This document shows, piece after piece, positions 1 through 64,000 of a stretch of 64,000 nucleotides of DNA; position 1 is the first letter of the stretch; each line of letters starts with the position of its first letter. Source of the stretch: Candidatus Rifleibacteriota bacterium (GTDB taxonomy: Bacteria; Muiribacteriota; Ozemobacteria; Ozemobacterales; Ozemobacteraceae); assembly GCA_024710355.1 (NCBI GenBank), contig JANJUX010000033.1:22641-86640 (forward strand), given 5' to 3'. The notes under the pieces were generated by a model. That model was not told the origin of the DNA, searched no databases, and saw only the letters and a program-made list of their open reading frames with translations. A program made the translations under genes and the position numbers.

Positions 1-681
1 TCCACGACGCAACGGGTGGGTTAGTGTAATGCCCAGTCTGGTTGAAAACAGATTATCTGAGCGGGCCGAACGACTGCGGCCGAAGGTAACATCCAGAGCA
101 CTGCGGGTACCTGTGGTCGAAAGCTTTTCAAAAACAATACCCGCATCGGTGCGATTCGTAACATTTTCGCCCATGTTGCCCTGCTGAAAAATGGTTTTAC
201 CGATACGCTCAGAACCAGAAAATTCGGCACTGACGGCCGTATCGAACTTTGCCCGTTCTTTTTCGACAACGGTGCGGGCAAGTTCGGGGCCGATTTTTTC
301 AACCTTGAGAGCAATATTCTGGCTCAAGGCGCTACTGATAGCATTATCGAGAGACAGCGTCAGTGAAGCACCTGAATTCTTGAATATATTGAATGCCCCG
401 AAGTCCTGACAGGTTTTCTCTTCAGGCTGTTCAGAATCATCAACTTCTTCGGTCTCTTCGGTCTCTTCGGTCTCTTCGACCTCTTCAACTTCTTCAACTT
501 CTTCAACTTCTCCAGCTCCGTCATCTGTAAGTTCGTCAGCAGCAGCCCCTTCTGCCACAATCGCAGTTTCCGTCTTTGCGGCAGCCGCCTGGGCGGTGTC
601 TTCTGCGACAAGAACCCCTGTCAGAGAGAAAAGGAAAGCAACAGTTGCAATCAGCCAGTAATATCGATCAGATATTTTCAT
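1..681 (-). CDS. Outer-membrane efflux protein, TolC/OprM family. Partial: only the N-terminal 227 aa are in the window and the C-terminus runs off the 5' edge.
   Basis: Hand-translated open frame on the - strand from ATG 679-681 to position 1 with no stop. It is absent from the ORF track because it is edge-truncated. The signal peptide reads MKISDRYYWLIATVAFLFSLTGVLVAED and the motifs LSLDNAISSALSQNIALKVEKIG are typical of OEP family N-termini. It sits 8 bp downstream of the RND pump stop, giving the operon order mfp-rnd-omp. Confidence 0.7.
   Translation of the reverse strand, partial: MKISDRYYWLIATVAFLFSLTGVLVAEDTAQAAAAKTETAIVAEGAAADELTDDGAGEVEEVEEVEEVEETEETEETEEVDDSEQPEEKTCQDFGAFNIFKNSGASLTLSLDNAISSALSQNIALKVEKIGPELARTVVEKERAKFDTAVSAEFSGSERIGKTIFQQGNMGENVTNRTDAGIVFEKLSTTGTRSALDVTFGRSRSARSDNLFSTRLGITLTHPLRRG
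442..510 (-). repeat. In-frame 9-bp tandem repeat of about 8 units (ggtctcttc / aacttcttc variants) encoding an acidic (E-V-E / E-T-E)n linker inside the TolC-like gene.
   Basis: Direct reading of the plus strand shows ggtctcttc three times, then gacctcttc, then aacttcttc three times. Translated on the - strand this gives GEVEEVEEVEEVEETEETEETEEV. Confidence 0.8.
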
Positions 682-3600
682 TTTTTGCCTCGTTTTCAGC
701 AGCTTCAACCGGCTTTTTACGAAAGGCCAGGTCAAATTCATAATAAATAGCGGGAATAATCAGAAGAGAGATGAAAGTCGCACAGACCAGGCCGCCAATT
801 ACAGCGCGGGCCATCGGCGCCTGCACTTCGCCACCTTCACCAAGGCCGATCGCCAGAGGCAACAACCCAAGAATCGTTGTTAAAGCAGTCATCAGAATCG
901 GCCGGCATCGGTCGCGTGCCGCCTCGCTCACAGCGATAAGTAGATCGGTGGCCCCTTCCCGGCGCAGGTCGTTGATGTGGTCGACAAGCAGAATAGAGTT
1001 GTTAACGACGATACCGCCGAGCATGATGCAGCCAATGAAAGACTGAACATTAAAAGTTGTACCGGTGAAATAAAGGGCTGGTATAACTCCGATAACCGAA
1101 AGCGGCACGGTAATCATGACGATAACCGGGTCATATAGTGACTCATACTGCACGGCCATTACCATATAGACAAGAATCAGTGCCAGCACAAAGCTGAAGA
1201 GAAGTTCCTGAAACGACTTGACCTGTTCTTCGTAGTCACCGGCCATCAGAATACTGAAGTTGGATGGCAAAGGTATTTCGCGCAGTTTTTGCTGCACTTC
1301 CTCGATGACAAAGCCAATCGGGCGCCCGTCGACGTTAGCCGAGACACTCAGAATTCTTTCCTGGTCACGGCGTTCGATGAGAGTCGGACCCATCTGGCTT
1401 TCGATATGGGCGATATTGCGCAGCATAACCGGCTGGCCGGCAGAATTCGTGATAGCCAGGTTGAGAAGATCTTCGAGCTTCATGAACTCAGCATTTCTTG
1501 CCTTAACCAGAATACGGTATTCGTCACCGCCTTCGCGCAAATTACCGGCGCTGCTGCCGGCCATCATGGTTTCGAGGAACGAAGAAATCTTCGAAACCGT
1601 GAGTTTCAAATCAGCGGCCCGGGCGCGGTCGATAACGACAATGCGTTCCGGCACGCCCTTCTCCCGAGACAACTGCACGTCGGTCACACCTTCGGTGTTT
1701 TTGAGAAGCTTTTCGACCTCGGCACCGAGTGCGTCGGCAGTCTTAAGGTCGTAGCCACGCACCTGCACCTCAAGCTTGTCGGCGTCGGCATTACCCATGC
1801 GCAGCAGGAACATGCCCTGACCTTCGCGGGTGCGTAGAATCACACCGGGAATGCCGGTCAGCATCTGGCGAAGCTCTCCGGCAATTTTTGCGCTGCTTTT
1901 TTTCCGGCTCGCCTTGAGCGGAATACGTATCTGCCCTGAGTTGAGAGAACCGCCACCGCCGCCCATGCCACCACCAACGTTGGTAAAGACGGTTTCGGCA
2001 TCGGGCAGGTTTTTAATGATTATGTCTTCGGCCATGACAAAAATCTTTTCGACAAGGCTCAGACGAGTGCCCTCTTCCAGCTCGATACTGACCCTGACTT
2101 CGCCTTCGTCAGCGGACGGCATCAGTTCGGTGCCGATTCCGCGAGCCATGATAACAGATATGGCGATGAGAATGCCGATAACAAAAATGGCTTTTTTGCG
2201 GTTATTGAGAACCATGCGGAGGCTGAAGGCGTGCGCCGAAAGAATAAGCCCGATAACCCATTCCGAAATACGGCGAAAAATGCTGCGTCGGCTGCTGCCA
2301 TTCATTTTAAGAAACCTTGAACTGAGCATTGGCACCATGGTTAAAGCGATAACCAGCGAGCAGAACAGAGAGAACGAAACGACGTAGGCCAACTGCTTGA
2401 ACATCAGACCGGTCATACCCTCGACAAACAGCAAAGGCAAAAAGATTACCACGGTAGTGAGCGTGCTCGCCAGAACCGGCATTGCCACTTCAGAGGCGCC
2501 TTCAACGGCGGCCTGCATCATCGACCGGCCCTTTTCTCGGTAACGAAAAATGTTCTCGAGAACAACGATCGAGTTGTCGACGAGCATGCCGATGCCCAGC
2601 GCTACGCCACCGAGAGACATGATGTTGAGCGTAAACTGGAAGTAATACATCAGGGCGAAGGTTGCAATGACCGAGACCGGAATCGCGACCGCGATGATTG
2701 CGGTGCTGGCGGCATTGCCGAGGAAAAGCTGCAAAATTACAATTGCAAGAAGACCGCCATACAGGGCTGAAGAGCTGACGTTATCGATCGACCGCTGAAT
2801 GTATTTGGAGCTGTCGACAATGGCACTAAGGCGCAACTGCGGGATTTCCTCGTTGATCTTTGCGATTTCGGCCTTGACGGCGTTGGCAACCGCAACGGTG
2901 TTACTGCCTGACTGCTTGTTCACCATGACGCGCACGCCGGGTTTGCCGTTGATTCTGACGATGCTGCGTTTCTTTTCCCAGAGGTCGAGCACCTCGGCGA
3001 CATCGCGCAGACGAATCTGCTTGCCGGCGGTTTCGCCGATGGTCAATGCCGCAATTTCTTTTACGTCTCTGAATTCACCAGGAGTTCGCAGGCGAAGCTC
3101 GTAGTTGCCAGATTCAATCATACCGGCCGGCAGATTGAGGTTTTCGGCGCGCAGGCGCGAAATGATCTGGTCAGGCGCAATCTTCAAGGCTTTTATACGG
3201 TCAATGTCGAGATTCACCTGGATTTCGCGCAGGCTGCCACCCATAACATCGATCGCGGCAACCCCTGGTATACGCTCGATACGGTATTTCACCTGATCTT
3301 CGATCAGATTGAGCATCTGCACCGGGTCAAGGTCACTCGAAGCACCAATAATAAGAATCGGAAAAGCTGCCGCATCGAATTTGCGAATGCTTGGCCTTTC
3401 AACATCATCAGGCAGACGGCTTAAAACGCGGTCAAGGCGGTCGCGCAGATCGTTGGTGGCCGCGTCGAGGTCGGTTCCCCAGGCGAAGGCCACGCGCACG
3501 CGGCTGCTGCCTTCGCGCGAGGTCGAGGTAATCTCTTCAACCCCGGGCACTGCCGAAATAGCCTGTTCGATCGGCCTGGTGACCAGAGTTTCTATTTCGG

Positions 3601-3769
3601 TCGGGCTGGCATTGTTGTAGCTTGCCGAAACGGTAATGGTCGGGTAGGTGATGTCGGGCATCAGATCGACCGGAAGCTTGTAAAGTGATACGACGCCGAA
3701 AATCACCACCATGCACATGATCATGGTGACGCCGATCGGCCGTTTTACAGAGAAATGAGCGAGTTTCAT
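668..3769 (-). CDS. RND multidrug efflux transporter, inner-membrane pump of the AcrB/HAE1 family.
   Basis: 1033-aa ORF. The N-terminus MKLAHFSVKRPIGVTMIMCMVVIFGVVSLYKLPVDLMPDITYPTITV is the canonical AcrB start. Twelve TM helices and two large periplasmic loops are evident from hydropathy. Confidence 0.9.
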   Translation of the reverse strand: MKLAHFSVKRPIGVTMIMCMVVIFGVVSLYKLPVDLMPDITYPTITVSASYNNASPTEIETLVTRPIEQAISAVPGVEEITSTSREGSSRVRVAFAWGTDLDAATNDLRDRLDRVLSRLPDDVERPSIRKFDAAAFPILIIGASSDLDPVQMLNLIEDQVKYRIERIPGVAAIDVMGGSLREIQVNLDIDRIKALKIAPDQIISRLRAENLNLPAGMIESGNYELRLRTPGEFRDVKEIAALTIGETAGKQIRLRDVAEVLDLWEKKRSIVRINGKPGVRVMVNKQSGSNTVAVANAVKAEIAKINEEIPQLRLSAIVDSSKYIQRSIDNVSSSALYGGLLAIVILQLFLGNAASTAIIAVAIPVSVIATFALMYYFQFTLNIMSLGGVALGIGMLVDNSIVVLENIFRYREKGRSMMQAAVEGASEVAMPVLASTLTTVVIFLPLLFVEGMTGLMFKQLAYVVSFSLFCSLVIALTMVPMLSSRFLKMNGSSRRSIFRRISEWVIGLILSAHAFSLRMVLNNRKKAIFVIGILIAISVIMARGIGTELMPSADEGEVRVSIELEEGTRLSLVEKIFVMAEDIIIKNLPDAETVFTNVGGGMGGGGGSLNSGQIRIPLKASRKKSSAKIAGELRQMLTGIPGVILRTREGQGMFLLRMGNADADKLEVQVRGYDLKTADALGAEVEKLLKNTEGVTDVQLSREKGVPERIVVIDRARAADLKLTVSKISSFLETMMAGSSAGNLREGGDEYRILVKARNAEFMKLEDLLNLAITNSAGQPVMLRNIAHIESQMGPTLIERRDQERILSVSANVDGRPIGFVIEEVQQKLREIPLPSNFSILMAGDYEEQVKSFQELLFSFVLALILVYMVMAVQYESLYDPVIVMITVPLSVIGVIPALYFTGTTFNVQSFIGCIMLGGIVVNNSILLVDHINDLRREGATDLLIAVSEAARDRCRPILMTALTTILGLLPLAIGLGEGGEVQAPMARAVIGGLVCATFISLLIIPAIYYEFDLAFRKKPVEAAENEAKNENI

Positions 3770-4995
3770 TGCTGCTGACCACCTTTGCCCGGGCCGCGCC
3801 CCTTGCCCTTTTCGCCGGCAGGTGCAGCAGGCTGGTCTTTTCCGGGGAGCTTGATATTACTGCCATCTTCGAGCAGGTGATGTCCAAGAACCACGACAGC
3901 ACCTGAAATTGTCGGCGAAGCAATCTCGGCCCGGTCGCCTTCGAGAAAACCGACTTCAACCGGTATAAACCTGGCAATACTCTTTTCGCTGTCGACGAGG
4001 AAAAGGCCTTCCTGGTCGTTGCGTCTGACGAGAGCCGAAGCCGGGGCAATCGTTACCGAGTCGTGCCGCGCGTAAATCAGCCTGGCTTTAACAAACATAC
4101 CCGGTTTGAGGGCATTATCAGTATTTGAAAGCTCAAGCTCGATTCTTGCCTGTCTCGATGCCCCGTCAAGCATAGGTGCAATGCGCGAAACCCGTGCTGT
4201 ATAGATACAGTCAGGGATGGCCGCTGTTTCGATTTCGGCGGTCAGACCGGGTCTGATTTTGAAGTATTCACGCTCGACGACGTCGATTACCGCTGTCAGG
4301 GTTGCGATATCGATTACCGAGACTATCGGGGTATTGGCATTGATCATGGCCCCTTCGTTGAGAAAACGTTCAGCAATAAAACGCCGGCCTGAACCACCAC
4401 TCCAGGAAGCATCAACTCTCGCATACGCCAGCTTCAGTTTTGTGGTTTCAAGCGCAGCCTCTTTCTGACTAAGAAGAGCCTTGTTAACCTGATGTCTGGC
4501 CTGTCTGGTTTTGTGAGCCGCCTGAGCGTTCTCTACTTCTACTTCAGAAGAGACCTTCTGCTGCCGCATGGTTTTGACGCGATCGAGTTCGCGCTGCGAA
4601 ATTTCGAGCAGACCAGCGCTTTCATTAAGATTGGCCCGGGCGATTTCAAGGTCGGCTTCGGCCTGTTTAACCGCAAGAAGCATTTCTTCATCGTCAAGAG
4701 TGGCGATAGTTGCGCCATTATCGATGGTATCACCGATATCGACAAAAAGTTTTTTGATTCTGCCCGAGATTTTCGGGGCAACCATGAATTTAGAAGTGGC
4801 TTCGATCGAACCGACAAAGCGCCCCTCATCGACAAGACTGCCGATTTTAAGGGGTTCGATTTCGACCGCAACTGCCATGGCACCGCCAGGCCCGCGCCGG
4901 CCACTCACCGTATTGCTGGCAGACGGCTGAAACTGACTCACAAGAAGCCAGGCAAGAATAATCCCGCTGATAAAAGTTAGTGCGAATCTGTTCAT
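3766..4995 (-). CDS. RND efflux periplasmic adaptor (membrane fusion protein, HlyD/AcrA family).
   Basis: 409 aa with an N-terminal signal anchor, a coiled-coil hairpin (LLAVKQAEADLEIARANLNESAGLLEISQRELDRVKTM), a beta-barrel and a Gly/Pro-rich C-terminus. The stop overlaps the RND start by 4 bp. Confidence 0.85.
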   Translation of the reverse strand: MNRFALTFISGIILAWLLVSQFQPSASNTVSGRRGPGGAMAVAVEIEPLKIGSLVDEGRFVGSIEATSKFMVAPKISGRIKKLFVDIGDTIDNGATIATLDDEEMLLAVKQAEADLEIARANLNESAGLLEISQRELDRVKTMRQQKVSSEVEVENAQAAHKTRQARHQVNKALLSQKEAALETTKLKLAYARVDASWSGGSGRRFIAERFLNEGAMINANTPIVSVIDIATLTAVIDVVEREYFKIRPGLTAEIETAAIPDCIYTARVSRIAPMLDGASRQARIELELSNTDNALKPGMFVKARLIYARHDSVTIAPASALVRRNDQEGLFLVDSEKSIARFIPVEVGFLEGDRAEIASPTISGAVVVLGHHLLEDGSNIKLPGKDQPAAPAGEKGKGRGPGKGGQQQ

Positions 4996-5017
4996 ATATC
5001 TCCCTTATGAAGCCTCT

Positions 5018-5473
5018 TTATTCTTCAGCTTCCACGTGTAAATTACGATATTCGCGCCGGGCATTTTCGGCGACCCGGATCATCAGTGCAAAAATCATTT
5101 CTTTTTCGGCCGGGCTAAAGCCAGCGGTCAGGCGCTGATTCCAGTCTTTGAGAAACGCCTTGATCTCACCGGCGGCGGCGGCACCGCTGGCGGTAATTTT
5201 TACCTCATAGCGGCGGTGGTCATCTTCGGCAATGCGGCGTTCGACGTAACCGACCTCTTCGAGCTTTCTGATGGCACGGGCGGTGGTCGCCTTGTCGAAC
5301 ATCAGCGCCTGCGATATGGCTTCCTGTGATGAAGGGCCGCTGCGGCTCAGGTAATTGAGAAAGGGAAACTGGCCGTAGCCGATCTGCAACTTTCTGAGTC
5401 TTTCTGCCATATATGCATGGGTGGCACGATATGTCTGAGCAACCCAGCGGCCAAGAAATTGCTGTTCAACCAT
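5018..5473 (-). CDS. MarR-family transcriptional regulator, probably the repressor of the efflux operon.
   Basis: The winged-helix region SQEAISQALMFDKATTARAIRKLEEVGYVERRIAEDDHRRYEVKITASG is the MarR signature. The start was chosen at the internal ATG (MVEQQFL...) rather than the ORF-track start at 5587. It is the first gene of the marR-mfp-rnd-omp operon. Confidence 0.8.
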   Translation of the reverse strand: MVEQQFLGRWVAQTYRATHAYMAERLRKLQIGYGQFPFLNYLSRSGPSSQEAISQALMFDKATTARAIRKLEEVGYVERRIAEDDHRRYEVKITASGAAAAGEIKAFLKDWNQRLTAGFSPAEKEMIFALMIRVAENARREYRNLHVEAEE

Positions 5474-5494
5474 ATGAATTATCTGCTTTTTCGT

Positions 5495-5522
5495 AAAATT
5501 AGTTGCGCACGCAACTAATTTT
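5495..5522. promoter_or_regulatory. Perfect 13-bp inverted repeat with a 2-bp spacer (aaaattagttgcg-ca-cgcaactaatttt). Candidate MarR operator.
   Basis: Read directly from the sequence. It lies 22 bp upstream of the marR start codon, and MarR dimers bind palindromes of this size. Confidence 0.5.
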
Positions 5523-5634
5523 ACCACAGACAACATTGCCCGAAAACCCCCGGATTTTATTTTGGTTATCAAGCCACAAAGCACCATCAGACAGCAACTT
5601 TGCCCACAGCCAGCCGAGGTGGTATACTTTGCAG

Positions 5635-6054
5635 ATGCAGATGATTCTAAATAAAAAAGGTGTCAGCAGTTACGAGATCATCGCTCTGCTGCTGCTTCTT
5701 GCGGCAGCCTGGGCCGGTGACACTATCGGTTCGCGCTTCGGCAACACCGCCGGCATAGTCGGTATGATCGCGTTTCCGCTCATACTGATTATTCTCATCG
5801 AAAAGCTTGCCTGGCTCGAGCGAGAACTCATACTTGGACAAAAACCATACCCGAAATGTATCTGCGGCAAAGCGACGATTGACAGTCTGCCCGAAGACCC
5901 TGACACGCCTGCTGTCGGCAGCGGCATTTTTCGCTGCAGCTGTGGCCGGGTCTACGACACGGGTGGCCGCGGCATCATCGAAATTGTAGACAACGAAAAC
6001 CGGCGGCCATTTGCCCGCTGGAAAGCCTTTAAAGGCTGGATTTTATCAGATTAA
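5635..6054 (+). CDS. Small membrane protein with a C-terminal zinc-ribbon-like motif (hypothetical).
   Basis: Internal ATG of ORF 5503..6054 preceded by GAGGTGG. Two hydrophobic helices (IIALLLLLAAAW and GMIAFPLILIILI) are followed by CICG...CSCG. Confidence 0.4.
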   Translation: MQMILNKKGVSSYEIIALLLLLAAAWAGDTIGSRFGNTAGIVGMIAFPLILIILIEKLAWLERELILGQKPYPKCICGKATIDSLPEDPDTPAVGSGIFRCSCGRVYDTGGRGIIEIVDNENRRPFARWKAFKGWILSD

Positions 6055-6494
6055 TTCATGCCCTGGCCGGTTCGCACTTTTTCGAGGTGCCTGGCGATCG
6101 ACTCATACATCGGCCTGAAAAATGGCGCGGTGTCGAGTTCTGGCTCGATTCTTTTCCAGACCGCATTGACCGGAAAAATTACACTGCCGGTGTTTTCGTC
6201 GATCAAAGCCGGTTCGGTGCCATACTGATCTTCGATCATCTGCCAGATAAAGCCAAAATCGACCCTGAGCAACTCACCAAAAAGCGACCCGAGTCCAGAA
6301 GCGACATCAGCGGCCGGCATGCGACTATTGGTCGGCTGGGCAGCCCACTTTTTAAACACCTGATCGAGAAGATCAGCCGAAGGCGGACCCTTATGATGAC
6401 CCGATAAAGCCAGGCAGAGCTCGCGACCTGCCGCAAGACCTTTTGCCAGGTTTGCCTGTTCCGTTTCGTTAAAACCAGAAATTTTTGGCTGCAT
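6051..6494 (-). CDS. Hypothetical protein, 147 aa.
   Basis: Clean ORF convergent with the previous gene. No motif recognised. Confidence 0.45.
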   Translation of the reverse strand: MQPKISGFNETEQANLAKGLAAGRELCLALSGHHKGPPSADLLDQVFKKWAAQPTNSRMPAADVASGLGSLFGELLRVDFGFIWQMIEDQYGTEPALIDENTGSVIFPVNAVWKRIEPELDTAPFFRPMYESIARHLEKVRTGQGMN

Positions 6495-6715
6495 AGATTC
6501 ACTCGCTTTAATTTTTTGGGCATTAGTGATAAAAGATAATAATTGATTGCCGCTTCAACTACAACATGGCCTGACCGCCACGCCTTTGCTGGACCGCAGC
6601 AATTTTAGCGACGATTCTCGCCGCTGATAACTTGTTTTTAAGAGTTTCTTCTTGACACATTGCAGCATAAAAGTTATTTAAAGAGAATGACAAAGGAATG
6701 CTAAGGAGGCCGAAA

Positions 6716-7990
6716 ATGGTCGATTCTGAAGACACTGGAAAAGTCATACTGGTACTTAACTGCGGCAGTTCATCGCTGAAATACGATCTGATACTTATGC
6801 CGCACCGCAAAAGTCTCGGAAAAGGCATCGTCGAAAGAATTGGCGAAGAAAAGGGCAGCCTCGAACAAAAATCTGACGACAAGAAACTGGTAATCGAGCA
6901 GAAGATCAAAGATCATCGCGAAGCCCTCGAACTCGTGATGCGAGCCATTACTGACCGCGATGAAGGCATTATCAAAGATGTTTCCGAGATTGCTGGCATC
7001 GGCCACCGCGTCGTTCACGGTGGTGACAAGTATGCATCATCCGTAGTAATAGACGAAAGCGTTGTTGCCGCCATCGAAGAATTTATCGAGCTCGCACCAC
7101 TGCACAACCCGCCCAACCTTACCGGCATTCAGGTCGCGCGAGAACTCATGCCTAATCTCAAGCAGGTTGCGGTTTTTGACACAGCTTTTCACCAGACCAT
7201 GCCTTCGCATGCCTATCTCTACGGCCTGCCCCGCAAGTTTTATGAAGAATTTAAAATCAGACGTTACGGCTTTCACGGAACCAGCCATCGCTACGTTTCA
7301 GCCCGCGCTGTGGAACTCTGCCGCCGTCACCCCAGCAATACCAACGTAATTTCGTGTCACCTTGGCAACGGTGGCTCGGTAACCGCGATTGCCAGAGGCA
7401 AATCGATCGACACGTCGATGGGCTTTACGCCGCTCGAAGGCATGATCATGGGAACCAGGTCGGGTGACCTAGACCCGGCAATTCTTGGCTTTCTCATGGA
7501 CCGCGGCTATTCTTCGAAAGACCTCATCAAGATGTTGAACAAGGAAAGCGGTCTGCTTGGCCTATCGGGTATTTCAAATGACATGCGTGACCTCGAAAAA
7601 GCAGCTGAAGAAGGTAATCATCGCGCCAAAGAAGCTATCGACTGCTATGCCTACCGGGTCAGAAAATATATTGGTGCCTACGCCGCCAACCTGATCAAGG
7701 TGGATATTCTCGTTTTCACCGGTGGCATAGGCCAGAACGGCTGGCGCATGCGCGAGCGTATCTGCAAACGCCTCGAAAACCTCGGTATCTTTCTCGATCA
7801 CAAGCTCAACAAAGAGATGGGCTCAAAAGAAGGCATCGTTTCTGAGGCTTATTCTCCGGTAACTGTGGCTGTAATACCAACCAACGAAGAACTGCAGATT
7901 GCCATAGACGTTTATGAGCTCGCCTTCGGTGGTGAATCGGCTTTCAGGCGCCGCCAGACCGATTTTAACGTCGGAATGAAGCGTTCGTGA
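6716..7990 (+). CDS. ackA: Acetate kinase.
   Basis: The N-terminal KVILVLNCGSSSLKYDLI motif is present. The length (424 aa) and overall conservation fit. An AAGGAGG sequence lies 6 nt upstream of ATG 6716. Confidence 0.9.
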   Translation: MVDSEDTGKVILVLNCGSSSLKYDLILMPHRKSLGKGIVERIGEEKGSLEQKSDDKKLVIEQKIKDHREALELVMRAITDRDEGIIKDVSEIAGIGHRVVHGGDKYASSVVIDESVVAAIEEFIELAPLHNPPNLTGIQVARELMPNLKQVAVFDTAFHQTMPSHAYLYGLPRKFYEEFKIRRYGFHGTSHRYVSARAVELCRRHPSNTNVISCHLGNGGSVTAIARGKSIDTSMGFTPLEGMIMGTRSGDLDPAILGFLMDRGYSSKDLIKMLNKESGLLGLSGISNDMRDLEKAAEEGNHRAKEAIDCYAYRVRKYIGAYAANLIKVDILVFTGGIGQNGWRMRERICKRLENLGIFLDHKLNKEMGSKEGIVSEAYSPVTVAVIPTNEELQIAIDVYELAFGGESAFRRRQTDFNVGMKRS

Positions 7991-8601
7991 CCGACCAGAC
8001 GCTAAACTACTACGAACAGAACGCAGCTGAATTGAGCCGGCGTTACGAAACGACGGCTCTTGACTCTTTTCACCAGCTTCTTCAACAGACCTGGCGGCCG
8101 GGCGCCCGATTGCTCGAAATCGGCTGCGGCTCAGGTCGTGATGCGGCCAGGGCCACAACCGACGGCTTCAGAGTAACTGCAGTCGACGGCGCCGAAAATC
8201 TGTTGAAAGAAGCTGTCAGGCTTCACCCTGAACTGACCGACAGCCTGCATCACCTTCTGCTGCCGGCAAAGTTGCCGTTTGCCGATGCCAGCTTCGACGG
8301 TTTTTTCAGTGTCGCCTGCCTGATGCATTTTAATAATGCTGCGATTGGACAAATCATTTCAGAAGCTGCAAGAGTGACGGTTGCAGGCGGCAGCGGCCTG
8401 GTTTCGGTTCCGGCCGGCAGAAGCGACATAGACGCCGGCGGCTTCGACCAGCACGGCCGGGTCTTCAACGTCATGCCAGTCGACAACTGGATCAACCTTT
8501 TCCGCCAGCACGGCTTTTCTGCCGAACCCGGCCCCTTAGAGCCCGACAGTCTCGGCCGCCCAGGCATCAGCTGGATAACCTTCATCCTCAAAAAGCCCTG
8601 A
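7987..8601 (+). CDS. Class I SAM-dependent methyltransferase.
   Basis: Motif I LLEIGCGSGRDAARA is present. The GTG start overlaps the ackA stop (GTGA). Confidence 0.7.
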   Translation: MTDQTLNYYEQNAAELSRRYETTALDSFHQLLQQTWRPGARLLEIGCGSGRDAARATTDGFRVTAVDGAENLLKEAVRLHPELTDSLHHLLLPAKLPFADASFDGFFSVACLMHFNNAAIGQIISEAARVTVAGGSGLVSVPAGRSDIDAGGFDQHGRVFNVMPVDNWINLFRQHGFSAEPGPLEPDSLGRPGISWITFILKKP

Positions 8602-8605
8602 AAAC

Positions 8606-8656
8606 AAAAAACCCGCATTTCTGCGGGCTTTTCAGTGCCGGAAGTCGGGGTCGAAC
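8606..8656. repeat. Direct repeat copy A, 51 bp. It is identical to 10944..10994 and contains a terminator hairpin plus the last 21 nt of the tRNA-Leu 3' end. This is the distal boundary of the islet (attL/attR-like).
   Basis: Exact string match: aaaaaacccgcatttctgcgggcttttcagtgccggaagtcggggtcgaac occurs at both positions. Confidence 0.85.
8612..8631. terminator. Rho-independent terminator hairpin (cccgca-tttc-tgcggg) flanked by A/T runs on both strands. It terminates the methyltransferase gene on + and the toxin-antitoxin operon on -.
   Basis: A 6-bp GC stem with a 4-nt loop. The T-run on the - strand (aaaacaaaaaa read as its complement) is stronger than the + strand run (cttttc). Confidence 0.55.
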
Positions 8657-8786
8657 AGTCGTTTATAACAGTCACTGCGACTAACTTTAACATTAAAAAT
8701 TTATCGAGTTACACCAAAAAGTTACACCATTTTGAGTGCCGCGCCCAAAATTTCTCTGGTCTGTTTTCGATGTTTCCAAATTTTTT

Positions 8787-9050
8787 TTAAGATAATTCTG
8801 CTATCAACTTGTCATAATCTGCGTGGCTACCAATCCAGAACCAGAGCAAGCCATCTGCGACCTCTACGGCAAGAGCTCGGTAACGAATACCCGCCCTGAC
8901 CGACCACAACCGCCCGATCTGTTTGAAGTTCAATGATGCGTGTTTCGGGTCTTTCTTTAGAAGTTCATAATTTTTGTCGGCGGTTTTTCTTATTCTGGCA
9001 GGCAATGCGTCATAGGCAGACCAGAAAGAAGAACTTGCGAAATGATTCAT
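8787..9050 (-). CDS. Type II toxin, ParE/RelE superfamily.
   Basis: 87 aa. The sequence WSVRAGIRYRALAVEVADGLLWFWIGSHADYDKL has the RelE/ParE fold signature. It overlaps its upstream partner by 4 bp. Confidence 0.65.
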   Translation of the reverse strand: MNHFASSSFWSAYDALPARIRKTADKNYELLKKDPKHASLNFKQIGRLWSVRAGIRYRALAVEVADGLLWFWIGSHADYDKLIAELS

Positions 9051-9250
9051 AGTTGCCTGGTTTTGCCGTCTTTATGCTCTGCAATCGCCTTGTTTATAAG
9101 AGAGTCCAGCTTTCCTGATGCACAGTCTCTCTCTATTTTTTCGTCCCATTTCTTAGCGTCAAAGCGATCAAACCATTCTCTAAAGTTCTGCAACTGGTCT
9201 TCAGACAACTGCTTAACAGCGTTTTCCAGGTCTTTAACCGGATTACTCAT
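9047..9250 (-). CDS. Antitoxin (putative addiction-module component, TIGR02574-like).
   Basis: 67 aa. The sequence LSEDQLQNFREWFDRFDAKKWDEKIERD is typical of this antitoxin family. It is translationally coupled (ATGA) to the toxin. Confidence 0.6.
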   Translation of the reverse strand: MSNPVKDLENAVKQLSEDQLQNFREWFDRFDAKKWDEKIERDCASGKLDSLINKAIAEHKDGKTRQL

Positions 9251-9440
9251 AATTTGGCCCCTGTTTACAGTCTTAACTTATGCCCGGAGGTGAAGTATTT
9301 TTCATTCTTGATATTCCATATTGGCATATCAAAATTTGTGAATTTATCGTCACACTCTACTTTTTTGGCCTGGTTCGGCAAGAATATGCCGCCGATCTGC
9401 CGGTAAGTCAAATAGAAATTGTGGCAGTGAACTGTTGGCG

Positions 9441-9812
9441 CTATTCTTTTCGACCGATTCCTTCTGCTATTAAAGAAGCGGCCAGAAAGTTCATGCTGAC
9501 ATTTTCTTTCTTTGCGAGCTTGATAAGCTTGGAATGTAGAGTTTTAGTGAGCCTGAGAACAAACTTGCCGCTTGCGTCGATCTCTTTGTATTTGTCGGCG
9601 CTGTAAGGCTTCGGAATCGGCTTGCCAAGCTCCTGCAAGGTCTGAATCAAACCCTTGAGAGCATCGCGCCCGTTTTCCATGGCCTCTTCAATCGTCTCAC
9701 CATCAGATATGCACTCGTTGAAGTCGGGGTAACTGATGAGAAAGCCGCCGCCTTCTTCTTTGGTGAGCGTGCGAATCTCGAAAGGATACTTGTCTAATTC
9801 AGTTTTTTTCAT
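9441..9812 (-). CDS. hicB: HicB-family antitoxin with a C-terminal RHH DNA-binding domain.
   Basis: 123 aa. The N-terminal YPFEIRTLTKEEGGGFLISYPDFNECISDGETIEEAMENGRDAL is the HicB RNase-H-like fold. The C-terminal LTKTLHSKLIKLAKKENVSMNFLAASLIAEGI is a ribbon-helix-helix. Confidence 0.75.
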   Translation of the reverse strand: MKKTELDKYPFEIRTLTKEEGGGFLISYPDFNECISDGETIEEAMENGRDALKGLIQTLQELGKPIPKPYSADKYKEIDASGKFVLRLTKTLHSKLIKLAKKENVSMNFLAASLIAEGIGRKE

Positions 9813-10039
9813 AGATATACCTCGATGAAAACAAGAAACTTCTGCACATAGACGGGCTTTATCGGCCTGTGTGCCGGAACAGTCAGAGAAACGCCGTCAT
9901 CTCTTACAAACTGCACATGGCTTGTGCCGTTTTGTCTCCAGACGATTCCATATCTGGAAGCAATGGCAGTTAAATCGGCAATGCGCCAATCACGCGGATT
10001 GTTGCGCATTTTTTCTATCGTTTTCTCTGCTTTGGTCAT
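9809..10039 (-). CDS. hicA: HicA-family mRNA-interferase toxin.
   Basis: 76 aa. WRQNGTSHVQFVRDDGVSLTVPAHRPIKP matches the HicA/YcfA core (G-SH...P-H). It overlaps hicB by 4 bp and lies upstream of hicB, as is canonical. Confidence 0.7.
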   Translation of the reverse strand: MTKAEKTIEKMRNNPRDWRIADLTAIASRYGIVWRQNGTSHVQFVRDDGVSLTVPAHRPIKPVYVQKFLVFIEVYL

Positions 10040-10192
10040 ATTTTAATGATACCGCATCTAATACTATTGTCAAGTATTACGCTGCGCCGACAAAACCTGA
10101 CAGCTCGCTAAAATAGAGAAGATGCTCCGGCCTAAGGGTGGCACACCTTACGGCGATACCACAGCCGAAACATCTTCAAGAACTTTAACGGT

Positions 10193-10402
10193 TCATCCGA
10201 CTAAAGCGTACTTTGTTTGATGAAGTGCTTTGATTTTGAGTTTAAAGAACTCCATATCTCGAAAGCCATATGCCTGGAGCTTCATGGTTTTGATTTTGTT
10301 GTTGAAGCCCTCTAGAGGGCCCGTTGAAATCTTGTAATCATAACATGCAAGTATTGCTGCTTCATGCAGCTCCACCGTCTTTGAAAATGTTTTTCTTTGA
10401 AG
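10193..10402 (-). pseudogene. ISL3-family transposase, C-terminal ~65-aa remnant only (degraded IS).
   Basis: AAILACYDYKISTGPLEGFNNKIKTMKLQAYGFRDMEFFKLKIKALHQ matches the conserved ISL3 C-terminus (TNGxxEGxNNKIKxIKRxAYGFRNxxxFxxRI). The sequence upstream in the same ORF (MPLIPSLRPPQEPQ...) is not transposase-like. Confidence 0.55.
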
Positions 10403-10493
10403 ATTATGATAAAGCAATCCTCTGTGTTGGCTTTGTTTTTGATTTTTGCCGGTCTGGCAACAGGTTGTTTTACCGAGACGCCAAAGAAGCCTG

Positions 10494-10646
10494 ATGCCGA
10501 AGCCATTACCCTGCACTTCGTGTAATGGAAGAGGAGTTTGCGGTTCCTGCGGGGGGCGAAGCGATGGAATTAGCGGCAAGATCTGTTCTTTCTGTGATTA
10601 CAAAAGCGTTTGCTGGAGCTGCAAAGGTAGCGGCAAAAGAGGTTAG
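10494..10646 (+). CDS. Possible small protein (50 aa) with four CxxC motifs, a DnaJ-type zinc-finger-like arrangement (CTSC-NGRG, CGSC-GGRS, CSFC, CWSC-KGSG).
   Basis: Internal ATG of ORF 10446..10646 with no convincing RBS. It lies in the degraded islet, so it could be a relic. Confidence 0.25.
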   Translation: MPKPLPCTSCNGRGVCGSCGGRSDGISGKICSFCDYKSVCWSCKGSGKRG

Positions 10647-10805
10647 TGCATCATAAAATTTCTTAACTATATTGCGGCCAGCCAAACGGACTTTGTTTAA
10701 ACGATCTTTTAAAAACCTTTAATTAAAGGCCTGGCATCACGCCCACCGAAGACAGACACTGCCGATCTTCGGCATCAAGCTTTTCTTTATTGATCTCGCT
10801 TTTCG

Positions 10806-10830
10806 GTTTTGAGGTCACAATTTGTGACCT
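10806..10830. repeat. 25-bp perfect palindrome (ttgaggtcacaa-t-ttgtgacctcaa) followed by aaaattcttttt. Terminator, operator or IS-end remnant.
   Basis: Read directly. Each 12-bp arm is the exact reverse complement of the other. Confidence 0.6.
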
Positions 10831-10943
10831 CAAAAATTCTTTTTCTCCCGGCGAAAGTGAAGCATGAAACTTGCTGGGAAGCAGCTGGCGTTGTGCTTAA
10901 ACGCCTAAATTAGAATTTTGGTTGCCACGCCGCGAAGCCCGAA

Positions 10944-10994
10944 AAAAAACCCGCATTTCTGCGGGCTTTTCAGTGCCGGAAGTCGGGGTCGAAC
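10944..10994. repeat. Direct repeat copy B (51 bp, identical to 8606..8656), overlapping the tRNA-Leu 3' end and its terminator.
   Basis: Exact string match with copy A. Confidence 0.85.
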
Positions 10995-11058
10995 CGACAC
11001 GCCTTTAAGGGGCGCGGGATTTTGAGTCCCGTGCGTCTGCCAATTCCGCCATTCCGGC
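10974..11058 (-). tRNA. tRNA-Leu, anticodon CAA.
   Basis: Manual fold of the reverse complement. The acceptor stem GCCGGAA pairs with TTCCGGC. The D-arm is GCG/CGC, the anticodon stem is CGGGA/TCCCG and the loop is CTCAAAA (anticodon CAA). The long variable arm CGCC-CCTTAAA-GGCG identifies a class II tRNA. The T-arm is GTCGG-TTCGACC-CCGAC and the discriminator is A73. No CCA is encoded. Total length is 85 nt. It is followed on the - strand by the hairpin gcccgca-gaaa-tgcgggc plus T8. Confidence 0.85.
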
Positions 11059-11103
11059 CTGTGAGCCAATCATATCACAACGCCGGAATACGGCGCAACA
11101 AAA

Positions 11104-11250
11104 TTCAGTCTTTGGCAAGCAATCTGATTTTGCGCTTGCATTCAGGGCAGACTGCCCAATGTTCGCCATACTGGTCGGTTATCACGTCAACGGGCTCAAA
11201 AACAGCACCACAGGCGCATTCAACCTGAACAGCGTAAATGTTGTCGAACA
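11104..11250 (-). CDS. Small zinc-ribbon protein, 48 aa (MFDNIYAVQVECACGAVFEPVDVITDQYGEHWAVCPECKRKIRLLAKD).
   Basis: Hand-translated; it is below the 60-aa ORF-track cutoff. A strong GGAGGTGG RBS lies 5 nt upstream of the ATG, and the CxC...CxxC pairs are correctly spaced. Confidence 0.5.
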
Positions 11251-11557
11251 TGATTGCCACCTCCCTGAATTTTTTATTCTCTGCTTACCTGAAGGTACTT
11301 ACAAACCGCCAAAAGTAAAGGCAAAAAGTAACCCACGCACACCGGCACAGAATTGGCACAGAATTGGCGCAGTCCTGCCTTCTCTCCGTTAAAAACCCAA
11401 CCCGCAGGTATTCGGTATTTATCAGTGGCCGGAAGTATAAACATCAACAATAAAACTGCCTTTTGTCAGACAACCTTGTTTTCGCTGATTTTCGGTTGAG
11501 GTTGGCCGGCAAAAAGTTTAAAATCACTCAGAATCGAAACTGCATGGAGAAACAGCG

Positions 11558-12874
11558 ATGCGCAATTTCATGAATTTTCTGGCCGCGGTGCTTCTGTGCC
11601 TGGTTTTTGCCGGGCCTGCCAGCGCACAGCATGATAAATACTTTTTCATCACCCTGACCGGAAGAGCGGTGCTGTCGAGAACTTCAGGCTCTACGTGGCT
11701 TTCGCTGCAGCAGGCGCAGCCGGTTGAAGTCAAACCCGGCGACATGATCAACGTCGAAGGCGACGGTCGAGGCGAACTGCGGTTTCCTGATGGCAGCAGC
11801 GTCAAAATGAAAAACAACGCAATGATCACCATCATGCGCTATGGCATAAATCAACGCCTCGGCAACGTCTGGCTGAACGTGCGACGCAGCAGCGACATCT
11901 TCAAGGTAGTGACGCCCCTCGGCTCATGCAGCGTTCTCGGAACCTCTTTCGACGTCGACGTCGACCGTTACGGAAAAACCAAAGTAAGAGTCTTTTCCGG
12001 CCTTGTGGCGGTAAGAGCCGCAGAAGACAGCCGCAACCGTCAGCTGGTTCTGCAACCTGGCATGCACACAACCCTCTCAGAAAAAACAAAGGTTGCCGAC
12101 AAACCCGAAAAATTTCAGGCACCCACCATAGAGACATCCCTGAACAGTGAATGGGAAGCGCGCAACTTTACCGCTGCAGCTCCATCAGCTCTCGAGCAAA
12201 CCAGGCCGCTGCAGCACGACAGCAGAATACCCCCAGCCCTGCAACCGGCCGCCCCGGCACCTGGTTCGACCCAGACAATCCCCGCCCGTCCGAACATTCC
12301 CGAAGTGCAACCCGGCCGCATCGAAGCCCCGCCGGTTGGCCCGCTTGGAGGCTCTTCTACCGGCTCAGAAGCAAGTCTGCCACCAATAAGACCAGAGCTT
12401 CAATCTAACCTGCAGTTGCCCTCAGCCGGCGACGTTATCAAGGGCATAGAGCCTTCTCAGCCCAAAGATGGCGAAATCATGTCGCTGGCTCGGCAGCGGG
12501 CCGCTTTTCTCGAAATGCTTCGCCAGCAGAAAATCGACCGCGATTCAGTCATCGGCGGAAGCTTCAAAGAACGCGAAGAAATGGCAAAAGACCTGCACGG
12601 CCAGGAATCAGGCCAGCGCGCCAGACTATCTTTCAGCATCTCCGACAACGAGTCGCTCGACCGCGAAAACTGGCTGGTCAGAAACCGGCTGTTGCGCGTT
12701 CAGAGCCAGCTTCGCCAGAAAGAGCTCGAAGTTGCCGACCTGATTCGCCAGAACATTACAACCCCCTCTCATAAGCGGAAAATTTCAAATGCTCAGGCGC
12801 AACTTCTTGAGCTGCAAACAGAACAGAGAGTACTTTCAGACCGCATTCGCGATGTACAGACAAAAAAAAGATAA
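11558..12874 (+). CDS. Secreted FecR-domain protein with a Pro-rich linker and a C-terminal coiled coil.
   Basis: Signal peptide MRNFMNFLAAVLLCLVFAGPASA is present. The FecR-like beta region reads GDMINVEGDGRGELRFPDGSSVKMKNNAMITI...GSCSVLGTSFDV...TKVRVFSGLVAV. The C-terminus is heptad-rich (LELQTEQRVLSDRIRDVQ). Confidence 0.55.
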   Translation: MRNFMNFLAAVLLCLVFAGPASAQHDKYFFITLTGRAVLSRTSGSTWLSLQQAQPVEVKPGDMINVEGDGRGELRFPDGSSVKMKNNAMITIMRYGINQRLGNVWLNVRRSSDIFKVVTPLGSCSVLGTSFDVDVDRYGKTKVRVFSGLVAVRAAEDSRNRQLVLQPGMHTTLSEKTKVADKPEKFQAPTIETSLNSEWEARNFTAAAPSALEQTRPLQHDSRIPPALQPAAPAPGSTQTIPARPNIPEVQPGRIEAPPVGPLGGSSTGSEASLPPIRPELQSNLQLPSAGDVIKGIEPSQPKDGEIMSLARQRAAFLEMLRQQKIDRDSVIGGSFKEREEMAKDLHGQESGQRARLSFSISDNESLDRENWLVRNRLLRVQSQLRQKELEVADLIRQNITTPSHKRKISNAQAQLLELQTEQRVLSDRIRDVQTKKR

Positions 12875-12891
12875 AAAATTTTGCCAAAGCA

Positions 12892-12920
12892 TTGACAAAC
12901 CCGAAAACAGTTGGTACGAT
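12892..12920 (+). promoter_or_regulatory. Sigma-70-type promoter of the HU gene. The -35 is TTGACA, followed by a 17-bp spacer and -10 TACGAT.
   Basis: Read directly. The element lies 47 bp upstream of the GTG start, and an AGGAGG RBS sits at 12952-12957. Confidence 0.45.
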
Positions 12921-12967
12921 TTACTTGTGTTGAGTCCTAATTCAAGTTCCCAGGAGGATCCCCTTCA

Positions 12968-13252
12968 GTGAAAAAGATCGAACTCGTGCGCGAAATCGCA
13001 AAAACCACCAACATGACTCAGACCCAGGCTACCCAGGCTCTTGATGCCACGCTTTCTATCATCAAGAAAGCCCTCAAGAGAAAAGACGACGTACGTCTTG
13101 TAGGTTTTGGCTCTTTCAAGGTTAACACCCGCAAAGCCAGAACTGGCATCAACCCCCAGACCAAGAAGCCGATCAAAATTCCGGCATGCAACGTAGCCAA
13201 GTTCGTACCGGGCAAAGACCTGCGCGAACTCATCAACAACAAAAAGAAATAA
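12968..13252 (+). CDS. hup: HU-family nucleoid protein (DNA-binding protein HU/IHF fold).
   Basis: 94 aa. The HU signature GFGSFKVNTRKARTGINPQTKKPIKIPACNVAKFVPGKDLRE is present. Confidence 0.9.
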   Translation: MKKIELVREIAKTTNMTQTQATQALDATLSIIKKALKRKDDVRLVGFGSFKVNTRKARTGINPQTKKPIKIPACNVAKFVPGKDLRELINNKKK

Positions 13253-13271
13253 TCTTTAAGCGCACAAAAGG

Positions 13272-13304
13272 GCCGTTCCCGCAAGGGGGCGGCTCTTTTC
13301 TTTT
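13272..13304 (+). terminator. Rho-independent terminator downstream of the HU gene.
   Basis: The hairpin is GCCGUUCCC-GCAA-GGGGGCGGC with two G·U pairs, followed by tcttttctttt. Confidence 0.55.
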
Positions 13305-13451
13305 ACCTTAAACGCAGACTTAGAAAGGTTTCAGGGCAGGATTGATATGCCATTCCTGGCGCAGCACCGGAACCCAGAGGTTTGATACGATTGCCCTGTG
13401 AGGTTAAGATACTGCTTGCCTTAGTTTTAACCATCAGGTAAATTATTGGAC

Positions 13452-15110
13452 ATGACTACACAGAAAAAACGTCTGGGCGATATTCTCATCGACTGCAACC
13501 TCATAACCGAAGAGCAGCTGAAGCAGGCTCTCACGTTTCAGCGCGACCGCGGCATGAAGCTGGGCGAAGCTCTTTCCGAAATGGGTCTGGTTACCGAAGA
13601 CGATATAATCTGGGCCCTTGGCAATCAGCTGAATATCTCGTTCATTCATCTGAACCCGGATATCGTCGACACTGAAGTTACAAAAATGATCACCCCCGAA
13701 TTTGCGCGTGATCACAAGCTCATGCCTCTTTACAAGGCCGGCAACCAGCTCAGTGTCTGTATGGTCGACCCCCTCGACTCTCGACCAATCGAGTTTCTCG
13801 AAGGAAAATTCGGTGCCACGGTTTCGGTTTCGATCTGTACCGCGTTCGATTTTGAGCAGACTTATTCTGCCATTTACGGGCCAATCGACGTTCAGGAAAA
13901 AGTCGCACCCGGCGAAATCGACAACACCGAAAAGCAGAACCTTGAGCGCGGCATTCCCAAAGGCATGGAAGGCCCCGAAAAGGTCATCAACTATATTCTT
14001 GGCCAGGCGATTATCAACAAAGTCAACCGCATTCACTTTGAACCATCAGATAAGGGCGTGTTGATCAGATTCAGATCTAACAATGTTCTCGCACGCAAGA
14101 TCGAGATTCCGGTCAAAGTGCACCACGAAGTAATTTCGCGCCTTAAAAAACTTTCGCAGATCCCTGAAAAGGATATGGCCCGCGAAGGCGTTGTTGTCGG
14201 TCATTTCAGAGTCACGGTTTCGAACCGCCAGGTCAATATTCAGTCAATTTTTTATCCGACCGTGAACGGCGAAATGGTGATTCTCAAACTCAGCGACTTT
14301 GGCAGTATCATCGAACAGCTTGGCCGCTCCGGCAAAGCCTCGATCGAAGAGCTTCTCGTTGCCGCCAGAAACACGCACGGCGTTCTTTATGTTACCGGGC
14401 CACGAGAATCCGGGCGCACAACGACGCAATACTGTATAATCAGCGGCTACGATGCAGAAACCCGCAAACTGGTGACAATCGAAAACCCTGTGGTTGCAGC
14501 TCTCCCCAAAACTACACAGATTCAGATCGGCTCGGGCGGCATCGAAGACGCAATATCTGCCCTGAAGCTTGCATTGATGCTCGATGCGGACATCATCTAT
14601 CTCGATGATCTCGTTGGCCGTGACCTGACCCAGGAAGTCGCTTTCGCGGCACTTGGCGGCAAAACCGTATTAACCTCATTTCTTGCCTATGACGCTTCAA
14701 GCAGTCTGGTCAAGCTGATAGAAACCGGAGTAGACCCGGTTCTTATCGCGTCTTCAATGTGTGGCGTCGTCAGCCAGAGACTTGTCAGAGTCCTGTGCCC
14801 GAAATGCCGACAGCCGGCCGAGATCCCCCCCGAAGTTCTAGAACTGTTAAACGACGAAGACAAAAGCAAACAGATTTTCAAGGCAAAAGGCTGCGAGGGT
14901 TGCAACAACACCGGCTATACAGGCCGCACGCTGATTACCGAGTTCATGCCAGCCACCGCCACCCTCAGGCAGATGATCATCAACCGCCAGTCCTATCAGG
15001 ATTTCAAGAGTTTTGCCCGTAAACAGGGTATCAAAAGCCTCGAAGAAAAAACCCTCGATATGATGCTGAACGGCGAAACCAGCGCCGATGAATTTATGAG
15101 GCTGTTCTAA
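13452..15110 (+). CDS. GspE/PilB-family protein with an MshEN-like N-terminal domain and a catalytically degenerate ATPase domain (pseudo-ATPase).
   Basis: The N-terminus RLGDILIDCNLITEEQLKQALTFQ....KLGEALSEMGLVTEDDIIWALGNQ matches the tandem RLGxxLxxxGxxxxxxLxxALxxQ MshEN/T2SSE_N motif. The C-terminal tetracysteine motif CPKCRQP...CEGCNNTGYTGR is present. Walker A reads GPRESGRTT (K to R, and 'TGSGK' is lost). The Asp box reads TIENP (D to N). Walker B is DDLVGRD (the catalytic Glu is lost). The His box reads VLTSFLAYDA (His lost). Confidence 0.8.
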   Translation: MTTQKKRLGDILIDCNLITEEQLKQALTFQRDRGMKLGEALSEMGLVTEDDIIWALGNQLNISFIHLNPDIVDTEVTKMITPEFARDHKLMPLYKAGNQLSVCMVDPLDSRPIEFLEGKFGATVSVSICTAFDFEQTYSAIYGPIDVQEKVAPGEIDNTEKQNLERGIPKGMEGPEKVINYILGQAIINKVNRIHFEPSDKGVLIRFRSNNVLARKIEIPVKVHHEVISRLKKLSQIPEKDMAREGVVVGHFRVTVSNRQVNIQSIFYPTVNGEMVILKLSDFGSIIEQLGRSGKASIEELLVAARNTHGVLYVTGPRESGRTTTQYCIISGYDAETRKLVTIENPVVAALPKTTQIQIGSGGIEDAISALKLALMLDADIIYLDDLVGRDLTQEVAFAALGGKTVLTSFLAYDASSSLVKLIETGVDPVLIASSMCGVVSQRLVRVLCPKCRQPAEIPPEVLELLNDEDKSKQIFKAKGCEGCNNTGYTGRTLITEFMPATATLRQMIINRQSYQDFKSFARKQGIKSLEEKTLDMMLNGETSADEFMRLF

Positions 15111-15112
15111 CA

Positions 15113-16552
15113 ATGAGCGACAATTTTTTCGGCAAACTGTTCGGCGGGGAAGCCCCCCCGGGCGACGATAATAAACCAAAAGCACCAACCGCACCACCGT
15201 CTGCGCCCATGCCGGCAAGGCCACCCGCGCCTCCTCCCGGTGCCGGCGGCCCGCCGCTTCGCCCTGCCATGCCTGGCGGCCCGAGTGCTCCGACTCAGCC
15301 AGCCGGCGCACCGGCAAGACCGCCAATGCCACCGGCCGGGCAACCGTTGCCACCCAGACCAGCAGCGCCTGCTGCTCCTGGTCAGGCTCCTCAACCAGCA
15401 CGACCAACTGGCATACCGTCGACTATCTCGCAGGGTGCAATGCAAAGACCGGCACCCTCTGCGAGCCAGAAAGACGATGATGATGGCGAAGTCATTATCG
15501 ATGACCTGCTGCGCCTGATTGTCGACAAAAGCGGCTCCGACCTGCACCTTACAGTTGGCTCTCCACCGATGCTGCGCCTGCAGGGCAAGCTCTGGCCAAC
15601 CGATATTCCCTCACTGACTGCCAAAGAAACCCGGCGCCTGATTTTTCAGTTTCTCAACAACGACCAGCGCGAAAGACTCGAACGCGACCTCGAACTCGAC
15701 ATTTCGTATGAACTCGAAGGCGTGGCACGCTTCCGCTGCAATATCTTTTTCACCCGACTTGGCATGGGCGGGGTTTTCCGCGTCATCCCGACCCGCATCA
15801 AAACTCTGGCCGAACTGAAGCTGCCCGCAATTCTCGGTGATCTCGCCAGGCGAAACAAAGGCCTGATTCTGGTTACCGGCCCTACCGGCTCAGGTAAATC
15901 GACTACTCTGGCCGCCATGGTCGACCAGGTCAACAATGAACGCCAGGACCACATTCTCACTATCGAAGACCCGATCGAATTCGTGCACCAGCACAAGACC
16001 TGCCTGGTTAACCAGCGCGAAATCGGCCCAAATACCAAATCCTTTTCGGCCGCACTCAGATCGGCACTGCGCGAAGATCCTGACATCATTCTCGTCGGCG
16101 AAATGCGCGATTACGAAACCATCTCGCTGGCCGTAACCGCCGCCGAAACCGGCCACCTTGTCTTTGCAACTCTGCATACCCCGTCTGCCGCACAGTCGGT
16201 CGACCGTATCGTCGACGTTTTTCCGGCCCACCAGCAGGACCAGATCAGAACCCAGCTTGCCGACGCCCTGCAGGGAATCATTGCCCAGCAGCTGATCCCG
16301 ACCATTGACGGCATGAGTCGCGAAGTCGCGCTCGAAATTCTCATCAACACTCCGGCCGTCGCCAACCTGATCCGCGACAATAAAACCTTCCAGTTGCCCT
16401 CGATCATGCAGACCAGCAAACAGGCCGGCATGCAGACCATGGACCAGGCACTCATGGATCTGGTCAAACAGCGCAAGATCAGCCCCCAGGAAGCCTATCG
16501 ACGTGCCTTTGACAAAAAAGCCTTCGAACAATACAAGCCCAGAGAATATTAA
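15113..16552 (+). CDS. pilT: Type IV pilus retraction ATPase PilT with a ~125-aa Pro/Ala-rich N-terminal extension.
   Basis: The core starts at DDLLRLIVDKSGSDLHLTVGSPPMLRLQGKL. Walker A GPTGSGKSTT, Asp box TIEDPIEF, Walker B ILVGEMRD, His box FATLHT and the PilT-specific AVANLIRD (AIRNLIRE motif) are all intact. Residues 1-125 are low-complexity (PPSAPMPARPPAPPPGAGGPPLRPAMPGG...). Confidence 0.88.
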   Translation: MSDNFFGKLFGGEAPPGDDNKPKAPTAPPSAPMPARPPAPPPGAGGPPLRPAMPGGPSAPTQPAGAPARPPMPPAGQPLPPRPAAPAAPGQAPQPARPTGIPSTISQGAMQRPAPSASQKDDDDGEVIIDDLLRLIVDKSGSDLHLTVGSPPMLRLQGKLWPTDIPSLTAKETRRLIFQFLNNDQRERLERDLELDISYELEGVARFRCNIFFTRLGMGGVFRVIPTRIKTLAELKLPAILGDLARRNKGLILVTGPTGSGKSTTLAAMVDQVNNERQDHILTIEDPIEFVHQHKTCLVNQREIGPNTKSFSAALRSALREDPDIILVGEMRDYETISLAVTAAETGHLVFATLHTPSAAQSVDRIVDVFPAHQQDQIRTQLADALQGIIAQQLIPTIDGMSREVALEILINTPAVANLIRDNKTFQLPSIMQTSKQAGMQTMDQALMDLVKQRKISPQEAYRRAFDKKAFEQYKPREY

Positions 16553-16580
16553 GCCCGCAACCCGGATAATTTTAACAAAA

Positions 16581-16618
16581 GCAGCCCGGCGCATTCTGCC
16601 CGGGCTGCTTTGTTTTTG
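16581..16618 (+). terminator. Rho-independent terminator after pilT.
   Basis: The hairpin is gcagcccgg-N10-ccgggctgc, followed by tttgtttttg. Confidence 0.6.
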
Positions 16619-16749
16619 CGTATATCCAGCCAATGCAATCGAGTTTTGACCGCAGGCTGGTAAAATTTGTCTTGCATGCAGAGAGTGCTTAATGTACACT
16701 GTTGGCCTGCATTTCAGCATGACCTTATTTTTTGCCGGAGTACCGCCAA

Positions 16750-18573
16750 GTGAAAGCTCACAGACACATCACCAACCCAGAAATGATTCGCAACGTCGCG
16801 ATTATCGCCCATGTTGACCACGGAAAAACGACCCTGGTCGACGCCCTGATCAAGCAGTCCGGTCTTTTTCGCGATAACCAGCGCGTTGAAGAATGTTTCA
16901 TGGACAACAACGCCATCGAAAGAGAGCGCGGTATCACCATTCTGTCAAAGAATCTGTCGCTTGAATTCAATGGTTACCGTATCAATCTCGTCGATACTCC
17001 AGGTCACGTCGATTTCGGCGGCGAAGTTGAACGCGTTCTGCGCATGGCAAACGGTTGTCTGCTGCTTGTCGACTCTTTCGAAGGCCCGATGCCACAGACC
17101 CGCTTTGTATTAAAAAAAGCTCTGGCAGCCGGCCTGAGACCGGTCGTCGTCATCAACAAAATCGACCGGCCCGATGCCCGCGTTGAAGCAGTCGAAGACG
17201 AAATTCTCGACCTGTTCATCGACGTCGGTGTTGAAGAAAGCATGCTCAACTACCCGGTTCTTTATGCCTCCGGCCGTGCCGGCTATGCCGTTCGCAACAT
17301 GGATGACCCGAGAAACGATATCAGACCGCTGCTCGAAGAAATGATCAAACAGGTGCCACCGCCGGCAGGCGATCTTGACGTGCCCGGCAAAATGATGATC
17401 ACCAGTCTCGATTACAATGACTACGTCGGCAGAATCGGTATTGGCAGAATTATTGGCGGCGTGTTGACCGGCAAATCAGATATCTACCGCATGCACCCGG
17501 GTGAAGTGGCCGAAAAGCACAAAATCATGCGCCTCTATTCATACAGAGGTATTCAGCGCGTTGAAGTCGAAGAAGCTGGCGCCGGCGATATCGTCGCAAT
17601 ATGCGGCATCGACACCCTTTCAATCGGCGACACAGTCTGCACCGAGCTTTGTGAACCAGAACCAATAGTTTCGGTCGACCAGCCGGTTATCTCGATGGCA
17701 TTTGCCGCCAACACCAGCCCGTTTTCCGGTCGCTCCGGCAAGTTTCTCACCTCACGCCAGATTCGCGCCAGACTCGATCGCGAACTCGAAACCAACGTCG
17801 CCATGCGCGTCGAGAATGCGACCGAAGAGCGCGACACCTTTCTCGTCTCGGGTCGTGGCGAACTGCACCTCGGCATTCTTATCGAAACCATGCGCCGCGA
17901 AGGCTACGAACTGCAGGTAAGCAAACCGGCCGCAATCATGAAACGCGACGGAAACGGCCAGATACTTGAGCCTGTCGAAGAGCTCGCCATCGATATTCCT
18001 GATAACTACATGGGCATCGTCATGGAAGTACTCGGGCCGCGCCGCGCCATGCTCGAATCATCAAAGCGCCTGCTCGACAATTATCTGCGCCTGATCTTCT
18101 CGGTACCAGCACGTGGTCTGCTTGGCTTCAGATCGATGTTTCTCACCATGACCAACGGCACCGGCATCATGAATCAGTGCTTCAGAGCCTATGAACCTTA
18201 CCGTGGCGATATTCCCGAAAGCCGCAATGGCGTCATGGTCGCTACCGATCCGGGTGTTGCCACCGCCTATGCCATCAAAAACCTCTCTGAACGCGGAACC
18301 ATGTTCTACGCTCCCGGCGAAGAAATCTACGAAGGTCTGGTAGTTGGCGAACGCCCACTCAGCGGCGATCTCAAGGTTAACATAGTTAAAAAGCGCCATG
18401 TTACCAACCATCGCTCGGCGACCTCTGAAGAACTCGAAAAACTGCCTTCGCCACGCCGAATGACCCTCGACCAGGCTCTCGAATACGTAGCCGATGACGA
18501 ATGGGTCGAAGTCACTCCCGATGCAATCCGCCTGCGCAAAAAAGGCGAAGCACGCATCGGCGGCCGAAAGTAA
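16750..18573 (+). CDS. typA: Translational GTPase TypA/BipA.
   Basis: IRNVAIIAHVDHGKTTLVDALIKQSG (G1) and DTPGHVDFGGEVER (G3) are present. The length is ~600 aa with an EF-G-like domain architecture. The start is uncertain between GTG 16750 and ATG 16783. Confidence 0.88.
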   Translation: MKAHRHITNPEMIRNVAIIAHVDHGKTTLVDALIKQSGLFRDNQRVEECFMDNNAIERERGITILSKNLSLEFNGYRINLVDTPGHVDFGGEVERVLRMANGCLLLVDSFEGPMPQTRFVLKKALAAGLRPVVVINKIDRPDARVEAVEDEILDLFIDVGVEESMLNYPVLYASGRAGYAVRNMDDPRNDIRPLLEEMIKQVPPPAGDLDVPGKMMITSLDYNDYVGRIGIGRIIGGVLTGKSDIYRMHPGEVAEKHKIMRLYSYRGIQRVEVEEAGAGDIVAICGIDTLSIGDTVCTELCEPEPIVSVDQPVISMAFAANTSPFSGRSGKFLTSRQIRARLDRELETNVAMRVENATEERDTFLVSGRGELHLGILIETMRREGYELQVSKPAAIMKRDGNGQILEPVEELAIDIPDNYMGIVMEVLGPRRAMLESSKRLLDNYLRLIFSVPARGLLGFRSMFLTMTNGTGIMNQCFRAYEPYRGDIPESRNGVMVATDPGVATAYAIKNLSERGTMFYAPGEEIYEGLVVGERPLSGDLKVNIVKKRHVTNHRSATSEELEKLPSPRRMTLDQALEYVADDEWVEVTPDAIRLRKKGEARIGGRK

Positions 18574-18592
18574 GTCAGACCCTGCTTTGCAA

Positions 18593-19852
18593 TTGTTAAA
18601 AAGAGCATTACCGGCGCTGCTGGTAATGCTTTTTCTTTTTACCGCAACTTTTCTCAGCGCTCAATCGCGACTCGCTCATCTCGCAGCCGCAAACCCGTCC
18701 GACCCGAATGTCTTGAACTCTTATGGCATCGAATTGGCCAACAGCGGCGACCTGATGGGTGCCATAGGCGTCTGGCGCCGCGCCCTCGACTTTGACCGCA
18801 GCAATGTTCACCTCTACAACAATATTGGCAGCGCCTTAAAACGCCTGGGTCAGGATCGCCACGCCTTCGCCTGGTATGCCGCCGCTCTGCAGCTGCAACC
18901 AGTTTACTGGACTTACTACAATATCGCCCTTCTCTATCGCGACCACAATCAACCGGAAGAGGCCTGCTGGGCGCTTGGCGAAGCGCTGCGCCTCAACCCG
19001 CAGTTTGCCGAAGCAGCAAGCCTGCTGCAAAGAATCAGGGCCGGCGAAGCCGGCCGCGATCAGAGAATCAAAGCCGAAACCACCACTGTTAAAAAGCCGG
19101 TTGCCGGCCCGGAGCCAGCCGAATTGCCCAGACCAGAAAAAGAGAAGCCCAGGAAAACAGTAGTTGCCAGCCAGGCTGAAACGGCAAAGCCCGCAGTCAC
19201 AGGCAGCAAAATCGAGCAAAAAAAGCCGACAACCGATGAAGAGCCCCTGCGCCTGCCTTCTGACAGCGGCGGTCAGGTATTTCTCACCTTCGACGGTGGT
19301 GCCACCGACGCCGGCTTCGATTCAATACTCAACTCACTCCGCCGTTTTGGCGTCAAATCGACATTTTTTCTTACCGGCAAGTTCGCACAAAACTACCCCG
19401 AAAAATGCCGACAGCTGATTGCTGAGGGGCACGAAATCGGCAATCACAGCATGAATCATCCCGACATGAAAAACTTCAGCGCCGAAAAAATCGCAACCGA
19501 AATCGAAGCTGCCGAACAGGCCTTTGAAAAGGTGCTCGGCCGGCGTGGCGCGCCATTTTTCCGCTTTCCATACGGACACCAGAATAAACGTGTCGAACAG
19601 ATTGTCGAAAACCTTGGTTATCGCCCGGTTTACTGGCACATAGACACGATTGACTGGCGCGAAGACCCGGTAGAAACGATTATCAGCCGCGTTAAAAACA
19701 AACTGCGGCGCAATTCAGTTATTTTAATGCATCTTGGCAGCAAAAACGGGGCAAAAGCCCTCGACCGTATTCTGCAGCATGTAACCGCAAGAGGCTATTC
19801 GCCGGCCAGACTTTCTGATCTCGACGCCAGCCAGCTGGTTGCATTGCCCTGA
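18593..19852 (+). CDS. Secreted TPR-repeat protein fused to a polysaccharide deacetylase (NodB-homology) domain.
   Basis: TPR repeats (YNNIGSALKRLGQDRHAFAWYAAALQLQP...) are followed by a Lys/Pro-rich linker. The NodB motifs read FLTFDGGATDAGF, HEIGNHSMNHP and RFPYG. The start is placed at the in-frame TTG 18593, which gives a proper signal peptide MLKRALPALLVMLFLFTATFLSAQS. ATG 18626 is the alternative. The ORF-track start at 18494 overlaps typA and was rejected. Confidence 0.7.
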   Translation: MLKRALPALLVMLFLFTATFLSAQSRLAHLAAANPSDPNVLNSYGIELANSGDLMGAIGVWRRALDFDRSNVHLYNNIGSALKRLGQDRHAFAWYAAALQLQPVYWTYYNIALLYRDHNQPEEACWALGEALRLNPQFAEAASLLQRIRAGEAGRDQRIKAETTTVKKPVAGPEPAELPRPEKEKPRKTVVASQAETAKPAVTGSKIEQKKPTTDEEPLRLPSDSGGQVFLTFDGGATDAGFDSILNSLRRFGVKSTFFLTGKFAQNYPEKCRQLIAEGHEIGNHSMNHPDMKNFSAEKIATEIEAAEQAFEKVLGRRGAPFFRFPYGHQNKRVEQIVENLGYRPVYWHIDTIDWREDPVETIISRVKNKLRRNSVILMHLGSKNGAKALDRILQHVTARGYSPARLSDLDASQLVALP

Positions 19853-19876
19853 CTGCCAGACAGAAGCAGTGTGAAT

Positions 19877-20455
19877 TTAATTGCAGACCTGCATCGAATG
19901 ATGGGCACCGATCATTTTCATCAGCTGCTCGGGAGTATCTGCAACCTGAAACAGGTTCAGATGCTCGACACGAATGGTTTTCTGGGCAATACCATGTTGA
20001 AACAGTGCCAATAACGGCCCGAAAAAGTTGTCGATGTTCAGCAGAAACATCGGTCGATCGTGCCTGGCAAGCTGCTTCATCGTCAACAGGTCGAAAAATT
20101 CGTCGTAAGTCCCGATGCCGCCAGGCAGAGCGACAATGTAATCAGATTTGTCGAGCATCGCCTGCTTGCGAGGCCTGAGATCTTCGACAGCCTGCATTTC
20201 ATCGAGATCAGGGTGTTGAATGCCCCGGTCGATCATGTATTGTGGAACGACACCGATCAGTCGACCACCGGCGCTTTTGTGCGAATCGGCGACAATCTTC
20301 ATCAACCCGCAGGTAGTGCCGCCATAAAGCACCGAAAAATGGTTTTCGGCAAGCAGTCTGGCGAACTCAGCCGCGCCGCTTTTGATTCTTTCGGAAACAT
20401 CGGAGCTGGAAGAACAGAAAATACAGACAACCGGTTTATTGCTTGTTGGATTCAT
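19877..20455 (-). CDS. LOG-family (TIGR00730) nucleotide phosphoribohydrolase.
   Basis: The motifs [13 protein letters not shown] and [10 protein letters not shown] are the LOG GGGxGxM / PGGxGTxxE signatures. The protein is 192 aa. Confidence 0.8.
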
Positions 20456-20624
20456 AGTAACCGGATTATACCACTTACATCGCAGGTTGTATCGTTACGC
20501 CGGCAGATTTACGCGCGGGCGCCTGCAGGCAGTTGTATTGTTGATTTTTCGAGGGCGGCCGCTTATAATTGCCTCTCAAACAGTTTCGCCAATTCTTAAA
20601 TTTTGTCGTCGACGGGAGAAACAG

Positions 20625-22007
20625 ATGGTAGATCTCGATAAAATCATTTCTTTGTGCAAGCGCCGCGGATTCATCTTTCAGGGAAGCGACCAGTACGGTG
20701 GTCTGCAGGGAACCTGGGACTACGGCCCTCTCGGCGTCGAACTGAAGAACAATGTAAAAAAAGCCTGGTGGCGCCGCGTTGTCTATGAACGCGACGACAT
20801 GGAAGGCCTCGATTGCGCCATTCTGATGAACCGTCTGGTTCTCAAGTATTCAGGTCACGAAGAAACCTTCTCTGACCCGATGGTTGACTGCCGCAAATGT
20901 AAAAAGAGATTCAGAGCCGATCAGGTCGACCACAACGAAAAATGCGCTGAGGGCGACAAACACGACCTTACCGAACCACGCCCCTTCAATCTGATGTTCA
21001 AAACCACCGTCGGGCCCGTTGCCGAAGAAAATAACATCGCTTATCTGCGCCCTGAGACCGCACAGGGCATTTTCGTCAATTTCAAGAACGTGCTCGACTC
21101 AACTAACCGCAAACTGCCGTTCGGCATTGCCCAGATCGGCAAGTCATACCGCAACGAAATTACCCCCCGCAATTTCATCTTCAGAGTGCGTGAATTCGAA
21201 CAGATGGAAATCGAATTTTTCGTAAAACCCGGCACCGACGACGAATGGCACAGCAAATGGGTCGAAGACCGCTTCAACTGGTATGTCGAACTCGGCATCA
21301 AACCTGAAAATCTGCGCAAATACGAGCAGAAACCTGAAGAACTTGCTCACTACGCCAAGGCGACCGTCGACCTGCTCTATCGCTTTTTCCCGGAAAGAGA
21401 AGATGAAAACAAACAGTTCGACGAAGTCGAAGGCATTGCCAACCGCACCGATTTCGACCTCACCTGCCACACCAAGGGCGGCAAACTGGTGCTCGCCGAT
21501 GGCCGTGAAATACCGAACACGCACGCCGTCAACAAACTGACCTACTTCGATCACGAAACCAATCAGCACATTCTGCCCTATGTCGTCGAGCCCTCAGCCG
21601 GCGTTGACCGCGCCACCCTGGCGTTCCTGATGGATTCGTATTTTGAAGAAACCGTTAACGACGGTCAGCGCATCGTTCTCAGGCTGCACCCCGAACTGGC
21701 CCCGATCAAAGTTGCCGTTCTGCCGCTGAAGAAAAATCACGACGGCATTCGCAACACCGCGATGCAGATCAAGAACACCCTGATGAAAAAGAGCGGCTGG
21801 CGCACTGTTTATGACGACACAGCCGGTATCGGCAAGCTCTATCGCCGTCAGGACGAAATCGGCACGCCGTTCTGCGTCACTGTCGACTTCGACACTCTCG
21901 AAGACCAGTCGGTTACCGTTCGCGACCGCGATACCATGGCGCAGGAACGCGTCAAAATCGACACCCTGCAGGATTATCTGGCGAAAAAGCTTGGAAACTG
22001 CCGCTGA
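20625..22007 (+). CDS. glyQS: Glycine--tRNA ligase (dimeric class II GlyQS type).
   Basis: The N-terminus [43 protein letters not shown] is canonical. A GGGAGA RBS precedes the start. Class II motifs are present downstream. Confidence 0.9.
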
Positions 22008-22818
22008 AAATAACGGGCGGATCATCAGAGGCGACATGCTGCATGTCGCCTCTTTGCTTACGCCAGAAACTTTCAGGCTGATCTACCTCGACCCGCCATT
22101 TTTAACTGGCCGCGAGCAGATCGGCACCGGCGCAGGCATGGCCTACGACGACCGCTGGGAAGGAGAGCTCGACAGCTACCTGCCCTGGCTGCAGCAGCGC
22201 CTGCTGGCGATCTTTCCGCTTCTCTGCGCCGACGGCAGCCTGGTATTGCATCTGGACTACCGCACAGCCCACTATGCCCGGGTAATGCTCGACGGCATCT
22301 TTGGCCGCAGGGGCTTTATCAACGAGATAATCTGGCATTACACCGGTGGTGGCCGGTCGAAAAGTCGCTTCTCATGTAAACACGACACTCTTCTCTGGTA
22401 CAGCCGCGGCAAAACACCGGTTTTTAATCTCGACGCGGTCAGAGTGCCATATAAGCCGACTTCTGGCTATGCAAAGGGCGGAATTGTGGCGGCGAGCGGT
22501 CGAAAATATCTGCCAGACCCCAGAGGAACCCCGGTTGACGATGTCTGGGATATTCCGATCATCAACCCGATGTCGCACGAGAGAGTCGGCTACCCGACGC
22601 AGAAACCGCTCGCACTTCTGCACAGGCTGATCAGCGCCCTCAGTAACCCGGGCGACCTGATCGGTGACTTCTGTTGCGGCAGCGGCACGACAGCAATTGC
22701 AGCCCAGAAGCTCGGGCGCCGCTGGCTGGTATGTGACGTTTCTGAAGCGGCAGTAAGCTGCGTCAGCAATCGCCTGCTGAAAGAATGTGACATAGCTCTC
22801 AGCCCAGATTTGCCCTGA
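21991..22818 (+). CDS. DNA methyltransferase, beta-class (N4-C or N6-A; motif IV before motif I). No adjacent restriction endonuclease was found.
   Basis: The typical N-terminus reads [29 protein letters not shown] (DPPF is motif IV). Motif I reads [25 protein letters not shown]. The probable TTG start at 21991 overlaps the glyQS end by 17 nt. The alternative ATG at 22036 would delete the conserved N-terminal GD motif. Confidence 0.72.
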
Positions 22819-22908
22819 TATGCTGTCGGGTGCTTGCAGTTAACAGACAGCCGGTATATCATTATCAAGCTTGTTTGAGAGAAAACTGTAAGCACCATGG
22901 AGGAACAC

Positions 22909-24117
22909 ATGTCTGACGCCAGAAAAATGATTTTGAACATGCTCGCAGAAGGCAAAATCACGGTTGAAGAATCCGAAAAGCTGCTTGCAGCCATGAACGA
23001 AAAAGAAGCGCCCCGCGAAGAATCGAAAGGCGACACCCGCCAGCAGAATCGCGAAAACGATCAGTATGCCAGAAACGAAGAAAATTCTGAACGGGCCCGT
23101 GAGCGCGACGATGACCCGTTCAACCCCTTTTTAAACGCCACCAAGCTTGGTTTCGACCTGCGAAATCTTGCCCAGACAGTGCAACAAACGGTGCAACAGG
23201 CCATCAAAAAGGCAGAACCACGCAGACGCGAATTCAAAGACAAGATGAAAGAATTTGGCAACTGGATGCAGGAAGTTGTCGGCAGCATGGCCAACGAACT
23301 TGGCAATGTCAAAGGTGAGCCCACAGACGGAGTTCCGGTTGATTTTGTCGTCACACCACCGGAAGGTACTCAGGGCTGCGATACCTTCATCATTGAAAAC
23401 GTGTTTGGCGAAATCCGCATTCACGAAGGCAGCGAATTTAAAATGCACGTCAACGGCCAGGTCAGCAAGGCAACCCTGGGTGAATATCAGCCGGCGCAGT
23501 GGTTCTCACGCTACGGCATCGAAGTCGACGGCTACAAGCTTATTATCGGGTTTGATCGCGCCCAGCCGGTGAAAGCCGCCATCGACATGGAAATCACCCT
23601 GCCACCCGACATGCACATCAGCTGCAAAACCGTTTCTGGCGCCGTCAGAATTCGCGGTAATTTCAAAATCGGTGACCTTAACACTGTCAGCGGCAATATT
23701 CGCGTTCAGGGTGCCAACCTCAAGCAGTCACGTATCGAGACCGTCAGCGGCGCGGTTCAGATCGAGGGTGGCGAAATCGCGATGGAAATTAAATCGACCT
23801 CCGGCGACTTTCTCGTGCGCGACTCACGCATCGAAGAACTCAGGATCAACTCAGTTTCCGGCGATATCATGCTGACCGAAGGCAGCATATCTGAAAGCAC
23901 TAATGTTAAGCTCGTCACCACCTCTGGTGACATCATCGTCGAAAAAATGAGCGGCCCCTGGAAAGTCGTCGAAGCCACTACCCGCAGCGGCGACGTCGTA
24001 TTAGACTGGAAAGGCGACGCCACGCCACTGAACAACCAGGGCACAACCCTGAAGTCGGGCAGCAGTGGTGCCGAATTCAAAGCCGAATCGGTCAGCGGTG
24101 ACATTCAATTCACCTGA
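22909..24117 (+). CDS. DUF4097/LiaG-like beta-strand-repeat protein (putative cell-envelope stress or 'adhesin' family).
   Basis: The N-terminal helix reads ARKMILNMLAEGKITVEESEKLLAAM. This is followed by an acidic linker and then 8 or more repeats of a V/T-SGD/A-hydrophobic beta motif: TVSGAVRI, TVSGNIRV, TVSGAVQI, STSGDFLV, SVSGDIML, TTSGDIIV, TRSGDVVL and SVSGDIQF. A GGAGG sequence lies 5 nt before ATG 22909. Confidence 0.65.
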   Translation: MSDARKMILNMLAEGKITVEESEKLLAAMNEKEAPREESKGDTRQQNRENDQYARNEENSERARERDDDPFNPFLNATKLGFDLRNLAQTVQQTVQQAIKKAEPRRREFKDKMKEFGNWMQEVVGSMANELGNVKGEPTDGVPVDFVVTPPEGTQGCDTFIIENVFGEIRIHEGSEFKMHVNGQVSKATLGEYQPAQWFSRYGIEVDGYKLIIGFDRAQPVKAAIDMEITLPPDMHISCKTVSGAVRIRGNFKIGDLNTVSGNIRVQGANLKQSRIETVSGAVQIEGGEIAMEIKSTSGDFLVRDSRIEELRINSVSGDIMLTEGSISESTNVKLVTTSGDIIVEKMSGPWKVVEATTRSGDVVLDWKGDATPLNNQGTTLKSGSSGAEFKAESVSGDIQFT

Positions 24118-24162
24118 GACTATCACCTTATTAAATAACGGCATTCAAACGGAGCAAGAAAC

Positions 24163-24768
24163 ATGGAACCCCTGCAGATGATCGGTCTGATTCTTATCAT
24201 CACCGCCCTGTTCGCCATTGGCGGCAAGTTCGTAATTTTCTTCAAAAATCGCGAAATCGCGCTGATTAAAGAGAAATACGAACAGCTGATCGCTTCGAAT
24301 AAACATGAGTATGAATCGGTCAGAGCCACCCTTTCAGAAGACAGTTTCAAGCAGACCAAACGCCTTGAAGAGCATTATCTGCGCAAGCTGGATGACAAGG
24401 ACAAAGAAATTCAGGATCTGGTAAACGAACTCGAAACCCTGCAGAGCTGGAAAAAAGAGCTTGAGATCAAGTTTGCCAAATACGAAGGCGCCTCACAGGG
24501 CAGCCCGCAGCACCTGATCATGAAGCTTCTCGACCACAACCAGAAGCTGAATCAGGCCCTGAATGCCAAATGGAAAGACATCGAAACGAACCTCAACAAC
24601 GAACTTACCGCCACCCTCGGAAAAATAAAATCAATGTTTGCTGAAGCAGAAAAACTGCACCATGACGGCATAGAGATTATCTCTGAATATGAATCTCGCC
24701 TGCCCGACGACGTAAAGCGCAAAGTTCACGAAGAAATGCTCAAGCTCCCGCAATCGACCGGTCTTTAA
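24163..24768 (+). CDS. Membrane-anchored coiled-coil protein (hypothetical).
   Basis: There is one N-terminal TM helix (IGLILIITALFAIGGKFVIFF), and the remainder is heptad-rich. Confidence 0.5.
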   Translation: MEPLQMIGLILIITALFAIGGKFVIFFKNREIALIKEKYEQLIASNKHEYESVRATLSEDSFKQTKRLEEHYLRKLDDKDKEIQDLVNELETLQSWKKELEIKFAKYEGASQGSPQHLIMKLLDHNQKLNQALNAKWKDIETNLNNELTATLGKIKSMFAEAEKLHHDGIEIISEYESRLPDDVKRKVHEEMLKLPQSTGL

Positions 24769-24813
24769 GCAATAGTTATTTGTGTCAGAACGATTGTATG
24801 ATAGACTCGCAGC

Positions 24814-26517
24814 ATGAGTCTGCTCGACATCACAACCGGCGTCATTCTGCTTTCGGCTCTGGCCGGGATCTCTGCCGGCCTTGACAAGCTTGCCGGCACT
24901 CTGCTGTATCTGGCCCTGCTGGTTGGCAGCCAATATTTCAACAATCTCTGCCGACAACTTGCCGGCGATGACTGCTGGCTGCAGAATCGCCTTATGCAGC
25001 GCGGTTTCAGCCGCATTCAGACCGGCAAAACCCTGCGTATTACCGGTGCCATGTCGATTGCAGGCCTGTGCGGTCTGCTGTTGTATCAGGTTTACCGACT
25101 TTCTCTGGGGTTTAGCCTGACGGTTTACGATTCTTTCAATTTTCGTTTTTTCTACCTGGCAATTCATCTTCTTCTGATTTTTTATGCGGTTTTTGCCGTA
25201 AGAACTCTGCAGCTGCTCGAAAAACCAGACTTATCGGCCCGCTGGTACCGTGGGCTTGGCTACTTGAGCGGTTATCAGTCGCTGATTTTTGCAGTTTTCC
25301 TGCTGGCTTCATATCTGCCCGAGGCAGAGAGCGATGTTTTGAATGCCTATGTCGACTATGGCTTTTTCTCGGTATTTATCGGCATGGCATTGCTGGGTGC
25401 CGAAATTTTGACCGCTGCCATCCGCAGCCTGCGTCAGGCATTTTCCGGCAGCATTCAGACAGAACTGCCGGTTCCGTTTTTCATCAGTTTCTTTGCCGCA
25501 GAGAACACAATTAAAAAGAGCCTGATACGCAGCATCGAAAGCATTTCTGGAATCGATGTCTCCAGGTCTGAAATCATCGCTTTCGGCCTGCGCATTCTCG
25601 AACCGGTTCTCATAACCGCTTTTCTCGCAGTATGGCTCACATCGGCAATTGTCATCGTTCCGGCTGACCAGCAGGCGATTTTCAGACATTTCGGCAGGAT
25701 AACCGGCAGCAATGCAGCCGGGCCGGGTTTACACCTCAAGCTGCCCTGGCCCTTCGCTACCGTCGAGCTGCACAGGCCGCACCAGATTCGCACCCTCAAC
25801 ATTGGCTTCGAGCCTGACCCAAAGCAGAAAAACATCATCTGGGCAAAGCCACATGCGACTAATTATTTTCACCTGATTGTCGGCAATGGGGTAGAAATCA
25901 TCGCCATCGACTGCCAGGTTCTCTTTCGGGTCGACAACCTGTTCAGATACGTCACCAGCATGCAGAACCCTGAAGAATTCATCAGCGCCACCGCCTACCG
26001 GCATCTGACCCGCGAAACCGTCGCAGCCGCGTTCGACGAGATCATCACGCGCGACCGCAGAATTCTGGCCGATCAGCTGCGTCGAAATATCCAGGTTGAC
26101 CTTGACGCAGCTGGCCTTGGCGCCGCAGTTGTCGAAGTGGTATTTCTCGCCATGCACCCGCCAATCGAGGTTGCGGAGGCCTACGAAGATGTTATCAGCG
26201 CTCAAACAGATAAATTAACCTACGTATTAAAGGCAAACACCGAAAACACGCATAAAATGTTCATGAGCAAAGCAAATGCTCACAGCAAAGAATTCGAAGC
26301 CAGAAGTTACGCCGCCAACACCGTTGCAAAAGCGATTGGCGATGCCTCTTCGTTTTCAAGCCGTTCGGCTGCCTTCGAGGCCGAACCCGATCTGGAAAAG
26401 TTCAGACTGCGTCTCGACCGCCTGCAGCAGCTTCTGAGCGGCAAGCCCTTTTATGTTGTCGACAAAACTCTCATGCGCAGCAACGATAAAATGTATCTGA
26501 ATCTGCAAACATGGTAA
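24814..26517 (+). CDS. SPFH/band-7 domain protein fused to a ~280-aa polytopic N-terminal membrane domain.
   Basis: There are about 8 hydrophobic helices within residues 1-280. The HflK-like core then begins at VPADQQAIFRHFGRITGSNAAGPGLHLKLPWPFATVELHRP. Confidence 0.7.
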   Translation: MSLLDITTGVILLSALAGISAGLDKLAGTLLYLALLVGSQYFNNLCRQLAGDDCWLQNRLMQRGFSRIQTGKTLRITGAMSIAGLCGLLLYQVYRLSLGFSLTVYDSFNFRFFYLAIHLLLIFYAVFAVRTLQLLEKPDLSARWYRGLGYLSGYQSLIFAVFLLASYLPEAESDVLNAYVDYGFFSVFIGMALLGAEILTAAIRSLRQAFSGSIQTELPVPFFISFFAAENTIKKSLIRSIESISGIDVSRSEIIAFGLRILEPVLITAFLAVWLTSAIVIVPADQQAIFRHFGRITGSNAAGPGLHLKLPWPFATVELHRPHQIRTLNIGFEPDPKQKNIIWAKPHATNYFHLIVGNGVEIIAIDCQVLFRVDNLFRYVTSMQNPEEFISATAYRHLTRETVAAAFDEIITRDRRILADQLRRNIQVDLDAAGLGAAVVEVVFLAMHPPIEVAEAYEDVISAQTDKLTYVLKANTENTHKMFMSKANAHSKEFEARSYAANTVAKAIGDASSFSSRSAAFEAEPDLEKFRLRLDRLQQLLSGKPFYVVDKTLMRSNDKMYLNLQTW

Positions 26518-26530
26518 AGAAGGTGATTAT

Positions 26531-27421
26531 ATGCAATTCTGGCTGAGACTGCTTCTCGCCATACTGCTTCTCGGTCTTGTTTCCTACAAGGCCTTCATTC
26601 TGCCGCTGCCAGAAGGCTTCAAGGCCGTAATTGCCCATCTCGGAAAACCCGACCGCATCATCGAAACCCCGGGGGCACACCTTAAATGGCCATGGCCGGT
26701 CGACAATTTCTATCTCTTCGACTGCCGCAACCGCATTTACAACACCCGCTTCACCCAGACTCTGACACGCGATAAAAAGGCCATAATTCTGCTCACCTAC
26801 ATCGTCTGGCGCGTTCAGCAGCCACTCACCTTTCTGCAGTCAGTCGGAACCATGACTAACGCCGAAGACAAGATCGAGGGCCTGGTATCGAGCTCAAAAA
26901 ATAACGTTCTCGGCAACTATGACCTCGCCAACCTCGTGTCAACTGACCCAGCCCAGCTGAAACTTGCCGAAATCGAAAGCCAAATTCTCGAATCGGTCAG
27001 GGAAAAGGCCCGCGAAAGCTTTGGCGTCGAAATCGTCAGCCTCGGCGTCAAGCGACTCGCCTACCCCGAAAACAACATCAAAGCGATATTCAGCCAGATG
27101 CGTGCCGAAAGAGGCCAGTATGCCGCCAAATACCGCGCCGAAGGCCGTATGGAAGCAGCCATCATTCTCTCTGAAACTGACCTCGAAATTGCCCGCATCA
27201 ACGCCGAGGCGGTAAAAACCTCAGCCGAAATCAAAGGCAAAGCCGACCGTGAAGCCGCTGAAATTTATGCCGAAGCTCACAAAAAAGGTCGCGAATTCTA
27301 CAAGTTCAGCCGCTCGCTTGAAGCGCTCGAAAAGATGGTCAATGAAAACGCAGTATTCATTCTGCGCAGTGACCAGGCCCCCTTCGACGCCCTGAACGGA
27401 AACCAGAACGATGGCAACTGA
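26531..27421 (+). CDS. SPFH/band-7 protein, HflC-like.
   Basis: A signal-anchor is followed by an SPFH core (RIIETPGAHLKWPWPVDNFYLFD) and a C-terminal coiled coil. Confidence 0.7.
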   Translation: MQFWLRLLLAILLLGLVSYKAFILPLPEGFKAVIAHLGKPDRIIETPGAHLKWPWPVDNFYLFDCRNRIYNTRFTQTLTRDKKAIILLTYIVWRVQQPLTFLQSVGTMTNAEDKIEGLVSSSKNNVLGNYDLANLVSTDPAQLKLAEIESQILESVREKARESFGVEIVSLGVKRLAYPENNIKAIFSQMRAERGQYAAKYRAEGRMEAAIILSETDLEIARINAEAVKTSAEIKGKADREAAEIYAEAHKKGREFYKFSRSLEALEKMVNENAVFILRSDQAPFDALNGNQNDGN

Positions 27422-28493
27422 CAAAACCCGCACAATCAGCCCGCTGATAAAAACCATCGGTGACTTCATGACCCTGCTGAAGGTAGTCATGGCGCTGGTT
27501 TTTGTCGGGTATTGCCTCTCGGGGCTGACATTGATCAGGCCCGACGAAATCGGTCTGATACTGAGAATGGGTAAACTGCATGGCAGCACACCGGTCGATC
27601 AGATTCTCAACCCCGGCTGGGTTCTTGCCCTGCCAAAACCCTTCGACGAAGTGCTGCGGATTCCGGTCAAACAGATTCAGCAGGTAAAAATCAAAGAGCT
27701 TGCCGCCATCGAAAAAAAAGAAGAGGCAGACTATCGCACGATTGACCCGCTGAATGAGGGTTATTGCGTCAGTGGCGATGCCAACATCTTTCAGGCCAGT
27801 ATACTGGTTAAATACCAGATCAGCGACCCGATAAAAGCTGTTTTCGGCTTCTCGGCATCATATCAGACATTCAGTTCACTCGTGCATGACCTCACTGTCG
27901 CTGAAATGACTCGGGTTGCGGCCGGTTTCCCGATTGACGGGCTTTTGTCCGAAAGCAAAAAAGAGCTGTCAACTCAGGTTAAAGAACGGGTTCAGAAACA
28001 ACTCGACCGGGTTCAAACCGGCCTGGCGCTGGTCTCGCTCGAAATAGAAGAAATTGCACCGCCCACCTACCTCAGGAAAGACTTTGAAGAGGTCAATTCG
28101 GCCTTTATCAACCGCCACAATTTTATCAACGATGCCCGCAGCCTCAGCGAAGAAAAACTGCCGAAAGCCCGCGGCAACGCCGAAGAAATGATTAACAGGG
28201 CCAGGTCTTATCACCAGACCGTTGTTGCCGAGGCAACTGCCAACGCCGGCAGATTCAATCAACTTCTGACTGCCTGGCAGAACAACCCCGAAGAAGTCAG
28301 ACTCGAAATGACCGCTAAAGTTCAGAAACTGGTAATAGAAAAAATGCGGCGCATGGTAGTTGTTCCCGGCGGGTCGGCGGCTGCCGCCGGCGTCAGACTG
28401 ATGTTCGACACCAGCACCGGCTCCTCTCTTCCGGTTCCGACTAACGTCAACCCCGCTTACGACGAGCTTGCAGAAGAGGAAGAAGAAGATTAA
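27411..28493 (+). CDS. SPFH/band-7 protein, HflK-like.
   Basis: An N-terminal TM helix is followed by an SPFH core (IRPDEIGLILRMGKLHGS...GWVLALPKPFDEV), a coiled coil and an acidic tail EEEEED. The stop abuts the ATPase start. Confidence 0.7.
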   Translation: MATDKTRTISPLIKTIGDFMTLLKVVMALVFVGYCLSGLTLIRPDEIGLILRMGKLHGSTPVDQILNPGWVLALPKPFDEVLRIPVKQIQQVKIKELAAIEKKEEADYRTIDPLNEGYCVSGDANIFQASILVKYQISDPIKAVFGFSASYQTFSSLVHDLTVAEMTRVAAGFPIDGLLSESKKELSTQVKERVQKQLDRVQTGLALVSLEIEEIAPPTYLRKDFEEVNSAFINRHNFINDARSLSEEKLPKARGNAEEMINRARSYHQTVVAEATANAGRFNQLLTAWQNNPEEVRLEMTAKVQKLVIEKMRRMVVVPGGSAAAAGVRLMFDTSTGSSLPVPTNVNPAYDELAEEEEED

Positions 28494-30380
28494 ATGACAA
28501 ACGACCGGCAAGCTCCTGCAACTGGCCAGCACTCTGTTGGTCTGAACGGTATTATCAAGCTCAAGCTTGCCAATTCGATTTTTGCAGCAGTCTTTCTGAT
28601 TACCGGCATTGTTCTCGAAATGCTGCTGCCGGAGCAGAAGCAGACAGCCAGACTGATCGTGGCGATTGCCGCCATGGCCGTTTCCCTGCCGGTCTTTATC
28701 AATGGTTTCAAAGGTCTTTTCACCCGCGAACCCTGCTTCATGACCGAGCAGCTGGTGAGTCTGGCGATTCTTGCCGCGATGAGCGAAGGTGAATTCGCAG
28801 TTGCCACGATTATTCCGATAATCATGGTTTTCGGCCATCTGCTCGAAGAAAAGAGTATTATGGGCATCGAAGAAGCGATCGAGTCAATGCGGCGCCTGCA
28901 CTCACGCCAGGCCAGATTGCTGGCTGACGGGCGCGAAACTCTGGTAGAACCGGGCGGACTCAAGCCTGATGATCTGATCGTCTGCTACCCCGGTGAGACC
29001 ATTGCTGCCGATGGCGTGATCAGCGAAGGCGAAACCATGATCAATCAGGCCCCGATAACCGGTGAATCGGTACCCGTCGAGGCTTTTGCCGGGGTCGGAG
29101 TATTTGCCGGCACCATCAATCTCAGCGGCAAAATCTGCATAAAGGTTACCAAAGCCGCTTCTGACACGTTGTTTAACAAAATTCTGCATCTGCTTAAAGA
29201 GGCCGAGGCGTCAAAAGCGCCAATTGTCAAAATTATCGAAAAGTATCTCGGGCTCTATTTTCCGTTTGTCATAATGGTTGCGGCCCTGACCCTCTTTTTG
29301 ACAAGTGATATCAGCCGGGCGGTGGCAATTCTGGTGATAAGCTGCCCGTGTGCTCTGATACTTGCCAGTCCGAGCGCCATGATTGCAGCACTGGTGAGCG
29401 CTGCCCGCCACGGCATCATGATCAAGAACACCGCTTTTCTTGAGCTGCTTGCCGAAATCGACACGGTGATTTTCGATAAAACCGGCACTGTCACACTCGG
29501 CAAGCTTGAAGTCGAAAAAGTGGTAACGCTGCCCGGCAGCGATAATCAGGAAATGCTGAGATACGCAGCCATGTGTGCCAGCGGCTCGATTCACCCGGTT
29601 TCTGCCGCCCTGATCGCCTATGCTCACACGAACGGCATCAGGTTTCCGATACCGGCGGTTCAGAAAGAGCTGCATGGCCGCGGAGTGTCAGCCGAAATCG
29701 ACGGCAAAAGATTCTATCTCGGCAAACCCGGCTGGATAGCAGAAGAAGCCGGCATCACTGCGCCGGCAGATGTGGCCGGCGAAAATGGCATATCAGTCTG
29801 GGTCGCCTCTGAAACAGCCTTTCTTGGCGAAGTAATCTTCTCTGACCGGCCACGCCCCGAAATGCGCCAGGCAATTGACCAGTTGCGCAGCCTTGGCGTC
29901 AAAAATGTCATACTGCTGACCGGCGACCGCAGCCAGATTGGCAATGCCATTGGCAAAGCTCTCGGTGTCGACGCAACGGTCTGCGAATGTCTGCCGCAGG
30001 ATAAACTCAACTACGTCAATAACCGTAAGGCCTGCGGCGAACGGGTAATGTTCGTTGGTGACGGCATAAACGATGCTCTGGCGCTGAAAGCCAGTGATGT
30101 CGGTATTGCGATGGCCCGCGGCGGCACAGATATCGCCATTCAAAATTCTGATATTACTCTTAACACCGATAATCTGCTTAATCTGGCGCGCATGTTCGAT
30201 CTCTCTGAAAAAACACGCGGCATAATCAATCAGAACATTCTCATTGGCACCGGCTTCAGTCTGCTGATGATGGTTCTCGCCTCGATCGGGCTGATCAGCC
30301 CGGTTATCGGGGCCGTCGCCCATAATCTCGGGCCAGTGTTCGTAGTTCTCAACAGCGCCAGAATGCTCAAAGAAAATTAA
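28494..30380 (+). CDS. Heavy-metal-type (P1B) P-type ATPase lacking an N-terminal metal-binding domain.
   Basis: DKTGTVT is the phosphorylation site. The transmembrane metal motif is ISCPCALILASP (CPC). GDGINDALAL is the hinge. There is no HMA/CxxC domain before the first TM helix. The protein is 628 aa. Confidence 0.85.
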   Translation: MTNDRQAPATGQHSVGLNGIIKLKLANSIFAAVFLITGIVLEMLLPEQKQTARLIVAIAAMAVSLPVFINGFKGLFTREPCFMTEQLVSLAILAAMSEGEFAVATIIPIIMVFGHLLEEKSIMGIEEAIESMRRLHSRQARLLADGRETLVEPGGLKPDDLIVCYPGETIAADGVISEGETMINQAPITGESVPVEAFAGVGVFAGTINLSGKICIKVTKAASDTLFNKILHLLKEAEASKAPIVKIIEKYLGLYFPFVIMVAALTLFLTSDISRAVAILVISCPCALILASPSAMIAALVSAARHGIMIKNTAFLELLAEIDTVIFDKTGTVTLGKLEVEKVVTLPGSDNQEMLRYAAMCASGSIHPVSAALIAYAHTNGIRFPIPAVQKELHGRGVSAEIDGKRFYLGKPGWIAEEAGITAPADVAGENGISVWVASETAFLGEVIFSDRPRPEMRQAIDQLRSLGVKNVILLTGDRSQIGNAIGKALGVDATVCECLPQDKLNYVNNRKACGERVMFVGDGINDALALKASDVGIAMARGGTDIAIQNSDITLNTDNLLNLARMFDLSEKTRGIINQNILIGTGFSLLMMVLASIGLISPVIGAVAHNLGPVFVVLNSARMLKEN

Positions 30381-32383
30381 GGCTGCCTGAGATCAAATCT
30401 GATGATGCCGTCGAACAGGTCGATCTGATTGACCTTTACGATAACCTTCTGACCGGGTGTCACGTCAAAATTCGGGCGCCGGCAGTGCCTGAAAGAGCAG
30501 AGAAAATCGACATAAAATGTGACTTCGGTCATGCTGGTATCGACCACAACCCCGTCGTAAAGCAACTCAGCCGATTTCTGCTGCTGTTTGAGGTATTTGA
30601 GCAGAAAATAGCGCTCACGGTCGCGCATGATCTCATCGGCACGAATGACGGCCGTATCGGCGATCATCATCGTCTGATCGAGTTCACTCTGGCTGTAGAC
30701 CGGCGGTCTGCCATTGATGGCAGCCTTGATCTGGCGGTGCAGCAGCAGGTCAGAATAACGCCGCAGCGGCGAGGTGATCTGAGTATAAGAAGCCAGGCCC
30801 AGCGAGCTGTGTCGCCCCGGAACACTGTTAACAACAGTTTTACGCAAAGTTCTCAGCACCGAAAAGAAAGCGACCGGGTCAAATTCTTCGACGGGCGGCA
30901 TATCAACCGGTTCGCCTTCCTGAACGCGGTAGAGACACGGTACCGCGTGTTTGCGACACCATTCAGCGGCGGCATGATTGGCCCAGATCATGAATTCGGC
31001 AATCATGCCCTGAGTCAGATCATCGCGGTTACGTCTTTCGACAAGGATTTCGCCATCGACCACCTTGACGCTGAGCTCCGGCTGACGCGGAAACATCATC
31101 GCGCCGGCGGCCTCACGCTGCTTTTTAAGAACTTCAGCAAACTTCACCGCTTCGGCAAGCCAGGGTTCTGAAGCAAGCAGCCCGTCAGCGGTATCGTAGT
31201 CGAGAGCTCTTTCGATTCTGATCAACGACTCGCTGATCTGCAGATGCTCGAGATTACCGGCAGCCGAAAAATCAAGTTTAAAGGTAAGCGCCAGGCGCTC
31301 GCAGCCCTCAGAGAGGCTGAGAAAATTTTCAGAAATCCCGGTCGGCAGCATGTGAATGCGCTTATCGGGCATATACACCGAACTGCCGCGCCGCGCCGCT
31401 TCTTTGTCGAGAGGTGAGCCGGGCAGAATAAGTTCGGCCGGGTCGGCGACATGCACCCAGAGGCTGCAGCCACCATCTGTGTGCCTGACGAAAGAAAAAG
31501 CATCATCACGGTCTTTTGAACCGGGTGTATCGATTGCCCAGGTTTTCAGACCGGTCAAGTCAGAACGGCTCAAGGAGCTGATATCGACCAGACAAAGATT
31601 ATCGGCTTCAGCGATCAGATCGGCCGAAAATTCAACCGGCAGGCGGTATTTGATTATTGCCAGGTTTTCGTCGGCATCCAGAATTCCAGCACTCACCAGG
31701 GCCTGAAAAAGGCGACGCGGGTCACTGAGACCGGCCTTGTCGAGCGCAGCGGCCAGTCGCTTCGAGATTTTTGCCTCTTCGCCACAGGCAACCAGATTTT
31801 TCAGATCATTGAGATGCTCGACCGGAAAATCGCCGGCAGAGCTTCTGTCACCAAGTTTTTTAAGATGCTCGACCAGCATCGCCTCTTCGCGTTCGACCTG
31901 CTCTTTTCGATTCTGCTGTTCAAGCGCCGTCTTAAGCTCGTCTGACGATAATGGATGCCAGGTGTCGGCCTTGTTTTTAAAGTAAAGGCGATCGTCGCTC
32001 AGGCGCCGCAGCAGGGCTGCAGCCGCATCATCGTCATCAGGCGCAAACAGAAAGCCTGTGAGTTCCTTGAGGCTGTAGGGGCGAATCTCTTCGACCAGCA
32101 GGCTGTGCAGTTCTGCAAGATCAATACCGGCTTCGGTCTGGTTTCGCCGCTGATCGGCTTTAATGAGGTTTTGCCGGCAGGTCTCGCGGTCTGCAACCCC
32201 GGTAACAGCCCGCGAAGTTACATGCAGCACTTTTTTGTCAGGAATGCTTGTTTCTTTGCCGTTCAGCAACAGAAGCCTGACGCTGCCACCGGCGGCACTC
32301 AATATTACACCGGTTTCCGGCCGGCTCCCTTTTGCTGAAAATTCGACGATACAACCGGTCGCCAGGTTCATTGATTTCTCCAT
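30377..32383 (-). CDS. RNB-domain exoribonuclease (RNase II/R family).
   Basis: RNB motifs AIDTPGSKDRDDAFSF and ITSPLRRYSDLLLHRQ are present. There is a C-terminal S1-like segment. Confidence 0.8.
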   Translation of the reverse strand: MEKSMNLATGCIVEFSAKGSRPETGVILSAAGGSVRLLLLNGKETSIPDKKVLHVTSRAVTGVADRETCRQNLIKADQRRNQTEAGIDLAELHSLLVEEIRPYSLKELTGFLFAPDDDDAAAALLRRLSDDRLYFKNKADTWHPLSSDELKTALEQQNRKEQVEREEAMLVEHLKKLGDRSSAGDFPVEHLNDLKNLVACGEEAKISKRLAAALDKAGLSDPRRLFQALVSAGILDADENLAIIKYRLPVEFSADLIAEADNLCLVDISSLSRSDLTGLKTWAIDTPGSKDRDDAFSFVRHTDGGCSLWVHVADPAELILPGSPLDKEAARRGSSVYMPDKRIHMLPTGISENFLSLSEGCERLALTFKLDFSAAGNLEHLQISESLIRIERALDYDTADGLLASEPWLAEAVKFAEVLKKQREAAGAMMFPRQPELSVKVVDGEILVERRNRDDLTQGMIAEFMIWANHAAAEWCRKHAVPCLYRVQEGEPVDMPPVEEFDPVAFFSVLRTLRKTVVNSVPGRHSSLGLASYTQITSPLRRYSDLLLHRQIKAAINGRPPVYSQSELDQTMMIADTAVIRADEIMRDRERYFLLKYLKQQQKSAELLYDGVVVDTSMTEVTFYVDFLCSFRHCRRPNFDVTPGQKVIVKVNQIDLFDGIIRFDLRQP

Positions 32384-32392
32384 ATTTGCTGA

Positions 32393-33490
32393 TCAGCTGT
32401 ATTTTACCACTTTATTGCGATTTTGCCCTGAATTTTTGCTCTTCGCACGGTAAAGTTCGGCAAACCAGCAGCTGATACTCTCCGCCAGACGGTTAAATTC
32501 AGGGTCTTCAACCTCCACTGCCTGCCGGGCAAAAGCAGCAAGATCCGGCCACTCTTCGGTTTCGGCCGCCACTCCGCTGATTTCTCGCGGGCGACCGATC
32601 AGCTGCAGGAGCAGATCTGGAGTGTCGCCCCAGGGGGCAGCTTCTTCAGCCGCCAGAATTTGTGGCTCAGAATCAGCAACGACCGATCTCTGACGGCGCA
32701 GGGACGAAAAAACCCGCAGCGCCGCAAGCAGATCCTGTTGCGATTGTGGCTGCCGGCGATCGATACTTTCACGCCAGACATCGAGACGCTGCAGTTCAGT
32801 CTCGGTTTTATGCTCGACCTCAGCCGGTGAAATACTGATTATGCGCCACGCCAGATGACTTCGTTCGCCGCCAGACCATTCGGTAATATCGCGCCAGTCG
32901 CCATTTTTCAGGTCGCGAAATCTGATGCGCAGGTTCTGGTTAAAACTGGCCATTCTCTTTTTATCAGCTTCGAGACGCCGGTCAGGCTCTGTTCCTTCAT
33001 AATCAGCCAGCAGCCGGCTGGCCCACGGAACCTCAGGAAATACATGCACAAACAGAAAAGCGAGCTGAGCCGTATTTGCATCAGGGTAATCCGCAAGAAA
33101 ATTGCGCACCGTTGCAAAGATTTCGTCGGCAAAAGCAAGTCGAAGTGGTGTAAAACCGGTGCGGCCGACCTCAGGCAGATCGCCGGCCAGCCCGAAGGCG
33201 GTCGCTCGCGCTTGATATGGCCGGGTCAAGCGCTTGAGTTTCTGGTGAACGAACGCCAGAACCGAGCGTGAATGCAGCGCTCGACCGACATTAAAATCTT
33301 CGAGAAGAACCAGCAGCATTTCACTGGCCAGCTCTCTGATCTTCTCTTCGCGCGAAAGGCTCAGCTCGCGCCAGCTGGCAGCAATGTTGTTCAGGTAGCC
33401 GCGACAGCTGACGATCAGGCCAAAAGCAGTCTCGGGGCCAGGTTGCGCCATAAATTTCTGAAGTGCCTCTTCAACACTCGTATTTTGCAT
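32393..33490 (-). CDS. Hypothetical protein (365 aa).
   Basis: A clean ORF. The start was chosen at the second ATG, which is preceded by GAGAGG. It is divergent from the CCxxC operon. Confidence 0.45.
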   Translation of the reverse strand: MQNTSVEEALQKFMAQPGPETAFGLIVSCRGYLNNIAASWRELSLSREEKIRELASEMLLVLLEDFNVGRALHSRSVLAFVHQKLKRLTRPYQARATAFGLAGDLPEVGRTGFTPLRLAFADEIFATVRNFLADYPDANTAQLAFLFVHVFPEVPWASRLLADYEGTEPDRRLEADKKRMASFNQNLRIRFRDLKNGDWRDITEWSGGERSHLAWRIISISPAEVEHKTETELQRLDVWRESIDRRQPQSQQDLLAALRVFSSLRRQRSVVADSEPQILAAEEAAPWGDTPDLLLQLIGRPREISGVAAETEEWPDLAAFARQAVEVEDPEFNRLAESISCWFAELYRAKSKNSGQNRNKVVKYS

Positions 33491-33706
33491 ATTTTGCCTC
33501 TCATACTGCCGTTGCCGCAGGTTTGAATCGACCATCGCCGGCGGATAAAATCACTAATTTTAATGTGACGGGAAACCACCCGTCTTCGAGCATAGCAGAA
33601 GAGTTTGCAGTGTTCCAGAAGGTTTTTTGCAGAATTTTAAAATATTTTTTCCCTTTTTTGTTTTTCAGTTGATTTACCTGTGAAACCAAAAAACGGAGGC
33701 GAACTT

Positions 33707-34180
33707 ATGATGTGCTGCAATGAATGCCCGCTCAACCCGGTAACAGGTTACGCCGAAGAACGTTGCCGACGACCGGTCTGCCTGCAGTCAGAAACGCGCT
33801 GCAAAAGTGGCTTCTGCACCAGCGAACTGGGTGGCCGCTGCCAGCTCGACTTTTATGTGGTCAGAAAGCTGTATCACGGCGACCAGCTGGCCGAAAAACT
33901 CGTTTTTGCCTCGCTGAAATCGGCCATTCTCGGGCGTGATCGGTCTCTTGTGCTCGCAATTTTTCAATCAGCGAGAGAGACCCTGCAGCCGCTGCTCTGG
34001 CGCTGGCTCGAAGTCTACGAGCCCCGCAGTCTCTGGCTTTTGAACCCGGTATTTTCGTCGGCCGGCCTGAGCCCTCTCGATACCTTCAACGAACTCGAGC
34101 CACGGCGTGAAAAGTATCTGAAGGCAATCATGCATAACCCATGCACTGTCAGACAGGCTAGAACGATCTGCGGTCTTTGA
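33707..34180 (+). CDS. Hypothetical protein with an N-terminal CCxxCxLN motif (paralog A).
   Basis: The protein starts MMCCNECPLN. A GGAGG sequence lies 7 nt before ATG 33707. The C-terminal region LWRWLEVYEPRSLWLLNPVF aligns with paralog B. Confidence 0.5.
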   Translation: MMCCNECPLNPVTGYAEERCRRPVCLQSETRCKSGFCTSELGGRCQLDFYVVRKLYHGDQLAEKLVFASLKSAILGRDRSLVLAIFQSARETLQPLLWRWLEVYEPRSLWLLNPVFSSAGLSPLDTFNELEPRREKYLKAIMHNPCTVRQARTICGL

Positions 34181-34193
34181 AAGGAGTTTTCCA

Positions 34194-34694
34194 ATGACCA
34201 CGAACTGCTGCCATAAATGTCGGTTAAATATTGCTTCAACGGCTTTTGACAGCCGAATGTTCACTGTTGTTCCGCTGCCGGCCAGAGATATCTTTATCTG
34301 CAGGCAAAATGGTGCGGGCAGGGCTTTACCCGGGGCTGCACACGCTGAGGTCCGTCTTCTCTGCAGTCGCGATCTCTGGGTGTTGAGCTTTATCGGACAG
34401 AACGAAGCTTTTGCGGTCGAACAGGCCAGTGCAACTCTCGACCGGCTGGTTGCAGGCGGTCACTCAGAACTGCTCTGTCATCTCTTCGAAAATGCCGGCT
34501 ACGAAGTCAGGCGCGACCTGTGGCTGCGCATGACCAGCCTTTACCCGGGCCGGCTTTATCTTTTCGACGCCATTTTTGAACGTGGCTCGCTCGCACCTCT
34601 TGAAAAAGACCGGGCCCCCGAAAAAATGTATTATTACCAACAGCAGATGCTGTTTGGCATCGAAGGTTTAAACCATGAACTCGAAGATTTATAA
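34194..34694 (+). CDS. Hypothetical protein with an N-terminal CCxxCxLN motif (paralog B).
   Basis: The protein starts MTTNCCHKCRLN. An AAGGAG sequence lies 7 nt before the ATG. LWLRMTSLYPGRLYLFDAIF matches paralog A. Confidence 0.5.
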   Translation: MTTNCCHKCRLNIASTAFDSRMFTVVPLPARDIFICRQNGAGRALPGAAHAEVRLLCSRDLWVLSFIGQNEAFAVEQASATLDRLVAGGHSELLCHLFENAGYEVRRDLWLRMTSLYPGRLYLFDAIFERGSLAPLEKDRAPEKMYYYQQQMLFGIEGLNHELEDL

Positions 34695-35346
34695 TCAAAA
34701 AATGACTGCCGGCAAAAAATATTCGATACAAATGCTTATCTCGGGCGGGCAAACGGGCGTAGACCGCGCCGCACTCGATTTCGCTATGGCCATGAAGATT
34801 CCGTGTTCGGGCTGGTGCCCGGCAGGCCGGCGGGCAGAAGACGGCCCCATTGCCGATTGTTACCCGCTGCTCGAAGCCTCTTCTGAACTTTACCAGCAGC
34901 GCACCCGCCTCAACGTCAGAGATTCTGACGCCACGCTGATCATTGCAGACAGTTCGCCGTCAAATGGCACCCGTCTGACAGTCGAATATTGCCAGAAAAT
35001 GCGCAAACCGTTTCATATTCTTAATTCTGAAGCATTTTTTGACCGGCCCCCAAAACTAAAGGCCCTGAGCTCCCCAGCAATAGAGGTGCCTGAGAATGAG
35101 TCACACCGGCAGAAAAATACCGATAACCTTAGCGATGCCGAGTGGTTTGAAGTGGCTGAAACCCTGAACTGGCTGCATAAAACCAGGCCGGGCATTCTCA
35201 ATATTGCCGGGCCAAGAAAAAGCGAAAGCCCCCAGACAGAACTGCTGGCCCGATCGCTTCTGAGAATGCTTTTCGTCCCCTCAAAAATGTCTACACCAGT
35301 CTGGCCACCCAGAAGACCGATCACCAGAACCCTAAATTTCGGCTAG
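34675..35346 (+). CDS. SLOG-superfamily protein of the 'putative molybdenum-cofactor carrier' (PF12694-like) family.
   Basis: LISGGQTGVDRAALDFAMAMKIPCSGWCPAGRRAEDGPIADCYPLLEASSELYQQRTRLNVRDSDATLII...LNIAGPRKSESP matches the family consensus ISGGQTGxDRAAL...GGWCPxGRxAEDG...RTxxNVRDSDxTL...NVAGPRES. The start is uncertain among ATG 34675, 34702 and 34732. Confidence 0.65.
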   Translation: MNSKIYNQKMTAGKKYSIQMLISGGQTGVDRAALDFAMAMKIPCSGWCPAGRRAEDGPIADCYPLLEASSELYQQRTRLNVRDSDATLIIADSSPSNGTRLTVEYCQKMRKPFHILNSEAFFDRPPKLKALSSPAIEVPENESHRQKNTDNLSDAEWFEVAETLNWLHKTRPGILNIAGPRKSESPQTELLARSLLRMLFVPSKMSTPVWPPRRPITRTLNFG

Positions 35347-35440
35347 TCCAACGTCACATGTGAGCTCAAAAGTTGGCAACCTGTACCCTTTATACCAACG
35401 AGATCCCGGAGAACCCCGGACTCGGCCTATAAGAGCCTTA

Positions 35441-36004
35441 TTACCTGATGATTTTCAGAGAAAAACCGCTCTTTCCGGCAGATTCGCCGAGCTTGTTCTG
35501 AAATGGGTAATCATCGACACTTTGCTCATTCAAGAAAAAGGAATCGGTGGCGGCAGTCGTGTCAGTCTGACTCCAGTCCCAGGTTCTGGCTTCGCCGGTA
35601 TAAATCTGAAAGCTTGAGTTAGAAGCCAGATTTACCGAAGCCTGCCAGAACTGCTTGCCGGCGCCTGTGCCCCAGAGATGCTTTCTTGTCGTGGAATCGT
35701 AAATATCGCTGCTTCTAAGAAACCCTTCGGTTTTAAGAGTTTCGAGAACCTTGGCAATTGAAGCCGGAGCATCAGCATGGTCAGGGTCGAAATTTTCTTC
35801 CCAGGGCTGCCATGTATGAGAAGCTATTTTCATAAGGTCGAAAGCTTCACGTATCTGACTGATGTCTGTGTTTAAGCCAGCTTCAGCCAGACGACGATTA
35901 AGAATCTCTTCTGAAGGACCAATCTGTTGGGCAATAATAGCACCAATCGACAGGAGGATCAGAAGCAAAAGAATAACAGTTCCGGCCCGGTTATTTTTTT
36001 TCAT
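35441..36004 (-). CDS. Membrane-anchored periplasmic protein, hypothetical. There is a weak resemblance to a pseudopilin/GspG-like fold.
   Basis: MKKNNRAGTVILLLLILLSIGAIIAQQ is a signal-anchor without the canonical GFTLIE motif. The C-terminal part is Trp/Asp-rich. Confidence 0.45.
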   Translation of the reverse strand: MKKNNRAGTVILLLLILLSIGAIIAQQIGPSEEILNRRLAEAGLNTDISQIREAFDLMKIASHTWQPWEENFDPDHADAPASIAKVLETLKTEGFLRSSDIYDSTTRKHLWGTGAGKQFWQASVNLASNSSFQIYTGEARTWDWSQTDTTAATDSFFLNEQSVDDYPFQNKLGESAGKSGFSLKIIR

Positions 36005-36107
36005 GGTCCCAACCATAACCAGCAATAGTCCTATTGCGTAATATCTTTAACAACTGCTAGAATTATAACGATTTGCAAAACATGAGGGAAGCCGTATAAA
36101 AAAAAGG

Positions 36108-37502
36108 TTGGCAGTGATTTTTTGCTCGATTCTTCTGTTATTTATAACAGATGAGCTTTTTTCCAGCTCTCAAACACCACCGAAAGCTTCAAACATTGAA
36201 TTGGCGCATCTCAGACAGACCAGAAATGCTTCCGACAGTCTGTCTTTAAAAGCCGAAATGGCACGCAGCAAGGCTGCCGCCAGAATTTTCGGGGGCAAAA
36301 GAGTAGTCAACTTCACCCCCCGTCGCGATTTCCTCGGAACAAGAGAGTTTGAGCTGCAACGAATTATTGGGCTCAAGCCGGCAAGCGACAGCCTGCAACT
36401 GGCGCTGGAACATAAAAAGCAGTTTTCCCGCCCCAGACTGGAACTCGATGAATTTATCGCACTCTGCCACTGGGAAACCGGAAATATAGAAGAGGCCGTA
36501 AAACTAAGTAATGAGGTTCTGAACAAGAAAGAAAGTGTCAGCCTCCGGCAAAAGCTTTTCAATTCAGAGCTCAATCGTGGCTATTACGACACCGCAAAGC
36601 ACCACCTGAAACACTCAGGGCTCCCCAGAATCGCCCATTTAAAATCTCTCCTGCATTTCTTCTATTTGCGTTCAGGCCTGTATGCTTTTCTTTTCTGGGT
36701 GTTTTTACTGGTTACTTTAGGTGCGCTCGCCATCAGATTTTTTCTGCAATTATTCCCATTTGAAAAATTCAGTCAATTTTTCTTTCACAGACATAAAATA
36801 CAAACCACGACCGGTTTCCCTCTCAGTGAACCTGCAGTTATTTCACAAAAACCTGCTGGCAGCGAAAATCAGAGCAGCACGTCCGAAACAGTCACAAATC
36901 AGGACTCAACGCCCCTCCAGGGAACTAATTCCGACCTTCCTGCCAGCAAAGCTCAGTCAACGACACGACTACAGATGTTTGAAGAACTGGTTACCAGCAA
37001 AATGCTGCGGGTTATCGGTGTTTCATCGCAAAAAGAAAGTTTCAACCGCCTGGCACTGGCTCTTAAGCTTGCGATAAATTTTTCCAAAGCAGATTTTCAG
37101 ACCCTTATCATCGATGCCAACAGTTCAAAACCATATATCCATGAGATCAAAACCTGTAAAAGTTCTCCCGGCCTTTCTGACTGCTTCAATCAGACATTCG
37201 AAATCGAAACTTTCTGTCAGAAAACCAGTAGCCCCAACCTTAGAATTCTGGCTCGCGGCAGCCAGGTCATGCCATTGGCTGTTCTGCAGCCACATCAATG
37301 GAAAAGCCTGATACAGGCCTGTCAAAAAAGCTTCGACATCGTAATCGTCAATTTTCCCGGCATAATCAACCTGAAAGATAATCCAGAAACCCTGCAATCG
37401 GTTGAAATACTGGTGATAGATGGCACGGCAGACCCAGAAATCGAGATATACAAACCAATTGGAGCTGAAACAGAGCTTTATTTCTGGAACAGGAAGGGTT
37501 GA
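36108..37502 (+). CDS. BY-kinase/ParA-like P-loop homologue with a degenerate Walker A (pseudo-kinase) and one TM helix. Low-GC gene.
   Basis: The C-terminal domain reads MLRVIGVSSQKESFNRLALALKLAINFSKADFQTLIIDAN...SPGLSDCF...NLRILARGSQVMPLAVLQPHQWKSLIQACQKSFDIVIVNFPGI. It parallels the CpsD/Wzc-type BY-kinase consensus (VIxVTSxxPGEGKST...LLIDxD...GLSxxL...NLxVLxxGxxPPNP...YDxIIIDTPP), but the GEGKST motif is replaced by QKESF. It starts with TTG, and the start is uncertain. Confidence 0.5.
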   Translation: MAVIFCSILLLFITDELFSSSQTPPKASNIELAHLRQTRNASDSLSLKAEMARSKAAARIFGGKRVVNFTPRRDFLGTREFELQRIIGLKPASDSLQLALEHKKQFSRPRLELDEFIALCHWETGNIEEAVKLSNEVLNKKESVSLRQKLFNSELNRGYYDTAKHHLKHSGLPRIAHLKSLLHFFYLRSGLYAFLFWVFLLVTLGALAIRFFLQLFPFEKFSQFFFHRHKIQTTTGFPLSEPAVISQKPAGSENQSSTSETVTNQDSTPLQGTNSDLPASKAQSTTRLQMFEELVTSKMLRVIGVSSQKESFNRLALALKLAINFSKADFQTLIIDANSSKPYIHEIKTCKSSPGLSDCFNQTFEIETFCQKTSSPNLRILARGSQVMPLAVLQPHQWKSLIQACQKSFDIVIVNFPGIINLKDNPETLQSVEILVIDGTADPEIEIYKPIGAETELYFWNRKG

Positions 37503-37506
37503 GGAC

Positions 37507-40500
37507 ATGAAACAACAGACTTATAAACGGCTTAAAACAACAATAAACCGCCTGCAGCTCATGATCACCATTGCAATAATATTTTTCACAACTGTATTAA
37601 TTCGGTCTGTAGAAGCCCAGCCTTATCCTCCAATCAACATCACAGTAAATTCCCTGGCGACTTACAACCAGATAACCTGGGGGCATCACCCGCAGAACAC
37701 CGCAGGCTATGTCAAGAACTACCAGATCTGCCGGGGCATCAGCTACGGAGCCACCGCTCAGATTGCCACTGCAGCGGCTACTGCAACTTCTTTCAACGAC
37801 AATACCGTCGGACATGCCTTTGAAAAAGAGTTTTATTACACTGTACGCGCCCTCGGAACAGACGATCTGCCATCGGCAGATTCAGAACAGGTCATGCGCT
37901 TTCTGCCCACAGTAGGGCTTACCGGCACGGGCATGGGTATCAATACAATCAACAGCGTTCAATATGGCTCCTGGAAACCTTATCCCGGCCAATGGACAGA
38001 CACATATACGTATATCAGCACTACCCCAAACGGAACGAGCAATGGCTCCGATTACCCTCACAGGCAGATTATACGGGCAAGTCGGGCACTGTCTCTTACT
38101 GAAGGAACTACCTACTACCTGCGCGTCAGGATCGATGCTCCAGACTGGTGGGGAAGTCCAGCAGCGAGAAGAGCAGTTTCTTATTCCAGTTCCCTGCCAT
38201 TTGTCATTAACTCAACGGTTCCATATGAGGATAACGCCTCTTCGACTTACTTCAACAATTCACAGAACCGGGTTATGGCCGAACCACTTGCCACCGGCGG
38301 AGTCGGAACGACGCTTTTCAGCAATAACGGGGGTAATTTCTGGCGTATCCGCAGACCCGTGGGTGTCAGCGCTCATGTCAATAACCTTGTTTTTCCATCC
38401 GTAACCCCGAATGCTGCTACCCCAGCCAGAATTAATTCGCCGTGCCGCGTTGTGATTACAGGTATACCTGCGGGCGAAATTGCCGCAACTCGTGCTGACG
38501 ACGAGGTCAGGGTTGCCGACCAGTATGGCAACGAGTTGCCCTGCGTCGTTTATAACGAAACGACCGCAGCCGGATCGGTTACAGGTTTTGACGTTCACTT
38601 CATCACCAGCCAGGACGGCACAGCCCAGGAAATCTACTGGATTTACTGGGGCAACCCCGATGCATCCGTTCCGACTTATACAAACCCGGGGTTTTCTGAT
38701 AACTTTTCAACAACTTCGCAGTTCGCGGTTTCTCCATGGTATTCGCGCCGAATTCACCGCGGCGGTATCGAAACAGCAAGCGTACCTTTCAACGACCCGA
38801 GCAGGTTGATTCCAGATCCGCCCAGTCCCATAGATGACATGTCGGCATCGAAGGTCCTGGGCTTTGTATTTCCTCATTTCGACTTTGCAACCAATACGGT
38901 CAACGTTTCTACCAACGGCTACATCTCGTTCCCGCCAGATTCCCAGCCACTAAACGATATGGCTGTTTTTACCGGGGCGGGTCCCAACCGTTTCATCGCA
39001 CCTTTCTGGTGCAATCTTATGGAAAACGATGCCGTTCCCTCGAATGCCGGGCTTTACTATCACAATCTCGACAGCGGCACAGCAGCAAGACATCGCGCCA
39101 TGTTCACCTGGCGGGCCAATCGCTTCAATGCTACAACCGAAAGTTACATTTTTCAGGCGGCCCTTTATCGGCAGGGTGACATAGCCTTTCGCTACGAAAC
39201 TCTCAATTTCGGCGCATTAACAACAGTTCCATCACTCTCGGGCGACAACCCGATCAATGTCCCGCCACACCACACAGCCGGAATAAGTGCGACTGACGGT
39301 AATCGCTGGCTCGGCATCACCGATGGCACGACCAGCCAGGAAGTCGTTTCCCTTCGCGATGGCTCAGGAAGAAATGTTATTCATTATTTTCAGTCCTGCC
39401 ACGGCTGGACAATAAATCTTGGCTACACCGACCCGACAAACACCTGTTCCATGGCCGGGCCAACCTGCGTCGCCGATTACGAATCGAGAATTTTCGATGG
39501 CCGCAGTTCTGCCCCGACCTGGACCAATATGGAATACCAGATTACTGGTACCGGTCTTATAGACCTGTATGTCAGAAGCTCGGGCACCACGAACTTTCCG
39601 GCCTGGAACGCCGGGCACCTTGTTGGCGCGAACCTGGCTGCAAGCACCGGGGTAATAAATCTGACGCTGCCGACAGACCGTTATGTTCAGTATAAAGCCG
39701 TCTTCAAAAAGAGTAACAGTGGCGAAAACCCGGTTTTGCGGCGTGTCAAATTCAGTGTCGGTTATGTAACGATTGACAGCGTCACAAATCAGTATAACAA
39801 CCTCGACGTATCGCAGGGCCAGACATTTCTGGCATCGATGACCTACACGAACAAATACTCGAACCCTGTCGACACGATTACAGCCTCCTTGACCTTTACC
39901 CCCGCCTCTGCAATTCAGACATGGGTTCAGACTTCGCCCCTGCCGACAGGTGTTCTGACAGATACTTCAGCCACCGTCAGCTTTTCGATCTCCGTCGACC
40001 AGAACTCAGGCAATCTCGATGCTTGGACTGTAGTCAACGGCTACCTCTCAGCCGGGGACGGATTAGCGACTCTTACAAATTCAACCGCGCTCGTAACCAG
40101 CCAATACCGCATCCGAAGAAAGGCAGATCTTATCATAAATTCTGTCGATACCACCTTCGAAAAAGTTAACAAGGGCCAGGGTGGCATACCGGTTCAGATG
40201 ACGATCAGCAATGGCTCCCCCCAGGTTCCGCTCGTCCTGCAGACTGCCTCGCTGACCTTTTCTCTTGGGCAATACACACTTTCTCCTGAATTTGTTTTTG
40301 ACCCTGCGGACCAGGGCCTTTTTGGCTCATACTTTTACACGACGACAGGCAACCCACCGCCTTTTCCGACGCAGGCCAGTGCAACCCGGCTCGATAGTAC
40401 GGTAAATTTTAACTGGGGTGCTGCCAGTCCAATTCCCGGAGTTATCAGTGCCGATTATTTCGCCGTGCGCTGGAGTGGCTATGTAATCCCTGAATTCAGT

Positions 40501-43500
40501 GAAGACTACACATTCTATTTCTGGGCCGACGATGGCGTAAGAGTTTGGGTTAACGGGCAGATTATCATCAATTCGTGGGTTACATCAGCATCCGAAAAAA
40601 CTTCTGTGTCTGTGCCACTCACAGCCGGAGTTCCGGCAGAGATTGTCATAGACTATTACGAGCGCGCCAGCAATGCCAGAGCCGAATTAAGCTGGTCATC
40701 GCCGTCTCAGGCCAAACAGACTGTTCCGACTGCTCGCCTCAAGCCGGCATATCTGCCGGTCATTCATGGTGGGCAATCAATAACTCTCAATTATACCGTG
40801 GCAGTTCAACCAACATCTCCTTCTGGGGTTGCATATATCAAGGGCATCGCGTCTGGCACTAACGCCTGGGTGCCTGGCCTGGTAACAGACTCAAACAGCC
40901 CGCTCGTATTCGACTCCTGGATAATTCAATCGCCGGCAAGCCTTTCTATCGGGCTGATAAAGGCTCCTGCGGTAGTTTACCGTGGTCAGGCAAATGTTCC
41001 GGTTGAAGTTGAAATAATCAATACCGGAGAAGCTGATGCCCAGATTGCCTCAATTCCTCTTTTCATCTCACTTGGAGACTATGAAAACATAATACCAGGG
41101 CAAATAATGCCGGTAACGATTACCGGCGGACAGAGCAAATTCATCAAGGTTCTGGTCTCGATTCTCGAAAGTACTGCGACCGGCAGTGCGATTATCGACG
41201 CAGAAGTATCAGGAACCGACGTCAACAATGGTTCGTCACTTTCAACCGCTGGTGCAGCAGTGCCAGGTGAATGGACAGTTCTTGCAGAAAAGATCCTTTC
41301 GTATAAAGATCCATCGTATCTTTATCCTTCCAATGCTTTTTCGCAGCCTGACTCTGGCGAAACCTTCATCTATGCCCTTGCAGAAAACCTGGTTCCTCTC
41401 AAAGAATACGGAATCCGCTGGTATGATGCCTCCGGCTCCGAGATTATCTCTGCAACCACGATAGGCTTTTCTGATAATACCGGCAAACTTGCCGGAGAAT
41501 GGTCGATAACCTCTGCCACAGACTTTGGTGTTTACACAGTTAAAATAACTAACCCGGTGAACACCTATTCGCCCTCACAAACCAACTTCAGAGTCGTGAC
41601 CAGCGCTTCGGTTTCAGCAACACTTGAATTGCCTCAGAAGGTTTCAGTCGGGCAGGCATTTCAGGGCAGGATGGTCATAACTAATATCGGTGGTGCAGAG
41701 GCTGCCGGCATGGTACCAGACCCACTCACCATAGCCGGGCCTGGAACTGCAAATCTCACGTCTGGCCCATCACCAGCAGCAATAGACGTTCCGGGTGAAA
41801 GCACCGCCACCATAACCTACAACTATACGGCAACTGGTCAGGGCAATTTTCAGATTTCGGCTGGAGACAGTGGTTTTGATGCCAGCAATGACAAAGCAAT
41901 CCAGGCGGCCTACATCGATTCAAACCTTTGTCTGATTCAAACCCCTGCCATAATAGATATCGTCTCCCTCACTGCAACACCTACAATTGTCTACCGTGAT
42001 CAGAAAAATATTGAAGTGATGATGGCCCTGCAGAATACTGGGGAAGCTGACGCAATAATCAGTCTCGCCGATCTTCGTTCACCGCCCAACAATAACCTTT
42101 CGTTTGCCACATTCACCCTGGCATCCCCGACGATCCCGGCAACTGTGCCGGGCAACAGTACTGCAACCTTTACCTTCAGAGTAAATATCAACGGCACTGC
42201 CCCGGCCGGACCAGCTGTAATGACGGCAAGAGCCAGTTATACAGATGCGAACAATCCCACAACTCCCGCCACGCTGATCAACCAGACCCTTTCCTGGACA
42301 ATCAACACCGCGAACCTTCTCCTTTACATCAATAACACTTTTACGACCCCATGTTACGCATTCAATGACGGATCAACCGTATTCGCACGAGCTTCCGGGC
42401 TTGCAACCAACACCAACGTCAGAATACGATTTTATGAAAGCACAGAGCCATACCCACCCGTAGACGTTGGCGTTGGAATTTTGACCCCGCTCAACACCGG
42501 CGATACCGGAATAGTGTCTCACCCCGGGCATCTGATACCGCCTGGAACTGACAAACTGCAAAGATGGATGGCAGTTGTAGACGATGGCGATGACGCGACC
42601 GTAGGCAATATCTTTGCGGTACAGTTCTTTGATGTCTTCAGCCTGGCAACCTTCTCAGTAAGCCTCGAAATTGCCAGCCCCACATGCTTTGTCGGTGATC
42701 TGGTAAACGCCAATCTGACGATTAACAATATCGCGACCTGGCCAACCAACGTTCGTCTTTACCTTAATTCATTTAATCACAGCTACCTTGCCCACAGCGC
42801 CGGCACATTTAACAGAATCAGCGCTCAAACCGGGGTTTACCAGCCGTCTCCAAGCGGCTCTTCCAGGACTTACAATTCTGTACTGCAGGCAACTAACGAT
42901 TCGGCAATTGAAGGCAGCTCATACATCACCATTCCGGGCAATTCTTTACGTTTGTATGATGACAGTTTCGGGGTAACGAACTACTACACCAATTATCCTC
43001 TGCAGATAAACGCCCAGAGCCCCACACGGGTTTTTCGCAACAACTTCAGGCTGGAAACTCTGCCACAACCTTCTGCTGAGCCAGGATTACGTGGAGAATA
43101 TTATAATCTGATAGCAGTTAACGCAACTCAACCAATGCCGATCAGTGACCCGGCAACCACAACGATCAATGCGAATGTCAACTTCAACTGGGGAGGGGGC
43201 TCGCCGGCTCCAGGGGTCGTAAACACTGATTACCATGCAGTCCGTTGGAGTGGCCTGGTAACTCCTGACTTCAGTGAAAATTATACCTTTTTTGCCCGCA
43301 CCGATGACGGTTTTAGATTGTGGGTGAATGGCAATCTGATTTACGAAGATTGGGTCACACGGGCAGCTATAGAAAGAAGCGGTTCTATAGCTTTAACAGC
43401 CGGAGTACCTGTACCGATTGTTTTAGAAATGTTTTCAAATACTGGCACCTCGATCGCTGAACTAAGATGGCAAAGCCCATCAGTAGCCAAAAGCATTATA

Positions 43501-46500
43501 CCCGCTGCCAACCTGAGTTATATCCCATATCAGTCACCAATCTGGGATTTCGGCATTGCGGAACCCGGCAGCATCAGCAGTAAAATTGCAAATCTGATTA
43601 CCAATACCGGGAACCATAATCTTGAACGCATCAGGCTTTCGCAGGTTGACCTGCGAAAATCCGTTTCAGAGTCTATTTCTGGGTCGAATCTAACAGCTGA
43701 CCCGCCATTTCCATTCAATCTTCCGGTTGAGAACAACATGACTTTCGAAGCTTCGCTTCTCATACCGTTTTACCAGCCCCCCGGAGTTTACGTTGCAACA
43801 ATGGCAATATTCGAAGATCATAATGATTCTCAGGCCCTTGATCTTGCCCGACAATCCCGCGAGCCCCACACATTGATTTTTACAAAAGTTGAAGTTAAAG
43901 CTGTTGCCAAAGCAGTGCTTACCGATAACTTCATCGATCTCGGGGTCATAGAAGCAGGAGCGACAAGCACTGAACAACAGATCGAGATCATTGGTGTCGG
44001 AAATCAGAATCTCACCGATCTTAAGTTCGACGACATGTCTGCGCATGGCATCACCATTACGCCCCTGATTTTCGGGGCGATGGCATACAATGGCTATCAA
44101 ACCGCCAGCATTTCGGTAACTGTTCCACTGGCACAGATCCCGGGAGTTTTTTATGCAACCGGAACGGTACGCAACGATATACCAGGCGGAGCAAGCGAAG
44201 ATTTTACGGTTAAGTGGGCGGTTGGCACGCAAACTCTAGCGGTTAGCCCCGAGCTGATGGCACTTGGCAATGCAACCCCGACCTTCACTTTGCCAACCTT
44301 CGTGACCACCATCGACAATACCGGTGAGCTGCCGCTTTCCAGACTGAAAGGTGTTTCTACAGAGTTTATCAACCAGAGTCAGGCCGGAACAATAGCTTCA
44401 GACAATGTCAACCTCACTTCGCCATCATTAATCGATGTTGCCGATTCAGAAACCACTCCCGTATACGTTTATGTACCCGGCGGCAAGGCAACCGGAACCT
44501 ATCTTGCGTCATTCACATGGTATGAAGATCTGAATCTCAATCAGAATCCTGAAGTTTTTGAAGCAAAGGACATGGCAATCGCCTCATTCGTCATTCAGGC
44601 TTTTTACAGACTCTATTCACTCAAATCAACCGAAGACTTTGGCGGTGTCAAGCCAGATACGACCAAAACTGTCTCGGTTGGCGTCAGAAATGCCGGCAGT
44701 TTGCCCATAACCCGTCTCAGATTTATTACCAGCGATCTTTCAGACGGAACCGACATTTTTGACGATGCCCATATGACAGTTCCGGCCGATGTACTGAATA
44801 TTGCTCCCGGCGAACTGCGATATTTCGACCTCAGTGCGGCCGTTCCTGCTGCCCACACAAAGGGGGTCTTCATAGGTTCTATGACCGTCTACGGTGATCT
44901 CGACACCGATGATACTTTCGACACTTCTGATGAGCCCTGGTGCGATATCAAGCTCCGAATTGAAATCGGCGATCAGGCAATCGCAATAACGGCACCAGTA
45001 GAAGCGGTTATGGCCGGCAATGCCGCATCGTCAACCAATCAGATTTCTGTGACCACGAAAAATACTGGCTCGATGGCTCTGTCGAGAGTAAGAACGCAGG
45101 GAACTGACCTGATTGCAACTTCCGGTGCTGTTATTGCATCAACAAGCTTTCAATATTCACCTTCTGCACTTCTTGGCTCGCTGGTAATAAACCAGAGTCG
45201 TTCTAATTCGGCGTGGGTATTCGTGCCGTTTGGCCAGTCTCCAGGTCTTTATGAGGGCTCCATCTGGTCATGGGAAGATGCCAACAACGATGGCATAAGA
45301 CAACCCGAAGAAACTGCAGCCTCGATTCCTGTCAAGTTGACCGTTACGACTCTTAAAGCCGTCCAGACTTCACCCACATCTATCAATTTAGGAGTTATGG
45401 CTCGCGGCGACCTGGCAACTGCTTCGGTACTGGCGCAAAACGTCGGAAACACCGGACTTGTCGATGCGCGATGGGAAAAAGGCATTCTGAACGGGCCAAC
45501 CCCAATCGCTGCGACCAGCATTGCCATTACCCCGGATCCGGTAGGAGTAGTTGTTGCACCACCTGTGGGCCTACCGGAAAACATTGTTTCAACGCTGACT
45601 TTGACAATTCCGACAACTACATCCGATGGTCTTTATAACGGTGTAATGGTTTTCTTCGATGACGACATCGACCCGGCTCTCAATGTTTTCAATACCGGCC
45701 TTGAACAGTTTGCCAATCTGACAGTCACCGTTCAGGTTGTTACCCCGTTCTTCACGGTAAACCCCGATCCGATAGTTATTCCAGCAAGTGACCCAACCGG
45801 ACCCACCGCATCAGGTGCCTTTACAATAAGCAACAGCGGCAGCATCGCCTTCAAAAAACCCCGTTACAGTATTTCAAATCTCGCTAACGGAGCCAGCACG
45901 ATAGCCTCTTCAACGGTTAAAATTGTGCCCGCTGCGATCAGCGCTCTTCTGCCTGGTCAGAACGAAGCGGCAGAGATTTCTACGACCGTTTCACCGGCGA
46001 CAGCGTATCCCCCGGGGGTTTATTCAGGCGTCTTTACAATCTATGACGACCGCAACAACAACAATGTCAGAGACGCCTACGAATCGTTCCTCGCCGTTCC
46101 TGTCAATCTCACCGTCAATTCATATCCACGACTTGATATAATTCCGGCAAGCTTTGACGCAGGTAAAATTGCCCGCAATACCTTTTCGCCCACACTGCGT
46201 CTTGGCTTCAGAAACACCGGAAATACGCCATTGAACGGCCTGGCCTGGACAAAAAACGATATGTTCAAAGCTCCCGGCATTTTAATACCGGTCGCCAGTC
46301 TGAGTTTCTCGTTTTCCCAGCCCGAGCCGATCAGTCCTGGGGTAATTGCTACGGCAGAACTCATAATCGGAAGGATTTCTCCGGACCAGGAACTCGGCGG
46401 GCCATACGGACCAGTCGAACAGTTTTTGCAGGCCGGAACAGCTGTCGATTCAGTCTTCATTGAGTGCGAAATAATACCTGGCGGCCCTCAGGGGCTTGAT

Positions 46501-47001
46501 AAGGGCAGTGTCTGGCAGGAGGTCGCAACAAAGACCTTTCCGGTTGCCCCATTGACCAGCAACTACCTCCTTTCGGCCTATGTCTGCCCAGGCTCAGGTT
46601 CAGCCAGAATTGGTTTTCTCATGACCGACGAAGTAGGTATCCAAACGGGCTATAGTGGCATTGAAGTCGGCGAGAACGGTAATGCCAGCCTTATTGGCGC
46701 AACCGGAGCAGTGCTTGAAAAACATCTGGTTGAATATGCCCCCGGTGTAGAATTGCCATGGTACAGAGTATTTATACAGTTTTCCTACGGTTTCGACTCT
46801 GCAGTTGCAAGCAAAACATACATTCTTCTGCAGAATACCGGCCCGGAAGGCCTCGGACATGCGGCATGGTTCGATGGCATTCAACTTGAGAAGGCCAAAC
46901 TCAATCAAACAAAACCAACATCGTGGAGCGACAGAGCCAAAATCATTGCGCCGGGCCAGGCATCAGATCTCTCAGGCAGAAACAGCTATTACGAGTGGTA
47001 A
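37507..47001 (+). CDS. Giant secreted surface protein (3165 aa) with two PA14 domains and numerous Ig/CARDB-like beta-sandwich repeats (putative adhesin or surface-layer component).
   Basis: The signal peptide is MKQQTYKRLKTTINRLQLMITIAIIFFTTVLIRSVEA, and GAGG lies 3 nt before the ATG. PA14-1 spans about 40315-40745 (GLFGSYFYTT...NFNWGAASPIPGVISADYFAVRWSGYVIPEFSEDYTFYFWADDGVRVWVNGQ...). PA14-2 spans about 43084-43525 (GLRGEYYNL...NFNWGGGSPAPGVVNTDYHAVRWSGLVTPDFSENYTFFARTDDGFRLWVNGN...). The motif (V/I)xN(T/A/V)G(N/S)xxL/A recurs 15 or more times. The protein is Thr/Ser/Asn/Gly-rich and has many N-x-T/S sites. Confidence 0.85.
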   Translation: MKQQTYKRLKTTINRLQLMITIAIIFFTTVLIRSVEAQPYPPINITVNSLATYNQITWGHHPQNTAGYVKNYQICRGISYGATAQIATAAATATSFNDNTVGHAFEKEFYYTVRALGTDDLPSADSEQVMRFLPTVGLTGTGMGINTINSVQYGSWKPYPGQWTDTYTYISTTPNGTSNGSDYPHRQIIRASRALSLTEGTTYYLRVRIDAPDWWGSPAARRAVSYSSSLPFVINSTVPYEDNASSTYFNNSQNRVMAEPLATGGVGTTLFSNNGGNFWRIRRPVGVSAHVNNLVFPSVTPNAATPARINSPCRVVITGIPAGEIAATRADDEVRVADQYGNELPCVVYNETTAAGSVTGFDVHFITSQDGTAQEIYWIYWGNPDASVPTYTNPGFSDNFSTTSQFAVSPWYSRRIHRGGIETASVPFNDPSRLIPDPPSPIDDMSASKVLGFVFPHFDFATNTVNVSTNGYISFPPDSQPLNDMAVFTGAGPNRFIAPFWCNLMENDAVPSNAGLYYHNLDSGTAARHRAMFTWRANRFNATTESYIFQAALYRQGDIAFRYETLNFGALTTVPSLSGDNPINVPPHHTAGISATDGNRWLGITDGTTSQEVVSLRDGSGRNVIHYFQSCHGWTINLGYTDPTNTCSMAGPTCVADYESRIFDGRSSAPTWTNMEYQITGTGLIDLYVRSSGTTNFPAWNAGHLVGANLAASTGVINLTLPTDRYVQYKAVFKKSNSGENPVLRRVKFSVGYVTIDSVTNQYNNLDVSQGQTFLASMTYTNKYSNPVDTITASLTFTPASAIQTWVQTSPLPTGVLTDTSATVSFSISVDQNSGNLDAWTVVNGYLSAGDGLATLTNSTALVTSQYRIRRKADLIINSVDTTFEKVNKGQGGIPVQMTISNGSPQVPLVLQTASLTFSLGQYTLSPEFVFDPADQGLFGSYFYTTTGNPPPFPTQASATRLDSTVNFNWGAASPIPGVISADYFAVRWSGYVIPEFSEDYTFYFWADDGVRVWVNGQIIINSWVTSASEKTSVSVPLTAGVPAEIVIDYYERASNARAELSWSSPSQAKQTVPTARLKPAYLPVIHGGQSITLNYTVAVQPTSPSGVAYIKGIASGTNAWVPGLVTDSNSPLVFDSWIIQSPASLSIGLIKAPAVVYRGQANVPVEVEIINTGEADAQIASIPLFISLGDYENIIPGQIMPVTITGGQSKFIKVLVSILESTATGSAIIDAEVSGTDVNNGSSLSTAGAAVPGEWTVLAEKILSYKDPSYLYPSNAFSQPDSGETFIYALAENLVPLKEYGIRWYDASGSEIISATTIGFSDNTGKLAGEWSITSATDFGVYTVKITNPVNTYSPSQTNFRVVTSASVSATLELPQKVSVGQAFQGRMVITNIGGAEAAGMVPDPLTIAGPGTANLTSGPSPAAIDVPGESTATITYNYTATGQGNFQISAGDSGFDASNDKAIQAAYIDSNLCLIQTPAIIDIVSLTATPTIVYRDQKNIEVMMALQNTGEADAIISLADLRSPPNNNLSFATFTLASPTIPATVPGNSTATFTFRVNINGTAPAGPAVMTARASYTDANNPTTPATLINQTLSWTINTANLLLYINNTFTTPCYAFNDGSTVFARASGLATNTNVRIRFYESTEPYPPVDVGVGILTPLNTGDTGIVSHPGHLIPPGTDKLQRWMAVVDDGDDATVGNIFAVQFFDVFSLATFSVSLEIASPTCFVGDLVNANLTINNIATWPTNVRLYLNSFNHSYLAHSAGTFNRISAQTGVYQPSPSGSSRTYNSVLQATNDSAIEGSSYITIPGNSLRLYDDSFGVTNYYTNYPLQINAQSPTRVFRNNFRLETLPQPSAEPGLRGEYYNLIAVNATQPMPISDPATTTINANVNFNWGGGSPAPGVVNTDYHAVRWSGLVTPDFSENYTFFARTDDGFRLWVNGNLIYEDWVTRAAIERSGSIALTAGVPVPIVLEMFSNTGTSIAELRWQSPSVAKSIIPAANLSYIPYQSPIWDFGIAEPGSISSKIANLITNTGNHNLERIRLSQVDLRKSVSESISGSNLTADPPFPFNLPVENNMTFEASLLIPFYQPPGVYVATMAIFEDHNDSQALDLARQSREPHTLIFTKVEVKAVAKAVLTDNFIDLGVIEAGATSTEQQIEIIGVGNQNLTDLKFDDMSAHGITITPLIFGAMAYNGYQTASISVTVPLAQIPGVFYATGTVRNDIPGGASEDFTVKWAVGTQTLAVSPELMALGNATPTFTLPTFVTTIDNTGELPLSRLKGVSTEFINQSQAGTIASDNVNLTSPSLIDVADSETTPVYVYVPGGKATGTYLASFTWYEDLNLNQNPEVFEAKDMAIASFVIQAFYRLYSLKSTEDFGGVKPDTTKTVSVGVRNAGSLPITRLRFITSDLSDGTDIFDDAHMTVPADVLNIAPGELRYFDLSAAVPAAHTKGVFIGSMTVYGDLDTDDTFDTSDEPWCDIKLRIEIGDQAIAITAPVEAVMAGNAASSTNQISVTTKNTGSMALSRVRTQGTDLIATSGAVIASTSFQYSPSALLGSLVINQSRSNSAWVFVPFGQSPGLYEGSIWSWEDANNDGIRQPEETAASIPVKLTVTTLKAVQTSPTSINLGVMARGDLATASVLAQNVGNTGLVDARWEKGILNGPTPIAATSIAITPDPVGVVVAPPVGLPENIVSTLTLTIPTTTSDGLYNGVMVFFDDDIDPALNVFNTGLEQFANLTVTVQVVTPFFTVNPDPIVIPASDPTGPTASGAFTISNSGSIAFKKPRYSISNLANGASTIASSTVKIVPAAISALLPGQNEAAEISTTVSPATAYPPGVYSGVFTIYDDRNNNNVRDAYESFLAVPVNLTVNSYPRLDIIPASFDAGKIARNTFSPTLRLGFRNTGNTPLNGLAWTKNDMFKAPGILIPVASLSFSFSQPEPISPGVIATAELIIGRISPDQELGGPYGPVEQFLQAGTAVDSVFIECEIIPGGPQGLDKGSVWQEVATKTFPVAPLTSNYLLSAYVCPGSGSARIGFLMTDEVGIQTGYSGIEVGENGNASLIGATGAVLEKHLVEYAPGVELPWYRVFIQFSYGFDSAVASKTYILLQNTGPEGLGHAAWFDGIQLEKAKLNQTKPTSWSDRAKIIAPGQASDLSGRNSYYEW

Positions 47002-47076
47002 AACTCTTTAACGGGCGATAAAAAAAGCAGGCCCGGTTAGCTCCCGGGCCTGCGTCAGCTTAGAAAAGACTTTGGG

Positions 47077-48384
47077 TCAGTAGTGATACTGCAGCATGCT
47101 CTGCAGGCGGTAGTCGTAGCCAAAGAACATGTCGTTGCTCAGTGCAATCGGGGCAGCCAGGGTCAGCGACATGCCAGGTTTAACATGATAGCGCATGCCA
47201 AGAGTCAGGTCGGTGCTTCTGCCGTTGTTAACGCGGTTATAGAAGTTTACTTCACCCATGAAGGTGAAAGATTCGTTGGCACTGTAGTCGAAGCCGGCGT
47301 TCACGAATACGCCTTCGTGGTTGGTATTGCCGTCGCCAGCCTGATAACCGCCGTTGAGGTGAATATTGCCGCCTTCTTTGCGCTTGCTCGAAAGACCGGC
47401 GAAAATTTCCCAGGCGTTGTTGGTGTCGGTATTGCCGATATCGATATCGCTGGTCGGAAAAATCGCGCCCAGACCAAGGCAAGAGGCCATATCGTCGTTC
47501 TGCGAAGTGAATTTGAGGCGCAGCGATGCATCACCCATGCCTGAATCAGAGCCATCTCTGAAATTATAGGTGACCGGCGCAAAAACATCGTAAGATTCAA
47601 ACGGCAGCTTGAATGCCACTTCGAAATTTTCGCCGGCGTAGGTCATCAGCATCGGAAATTCCCAGTAGTCGGCATCTTCGCCGCCTCTCAGGCGATTACC
47701 ATCGCGGCGGGTGATTTTGTTCCAGACCATGCCAAAACCGGTCGAAAAGAGATTTTCACCGAGCGGGTAGGCGGCAAAGGTATTGACCAGGCCTGTCAGA
47801 CCGTTGAAGGTAACATGATTATCGTCAGATGCCTTGCGAACCTTGCGTTCGCCCGGAAGAATAATCTGCGGCAGGCCAGATTCAGAGTAAAGTACGGCAT
47901 CATCACTCTGAGTTACCGGCGGCAGCGGCAGAGCAGTCGCCGGTGCCGGATTCGGGGCAGTCTGAGGCGGCGAAGCGATATAGCGGGTGCGCTGGCGATA
48001 GGTCACGCCCTGACCCTTTTCATAACTGGTGCCCGGAATCTGCAGTTCCTGGCCAACTTTGATCTTCGCGGCATTGCTGATACCGTTGGTCTTGGCGATT
48101 TCTTTCCATTTCGTGGTTGTACCAAAAAACTTCTTCGAGATCGAACCCAGGGTATCGCCCTTTTTGACAGTGTAAGTCTGATAACCGGTCGAAACCGAAT
48201 CTTCTTCGACCCAGCTGCTGTCGGCACTGGTCGAAGGCTCGGCTTCGTAGTAGTATTCGGTCTCAGGCGGTGGTGCCATCGAATAGCCTTCCGGAATCTG
48301 GTAATCATACTGGCCAAAGGCCGAAGTTGCCAGAGCAAGAACCAGAAAACCAGTCAGAAGGTATGAATTATGCCGTTTATTCAT
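47077..48384 (-). CDS. LysM-domain outer-membrane beta-barrel protein.
   Basis: Signal peptide MNKRHNSYLLTGFLVLALATSAFG; AAGGA lies before the ATG. The LysM domain is YTVKKGDTLGSISKKFFGTTTKWKEIAKTNGISNAAKIKVGQELQIP. The C-terminal ~260 aa have alternating hydrophobic beta-strands ending ...LQYHY (an aromatic terminus). Confidence 0.7.
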   Translation of the reverse strand: MNKRHNSYLLTGFLVLALATSAFGQYDYQIPEGYSMAPPPETEYYYEAEPSTSADSSWVEEDSVSTGYQTYTVKKGDTLGSISKKFFGTTTKWKEIAKTNGISNAAKIKVGQELQIPGTSYEKGQGVTYRQRTRYIASPPQTAPNPAPATALPLPPVTQSDDAVLYSESGLPQIILPGERKVRKASDDNHVTFNGLTGLVNTFAAYPLGENLFSTGFGMVWNKITRRDGNRLRGGEDADYWEFPMLMTYAGENFEVAFKLPFESYDVFAPVTYNFRDGSDSGMGDASLRLKFTSQNDDMASCLGLGAIFPTSDIDIGNTDTNNAWEIFAGLSSKRKEGGNIHLNGGYQAGDGNTNHEGVFVNAGFDYSANESFTFMGEVNFYNRVNNGRSTDLTLGMRYHVKPGMSLTLAAPIALSNDMFFGYDYRLQSMLQYHY

Positions 48385-48621
48385 GGAACTTCTGTTCCTT
48401 TCAGTTTTAAGAAACCATAAATGTTTCGTAGAATCGGGTTGATACACTTTCCCGTTTTCTTCTATCGGTCGAATTGTGAGAATCTTTAATCAACCAACAA
48501 TTTTTTTATGCAACCCCCGGGGCTTTATTTTGCCTTCTGATGTAGTATGAAGTTTGACACATTCTTTCGGGCTGTGATAAGTTTTTGTGCACAGTTCAAT
48601 TAATACGACAGGAACCGCTTA

Positions 48622-49941
48622 ATGAAAAAAACCTTTGTAGTGGATACCAACGTCATTCTGCACAGCCACCAGGCGCTGTTTTCGTTTAAAGAACACGATG
48701 TAGTAATTCCACTCGGCGTAATTGAAGAACTCGACCGTTTTAAAAGCATCAACGACGAAAAGGGCCGTGAAGCCCGCCAGGCTTCGCGCGAACTCGACAA
48801 CCTGCGGAACAAGGGCAATCTGTCAACCGGGGTAACCCTCGAAAGCGGCGGTACCCTGCAGATCATGATCGACTCTGAAGATGAGATGCCATACGGCTTT
48901 GGCCTCGACACCCACAAGGTCGACAATCGTATTCTTGCCTGCGCTCTGACCCTCAAAAAGGCTGGTCGCAACCCGATTCTGATCAGCAAAGACATCAACT
49001 GCCGCATCAAAGCCGATGCCCTTGGCATTGCAGCAGAAGATTTCGAAACCAATAAAATCGATATCGACGAACTTTACACCGGCTGGCGCGAACTGGTAAT
49101 GCCCGTCAGCCGTATTGAAGCGTTTCTGCGTGACGAAGGGCTGGCATACGACCAGAACGACCTGTTCAGAAATGAATTCATTCTGCTCAAAGCCGCCGAA
49201 AACGAAAATAAAACCGCCCTTGCCAAATATGACGGCGTTCAGAAGAAACTTCTGCCGCTCTTTCACCTGAACTCAAAGCCATGGGGCGTTGAACCGATGA
49301 ATCTGCAGCAGAAATTCGCCATCGAGCTACTGCTCTGTAACGAAATTCAGCTGGTAACCCTCGTGGGTCGCGCCGGCACCGGCAAAACCCTGCTGGCACT
49401 CGCCTGCGGTCTGCAGAAAACCATCGACGAGCATCTGTTCAGAAAACTGCTCGTCAGCCGCCCCATCATGCCACTCGGCAAAGATATCGGCTATCTGCCG
49501 GGTTCCAAAGACGAAAAGCTCAGTCACTGGATGCAGCCGATTTTCGACAATCTCGAATTTGTCATGGACCGCCTCTACAAGAATTCCGATGACGTCGACA
49601 AAAAGATCCGCTTCCTGATTGAATCTCAGAAGGTTCAGATCGAAGCGATCACCTACATCAGAGGCCGCAGTATCCCGAAACAGTATCTGATCGTCGACGA
49701 AGCCCAGAACCTGACCCCGCATGAGGTAAAGACGATCATCAGCCGCGCCGGCGAAGGCACCAAGGTCGTGCTGACCGGTGACCCTTATCAGATCGATAAC
49801 CCTTACCTCGACAGTTCATCAAACGGCCTTAACTTCGTAATTGAGAAGTTTAAAGACCATAATCTGTTCGGTCATATCATTCTGCACAAATCCGAACGCT
49901 CTTCACTCTCTGCACTGGCTTCTGAACTGCTGCAAAACTGA
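48622..49941 (+). CDS. PhoH2-type protein (N-terminal PIN domain plus PhoH-like ATPase; YlaK-like).
   Basis: The PIN domain starts FVVDTNVILHSHQALFSF...VVIPLGVIEELD. The Walker A motif is LVGRAGTGKTLLALA. Confidence 0.85.
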   Translation: MKKTFVVDTNVILHSHQALFSFKEHDVVIPLGVIEELDRFKSINDEKGREARQASRELDNLRNKGNLSTGVTLESGGTLQIMIDSEDEMPYGFGLDTHKVDNRILACALTLKKAGRNPILISKDINCRIKADALGIAAEDFETNKIDIDELYTGWRELVMPVSRIEAFLRDEGLAYDQNDLFRNEFILLKAAENENKTALAKYDGVQKKLLPLFHLNSKPWGVEPMNLQQKFAIELLLCNEIQLVTLVGRAGTGKTLLALACGLQKTIDEHLFRKLLVSRPIMPLGKDIGYLPGSKDEKLSHWMQPIFDNLEFVMDRLYKNSDDVDKKIRFLIESQKVQIEAITYIRGRSIPKQYLIVDEAQNLTPHEVKTIISRAGEGTKVVLTGDPYQIDNPYLDSSSNGLNFVIEKFKDHNLFGHIILHKSERSSLSALASELLQN

Positions 49942-49963
49942 TAAAAAAAGAGGTGTCTGGCTG

Positions 49964-50875
49964 ATGTTTCTGCCCAACAGACGAGCCGTAACCTTCATCG
50001 AGATAGTCATCGCCGTGGCCATTCTGGCGGTGGCTCTGATTCCTCTTTTCGGCCTGATCAGCCGGCAGACGGTCGAAACCGACAAAAACGCCGCCCAGGC
50101 CTTTGCGATTAACAAGGCATCAGAAGTGCTCAACACGATTCTCGATAATGTGCCGTTTGCAGCCCTGCGCCAGGGCAACCCCGGCTATGTGAAAACCGAC
50201 GATCTGGCTGCCAACCCGAGGTTTTCACGCTATAACGACAGCTGGGCCAGAAAAATCATGCCGATTCTCTTCCCCGGCTCTCAAAAAGAGGCCGCCGGTT
50301 ACCCATGCCGCGGTATCGTTACCGACTCACGCGGCATTCACTACCTTGTACATCTTCGTGTCGAAGACGTCGCATCAGAACGCAAACCGCCCAAATCCGA
50401 AAAAATACAGATCGGCAATTCTTTCCCCGATGGCAAACCCAAAGATTTTGCCGAATCTCCGGAGCTGACCTTCACCTTTCTGCGAAACCCAGGCATGATC
50501 TCCGATGGCTCCTGGGTTCAGGATTATTCTGAAGATCCCGAAGAAACCAGCAAACCATTCTCAGAACTCGATATTGGCTCTGGCAAGGGTGTATCTGAAG
50601 CCCCCGGCAATGTTTATCTCGATCAGGGCATGGAAGGCCTCGATGCGAACGCTCCCCGCTTCACCAACCCGACGGCTGAACGATACACGGCGAAGATGGT
50701 CACCGAAAAAGTCCTTCATGACGCACCCGAAAAATTTGCCTGGTGCTCGATGAAAAAACTCGTGGTGCAGGTGCAATGGAACCTGGATCAGCGCTATTTC
50801 AAAAACCCCGAAGAAAAGAATGGCCGCATCCAGAGAATCCATCTGATGACCATCAAGGGGGATATCGACGGATGA
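49964..50875 (+). CDS. Prepilin-type N-terminal domain protein (minor pseudopilin-like), 303 aa.
   Basis: MFLPNRRAVTFIEIVIAVAILAVALIPLFGL is a class III signal peptide plus hydrophobic helix (consensus G/A-FTLIE, with Glu at +5). A GAGGTG RBS is present. The ORF-track start at 49841 was rejected. Confidence 0.6.
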   Translation: MFLPNRRAVTFIEIVIAVAILAVALIPLFGLISRQTVETDKNAAQAFAINKASEVLNTILDNVPFAALRQGNPGYVKTDDLAANPRFSRYNDSWARKIMPILFPGSQKEAAGYPCRGIVTDSRGIHYLVHLRVEDVASERKPPKSEKIQIGNSFPDGKPKDFAESPELTFTFLRNPGMISDGSWVQDYSEDPEETSKPFSELDIGSGKGVSEAPGNVYLDQGMEGLDANAPRFTNPTAERYTAKMVTEKVLHDAPEKFAWCSMKKLVVQVQWNLDQRYFKNPEEKNGRIQRIHLMTIKGDIDG

Positions 50876-51729
50876 AAACCTTTAATCGCCGCCGTGGCGT
50901 CGCCATCGTCATCGCCCTGTTCTTCTGTTTCTGCATGCTGATTCTCTTTGTGTCGATGATGTTCAGACAATCGAGCACCGCCGGGCACAATCAGATAACC
51001 ATTCAGGAGCGCCAGGCCTTTTTCGCCGCCAGAGCAGCGATGCAGCACTTTCTGCTGAAGGCAAAGCTTTTTCCCACCGAGCTTTATGATGCGGTCGAAT
51101 TCGCTCAGGGTAAAAACCCGCTGTGCAATTTTACTGAGTTCGACGGTCTCAGCGAAAGCGGTCAGAACGCTTTTGAACCACTTGGCAGCCGCGCCGAACT
51201 CTATGTCAGAGTTCTGCCAACAAGAGAACTCGACAGCGACAAAAAGCCCAAGTATTTTTACTACCCGATTCCGGGCAAAAATGCCTTTGTAAGACTTGGC
51301 AGCTACCACAACCCCGACTATCGTTTTCTTGCACCCGGCCTTGCGGCCTCAGACCCCGAAACCCGCTATATCAAGCCAGAGGCGCCGGCAGCTGAGCTGA
51401 AACCTGACAAATATCTCAAGTATTACATACGCGACTGCTGTAATATGACCTATGAAGGCACTCGACTGCAGCCGCCCGTCGAAATGGTTACCGACAAGAC
51501 GATCAAAGACATCAATGATTTCGATATTGCCACCAGCGATGGCTACCCATATACGATGAACTACCGCGTCAATGAAGTGAAGATCCAGTCGATCAAGGGG
51601 TTGCGTAAATATGGCGAAGAAGCGATCGAGGTAAGCGTCGAAGGTCTGGTGAAAAATTTCCAGGGCAAGGTGACACCACAGACTCAGAGACGTGTGCAGA
51701 AGATCACCAGAAAGGGCTCGATCGACTGA
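50872..51729 (+). CDS. GspK/PilX-like minor pseudopilin (lacks Glu+5).
   Basis: MKTFNRRRGVAIVIALFFCFCMLILFVSMM resembles the GspK N-terminus (RGVALLxVL). There is ATGA start/stop coupling with the upstream gene. Confidence 0.5.
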   Translation: MKTFNRRRGVAIVIALFFCFCMLILFVSMMFRQSSTAGHNQITIQERQAFFAARAAMQHFLLKAKLFPTELYDAVEFAQGKNPLCNFTEFDGLSESGQNAFEPLGSRAELYVRVLPTRELDSDKKPKYFYYPIPGKNAFVRLGSYHNPDYRFLAPGLAASDPETRYIKPEAPAAELKPDKYLKYYIRDCCNMTYEGTRLQPPVEMVTDKTIKDINDFDIATSDGYPYTMNYRVNEVKIQSIKGLRKYGEEAIEVSVEGLVKNFQGKVTPQTQRRVQKITRKGSID

Positions 51730-52478
51730 TGCTCAACATGCTTAAACCGGCCAGAAAAGCCTTTACCTTAATTGAAGTCATCATCGCCTGCGCGGTCATG
51801 GCCCTCTTCATGACCGGAGTTTATCAGCTGTTCATCGGTGGCAGCAAAACCGCCGGCCGCGCGCAGTGGATCAGCGGCACCGTCGATCAGATGCGCAACA
51901 CTCTCAGTCTGCTGAGTAAAGAGATTCGCTCAGCCACCTACCCAACCACCCTGTTTTCAGACACTTTTTTCGACCCATGTGATAACCCCGACCCCAAAGT
52001 GCCTGCAGAATTCTACCTGCGTATTCTCAAAGACGGCAAACCTATCCTGACACCGAATAGCGGCGAACTCAAAATCATGACCTGGGTGGTCTGCGAGCCC
52101 GAAAAGCCCAAAAACCAGCCGGGCAAAATTGTTAAAAACGAACTTTATCTTGACTTTGTGCATCAGACAAGAGTTGCACCGGTCGGCAACCTGCGTCTCA
52201 AATCGTCTGCCTTCGAATACACCACCGATGCAAAAAATGATTATGCCAAATCTGGCAAGCTTAATCTGACACCAATCGAAAGTGAAACACGCACAAAAGT
52301 GCTGGTCAACGACGTCCAGTCCGTGGAATTTTCGGTCGCCGGCACTCTGCCACCTGAAAAACCTGTGGACTTTTTTCCGATTTCCGTTAAAATACGTACT
52401 CTATACCCAAAAGATGAAAATGTTTTTAAGGAAAATTCAATCATGGCAACCCCGCAGGTTGGCATCGATACCTTTTAA
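51729..52478 (+). CDS. Prepilin-type N-terminal domain pseudopilin.
   Basis: ARKAFTLIEVIIACAVMALFMTG is a canonical cleavage/methylation motif. There is ATGA coupling with the upstream gene. Confidence 0.65.
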   Translation: MLNMLKPARKAFTLIEVIIACAVMALFMTGVYQLFIGGSKTAGRAQWISGTVDQMRNTLSLLSKEIRSATYPTTLFSDTFFDPCDNPDPKVPAEFYLRILKDGKPILTPNSGELKIMTWVVCEPEKPKNQPGKIVKNELYLDFVHQTRVAPVGNLRLKSSAFEYTTDAKNDYAKSGKLNLTPIESETRTKVLVNDVQSVEFSVAGTLPPEKPVDFFPISVKIRTLYPKDENVFKENSIMATPQVGIDTF

Positions 52479-52499
52479 ACAGACCTATAAAAGTTAAAC

Positions 52500-53258
52500 A
52501 TGGCTAAACAGTGGCACCAACTAGAAAAGCTCGACCACAAGGCGCTTAAAAAGCTGCAGGTCGAGCGCGAAAAAGCGCAAAAGCTTGCACAGGACGCCGA
52601 AGAAAAAAAGCGACGCATGATAATCGGCGTGATTGTCATGGCGGCCTTGCTGGTTCTCGGCGTTTTTGTCGTTGTCATGCGAAAAAGGGCCGCCACTCTC
52701 GCTTTCCAGGAAGAACGCAACAAGCTTCTCTTCTCACGGGTAACCGAAATCACCGGCAAGGTCGAGGCCCGCCACATCGGCGCCTGGGAAGTCATTAAAG
52801 AAAAAATCGAATTCGACAAGGAATACTCCTTTAAAACCGCTCCCGAAGGTGCGATTACCGTGCAACTGCAGCTCGAAAACCAGGTTAAGCTGGCCGGTAA
52901 ATCAGAAATGACGGTTATGCCCCCGGTGCTGGCAGAAAAAGAAAACAAAATCGAAAAAGAACCGGTCATCCTGAAGCGTGGCGAGCTCACCGCCGCCATC
53001 TCACTCGACGGCCGCGGCATTCTCTCGGTAGAATCCTCAGACATTCAGGTAACAGGCTCTTCAGGCCTTTTCAAGGTTCTCTACGACGATGATAAAGACA
53101 AAGGCGAAGTTGTGGTCAAAAACGGCCTTGTCGAAGTCAGCAAAAAACGTGGTGGCGGTAAGCCAGTCAAGGTTTCCGGGTTTTACAAGGTTACCTTCGG
53201 CGGCGGCGATATCAGCACACCCACTCAGGCAAGCGTAATTCAGTACGACTGGCGCTGA
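52500..53258 (+). CDS. Bitopic membrane protein (hypothetical). It is the last gene of the pseudopilin operon.
   Basis: There is an N-terminal coiled coil, one TM helix (MIIGVIVMAALLVLGVFVVVM) and a periplasmic beta-rich domain. Confidence 0.5.
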   Translation: MAKQWHQLEKLDHKALKKLQVEREKAQKLAQDAEEKKRRMIIGVIVMAALLVLGVFVVVMRKRAATLAFQEERNKLLFSRVTEITGKVEARHIGAWEVIKEKIEFDKEYSFKTAPEGAITVQLQLENQVKLAGKSEMTVMPPVLAEKENKIEKEPVILKRGELTAAISLDGRGILSVESSDIQVTGSSGLFKVLYDDDKDKGEVVVKNGLVEVSKKRGGGKPVKVSGFYKVTFGGGDISTPTQASVIQYDWR

Positions 53259-53273
53259 GACCACACACAAAAC

Positions 53274-56156
53274 ATGATACGCATTGTTAAAGCCAAGGTT
53301 CACAACCTTAAAGATCTCAGCATCTCAATTCCTACCAATTCCCTCACCGTAGTCACCGGCGTTTCAGGCTCAGGCAAGTCGTCTCTCGCCTTCGACACCA
53401 TTCACGCCGAAGGTCAGCGCCGCTACATGGAATCATTGTCTTCTTACGCCCGGCAATTCCTGCAGCAGATGGAAAAACCCGACGTCGAAGTCATCGAGGG
53501 CCTGTCGCCGACTATCGCCATTCAGCAGAAGTCGACATCGAGGAACCCGCGCTCGACTGTCGGCACCATAACCGAGCTCTACGACTATTTCCGCCTGCTG
53601 TTCGCCGCAATCGGCAAACCCCATTGCCCGAAATGCGCGCAACCGGTCGAAGCCGCCACTCCGCAGCAGATTGTCGAAAACCTGCTGAGCTACCCCGATC
53701 AGACCAAAATAACTCTGCTGGCACCGGTCATCAGAAGCCGCAAAGGCGAATACGCCAAAGTGTTCGATGAACTGCGCCGCGAGGGTCTGTCGCGCGTCAG
53801 GGTCGATGGCGATATGTGGTCGCTCGATGACGAAATTCCCGAACTCGACCGCAATAAAAAGCACAATATCGAAGTGGCCGTCGACCGTATCAAACTGGCA
53901 GCGGCCGAACGCGAACAGAATACTGCGCGCATGAACGAGGCGGTCGAACTTTGCTTTAAACTGGCTGAAGGTCAGTTGCTTGTCATCATCGACAGCCCCG
54001 ACAGCAAAAAACCGGTCGAAAAACTGTTCAGTGAAAACCTGCGCTGCGCCGTCTGTGACATCTCATTGCCCGAAATCAAGCCGCGTCTGTTTTCTTTCAA
54101 CGCGCCTTACGGCTCGTGCCAGGCGTGTTCTGGCCTTGGCTTTCAGCTGATTGCCGACCCTGAGCTAGTGGTTCCTGACCCTGACCTGTCGATTGCCGAA
54201 GGGGCAATCGCCTCTGAAAACTTCATGGATGCAACCTTTTCGCGGCAATGGATGGAAGGCCTCGCGCAGTATTACAAATTTTCTCTTGACGTGCCTTTCA
54301 AAAATCTGCCTGATCAGGCGAAAAAGGTCATCTTCTTCGGTTCCGGTGACAAGGTTCTCAACATCAAATATCAGGGCCGCACAATGCAGGGCTCGCTGAC
54401 CAAGCCTTTCGAAGGGGTTATTCCGACCCTGACGCGACGCTACCAGGAAACCCGCTCAGAAGGCGCCAAGAATTTTTACGAACGCTTCATGCGCACCCTG
54501 CCATGCCCCGGCTGTAACGGCCGACGCCTCAACGAAGTGGCGCTTTCGGTGCGCCTCGAAGGTGAGAACATTCATGAACTCTCGCAACACTCGGTCGGCC
54601 GGCTCGTCGACTTTTTCGCCGGGCTCAAACTCAACGAGCGCGAGCATTTTATCTGCAAAAAGATTCTCGAACAGATCAATAACCGCCTCAGGTTCCTGAA
54701 AGACGTCGGTCTCGACTATCTCGACCTGTCGCGGGCAGCCCACACCCTTTCAGGTGGCGAAGCCCAGCGCATCAGACTGGCGACCCAGATCGGCTCTGCC
54801 CTGGTTGGCATCACCTACGTTCTCGATGAACCGAGCATCGGCCTGCACCCGCGTGACAACCGGCGTCTGATCAACACTCTCAAAAAGCTTCGCGATATCG
54901 GCAATACCGTGCTGGTCGTCGAACACGACCGCGAAATCATGATAGAAGCCGACAACATCATTGACCTCGGCCCCGGCGCCGGCGTGCAGGGCGGTCAACT
55001 CGTCGTCGACGGGCCGCCAGAAAAGGTTATGTCCGACCCCAACAGCATGACCGGCCGCTTTCTCACCGGCCAGGAATTCATCGTCGTCCCTGAGACAAGG
55101 CGAACGGGCAACGGGCGCCTGCTTTCATTGCGCGGCGCCACCCATAACAATCTCAAAAATATCAATGTCGATATTCCGCTCGGCAAACTCGTCGTCGTCA
55201 CCGGCGTCTCAGGCTCAGGCAAATCGAGTCTGGTCACCGATACGCTGTTTCCGCTGCTCAACAATATCATCAACCGTTCTCATCTCGAAGTCGGGCCATA
55301 TAAAGAGCTCATGGGTATCGAGGCAATCGACAAGGTTGTCAATATCGACCAGAACCCGATCGGGCGCACCCCAAGATCGAACCCGGCCACTTATACCGGC
55401 ATTTTTACCCCGATTCGCGAGCTTTTCGCCCAGACGGTCGAAGCCAAAACGCGCGGTTATTCACCGGGACGCTTCAGCTTCAACGTCAAGGGTGGCCGCT
55501 GCGAAGTCTGCGAGGGGTCAGGCCAGATTCAGATCGAAATGCACTTTCTGCCCGATGTTTTTGTGACCTGCGAGCAGTGTAAAGGTACCCGCTTCAACGA
55601 AGAAACGCTCAAAATCAAATTCAAGGGGCTAAATATCGCCCAGGTTCTCGATCTGAGCGTCAATGACGCTGTCACTTTCTTCGATTCATTCGTTACCATC
55701 AGGCGCAAACTCCAGACACTGCAGGATGTCGGCCTCGGATACATCACCCTCGGGCAGGCGAGCACAACTCTTTCGGGCGGTGAGGCACAACGTATCAAGC
55801 TGGCGACCGAACTGTCGAAAGTAGCGACCGGTTCGACCTTTTACCTGCTCGACGAGCCAACTACCGGCCTGCACTTTCAGGATGTCCGCTGCCTGCTCGA
55901 CGTTCTCAACCGCCTGGTCGAGAAGGGCAACACCGTTCTGGTGGTCGAACACAACCTCGACGTCATCAAAACCGCCGATCATATCATCGATCTGGGGCCC
56001 GAAGGCGGCGAGGCCGGTGGCCGCGTTATCGCAACCGGAACCCCCGAAGAAATCGTTAAAAATGCTGATTCACTTACCGGGCAGTTCCTCGCCGAAGATA
56101 TGCAGCGCACCGGTGGTCTGAACACTCATAAACAGAACGGACGCCGGAGAAAATAA
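53274..56156 (+). CDS. uvrA: Excinuclease ABC subunit A.
   Basis: The N-terminus is MIRIVKAKVHNLKDLSISIPTNSLTVVTGVSGSGKSSLAFDTI. There are two ABC ATPase modules, zinc-finger Cys pairs and LSGGEAQRI signature motifs. The protein is 960 aa. Confidence 0.95.
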   Translation: MIRIVKAKVHNLKDLSISIPTNSLTVVTGVSGSGKSSLAFDTIHAEGQRRYMESLSSYARQFLQQMEKPDVEVIEGLSPTIAIQQKSTSRNPRSTVGTITELYDYFRLLFAAIGKPHCPKCAQPVEAATPQQIVENLLSYPDQTKITLLAPVIRSRKGEYAKVFDELRREGLSRVRVDGDMWSLDDEIPELDRNKKHNIEVAVDRIKLAAAEREQNTARMNEAVELCFKLAEGQLLVIIDSPDSKKPVEKLFSENLRCAVCDISLPEIKPRLFSFNAPYGSCQACSGLGFQLIADPELVVPDPDLSIAEGAIASENFMDATFSRQWMEGLAQYYKFSLDVPFKNLPDQAKKVIFFGSGDKVLNIKYQGRTMQGSLTKPFEGVIPTLTRRYQETRSEGAKNFYERFMRTLPCPGCNGRRLNEVALSVRLEGENIHELSQHSVGRLVDFFAGLKLNEREHFICKKILEQINNRLRFLKDVGLDYLDLSRAAHTLSGGEAQRIRLATQIGSALVGITYVLDEPSIGLHPRDNRRLINTLKKLRDIGNTVLVVEHDREIMIEADNIIDLGPGAGVQGGQLVVDGPPEKVMSDPNSMTGRFLTGQEFIVVPETRRTGNGRLLSLRGATHNNLKNINVDIPLGKLVVVTGVSGSGKSSLVTDTLFPLLNNIINRSHLEVGPYKELMGIEAIDKVVNIDQNPIGRTPRSNPATYTGIFTPIRELFAQTVEAKTRGYSPGRFSFNVKGGRCEVCEGSGQIQIEMHFLPDVFVTCEQCKGTRFNEETLKIKFKGLNIAQVLDLSVNDAVTFFDSFVTIRRKLQTLQDVGLGYITLGQASTTLSGGEAQRIKLATELSKVATGSTFYLLDEPTTGLHFQDVRCLLDVLNRLVEKGNTVLVVEHNLDVIKTADHIIDLGPEGGEAGGRVIATGTPEEIVKNADSLTGQFLAEDMQRTGGLNTHKQNGRRRK

Positions 56157-56157
56157 C

Positions 56158-57513
56158 ATGGCAAAAATTAAAACCCGCTACGTGTGCCAGTCTTGTGGCC
56201 AGAGTTTTCCGAAGTGGCAGGGGCAATGCTCCGGCTGTGAAGAATGGAACACTCTGGCGCAGGAAGTCGAACAGCCTTCGGCGCGGCGGGTTCCCAACGC
56301 TCTTTCGGGCAGCATTTCGATCATACAGACTCTCGATGAAGTTGCAATCGAGCGGGCTGCCCGCTGGCAGACCGGCGTCGACATTTTCGACGAACTGATT
56401 GGCGGCGGTCTGGTGCCGGGTGGTATCACCCTGATCGGCGGCGAACCTGGCGTCGGCAAATCGACGTTCATGCTGCAGCTGATTTCTCGACTCGGCGTCA
56501 ATATCAAGCCGCTGGCCTACGTTTCGGGCGAAGAATCGGCAACCCAGATCAAGCTGCGCGCCGAACGACTGCGGGTTGGCAATGGCAGCGACATCATTCT
56601 CGTGGCTGAGCAGAATCTCGATTCGGCGCTCAACGGGCTCGCTTCATATCTTCCGAGAATGCTGGTCGTCGACTCGATTCAGACGGTTTATACGCCGCAG
56701 ATGGATGCGACACCGGGCTCGGTCACGCAGATACGCGAATGTGCGGCGATTCTCACCAAGTATGGCAAAGACCGCGGTCTGCCGGTTTTCATCGTCGGCC
56801 ATGTCACCAAAGAAGGCGCCATTGCCGGGCCGAAGATTCTCGAACACATTGTCGACACGGTTCTTTATTTTGAAGGCGACGTCAATTCAAATTTCAGACT
56901 GCTGCGGGTTTTCAAGAACCGCTACGGTGCCACCGGCGAAGTCGCGGTTTTTCAGATGACCGATAAGGGCCTGAGCCCGGTCATCAACCCCTCAGATCTT
57001 TTTATCAGCCGCAAACGCAGTGATGCTCCCGGCGTCGTAGTAGTGCCCCTGCTGCAGGGAACCCGCTGCATCCTTACCGAGGTACAGGCGCTCGTCACCC
57101 AGTCGTTTCTGCCGATGCCCAGGCGCGTGGTTGCAGGCCTCGACAGCAACCGCCTGAGTCTGGTAATTGCAGTTCTCGAAAAGCATGCCGGTTTAAAATT
57201 CTATAATCGTGACGTTTTTGCGAACGTCGCCGGCGGGCTGAAACTGACCGAGCCGGGTGGCGACCTTGGGCTGGCAATGGCTATGGTCAGCAGCCTGAAC
57301 GATCAGGCGATGCCGCCTGATATTCTGCCGATCGGCGAAGTCACTCTGGCTGGCGAAATCAGGCCGGTCACGCAGATCTCCCGCCGCATAGCCGAAGGCA
57401 GAAGGTTTGGTTTTAAAAGATTTGTGGTTTCGGGGTCTTGCGATTTACCGGAAGAAAAAGGCATAATTAAGGTCAGCTCTTTACGCGAGGCGGTTAAATC
57501 AGTTTTTGCGTAA
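56158..57513 (+). CDS. radA: DNA repair protein RadA/Sms.
   Basis: The N-terminal zinc finger is CQSCGQSFPKWQGQCSGCEEWNT. The Walker A motif is GGEPGVGKST. The KNRYG motif and a Lon-like C-terminal domain are present. Confidence 0.95.
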   Translation: MAKIKTRYVCQSCGQSFPKWQGQCSGCEEWNTLAQEVEQPSARRVPNALSGSISIIQTLDEVAIERAARWQTGVDIFDELIGGGLVPGGITLIGGEPGVGKSTFMLQLISRLGVNIKPLAYVSGEESATQIKLRAERLRVGNGSDIILVAEQNLDSALNGLASYLPRMLVVDSIQTVYTPQMDATPGSVTQIRECAAILTKYGKDRGLPVFIVGHVTKEGAIAGPKILEHIVDTVLYFEGDVNSNFRLLRVFKNRYGATGEVAVFQMTDKGLSPVINPSDLFISRKRSDAPGVVVVPLLQGTRCILTEVQALVTQSFLPMPRRVVAGLDSNRLSLVIAVLEKHAGLKFYNRDVFANVAGGLKLTEPGGDLGLAMAMVSSLNDQAMPPDILPIGEVTLAGEIRPVTQISRRIAEGRRFGFKRFVVSGSCDLPEEKGIIKVSSLREAVKSVFA

Positions 57514-57567
57514 AAAGTATAGAGATAGACAAATATAGGTGATATTATATAATACCGGAGGTAGAGA

Positions 57568-57825
57568 TTGAAAAAGGCAGATACCGTAACATTCAAAGTA
57601 GACCCAAACCTTCTCGAAATCCTGCAGGCGATGCCGAACCGCTCAGAATTCATCAGATCAGCGATTCTTAACGCCCTTGACCATGTTTGCCCGCTTTGCA
57701 GCGGTGCTGGCGTGCTTTCACCCTCACAGAAAAAGTGCTGGGACAAGTTCGCCGAAAAACATGAGATCAAAAAATGCTCCGAAACAGATCAACTGCTGTT
57801 TCTGTGCAATGTCGAATCAGACTAA
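57568..57825 (+). CDS. Small ribbon-helix-helix (CopG-like) protein with a C-terminal Cys cluster. Candidate metal-responsive regulator of znuABC.
   Basis: The start is TTG with GGAGG 6 nt upstream. NRSEFIRSAILNALDHV is RHH-like. The C-terminus reads CPLCSGAG...KKCWDKF...KKCSETDQLLFLC. Confidence 0.5.
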   Translation: MKKADTVTFKVDPNLLEILQAMPNRSEFIRSAILNALDHVCPLCSGAGVLSPSQKKCWDKFAEKHEIKKCSETDQLLFLCNVESD

Positions 57826-57835
57826 CGGCAAATCC

Positions 57836-58888
57836 ATGCAAAAACCCTGGCAGTCCGGTCATAATATTCAGTCACAAGTTCTGCTGCCTGACGGTATCTT
57901 ATTAAACACAGGTTCCAGATTCTTCCGGTTAAATACAGGCCCTCGCTGCCAGGGCCAACGCCATTTTCGAACGCCCGCCCACACCTTTGCGATAACGCTG
58001 CTGACAGTTCTGGCAATTTTTCTGCTGGGCCTTTTGAGGCCGGCAGCTGCCGAGACAGCAACCAGCGGCGCCAGACTCGAGATTTTCGCCAGCATCCTTC
58101 CCCAGAAATTTTTTATCGAAAAGCTCGCCGGCGACCTCGCCAATGTCGAAGTCATGGTCGGGCCGGGCATGTCACCACACACCTACGAACCCCTGCCGCA
58201 GCAGATGAGTCGCATTTCGCGCGCCAGGCTGTTTTTTACCATCGGCGTGCCGTTCGAAAAAACGCTCGAAAAGAAGCTGCAGGCTGTCTGCCCGAATCTG
58301 AAGATCGTTGCAACCAACCGTAACGTAGAATACCGCATGATGGAAAGCAGCGACCAGACGCACGTTCACTCAGAAAGTTGCACGCACGGGCATGGAGAGC
58401 CTGACCCGCACATATGGCTCGACCCGCATCAGGTAATGATTCAGGCAGGCAGCATCGCTGAGGCTCTCAAAGAGAACCTGCCAGAACATCGGTCAGAGAT
58501 CGAAGCCCGGCTGGCGAGCTTTACTGCCGAACTGCAGCGGCTCAGTGACGAACTGGCCACAATTCTTGCACCGGTCAAGGGGCAGACGATGCTGGTATTC
58601 CACCCGGCTTTCGGTTATTTTGCCGACCGTTTTGATCTCAGGCAGCTGGCTATCGAAATCGAGGGCAAGGAACCGGGCCCGCGGCAACTGGCCGAACTTA
58701 TAAGAAAGTGCCGCAACGAAAATATTCATCTGATTTTTGTGCAGCAGCAGTTCCCGGTCGCGGCAGCCAATACGGTTGCCGAAGCCATCAACGGCGCTGT
58801 TGTGCCGATCGACCCGCTTGCCGAAGATTACTTCAACAACCTGCGTCACATCGCCACAGCGGTAAGTGAAGGCCTGACAAAGAAATGA
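57836..58888 (+). CDS. znuA: Zinc ABC transporter substrate-binding protein (TroA/ZnuA family) with a His-rich loop.
   Basis: The His-rich metal loop reads HVHSESCTHGHGEPDPHIWLDP. Cluster-9 SBP architecture is evident. The signal-peptide region is ...FAITLLTVLAIFLLGLLRPAAA. The start is uncertain because the pre-hydrophobic N-region is long. Confidence 0.82.
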   Translation: MQKPWQSGHNIQSQVLLPDGILLNTGSRFFRLNTGPRCQGQRHFRTPAHTFAITLLTVLAIFLLGLLRPAAAETATSGARLEIFASILPQKFFIEKLAGDLANVEVMVGPGMSPHTYEPLPQQMSRISRARLFFTIGVPFEKTLEKKLQAVCPNLKIVATNRNVEYRMMESSDQTHVHSESCTHGHGEPDPHIWLDPHQVMIQAGSIAEALKENLPEHRSEIEARLASFTAELQRLSDELATILAPVKGQTMLVFHPAFGYFADRFDLRQLAIEIEGKEPGPRQLAELIRKCRNENIHLIFVQQQFPVAAANTVAEAINGAVVPIDPLAEDYFNNLRHIATAVSEGLTKK

Positions 58889-59658
58889 GCAGCGCCGACA
58901 TCGTTGTCAGGTTCAAAGACGTTAATTTCGCCTACGAAGACGGCATAACCGTTCTCGAAAGCATCAACCTCGAACTCGAAAAGGGCGAATTTGCCTGTAT
59001 TGTCGGCCCGAACGGCGGCGGCAAAACAACGATGATCAGGCTGATGCTCGGGCTGCTCAAGCCGACTTCCGGGAGCATCGAAATTCTCGGGGGCAAACCG
59101 CGTGAACGATGCCAGCATGTCGGCTATGTGCCACAGTTTTCAAAGTTTGACGCCAGTTTTCCGGTCAGCGTTCTCGATGTGGTGCTGATGGGCTGTATGC
59201 AGCGCAGCTTTTTTATGGGGCGCTATTCAAAGACCCAGAAAGAACAGGCGCAGCAGGCACTTGCCGACGTAGGGCTCAAAGACATGGCCTTTCGCAGTTT
59301 CGCAGATCTTTCAGGCGGGCAAAAGCAGCGGGCCCTGATCGCCAGAGCCCTTATGTCTGAACCGCAGCTGCTGCTGCTCGATGAACCGACCGCCAGCGTC
59401 GACGTGCACGGCACCGAGCAGTTTTACCGCATGTTTTCAGAGATGAACGAAAAATTTACCATCGTCATGGTTTCGCACGACATCGGCTTCGTTGCGGCGA
59501 GCGTCAAAAGTGTCATCTGTGTGCGCAAAACCATGCAGATACACCCGGTTTCTGAGTTGACCGGCGAATCGCTGCAGAAGATGTACGGCCTCGATGTTCA
59601 CCTGATCAGGCACGACCACCGCTGCACCGAAAAGGGGCATGTATGTCCGCATTCATAA
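58885..59658 (+). CDS. znuC: Zinc ABC transporter ATP-binding protein.
   Basis: The motifs GPNGGGKTT, LSGGQKQR and LLLLDEP are present. Confidence 0.9.
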   Translation: MSSADIVVRFKDVNFAYEDGITVLESINLELEKGEFACIVGPNGGGKTTMIRLMLGLLKPTSGSIEILGGKPRERCQHVGYVPQFSKFDASFPVSVLDVVLMGCMQRSFFMGRYSKTQKEQAQQALADVGLKDMAFRSFADLSGGQKQRALIARALMSEPQLLLLDEPTASVDVHGTEQFYRMFSEMNEKFTIVMVSHDIGFVAASVKSVICVRKTMQIHPVSELTGESLQKMYGLDVHLIRHDHRCTEKGHVCPHS

Positions 59659-60503
59659 AAGACCTTATTGAACTGCCATTTCTGCAGAACGCGGTTCTTG
59701 CCGGCATTCTCTGCAGCATTGCCAGCGGCATCGTCGGCACCTGGGTAGTTCTGCGCCGTATCACCTACATCGCCGCCGCCATTTCACATTGCATTCTCGG
59801 TGGTCTCGGCGCCGCCCGCTATTTTTCGGTCGTCTACGACCTGCCCTGGCTGCGGCCGGTTTATGGCGCAATTTTCACGGCTCTGGCGGCGGCGCTGACA
59901 ATCGGCATCATCAGTCTGCGGGCGAAAGAACGTGAAGACACGGTGATCAGCGCTCTCTGGGCAATCGGCATGGCCGTGGGCGTTCTCTTTATCTTCAAAA
60001 CCCCCGGTTACAACGAAGATCTGATGAGCTATCTGTTTGGCAACATTCTCATGGTTTCGCGCGAAGATCTTTTTTTAATCGGCGCACTCGACGTGGTGGT
60101 CGTTGCTTTGACCCTGACTTTTTACAGTCAAACGCTGGCGGTATGCTTCGACGAAGAATTTGCGCGCACCCGCGGTATGGCGGTCGAGTTCTACTATCTG
60201 CTGCTGCTTTGTCTGACAGCTCTTACCGTGGTTCTTACCGTCTCAGTCGTAGGTATTATCATGGTAATAGCCTTGCTCAGCCTGCCGGTAGCCATTGCTT
60301 CGCGGTTTTTTGACCGGGTCTGGAAAATCATGGCCGCATCTATGCTTTTAGGCATATTCTTCACCCTTACCGGTCTGGCAGTCAGCTACACGCCGAATCT
60401 GCCCTCCGGCGCCGTCACTATCGTCATGGCCGGGCTAACCTATCTGATGACTCTGGTTTTCTCAGCTCTGAAAAAACCGGTGCAAAAGACCCCGACCGCC
60501 TGA
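59643..60503 (+). CDS. znuB: Zinc ABC transporter permease.
   Basis: The protein is 286 aa with 8 or more TM helices and has the ZnuB/TroCD-type permease pattern. Confidence 0.88.
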   Translation: MSAFIKDLIELPFLQNAVLAGILCSIASGIVGTWVVLRRITYIAAAISHCILGGLGAARYFSVVYDLPWLRPVYGAIFTALAAALTIGIISLRAKEREDTVISALWAIGMAVGVLFIFKTPGYNEDLMSYLFGNILMVSREDLFLIGALDVVVVALTLTFYSQTLAVCFDEEFARTRGMAVEFYYLLLLCLTALTVVLTVSVVGIIMVIALLSLPVAIASRFFDRVWKIMAASMLLGIFFTLTGLAVSYTPNLPSGAVTIVMAGLTYLMTLVFSALKKPVQKTPTA

Positions 60504-60624
60504 AGCATCATTCTTGATAACAGGTACAGAAACGCAAGATATTTCGGGCCAATTCTCGCGGGCTGACCATTGATTTAATCGTCACTTCGTGTTATTCTGC
60601 CTTGCCCTCAGGAGAACACCCTTT

Positions 60625-61701
60625 ATGATTTTTCAACTGCTCAGATCTTTGCTGGTCCTGACCGGCACCATCGTTGGTGTCGCGGTTGGTTATGCAACGG
60701 CGAGCGATTACCCCTCGATGATCGAGCTCGAAAACCCCGAGTTGACCCTTGCGGCTCTGCTGGGTTTCATCGGTTATCTTTTGTGCTCGATCGCCGGACG
60801 CGAGCTGCATATGTGGCTCGAATCGCAGATCGAACATACCAACAGTTACGAACTGGCCTGGGGTGCCGTGGGCCTGCTGATGGGCCTGATCAGTGCCAAC
60901 CTGCTGTTTTTCCCGGTTTATTTCATAATGTACAAGGGTCTGGGTGAAATCAAAGTCGACAACAAGTACCTTGCAAGTCTGGTGCCGCTGTTCAACCTGA
61001 TGGTGCCACTGACTTTCAACCTTCTCTTTGCCTACCTCGGCGTCAAGATCATTCTCAGATACCGCCGTTACCAGTCAAAAATCAATGCCGAAGGTGTCAC
61101 CGCCCGCTCAAAGATCATCGATACCAGCGCCATCATCGACGGCCGCTTCGCCGATCTTTTCAAGCTCGGCTTTCTTGAAGGCAATATTCTCGTGCCGCGT
61201 TTCGTGGTCAACGAACTGCAGTTTCTCGCCGATGCCGGCGACGACCTCAAGCGCAACAAGGGCCGCAAGGGCCTCAACACGCTCAACCAGCTGAAAACTG
61301 ATTTTCCCGACCATATCGTGATTGCCGAGCAGGATTTCGCAGATATCGCCGAAGTCGATGCCAAGCTGGTCAGGCTGGCTTCCGATCTCAATGCGATTAT
61401 GATAACTCAGGATTACAACCTCAAAAAGGTTGCTGAGCTCGATAAAATACAGGTCCTGAATTTGAATGACCTCGCCAATGCGCTGAAACCGATCTTTATC
61501 AGCGGCGAAGACATTGAAGTTAAAATTGTTAAGAAGGGTAAGGAGCCTTGTCAGGGCGTTGGTTTCCTGTCTGACGGCACCATGGTCGTTGTCGAAGACG
61601 GCGGCGAGCACGTGGGCGAGACAGTGATGACAACCGTAAGCAACATTCTGCAGACCGGCGCCGGGCGGATGGTGTTCTGCCGCATTGGTGACAAAAAGTA
61701 A
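60625..61701 (+). CDS. Integral-membrane PIN + TRAM domain protein (YacL-like).
   Basis: There are 4 N-terminal TM helices. The PIN domain begins IIDTSAIIDGRF...ITQDYNLKKVA. The C-terminal TRAM domain is IEVKIVKKGKEPCQGVGFLSDGTMVVVEDG. AGGAG lies 10 nt before the ATG. Confidence 0.72.
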   Translation: MIFQLLRSLLVLTGTIVGVAVGYATASDYPSMIELENPELTLAALLGFIGYLLCSIAGRELHMWLESQIEHTNSYELAWGAVGLLMGLISANLLFFPVYFIMYKGLGEIKVDNKYLASLVPLFNLMVPLTFNLLFAYLGVKIILRYRRYQSKINAEGVTARSKIIDTSAIIDGRFADLFKLGFLEGNILVPRFVVNELQFLADAGDDLKRNKGRKGLNTLNQLKTDFPDHIVIAEQDFADIAEVDAKLVRLASDLNAIMITQDYNLKKVAELDKIQVLNLNDLANALKPIFISGEDIEVKIVKKGKEPCQGVGFLSDGTMVVVEDGGEHVGETVMTTVSNILQTGAGRMVFCRIGDKK

Positions 61702-61723
61702 AGGCTCTTTCAGAGGAGTAAGC

Positions 61724-62509
61724 ATGGGTATTCGGGTTAAAGAAATCATGGACAAAAACCCGGTCATCGTCGATCACAAACAGACGATTTTCGGGCTGCG
61801 CGAGATTGTGATTCTGAGGCAGCCAGAATGTATTCTCGTCATTGACGGCGAAAAAAAACTGGTTGGTATAATGACCCCAACGCATCTGGCGACCATCGCC
61901 GATGTCGACATTGAAGAAACCGTGACTGCCGTCATGGAACGCAAGTTCAGACGGGTCAACGCCAACATGTCGGTGCGCGAAGCGGCGGCGCTGCTGTCTG
62001 CCAGCGAGCTTGAGGCCCTGCCGGTCGTCGACAACAACGACGACCTCGTCGGCGTCGTCACCTACAAAGACATCGTCAAAGACCTTGTCGAAGATCATGA
62101 AGATCAGATGCTGACGCCCGAAAGCGCCGTCATCTATCTGGCCATGACCAAAGACCCCGAACAGGAAGAATACTGGCTGCAGAAGGTCAACAACAAGGGT
62201 TACCGCGCTGCGATCACGCAGGTCGGCGCCACTGCCGAAAAGCTGCCGATCAAGCTGCGCGAAGCCACGATCGTTGCTGCCATCGCCCGTTCGGTTATCA
62301 AAGAAGATTCACGCGAAAAGTTCTCGGTCAGTAATGCTGTCAGAGACATTTTCAGTCAGTGCTACACCATCAACCCGGGTCTTGGCGGTGGCTTCAAAGT
62401 CGCTATCGTCAGAGGCGAGGGAAGAATCGCCGTTGCCGCGTTCGGCCGCTGTGGCCATGCTCTTTCGAACGGCAACGAGCAAATTTTCATGGGGAGTAAC
62501 ATCATTTAA
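61724..62509 (+). CDS. CBS-domain pair protein.
   Basis: Two CBS motifs are present (IVDHKQTIFGLREI...LVGIMTPTHL and ...ALPVVDNNDDLVGVVTYKDI). GAGGAG lies before the ATG. Confidence 0.7.
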   Translation: MGIRVKEIMDKNPVIVDHKQTIFGLREIVILRQPECILVIDGEKKLVGIMTPTHLATIADVDIEETVTAVMERKFRRVNANMSVREAAALLSASELEALPVVDNNDDLVGVVTYKDIVKDLVEDHEDQMLTPESAVIYLAMTKDPEQEEYWLQKVNNKGYRAAITQVGATAEKLPIKLREATIVAAIARSVIKEDSREKFSVSNAVRDIFSQCYTINPGLGGGFKVAIVRGEGRIAVAAFGRCGHALSNGNEQIFMGSNII

Positions 62510-63939
62510 TGTCACAGCAGGTTCGTGTCCGCTTTGCTCCATCTCCAACCGGTTATCTGCACGTCGGCGGCGCCCGCACCGCTCTTTTCAACTGGCTCTA
62601 CGCCAGAAAGACCGGCGGCAAGTTCATTCTGCGCATCGAAGACACCGATGTCGAGCGCTCGACCCAGGAATCGGTAGACGGACTGCTGCGCGACATGAAG
62701 TGGCTCGGCCTCACCTGGGATGAAGGCCCCGAAGTTGGCGGCCCGCACGGCCCATACTACCAGTCACAGCGCCTGCACATCTACCAGGAATACGCCCACC
62801 GCCTCGTCGCCAACGGCGCTGCCTACCCCTGCTTCTGCTCTGAAGAAGAACTCGAAGCCAAGCGCCAGAAAGCCGAAGAAGAGCACCGCTCGGTTCACTA
62901 CGACGGAACCTGCCGCCACCTCAGCAAAGAAGAGGTCGACCGCCGCGTCGCTGCCGGTGAACCGCATGTCATCAGAGTTAAAGTGCCCGAAAAAGACTAC
63001 GTGCTCGAAGATCTTGTGCGAGGCCGCGTCGAATGGAAAGCCGAAACCCTCGGTGATTTCATCATTCTGCGCTCGAGCGGCATGCCGGTCTACAATTTCT
63101 GCGTCGTCGTCGACGATGCCGACATGCAGATCAGCCACGTCGTCAGAGCTGAAGAACACCTGACCAACACGCATCGCCAGCTGATTCTTTATGAAGCACT
63201 CGGCATCAAACCGCCGGTTTTCGGCCATGCCTCGCTGATTCTCGGCGAAGACAAGTCGAAACTGTCGAAGCGCCACGGCGCCACCGCCGTCGGCCAGTAT
63301 GCCATCGATGGCTTTCTGCGCGAAGCTCTGATAAACTTTCTCGCCCTGCTCGGCTGGAACGAAGGCAACGATCGCGAAATCTACAGCGTCGAAGAATTGA
63401 TCGAATGCTTCACCCTCGAACGCATCAGCAAATCACCCGGCGTCTTCGATCACAACAAGCTGATCTGGATGAACGGGCAGCACCTGCGCGCCCTGCCGGT
63501 CGACAAGCTCGTGCCGCTCGTCGAGCCATTTCTTAAAAATGCTCTGCCTGATGACCGCCGCCTCGATAACCCCGAAATTCTGCGCAAACTCGTAGAGCTC
63601 GTTCAGATCAAAATGAACGTGCTCACCGACGCCGGCCCGGTTGCCGAATCGGTGCTGCGCGCCAGCCAGCCCGAAAACGAAGAGGCGGCCGCCATGATCG
63701 CCACCGATAAGTCAAAAGCGTTGTTCGCCGCGCTCGCCGAAGAATTCGCAAAGTGTGAATGGGTGCGCGATGGCTACAACGCCGCCATCAAAGCCGCCGG
63801 CAAGACCGCCGAAGCCAAGGGCAAAGACCTGTTCATGCCGATCCGCGTTAAAATCACCGGGTCGTGCCACGGCCCCGAACTGGTCGGCATTCTCGACGTT
63901 CTCGGCCGCGATGAGGTAATCAACCGCCTGAAAAGCTGA
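62509..63939 (+). CDS. gltX: Glutamate--tRNA ligase.
   Basis: The N-terminus reads VRVRFAPSPTGYLHVGGARTALFNWLYAR (HIGH region), and KLSKRHG is the KMSKS motif. Confidence 0.95.
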   Translation: MSQQVRVRFAPSPTGYLHVGGARTALFNWLYARKTGGKFILRIEDTDVERSTQESVDGLLRDMKWLGLTWDEGPEVGGPHGPYYQSQRLHIYQEYAHRLVANGAAYPCFCSEEELEAKRQKAEEEHRSVHYDGTCRHLSKEEVDRRVAAGEPHVIRVKVPEKDYVLEDLVRGRVEWKAETLGDFIILRSSGMPVYNFCVVVDDADMQISHVVRAEEHLTNTHRQLILYEALGIKPPVFGHASLILGEDKSKLSKRHGATAVGQYAIDGFLREALINFLALLGWNEGNDREIYSVEELIECFTLERISKSPGVFDHNKLIWMNGQHLRALPVDKLVPLVEPFLKNALPDDRRLDNPEILRKLVELVQIKMNVLTDAGPVAESVLRASQPENEEAAAMIATDKSKALFAALAEEFAKCEWVRDGYNAAIKAAGKTAEAKGKDLFMPIRVKITGSCHGPELVGILDVLGRDEVINRLKS

Positions 63940-63968
63940 GATTTTCAACCTTTTATATAAGCGACCTA

Positions 63969-64000
63969 CAGGCTCCTGCGTTTGCAGGGGCCTGTTTTTA
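63969..64000 (+). terminator. Rho-independent terminator after gltX.
   Basis: The hairpin is cctgc-gttt-gcagg (extended cagg...cctg), followed by ttttta. Confidence 0.55.

Follow-up and report, generated by a model that had tools for sequence, protein, structure and literature searches.

The window analysed here, a stretch of 64,000 nucleotides, holds two adjoining genes on the forward strand, which we call gene A and the giant gene (Table 1). The giant starts at an ATG preceded by GAGGA, 4 nt past the stop codon of gene A; no terminator lies between the two, and a strong hairpin follows the giant. Both reading frames lie where the original prediction had placed them, but the giant has 3164 residues, not 3165. 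Full-length homologues of the giant (3149-3164 aa, 59-95% identity) occur in at least seven independent assemblies, so the objection that its frame might be the product of a frameshift or an assembly error fails.

Table 1. Genes and features of the locus, in positions of the window
Feature	Position	Strand	Description and basis
Two T2SS-E-type ATPases	13446-16552		
Type-IV-pilin-like protein gene	35441..36025	-	194 aa; divergent from gene A; PDB profile search
A8 tract	36098..36105	+	marks 70-bp indel; DNA alignment with L005, L010, L011
Gene A	36108..37502	+	464 aa; two-TM inner-membrane protein with BY-pseudokinase domain; profile, fold, hydropathy
Gene A, periplasmic helical-repeat (TPR-like) domain	36192..36617	+	aa ~29-170; AF2, hydropathy
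Gene A, cytoplasmic disordered linker	36786..36962	+	aa 227-285; pLDDT <50; sequence and length hypervariable
Gene A, BY-kinase-fold domain	36993..37499	+	aa 296-464; Foldseek, HMMER, family alignment
Gene A, degenerate Walker A	37017-37049	+	GVSSQKESFNR
Gene A, degenerate Walker A'	37113-37121	+	D-A-N
Gene A, Walker B equivalent	37335-37361	+	DIVIVNFPG
Giant gene	37507..47001	+	3164 aa; mature protein 334.5 kDa, pI 4.7
Giant, Sec (SPI-type) signal peptide	37507..37617	+	aa 1-37; cleavage after VEA; read from sequence
Giant, hypervariable N-terminal region	37618..38406	+	aa ~38-300; homologue identity, dN
Giant, possible NIDO-like domain	38824..39216	+	aa ~440-570; weak Pfam match; coordinates by eye from sequence
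Giant, PA14 domain 1	40345..40728	+	aa ~947-1075; Pfam PF07691
Giant, second hypervariable region	42004..43656	+	aa ~1500-2050; holds PA14 domain 2
Giant, PA14 domain 2	43147..43506	+	aa ~1881-2000; Pfam
Giant, Ig-like repeats	43522..46476	+	about eight, ~125 aa each, diverged; hydrophobic-x-N-x-G strand motif
Giant, C-terminal CBM-like jelly-roll	46510..46893	+	aa ~3002-3129; terminates in WFDG[IV]QLE
Giant, conserved disordered C-terminal tail	46915..46998	+	PT[ST][WYF]...[IL]xSP.....D[LI]xGxxxY[YF][EQ]W-COOH
Terminator hairpin	47027..47053	.	GC-rich, 10 bp stem with 9 GC pairs; between giant and LysM gene
LysM protein gene	47077-48447	-	flanks pair, convergent with giant
Pseudopilin-type genes (operon)	49841-52478		flank of pair

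Gene A runs from a first transmembrane segment (aa 1-21, by hydropathy) through a periplasmic helical-repeat domain and a second transmembrane segment (aa 174-215) into a disordered linker and a BY-kinase fold. The periplasmic domain has the family signature EEFIxxCxWxTG and helices at residues 73-168 with pLDDT of about 90 in the AF2 model; from this predicted secondary structure alone it may be called TPR-like. Pfam matches no TPR in gene A, and no Wzz or GNVR domain. Linker lengths in the family range between 0 and over 300 aa, with dN of 0.44-0.49.

In a Foldseek search the best 50 PDB matches of gene A are all BY-kinases (Wzc, CapAB, Etk, VpsO, BceF; E ~1e-9). Profile searches matched NCBIfam eps_fam (E 1.7e-14) and, in the PDB, Wzc 3la6 (E 3e-10); matches to BY-kinase models, eps_fam included, fall below the cut-offs of those models. 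The BY-kinases Wzc, Etk, CapAB and VpsO (PCP-2a and PCP-2b) share with gene A the order of transmembrane segment, periplasmic domain, transmembrane segment and cytoplasmic P-loop domain, and give its best sequence and fold matches; however, gene A has lost all catalytic motifs and the tyrosine cluster, its periplasmic domain is unrelated to theirs and it lacks a Wza partner. GVSSQKES replaces GxxxxGK[ST], D-A-N replaces DxD and VNFPG replaces D-TPP. GK[ST] is present in none of the 18 aligned family sequences, and no member of the family has kept Walker A, A', B or the tyrosine cluster intact. Despite this family-wide loss of every catalytic motif, gene A is, as judged from substitution rates, under purifying selection (dN/dS 0.15-0.17 on the P-loop domain). 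Profile, fold and family alignment thus support the proposed BY-kinase-derived pseudo-ATPase with degenerate motifs. A basic residue conserved a few positions past the lost Walker lysine makes non-canonical nucleotide binding possible.

The low GC content noted for gene A is real (45.4% versus 52.1% for the window), but it is common to all six loci checked and, being a trait of the family, is no sign of recent acquisition. The TTG start was also correctly recognized, as the sole start codon available. It is strain-specific: a 70-bp indel took away the ATG at which the gene starts in sibling strains, which carry TATAAT and an ATG start (MNKRLAV) at this site. Having lost its original ATG together with the 70 bp that include TATAAT, the allele in the window may be poorly expressed.

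The giant is an all-beta chain of a Fn3-like start, two PA14 lectin domains, Ig-like modules and a CBM-like jelly-roll. Several elements of the original prediction hold: the Sec signal, whose region (aa 13-37) is the sole hydrophobic segment of the protein; the two PA14 domains about 2.8 kb apart (whole-protein Pfam E 3.7e-41, starts 2802 bp apart); and the richness in Thr, Ser and Asn (T 10.0%, S 9.1%, N 6.4%; A 9.4%). The repeats had been taken for more than 15 CARDB-like units. They are fewer, about eight, and the single modelled one is of the PapD/ASH/HYDIN type. The mature N-terminus, QPYPPINI, opens the Fn3-like domain, and AQP[YFL]PPIN is kept there across homologues. The NIDO match is weak (Pfam E 0.0045, in one of eight homologous segments), and a PDB sequence search with this segment gave no match. 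PA14 or GLEYA lectin modules on long Ig-like chains are known from MpIBP and from the fungal Flo/Epa adhesins, which use T1SS or GPI/cell-wall anchoring. The giant resembles them in this architecture and differs in its Sec signal, a novel C-terminal tail and the lack of RTX repeats.

Conservation along the giant is uneven. Homologues 85-95% identical elsewhere are only 54-74% identical in the hypervariable N-terminal region, where dN reaches 0.2-0.31, and one 95%-identical homologue drops to 62% over aa 1-100; since dS is saturated, diversifying selection is not demonstrated. PA14 domain 2 is missing from homologues P0170-P0173. At the opposite end, the disordered tail (pLDDT <50) is kept in 17 of 18 family members, 29%-identical paralogues included, the exception being P0177, which terminates in YSEH; among all sequences compared the motif is confined to giants. 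The original prediction of no recognizable anchor is therefore right for known signals but overlooked this tail. The sequence holds no LPxTG, RTX GGxGxD or CxEQ thioester motif, lipobox or S-layer homology domain, hydropathy gives no transmembrane segment beyond the signal peptide, and no T9SS family matches at E<=1 in Pfam or NCBIfam.

A giant that stays in the periplasm or forms an envelope layer of fixed length, with gene A as its tether to the inner membrane and peptidoglycan or another glycan as its ligand, would fit a protein with a Sec signal only, as no outer-membrane translocation signal was recognized in the sequence, Pfam or NCBIfam. It would also fit the constant length at 59-95% identity and the old, diverged repeats (~25% identical to each other), unlike the expanding repeats of adhesins. 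Nevertheless, we consider this rather improbable: mosaic hypervariable patches between near-identical strains are commoner in exposed proteins, and the absence of a thioester motif, lipobox and S-layer homology domain also speaks against it.

The proposal that gene A and the giant form a dedicated module is strengthened by other loci. In L027 they are 26% and 59% identical to those of the window and stand among entirely different flanks; the pair is also present in L012, L026 and L028. L029 has only the N-terminal half of A (259 aa), directly upstream of a 2968-aa giant, and in L031 A is split into two ORFs (E 2e-32 and 2e-54) downstream of the giant. The N-terminal, periplasmic half is the part of gene A that is never lost. 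L030 has two giant paralogues with the same tail, and gene A was not found in its ~19 kb; in L025, a homologue of A (18% identity) is preceded by just 295 bp of available sequence and no giant follows it. The two genes are a conserved cassette, the adjacency of which outlasts changes of neighbourhood, order and architecture. It is best explained as a lineage-specific trait of uncultured, Riflebacteria-like bacteria sampled in metagenomes from digesters and elsewhere.

The conserved third partner, frequent though not universal, is the small pilin-like gene just upstream of gene A, which the original prediction left out. Its true start is probably an internal ATG giving MKKNNRAG; Gly -1 and Pro +22 are present in the product, Phe1 and Glu5 are missing. 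L012, L026 and L030 each have a homologue (E 1e-22 to 1e-82) adjoining gene A or the giant, placed in L030 between the two giants; none was found near the pair in L031, nor in L027 over the 10 kb before the pair. PilY1 is likewise a large Sec-exported adhesin encoded beside minor-pilin genes, and tip subunits such as GspK lack Glu5. The giant might be a PilY1-like adhesin or cargo on a type IV filament, with the pilin-like protein and minor pseudopilins priming or capping the fibre and gene A acting as an accessory to its inner-membrane platform and not as a tether. The L029 giant comes last in an operon that also holds one PilN-like gene, three genes resembling pseudopilins and a gene for a 1643-aa protein whose N-terminus is that of a prepilin and which has Kelch repeats, and the window has both T2SS-E-type ATPases and a pseudopilin operon. 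We regard this explanation as possible but unlikely. The pilin assignment is weak, with best PDB profile matches (Geobacter PilA-N, E 0.006; PilA, 0.033; GspG, 0.073) covering the N-terminal helix only and Pfam N_methyl negative; no secretin was seen in the window; and neither a beta-propeller nor any other PilY1 feature is present in the giant. The LysM gene and the pseudopilin operon do flank the pair here as described, but they are not conserved with it elsewhere, and two unrelated genes separate the operon from the pair.

Every BY kinase or BY pseudokinase known so far serves a Wzx/Wzy polysaccharide pathway (PMC12004946). Gene A could accordingly act, as a reduced PCP-2 co-polymerase or as a scaffold, in the production of an exopolysaccharide whose genes lie in another part of the genome; the giant lectin would bind this polymer like a matrix or holdfast-anchor protein. 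The two PA14 domains, the jelly-roll and a TPR/polysaccharide-deacetylase gene 17 kb upstream are in line with this. On the other hand, the periplasmic part of gene A, at ~150 aa and lacking Wzz/GNVR, is too short for a PCP-2 cage, genes for Wza, Wzx, Wzy or a glycosyltransferase are absent within ±10 kb (window, L027, L029, L031 and L012), and the L029 lineage retains the N-terminal half of A only, so that we think it improbable.

We give about an even chance to the reading that the giant is a lectin-type protein tethered through its C-terminus and that gene A, a BY-pseudokinase derivative, is its dedicated scaffold in the inner membrane. The giant's surface exposure, secretion route and tail receptor are what we infer here. 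The variable N-terminus and PA14-2 region would form the distal, ligand-facing end and the conserved C-terminus the cell-proximal one. The periplasmic domain of gene A, predicted to be its only part in the compartment of the giant, may receive, chaperone or tether it, most simply by binding the conserved tail. Passage through or presentation at the outer membrane would use a type II secretion or type IV filament machine, as suggested by the pilin-like protein, which lacks Glu5 as tip pseudopilins do. A functional analogy is offered by the LapD-LapG-LapA system of Pseudomonas, where one giant adhesin is served by a protein of the inner membrane whose output domain is periplasmic and whose cytoplasmic, nucleotide-type domains are catalytically degenerate. 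LapA is a T1SS RTX protein retained N-terminally, and LapD is a degenerate GGDEF-EAL protein working via a protease. The likeness lies in inside-out control of retention and not in homology, and no Lap component is found here.

The dead kinase domain may be a cytoplasmic oligomerization scaffold or switch, as proposed for the BY pseudokinases EcpK of Myxococcus xanthus and HfsB of Caulobacter, which act via protein-protein contacts and not phosphorylation (PMC12004946). These and fused PCP-2/pseudokinase proteins such as SMc01795 share the BY-kinase fold with gene A and likewise lack a Tyr-rich tail and Walker A, A' and B; they are retained under selection and are proposed to be scaffolds that work by protein contacts on the cytoplasmic side of a partner with two TM segments (PMC12004946). 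Both fused and split (bipartite) forms occur among them, as they do here, where L031 has the split form. However, they pair with a Wzz-type PCP-2 periplasmic domain and lie in Wzx/Wzy clusters (PMC12004946), whereas gene A has its helical-repeat domain and no polysaccharide genes nearby. Moreover, unlike in those systems, the conserved partner of gene A is a 3164-aa secreted protein. The recurrence of the pair in differing genomic contexts points to an undescribed way to handle or tether a giant envelope protein, which the cassette would represent if this reading is true.

The reading frames of gene A (464 aa) and of the giant PA14 protein, the latter a 9.6-kb frame ending at 47001, were confirmed by ORF listing and translation. 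The TGA stop of gene A occupies 37500-37502 and is followed by GGAC and the giant ATG at 37507, with GAGGA as the ribosome-binding site ahead of it; the giant thus comprises 3164 residues, and its translation is coupled to that of gene A. The two genes have no terminator-like site between them, a hairpin of 10 bp, nine of them GC, lies 3' of the giant at 47027-47053, and a promoter scan gave no signal above that of shuffled sequences. A frameshift or assembly error, which the original prediction had considered for the giant, is ruled out by full-length homologues of 3149-3164 aa (59-95% identity) in independent assemblies. Two of the giant homologues carry the NCBI name Candidatus Rifleibacterium sp., a genus of the candidate phylum Rifleibacteriota; an exact-sequence look-up found no record of the present allele, and nothing about this cassette was found in the literature on Riflebacteria, Rifleibacterium and Ozemobacter.

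Features of the cassette, its surroundings and the other genomic loci (L) compared; nucleotide positions refer to the window unless a locus is named, aa to the protein
Feature	Coordinates	Remarks
FecR-domain protein gene	11558-12874	precedes the T2SS-E-type ATPase genes
Two adjacent T2SS-E/PilB-PilT-type ATPase genes	13446-16552	first with MshEN domain
Three consecutive Band_7 (SPFH) genes, then P-type ATPase gene	24814-30380	syntenic in all close relatives
380-aa protein gene	32393-33535
Two tandem 166-aa protein genes	33680-34694	Cys-rich N-termini (CCxxC); distant paralogues (22% identity, E 3e-9)
cpYpsA (SLOG) gene	34675-35346
194-aa pilin-like gene	35441-36025 (-)	divergent from gene A
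70-bp indel at A8 tract	36098-36108; L005:950-1062, L010:5575-5760, L011:3300-3420	precise
Gene A	36108-37502 (+)
Gene A, TM1	aa 2-21	AlphaFold model
Gene A, helical-repeat domain	aa 73-168	AlphaFold model, confident (pLDDT ~90)
Gene A, TM2, long	aa 174-215	AlphaFold model
Gene A, disordered linker	aa 227-285	AlphaFold model
Gene A, alpha/beta domain	aa 302-460	AlphaFold model
Giant	37507-47001 (+)
Giant, PA14 domains	aa ~947-1075 and ~1881-2000	~45% identical to each other
Giant, mosaic between strains	37507-38406 and 42004-43656	locus L005, homologue P0163
PIN-PhoH (PhoH2-type) gene	48622-49941	between LysM gene and pseudopilin operon
First pseudopilin ORF as listed	49841-50875	overlaps PIN-PhoH gene by ~100 nt
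Second FecR-like gene	52500-53258	last gene of the pseudopilin operon
L027		gene A 26% identical; giant of 3159 aa, 59% identical; flanking genes NAD synthase, beta-helix proteins, dapB, P-type ATPase
L012, L026, L028		gene A 23-29% identical; same pair with giant
L029 (5.2-Mb contig)	L029:346-9933	259-aa protein equal to the gene A N-terminal half only, 2968-aa giant directly downstream; preceded by PilN-like/pseudopilin operon
L030	L030:900-18985	giant paralogues of 2747 and 2994 aa, PA14-less, same C-terminal tail
L031		giant 3369 aa; gene A downstream of it, with one ORF for the N-terminal and another for the C-terminal half (E 2e-32 and 2e-54); possible outer-membrane protein, then ExbB-ExbD-TonB, follow the cassette
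L031 (and L032), gene A halves	L031:20008-21694	the ORFs of the N-half and of the pseudokinase half overlap and differ in frame

The association of the two genes is meaningful. Syntenic close relatives also carry the pair, and its recurrence in differing contexts (L012, L026-L029 and L031) rejects chance adjacency. Two exceptions were noted: L030 has two tandem giant paralogues with no gene A seen, and in L025 the contig breaks off on the upstream side of a gene A homologue. Wherever gene A occurs at these loci its periplasmic half is kept, and no other part of it could contact a Sec-exported protein. Individual loci have further features of their own: in L031 a length of 537 aa and a C-terminal ...LEAHF for the possible outer-membrane protein, and a 699-aa TPR protein upstream of the giant; an Rce1/CPBP-type protease gene upstream of the tandem giants of L030; in both L025 and L027, P-type ATPases that run convergently with the cassette; and in L029 an operon upstream of the giant comprising the PilN-like gene, a methyltransferase, three pseudopilin-like genes, the half-size gene A and a 1643-aa protein that joins Kelch-type repeats to a prepilin-type N-terminus.

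Gene A had been predicted to encode a BY-kinase-like P-loop domain, and this is borne out by sequence and fold matches. Pfam gave no match at all; NCBIfam gave sub-threshold BY-kinase matches at residues ~298-432 (eps_fam, E 1.7e-14; Wzc, 9e-12), and a profile of nine close homologues identified in the PDB the kinase domain of Wzc (3la6, E 3.3e-10), with CapAB, Etk, VpsO and BceF ranking next. An AlphaFold model was computed from 18 sequences of the family, and with it Foldseek returned BY-kinases as all 50 of the top 50 PDB matches (E ~1e-9, TM-score on the target 0.54-0.69). The degeneracy of the nucleotide-binding motifs, including QKESF at Walker A and the altered DxD and TPP, is likewise confirmed by HMMER and family alignments. 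The Walker A position reads GVSSQKESFNR against the consensus GxxxxGK[ST], its HMMER alignment to Wzc needing a 3-residue indel, and GK[ST] is missing from all 18 members of the family that were aligned; Walker A' is IIDANSS, that is, D-A-N instead of DxD; and the Walker B site, DIVIVNFPG, has N-FPG for Asp-TPP, with ILP or VLP in distant members. A C-terminal tyrosine cluster is absent from gene A, which has only two tyrosines within its last 25 residues, and from distant family members. Given a conserved R/K that follows the degenerate Walker A loop in the family, ATP binding is possible.

An exhaustive HMMER search over 1.84 billion representatives yielded only about a dozen clusters having both the N- and C-terminal domains (P0010-P0020, P0037, P0146), which are 18-29% identical to the window protein and share a common architecture, and a metagenome scan with the narrower family alignment A3 added mostly the same lineage plus ordinary BY-kinases. 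A homologue search with the profile of the wider alignment A2 gave at least one distant member. In comparisons of the window gene with two relatives, dN/dS was 0.16-0.18 for the whole gene and 0.15-0.17 for the P-loop domain, which makes gene A a maintained pseudoenzyme, not a decaying gene. Like the BY pseudokinases, it has the BYK fold without catalytic motifs or Tyr tail, maintained by selection. The known BY pseudokinases EcpK and HfsB, together with fused forms, were proposed to be phosphorylation-independent scaffolds, and all of them belong to Wzx/Wzy polysaccharide pathways with Wzz-type partners (PMC12004946). Gene A resembles EcpK and HfsB in the BYK fold lacking catalytic motifs and Tyr tail; in contrast to them, it has no PCP-2 domain and no polysaccharide genes nearby, and its conserved partner is the giant. 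A rival explanation, that the pair is linked to polysaccharide, is favoured by the pathways in which the known BY pseudokinases work, and two negative results speak against it: Pfam detected no Wzz (PF02706) or GNVR (PF13807) periplasmic domain in gene A, and no Wzx/Wzy/Wza cluster genes occur among its neighbours in the window and four other contexts.

As predicted, gene A is lower in GC than its neighbours (45.4%, and 46.8% for the pilin-like gene, versus 52.1% for the window). Since its GC is below that of its locus in six of the six lineages examined, this is a family trait, and recent horizontal acquisition is rejected. GC3 of the three cassette genes (35441-47001) is 47.5-50.9%, the upper value being that of the giant, versus 54-67% for the other genes measured, which indicates distinct codon usage of the module. 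The predicted TTG start of gene A was also found to hold. The sibling loci L005 and L010 have an extra 70 bp after an A8 tract, carrying TATAAT and the ATG of MNKRLAV; this segment is absent from the window and from L011, and in the window an in-frame TAA stands three codons before the TTG. The indel could mark an allele whose expression is off or weak, or it could be a scar of recombination, and the window allele of gene A may be weakly expressed.

The mature giant is a protein of 334.5 kDa with a pI of 4.7 and has an N-terminal Sec signal. Both PA14 domains of the original prediction were recovered by Pfam (PF07691, 140.8 bits versus a cut-off of 24, in two stretches), and nothing beyond PA14 was recognised by Pfam or NCBIfam in ten overlapping segments (400-aa pieces for Pfam). 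The suggested CARDB, DUF11 or Big repeats had no Pfam match. Self-comparison revealed a duplicated two-domain unit, with residues 1139-1309 matching 1476-1646, and about eight diverged repeats of ~125 aa at 2006-2940. A NIDO-like domain is weakly indicated at residues ~440-570, and a PDB profile search with this segment gave no match. The predicted lack of LPXTG, T9SS and T1SS signals was upheld: the giant has no LPxTG, no RTX GGxGxD, no CxEQ thioester motif and no TM segment besides the signal peptide, and its last 374 residues gave only a sub-threshold phage spike-fibre match in Pfam and NCBIfam. A T1SS RTX adhesin is accordingly rejected (no GGxGxD, Sec signal present), as is LPXTG, PEP-CTERM or T9SS-CTD sorting (no LPxTG, C-terminal TM or sorting family). 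An alpha-2-macroglobulin is rejected as well, there being no CxEQ and only faint MG2 matches, these in paralogues. A further rival explanation, in which the giant has a periplasmic structural role, is favoured by the Sec signal and the lack of a recognised sorting signal; the variation described below speaks against it.

The giant family ends in WFDG[IV]QLE, about ten further residues, and then PT[ST][WYF]....[IL]xSP.....D[LI]xGxxxY[YF][EQ]W-COOH. This tail is kept in all members of the family except the homologue P0177, which ends in YSEH, and also in PA14-less paralogues at 29-44% identity; among the sequences compared, it occurs only on these giants, and it is predicted to be disordered. 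Strong conservation of an unstructured extreme C-terminus is the mark of a peptide that a partner recognises, and the tail provides a simple candidate sorting motif.

The giant varies unevenly along its length. Over most of it, relatives are 85-95% identical to the window protein, versus 46-74% at residues 1-300 and ~1500-2050, the latter including the second PA14 domain, and dN in these two regions is 3-5 times higher; in a sliding dN/dS analysis, dS was saturated. The second PA14 domain is wholly absent in the homologues P0170-P0173, and the C-terminal third is uniformly conserved. From this polarity we infer that the N-terminus and the second PA14 region are exposed and ligand-facing, and that the C-terminus is the anchored end. 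P0163, a 95%-identical giant, is 97-100% identical in most 100-aa bins and 62% in the first bin, its isolated divergent bins being at 62-89%. At L005 gene A is 97% identical and the giant N-terminus 56%, which implies recombination at the boundary between the two genes and suggests recombination-driven variation of the exposed domains.

The third member of the module, the 194-aa protein, has homologues adjoining the cassette in L012 and L026 and sitting between the two giants of L030. Its best PDB profile matches are type IV pilins (Geobacter PilA, PilA) and GspG, weak (E 0.006-0.07) and in the N-terminal helix. In the pilin alignment G15 takes position -1 and an invariant P37 position +22, and the alpha-1 helix is hydrophobic; Glu5 occurs in none of the seven homologues, TVILL following the Gly with no Phe1. 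Tip pseudopilins such as GspK characteristically have no Glu5. As the match is weak and the Pfam N_methyl model gave no match, we treat the pilin assignment as a lead. The passage of the giant across the outer membrane probably involves a component of a type IV filament. The rival pilus-tip or T2SS cargo model, in which the giant itself would be an adhesin or cargo, is favoured by the adjacent pilin-like gene without Glu5; the weakness of the pilin match and the missing N_methyl match speak against it.

The LysM protein and pseudopilin operon said to flank the pair are both present in the window but are not conserved with the pair elsewhere. The first pseudopilin probably starts at an internal Met before RRAVTFIE. 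Upstream of the cassette, the tandem 166-aa proteins have no family match, and their genes are conserved in close relatives together with those of the 380-aa protein and cpYpsA.

The best-supported explanation is a dedicated cassette of a C-terminally held, lectin-rich giant envelope protein and its inner-membrane partner. The giant would be held in the envelope by its C-terminus, the periplasmic helical domain of gene A would handle it, and the dead BY-kinase domain would give cytoplasmic scaffolding or switching. Of this picture, the homology, the inactive motifs and the conservation of both pairing and tail are established, and localisation and contact are proposed. A more specific joint reading, which we consider unlikely as a whole, takes the conserved disordered tail D[LI]xGxxxY[YF][EQ]W-COOH for a novel C-terminal signal by which giant envelope proteins would be sorted or tethered. 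The receptor of the tail would be the periplasmic helical-repeat domain, in a protein family that put the ring of a dead BY-kinase to new use as a scaffold on the cytoplasmic side. Such a family would descend from the Wzc architecture of polysaccharide export but handle proteins, and it might be coupled to a type IV filament machine that serves to cross the outer membrane.

The Riflebacteria, the candidate phylum of this cassette, have the highest reported density of unknown gene families per genome (PMC10849945). Strain-level mosaicism suggests that, in anaerobic digesters, the giant is placed where the bacterium meets other cells, phages or substrates. BY kinases and pseudokinases are so far known only from polysaccharide assembly, and if one family of BY pseudokinases is indeed tied to a giant secreted protein, the scaffold principle of PCP-2/Wzc would also apply to the handling of proteins. 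Such a link would further offer a concrete way into the export and retention of proteins of >300 kDa in diderms without T1SS, T5SS or T9SS signals.
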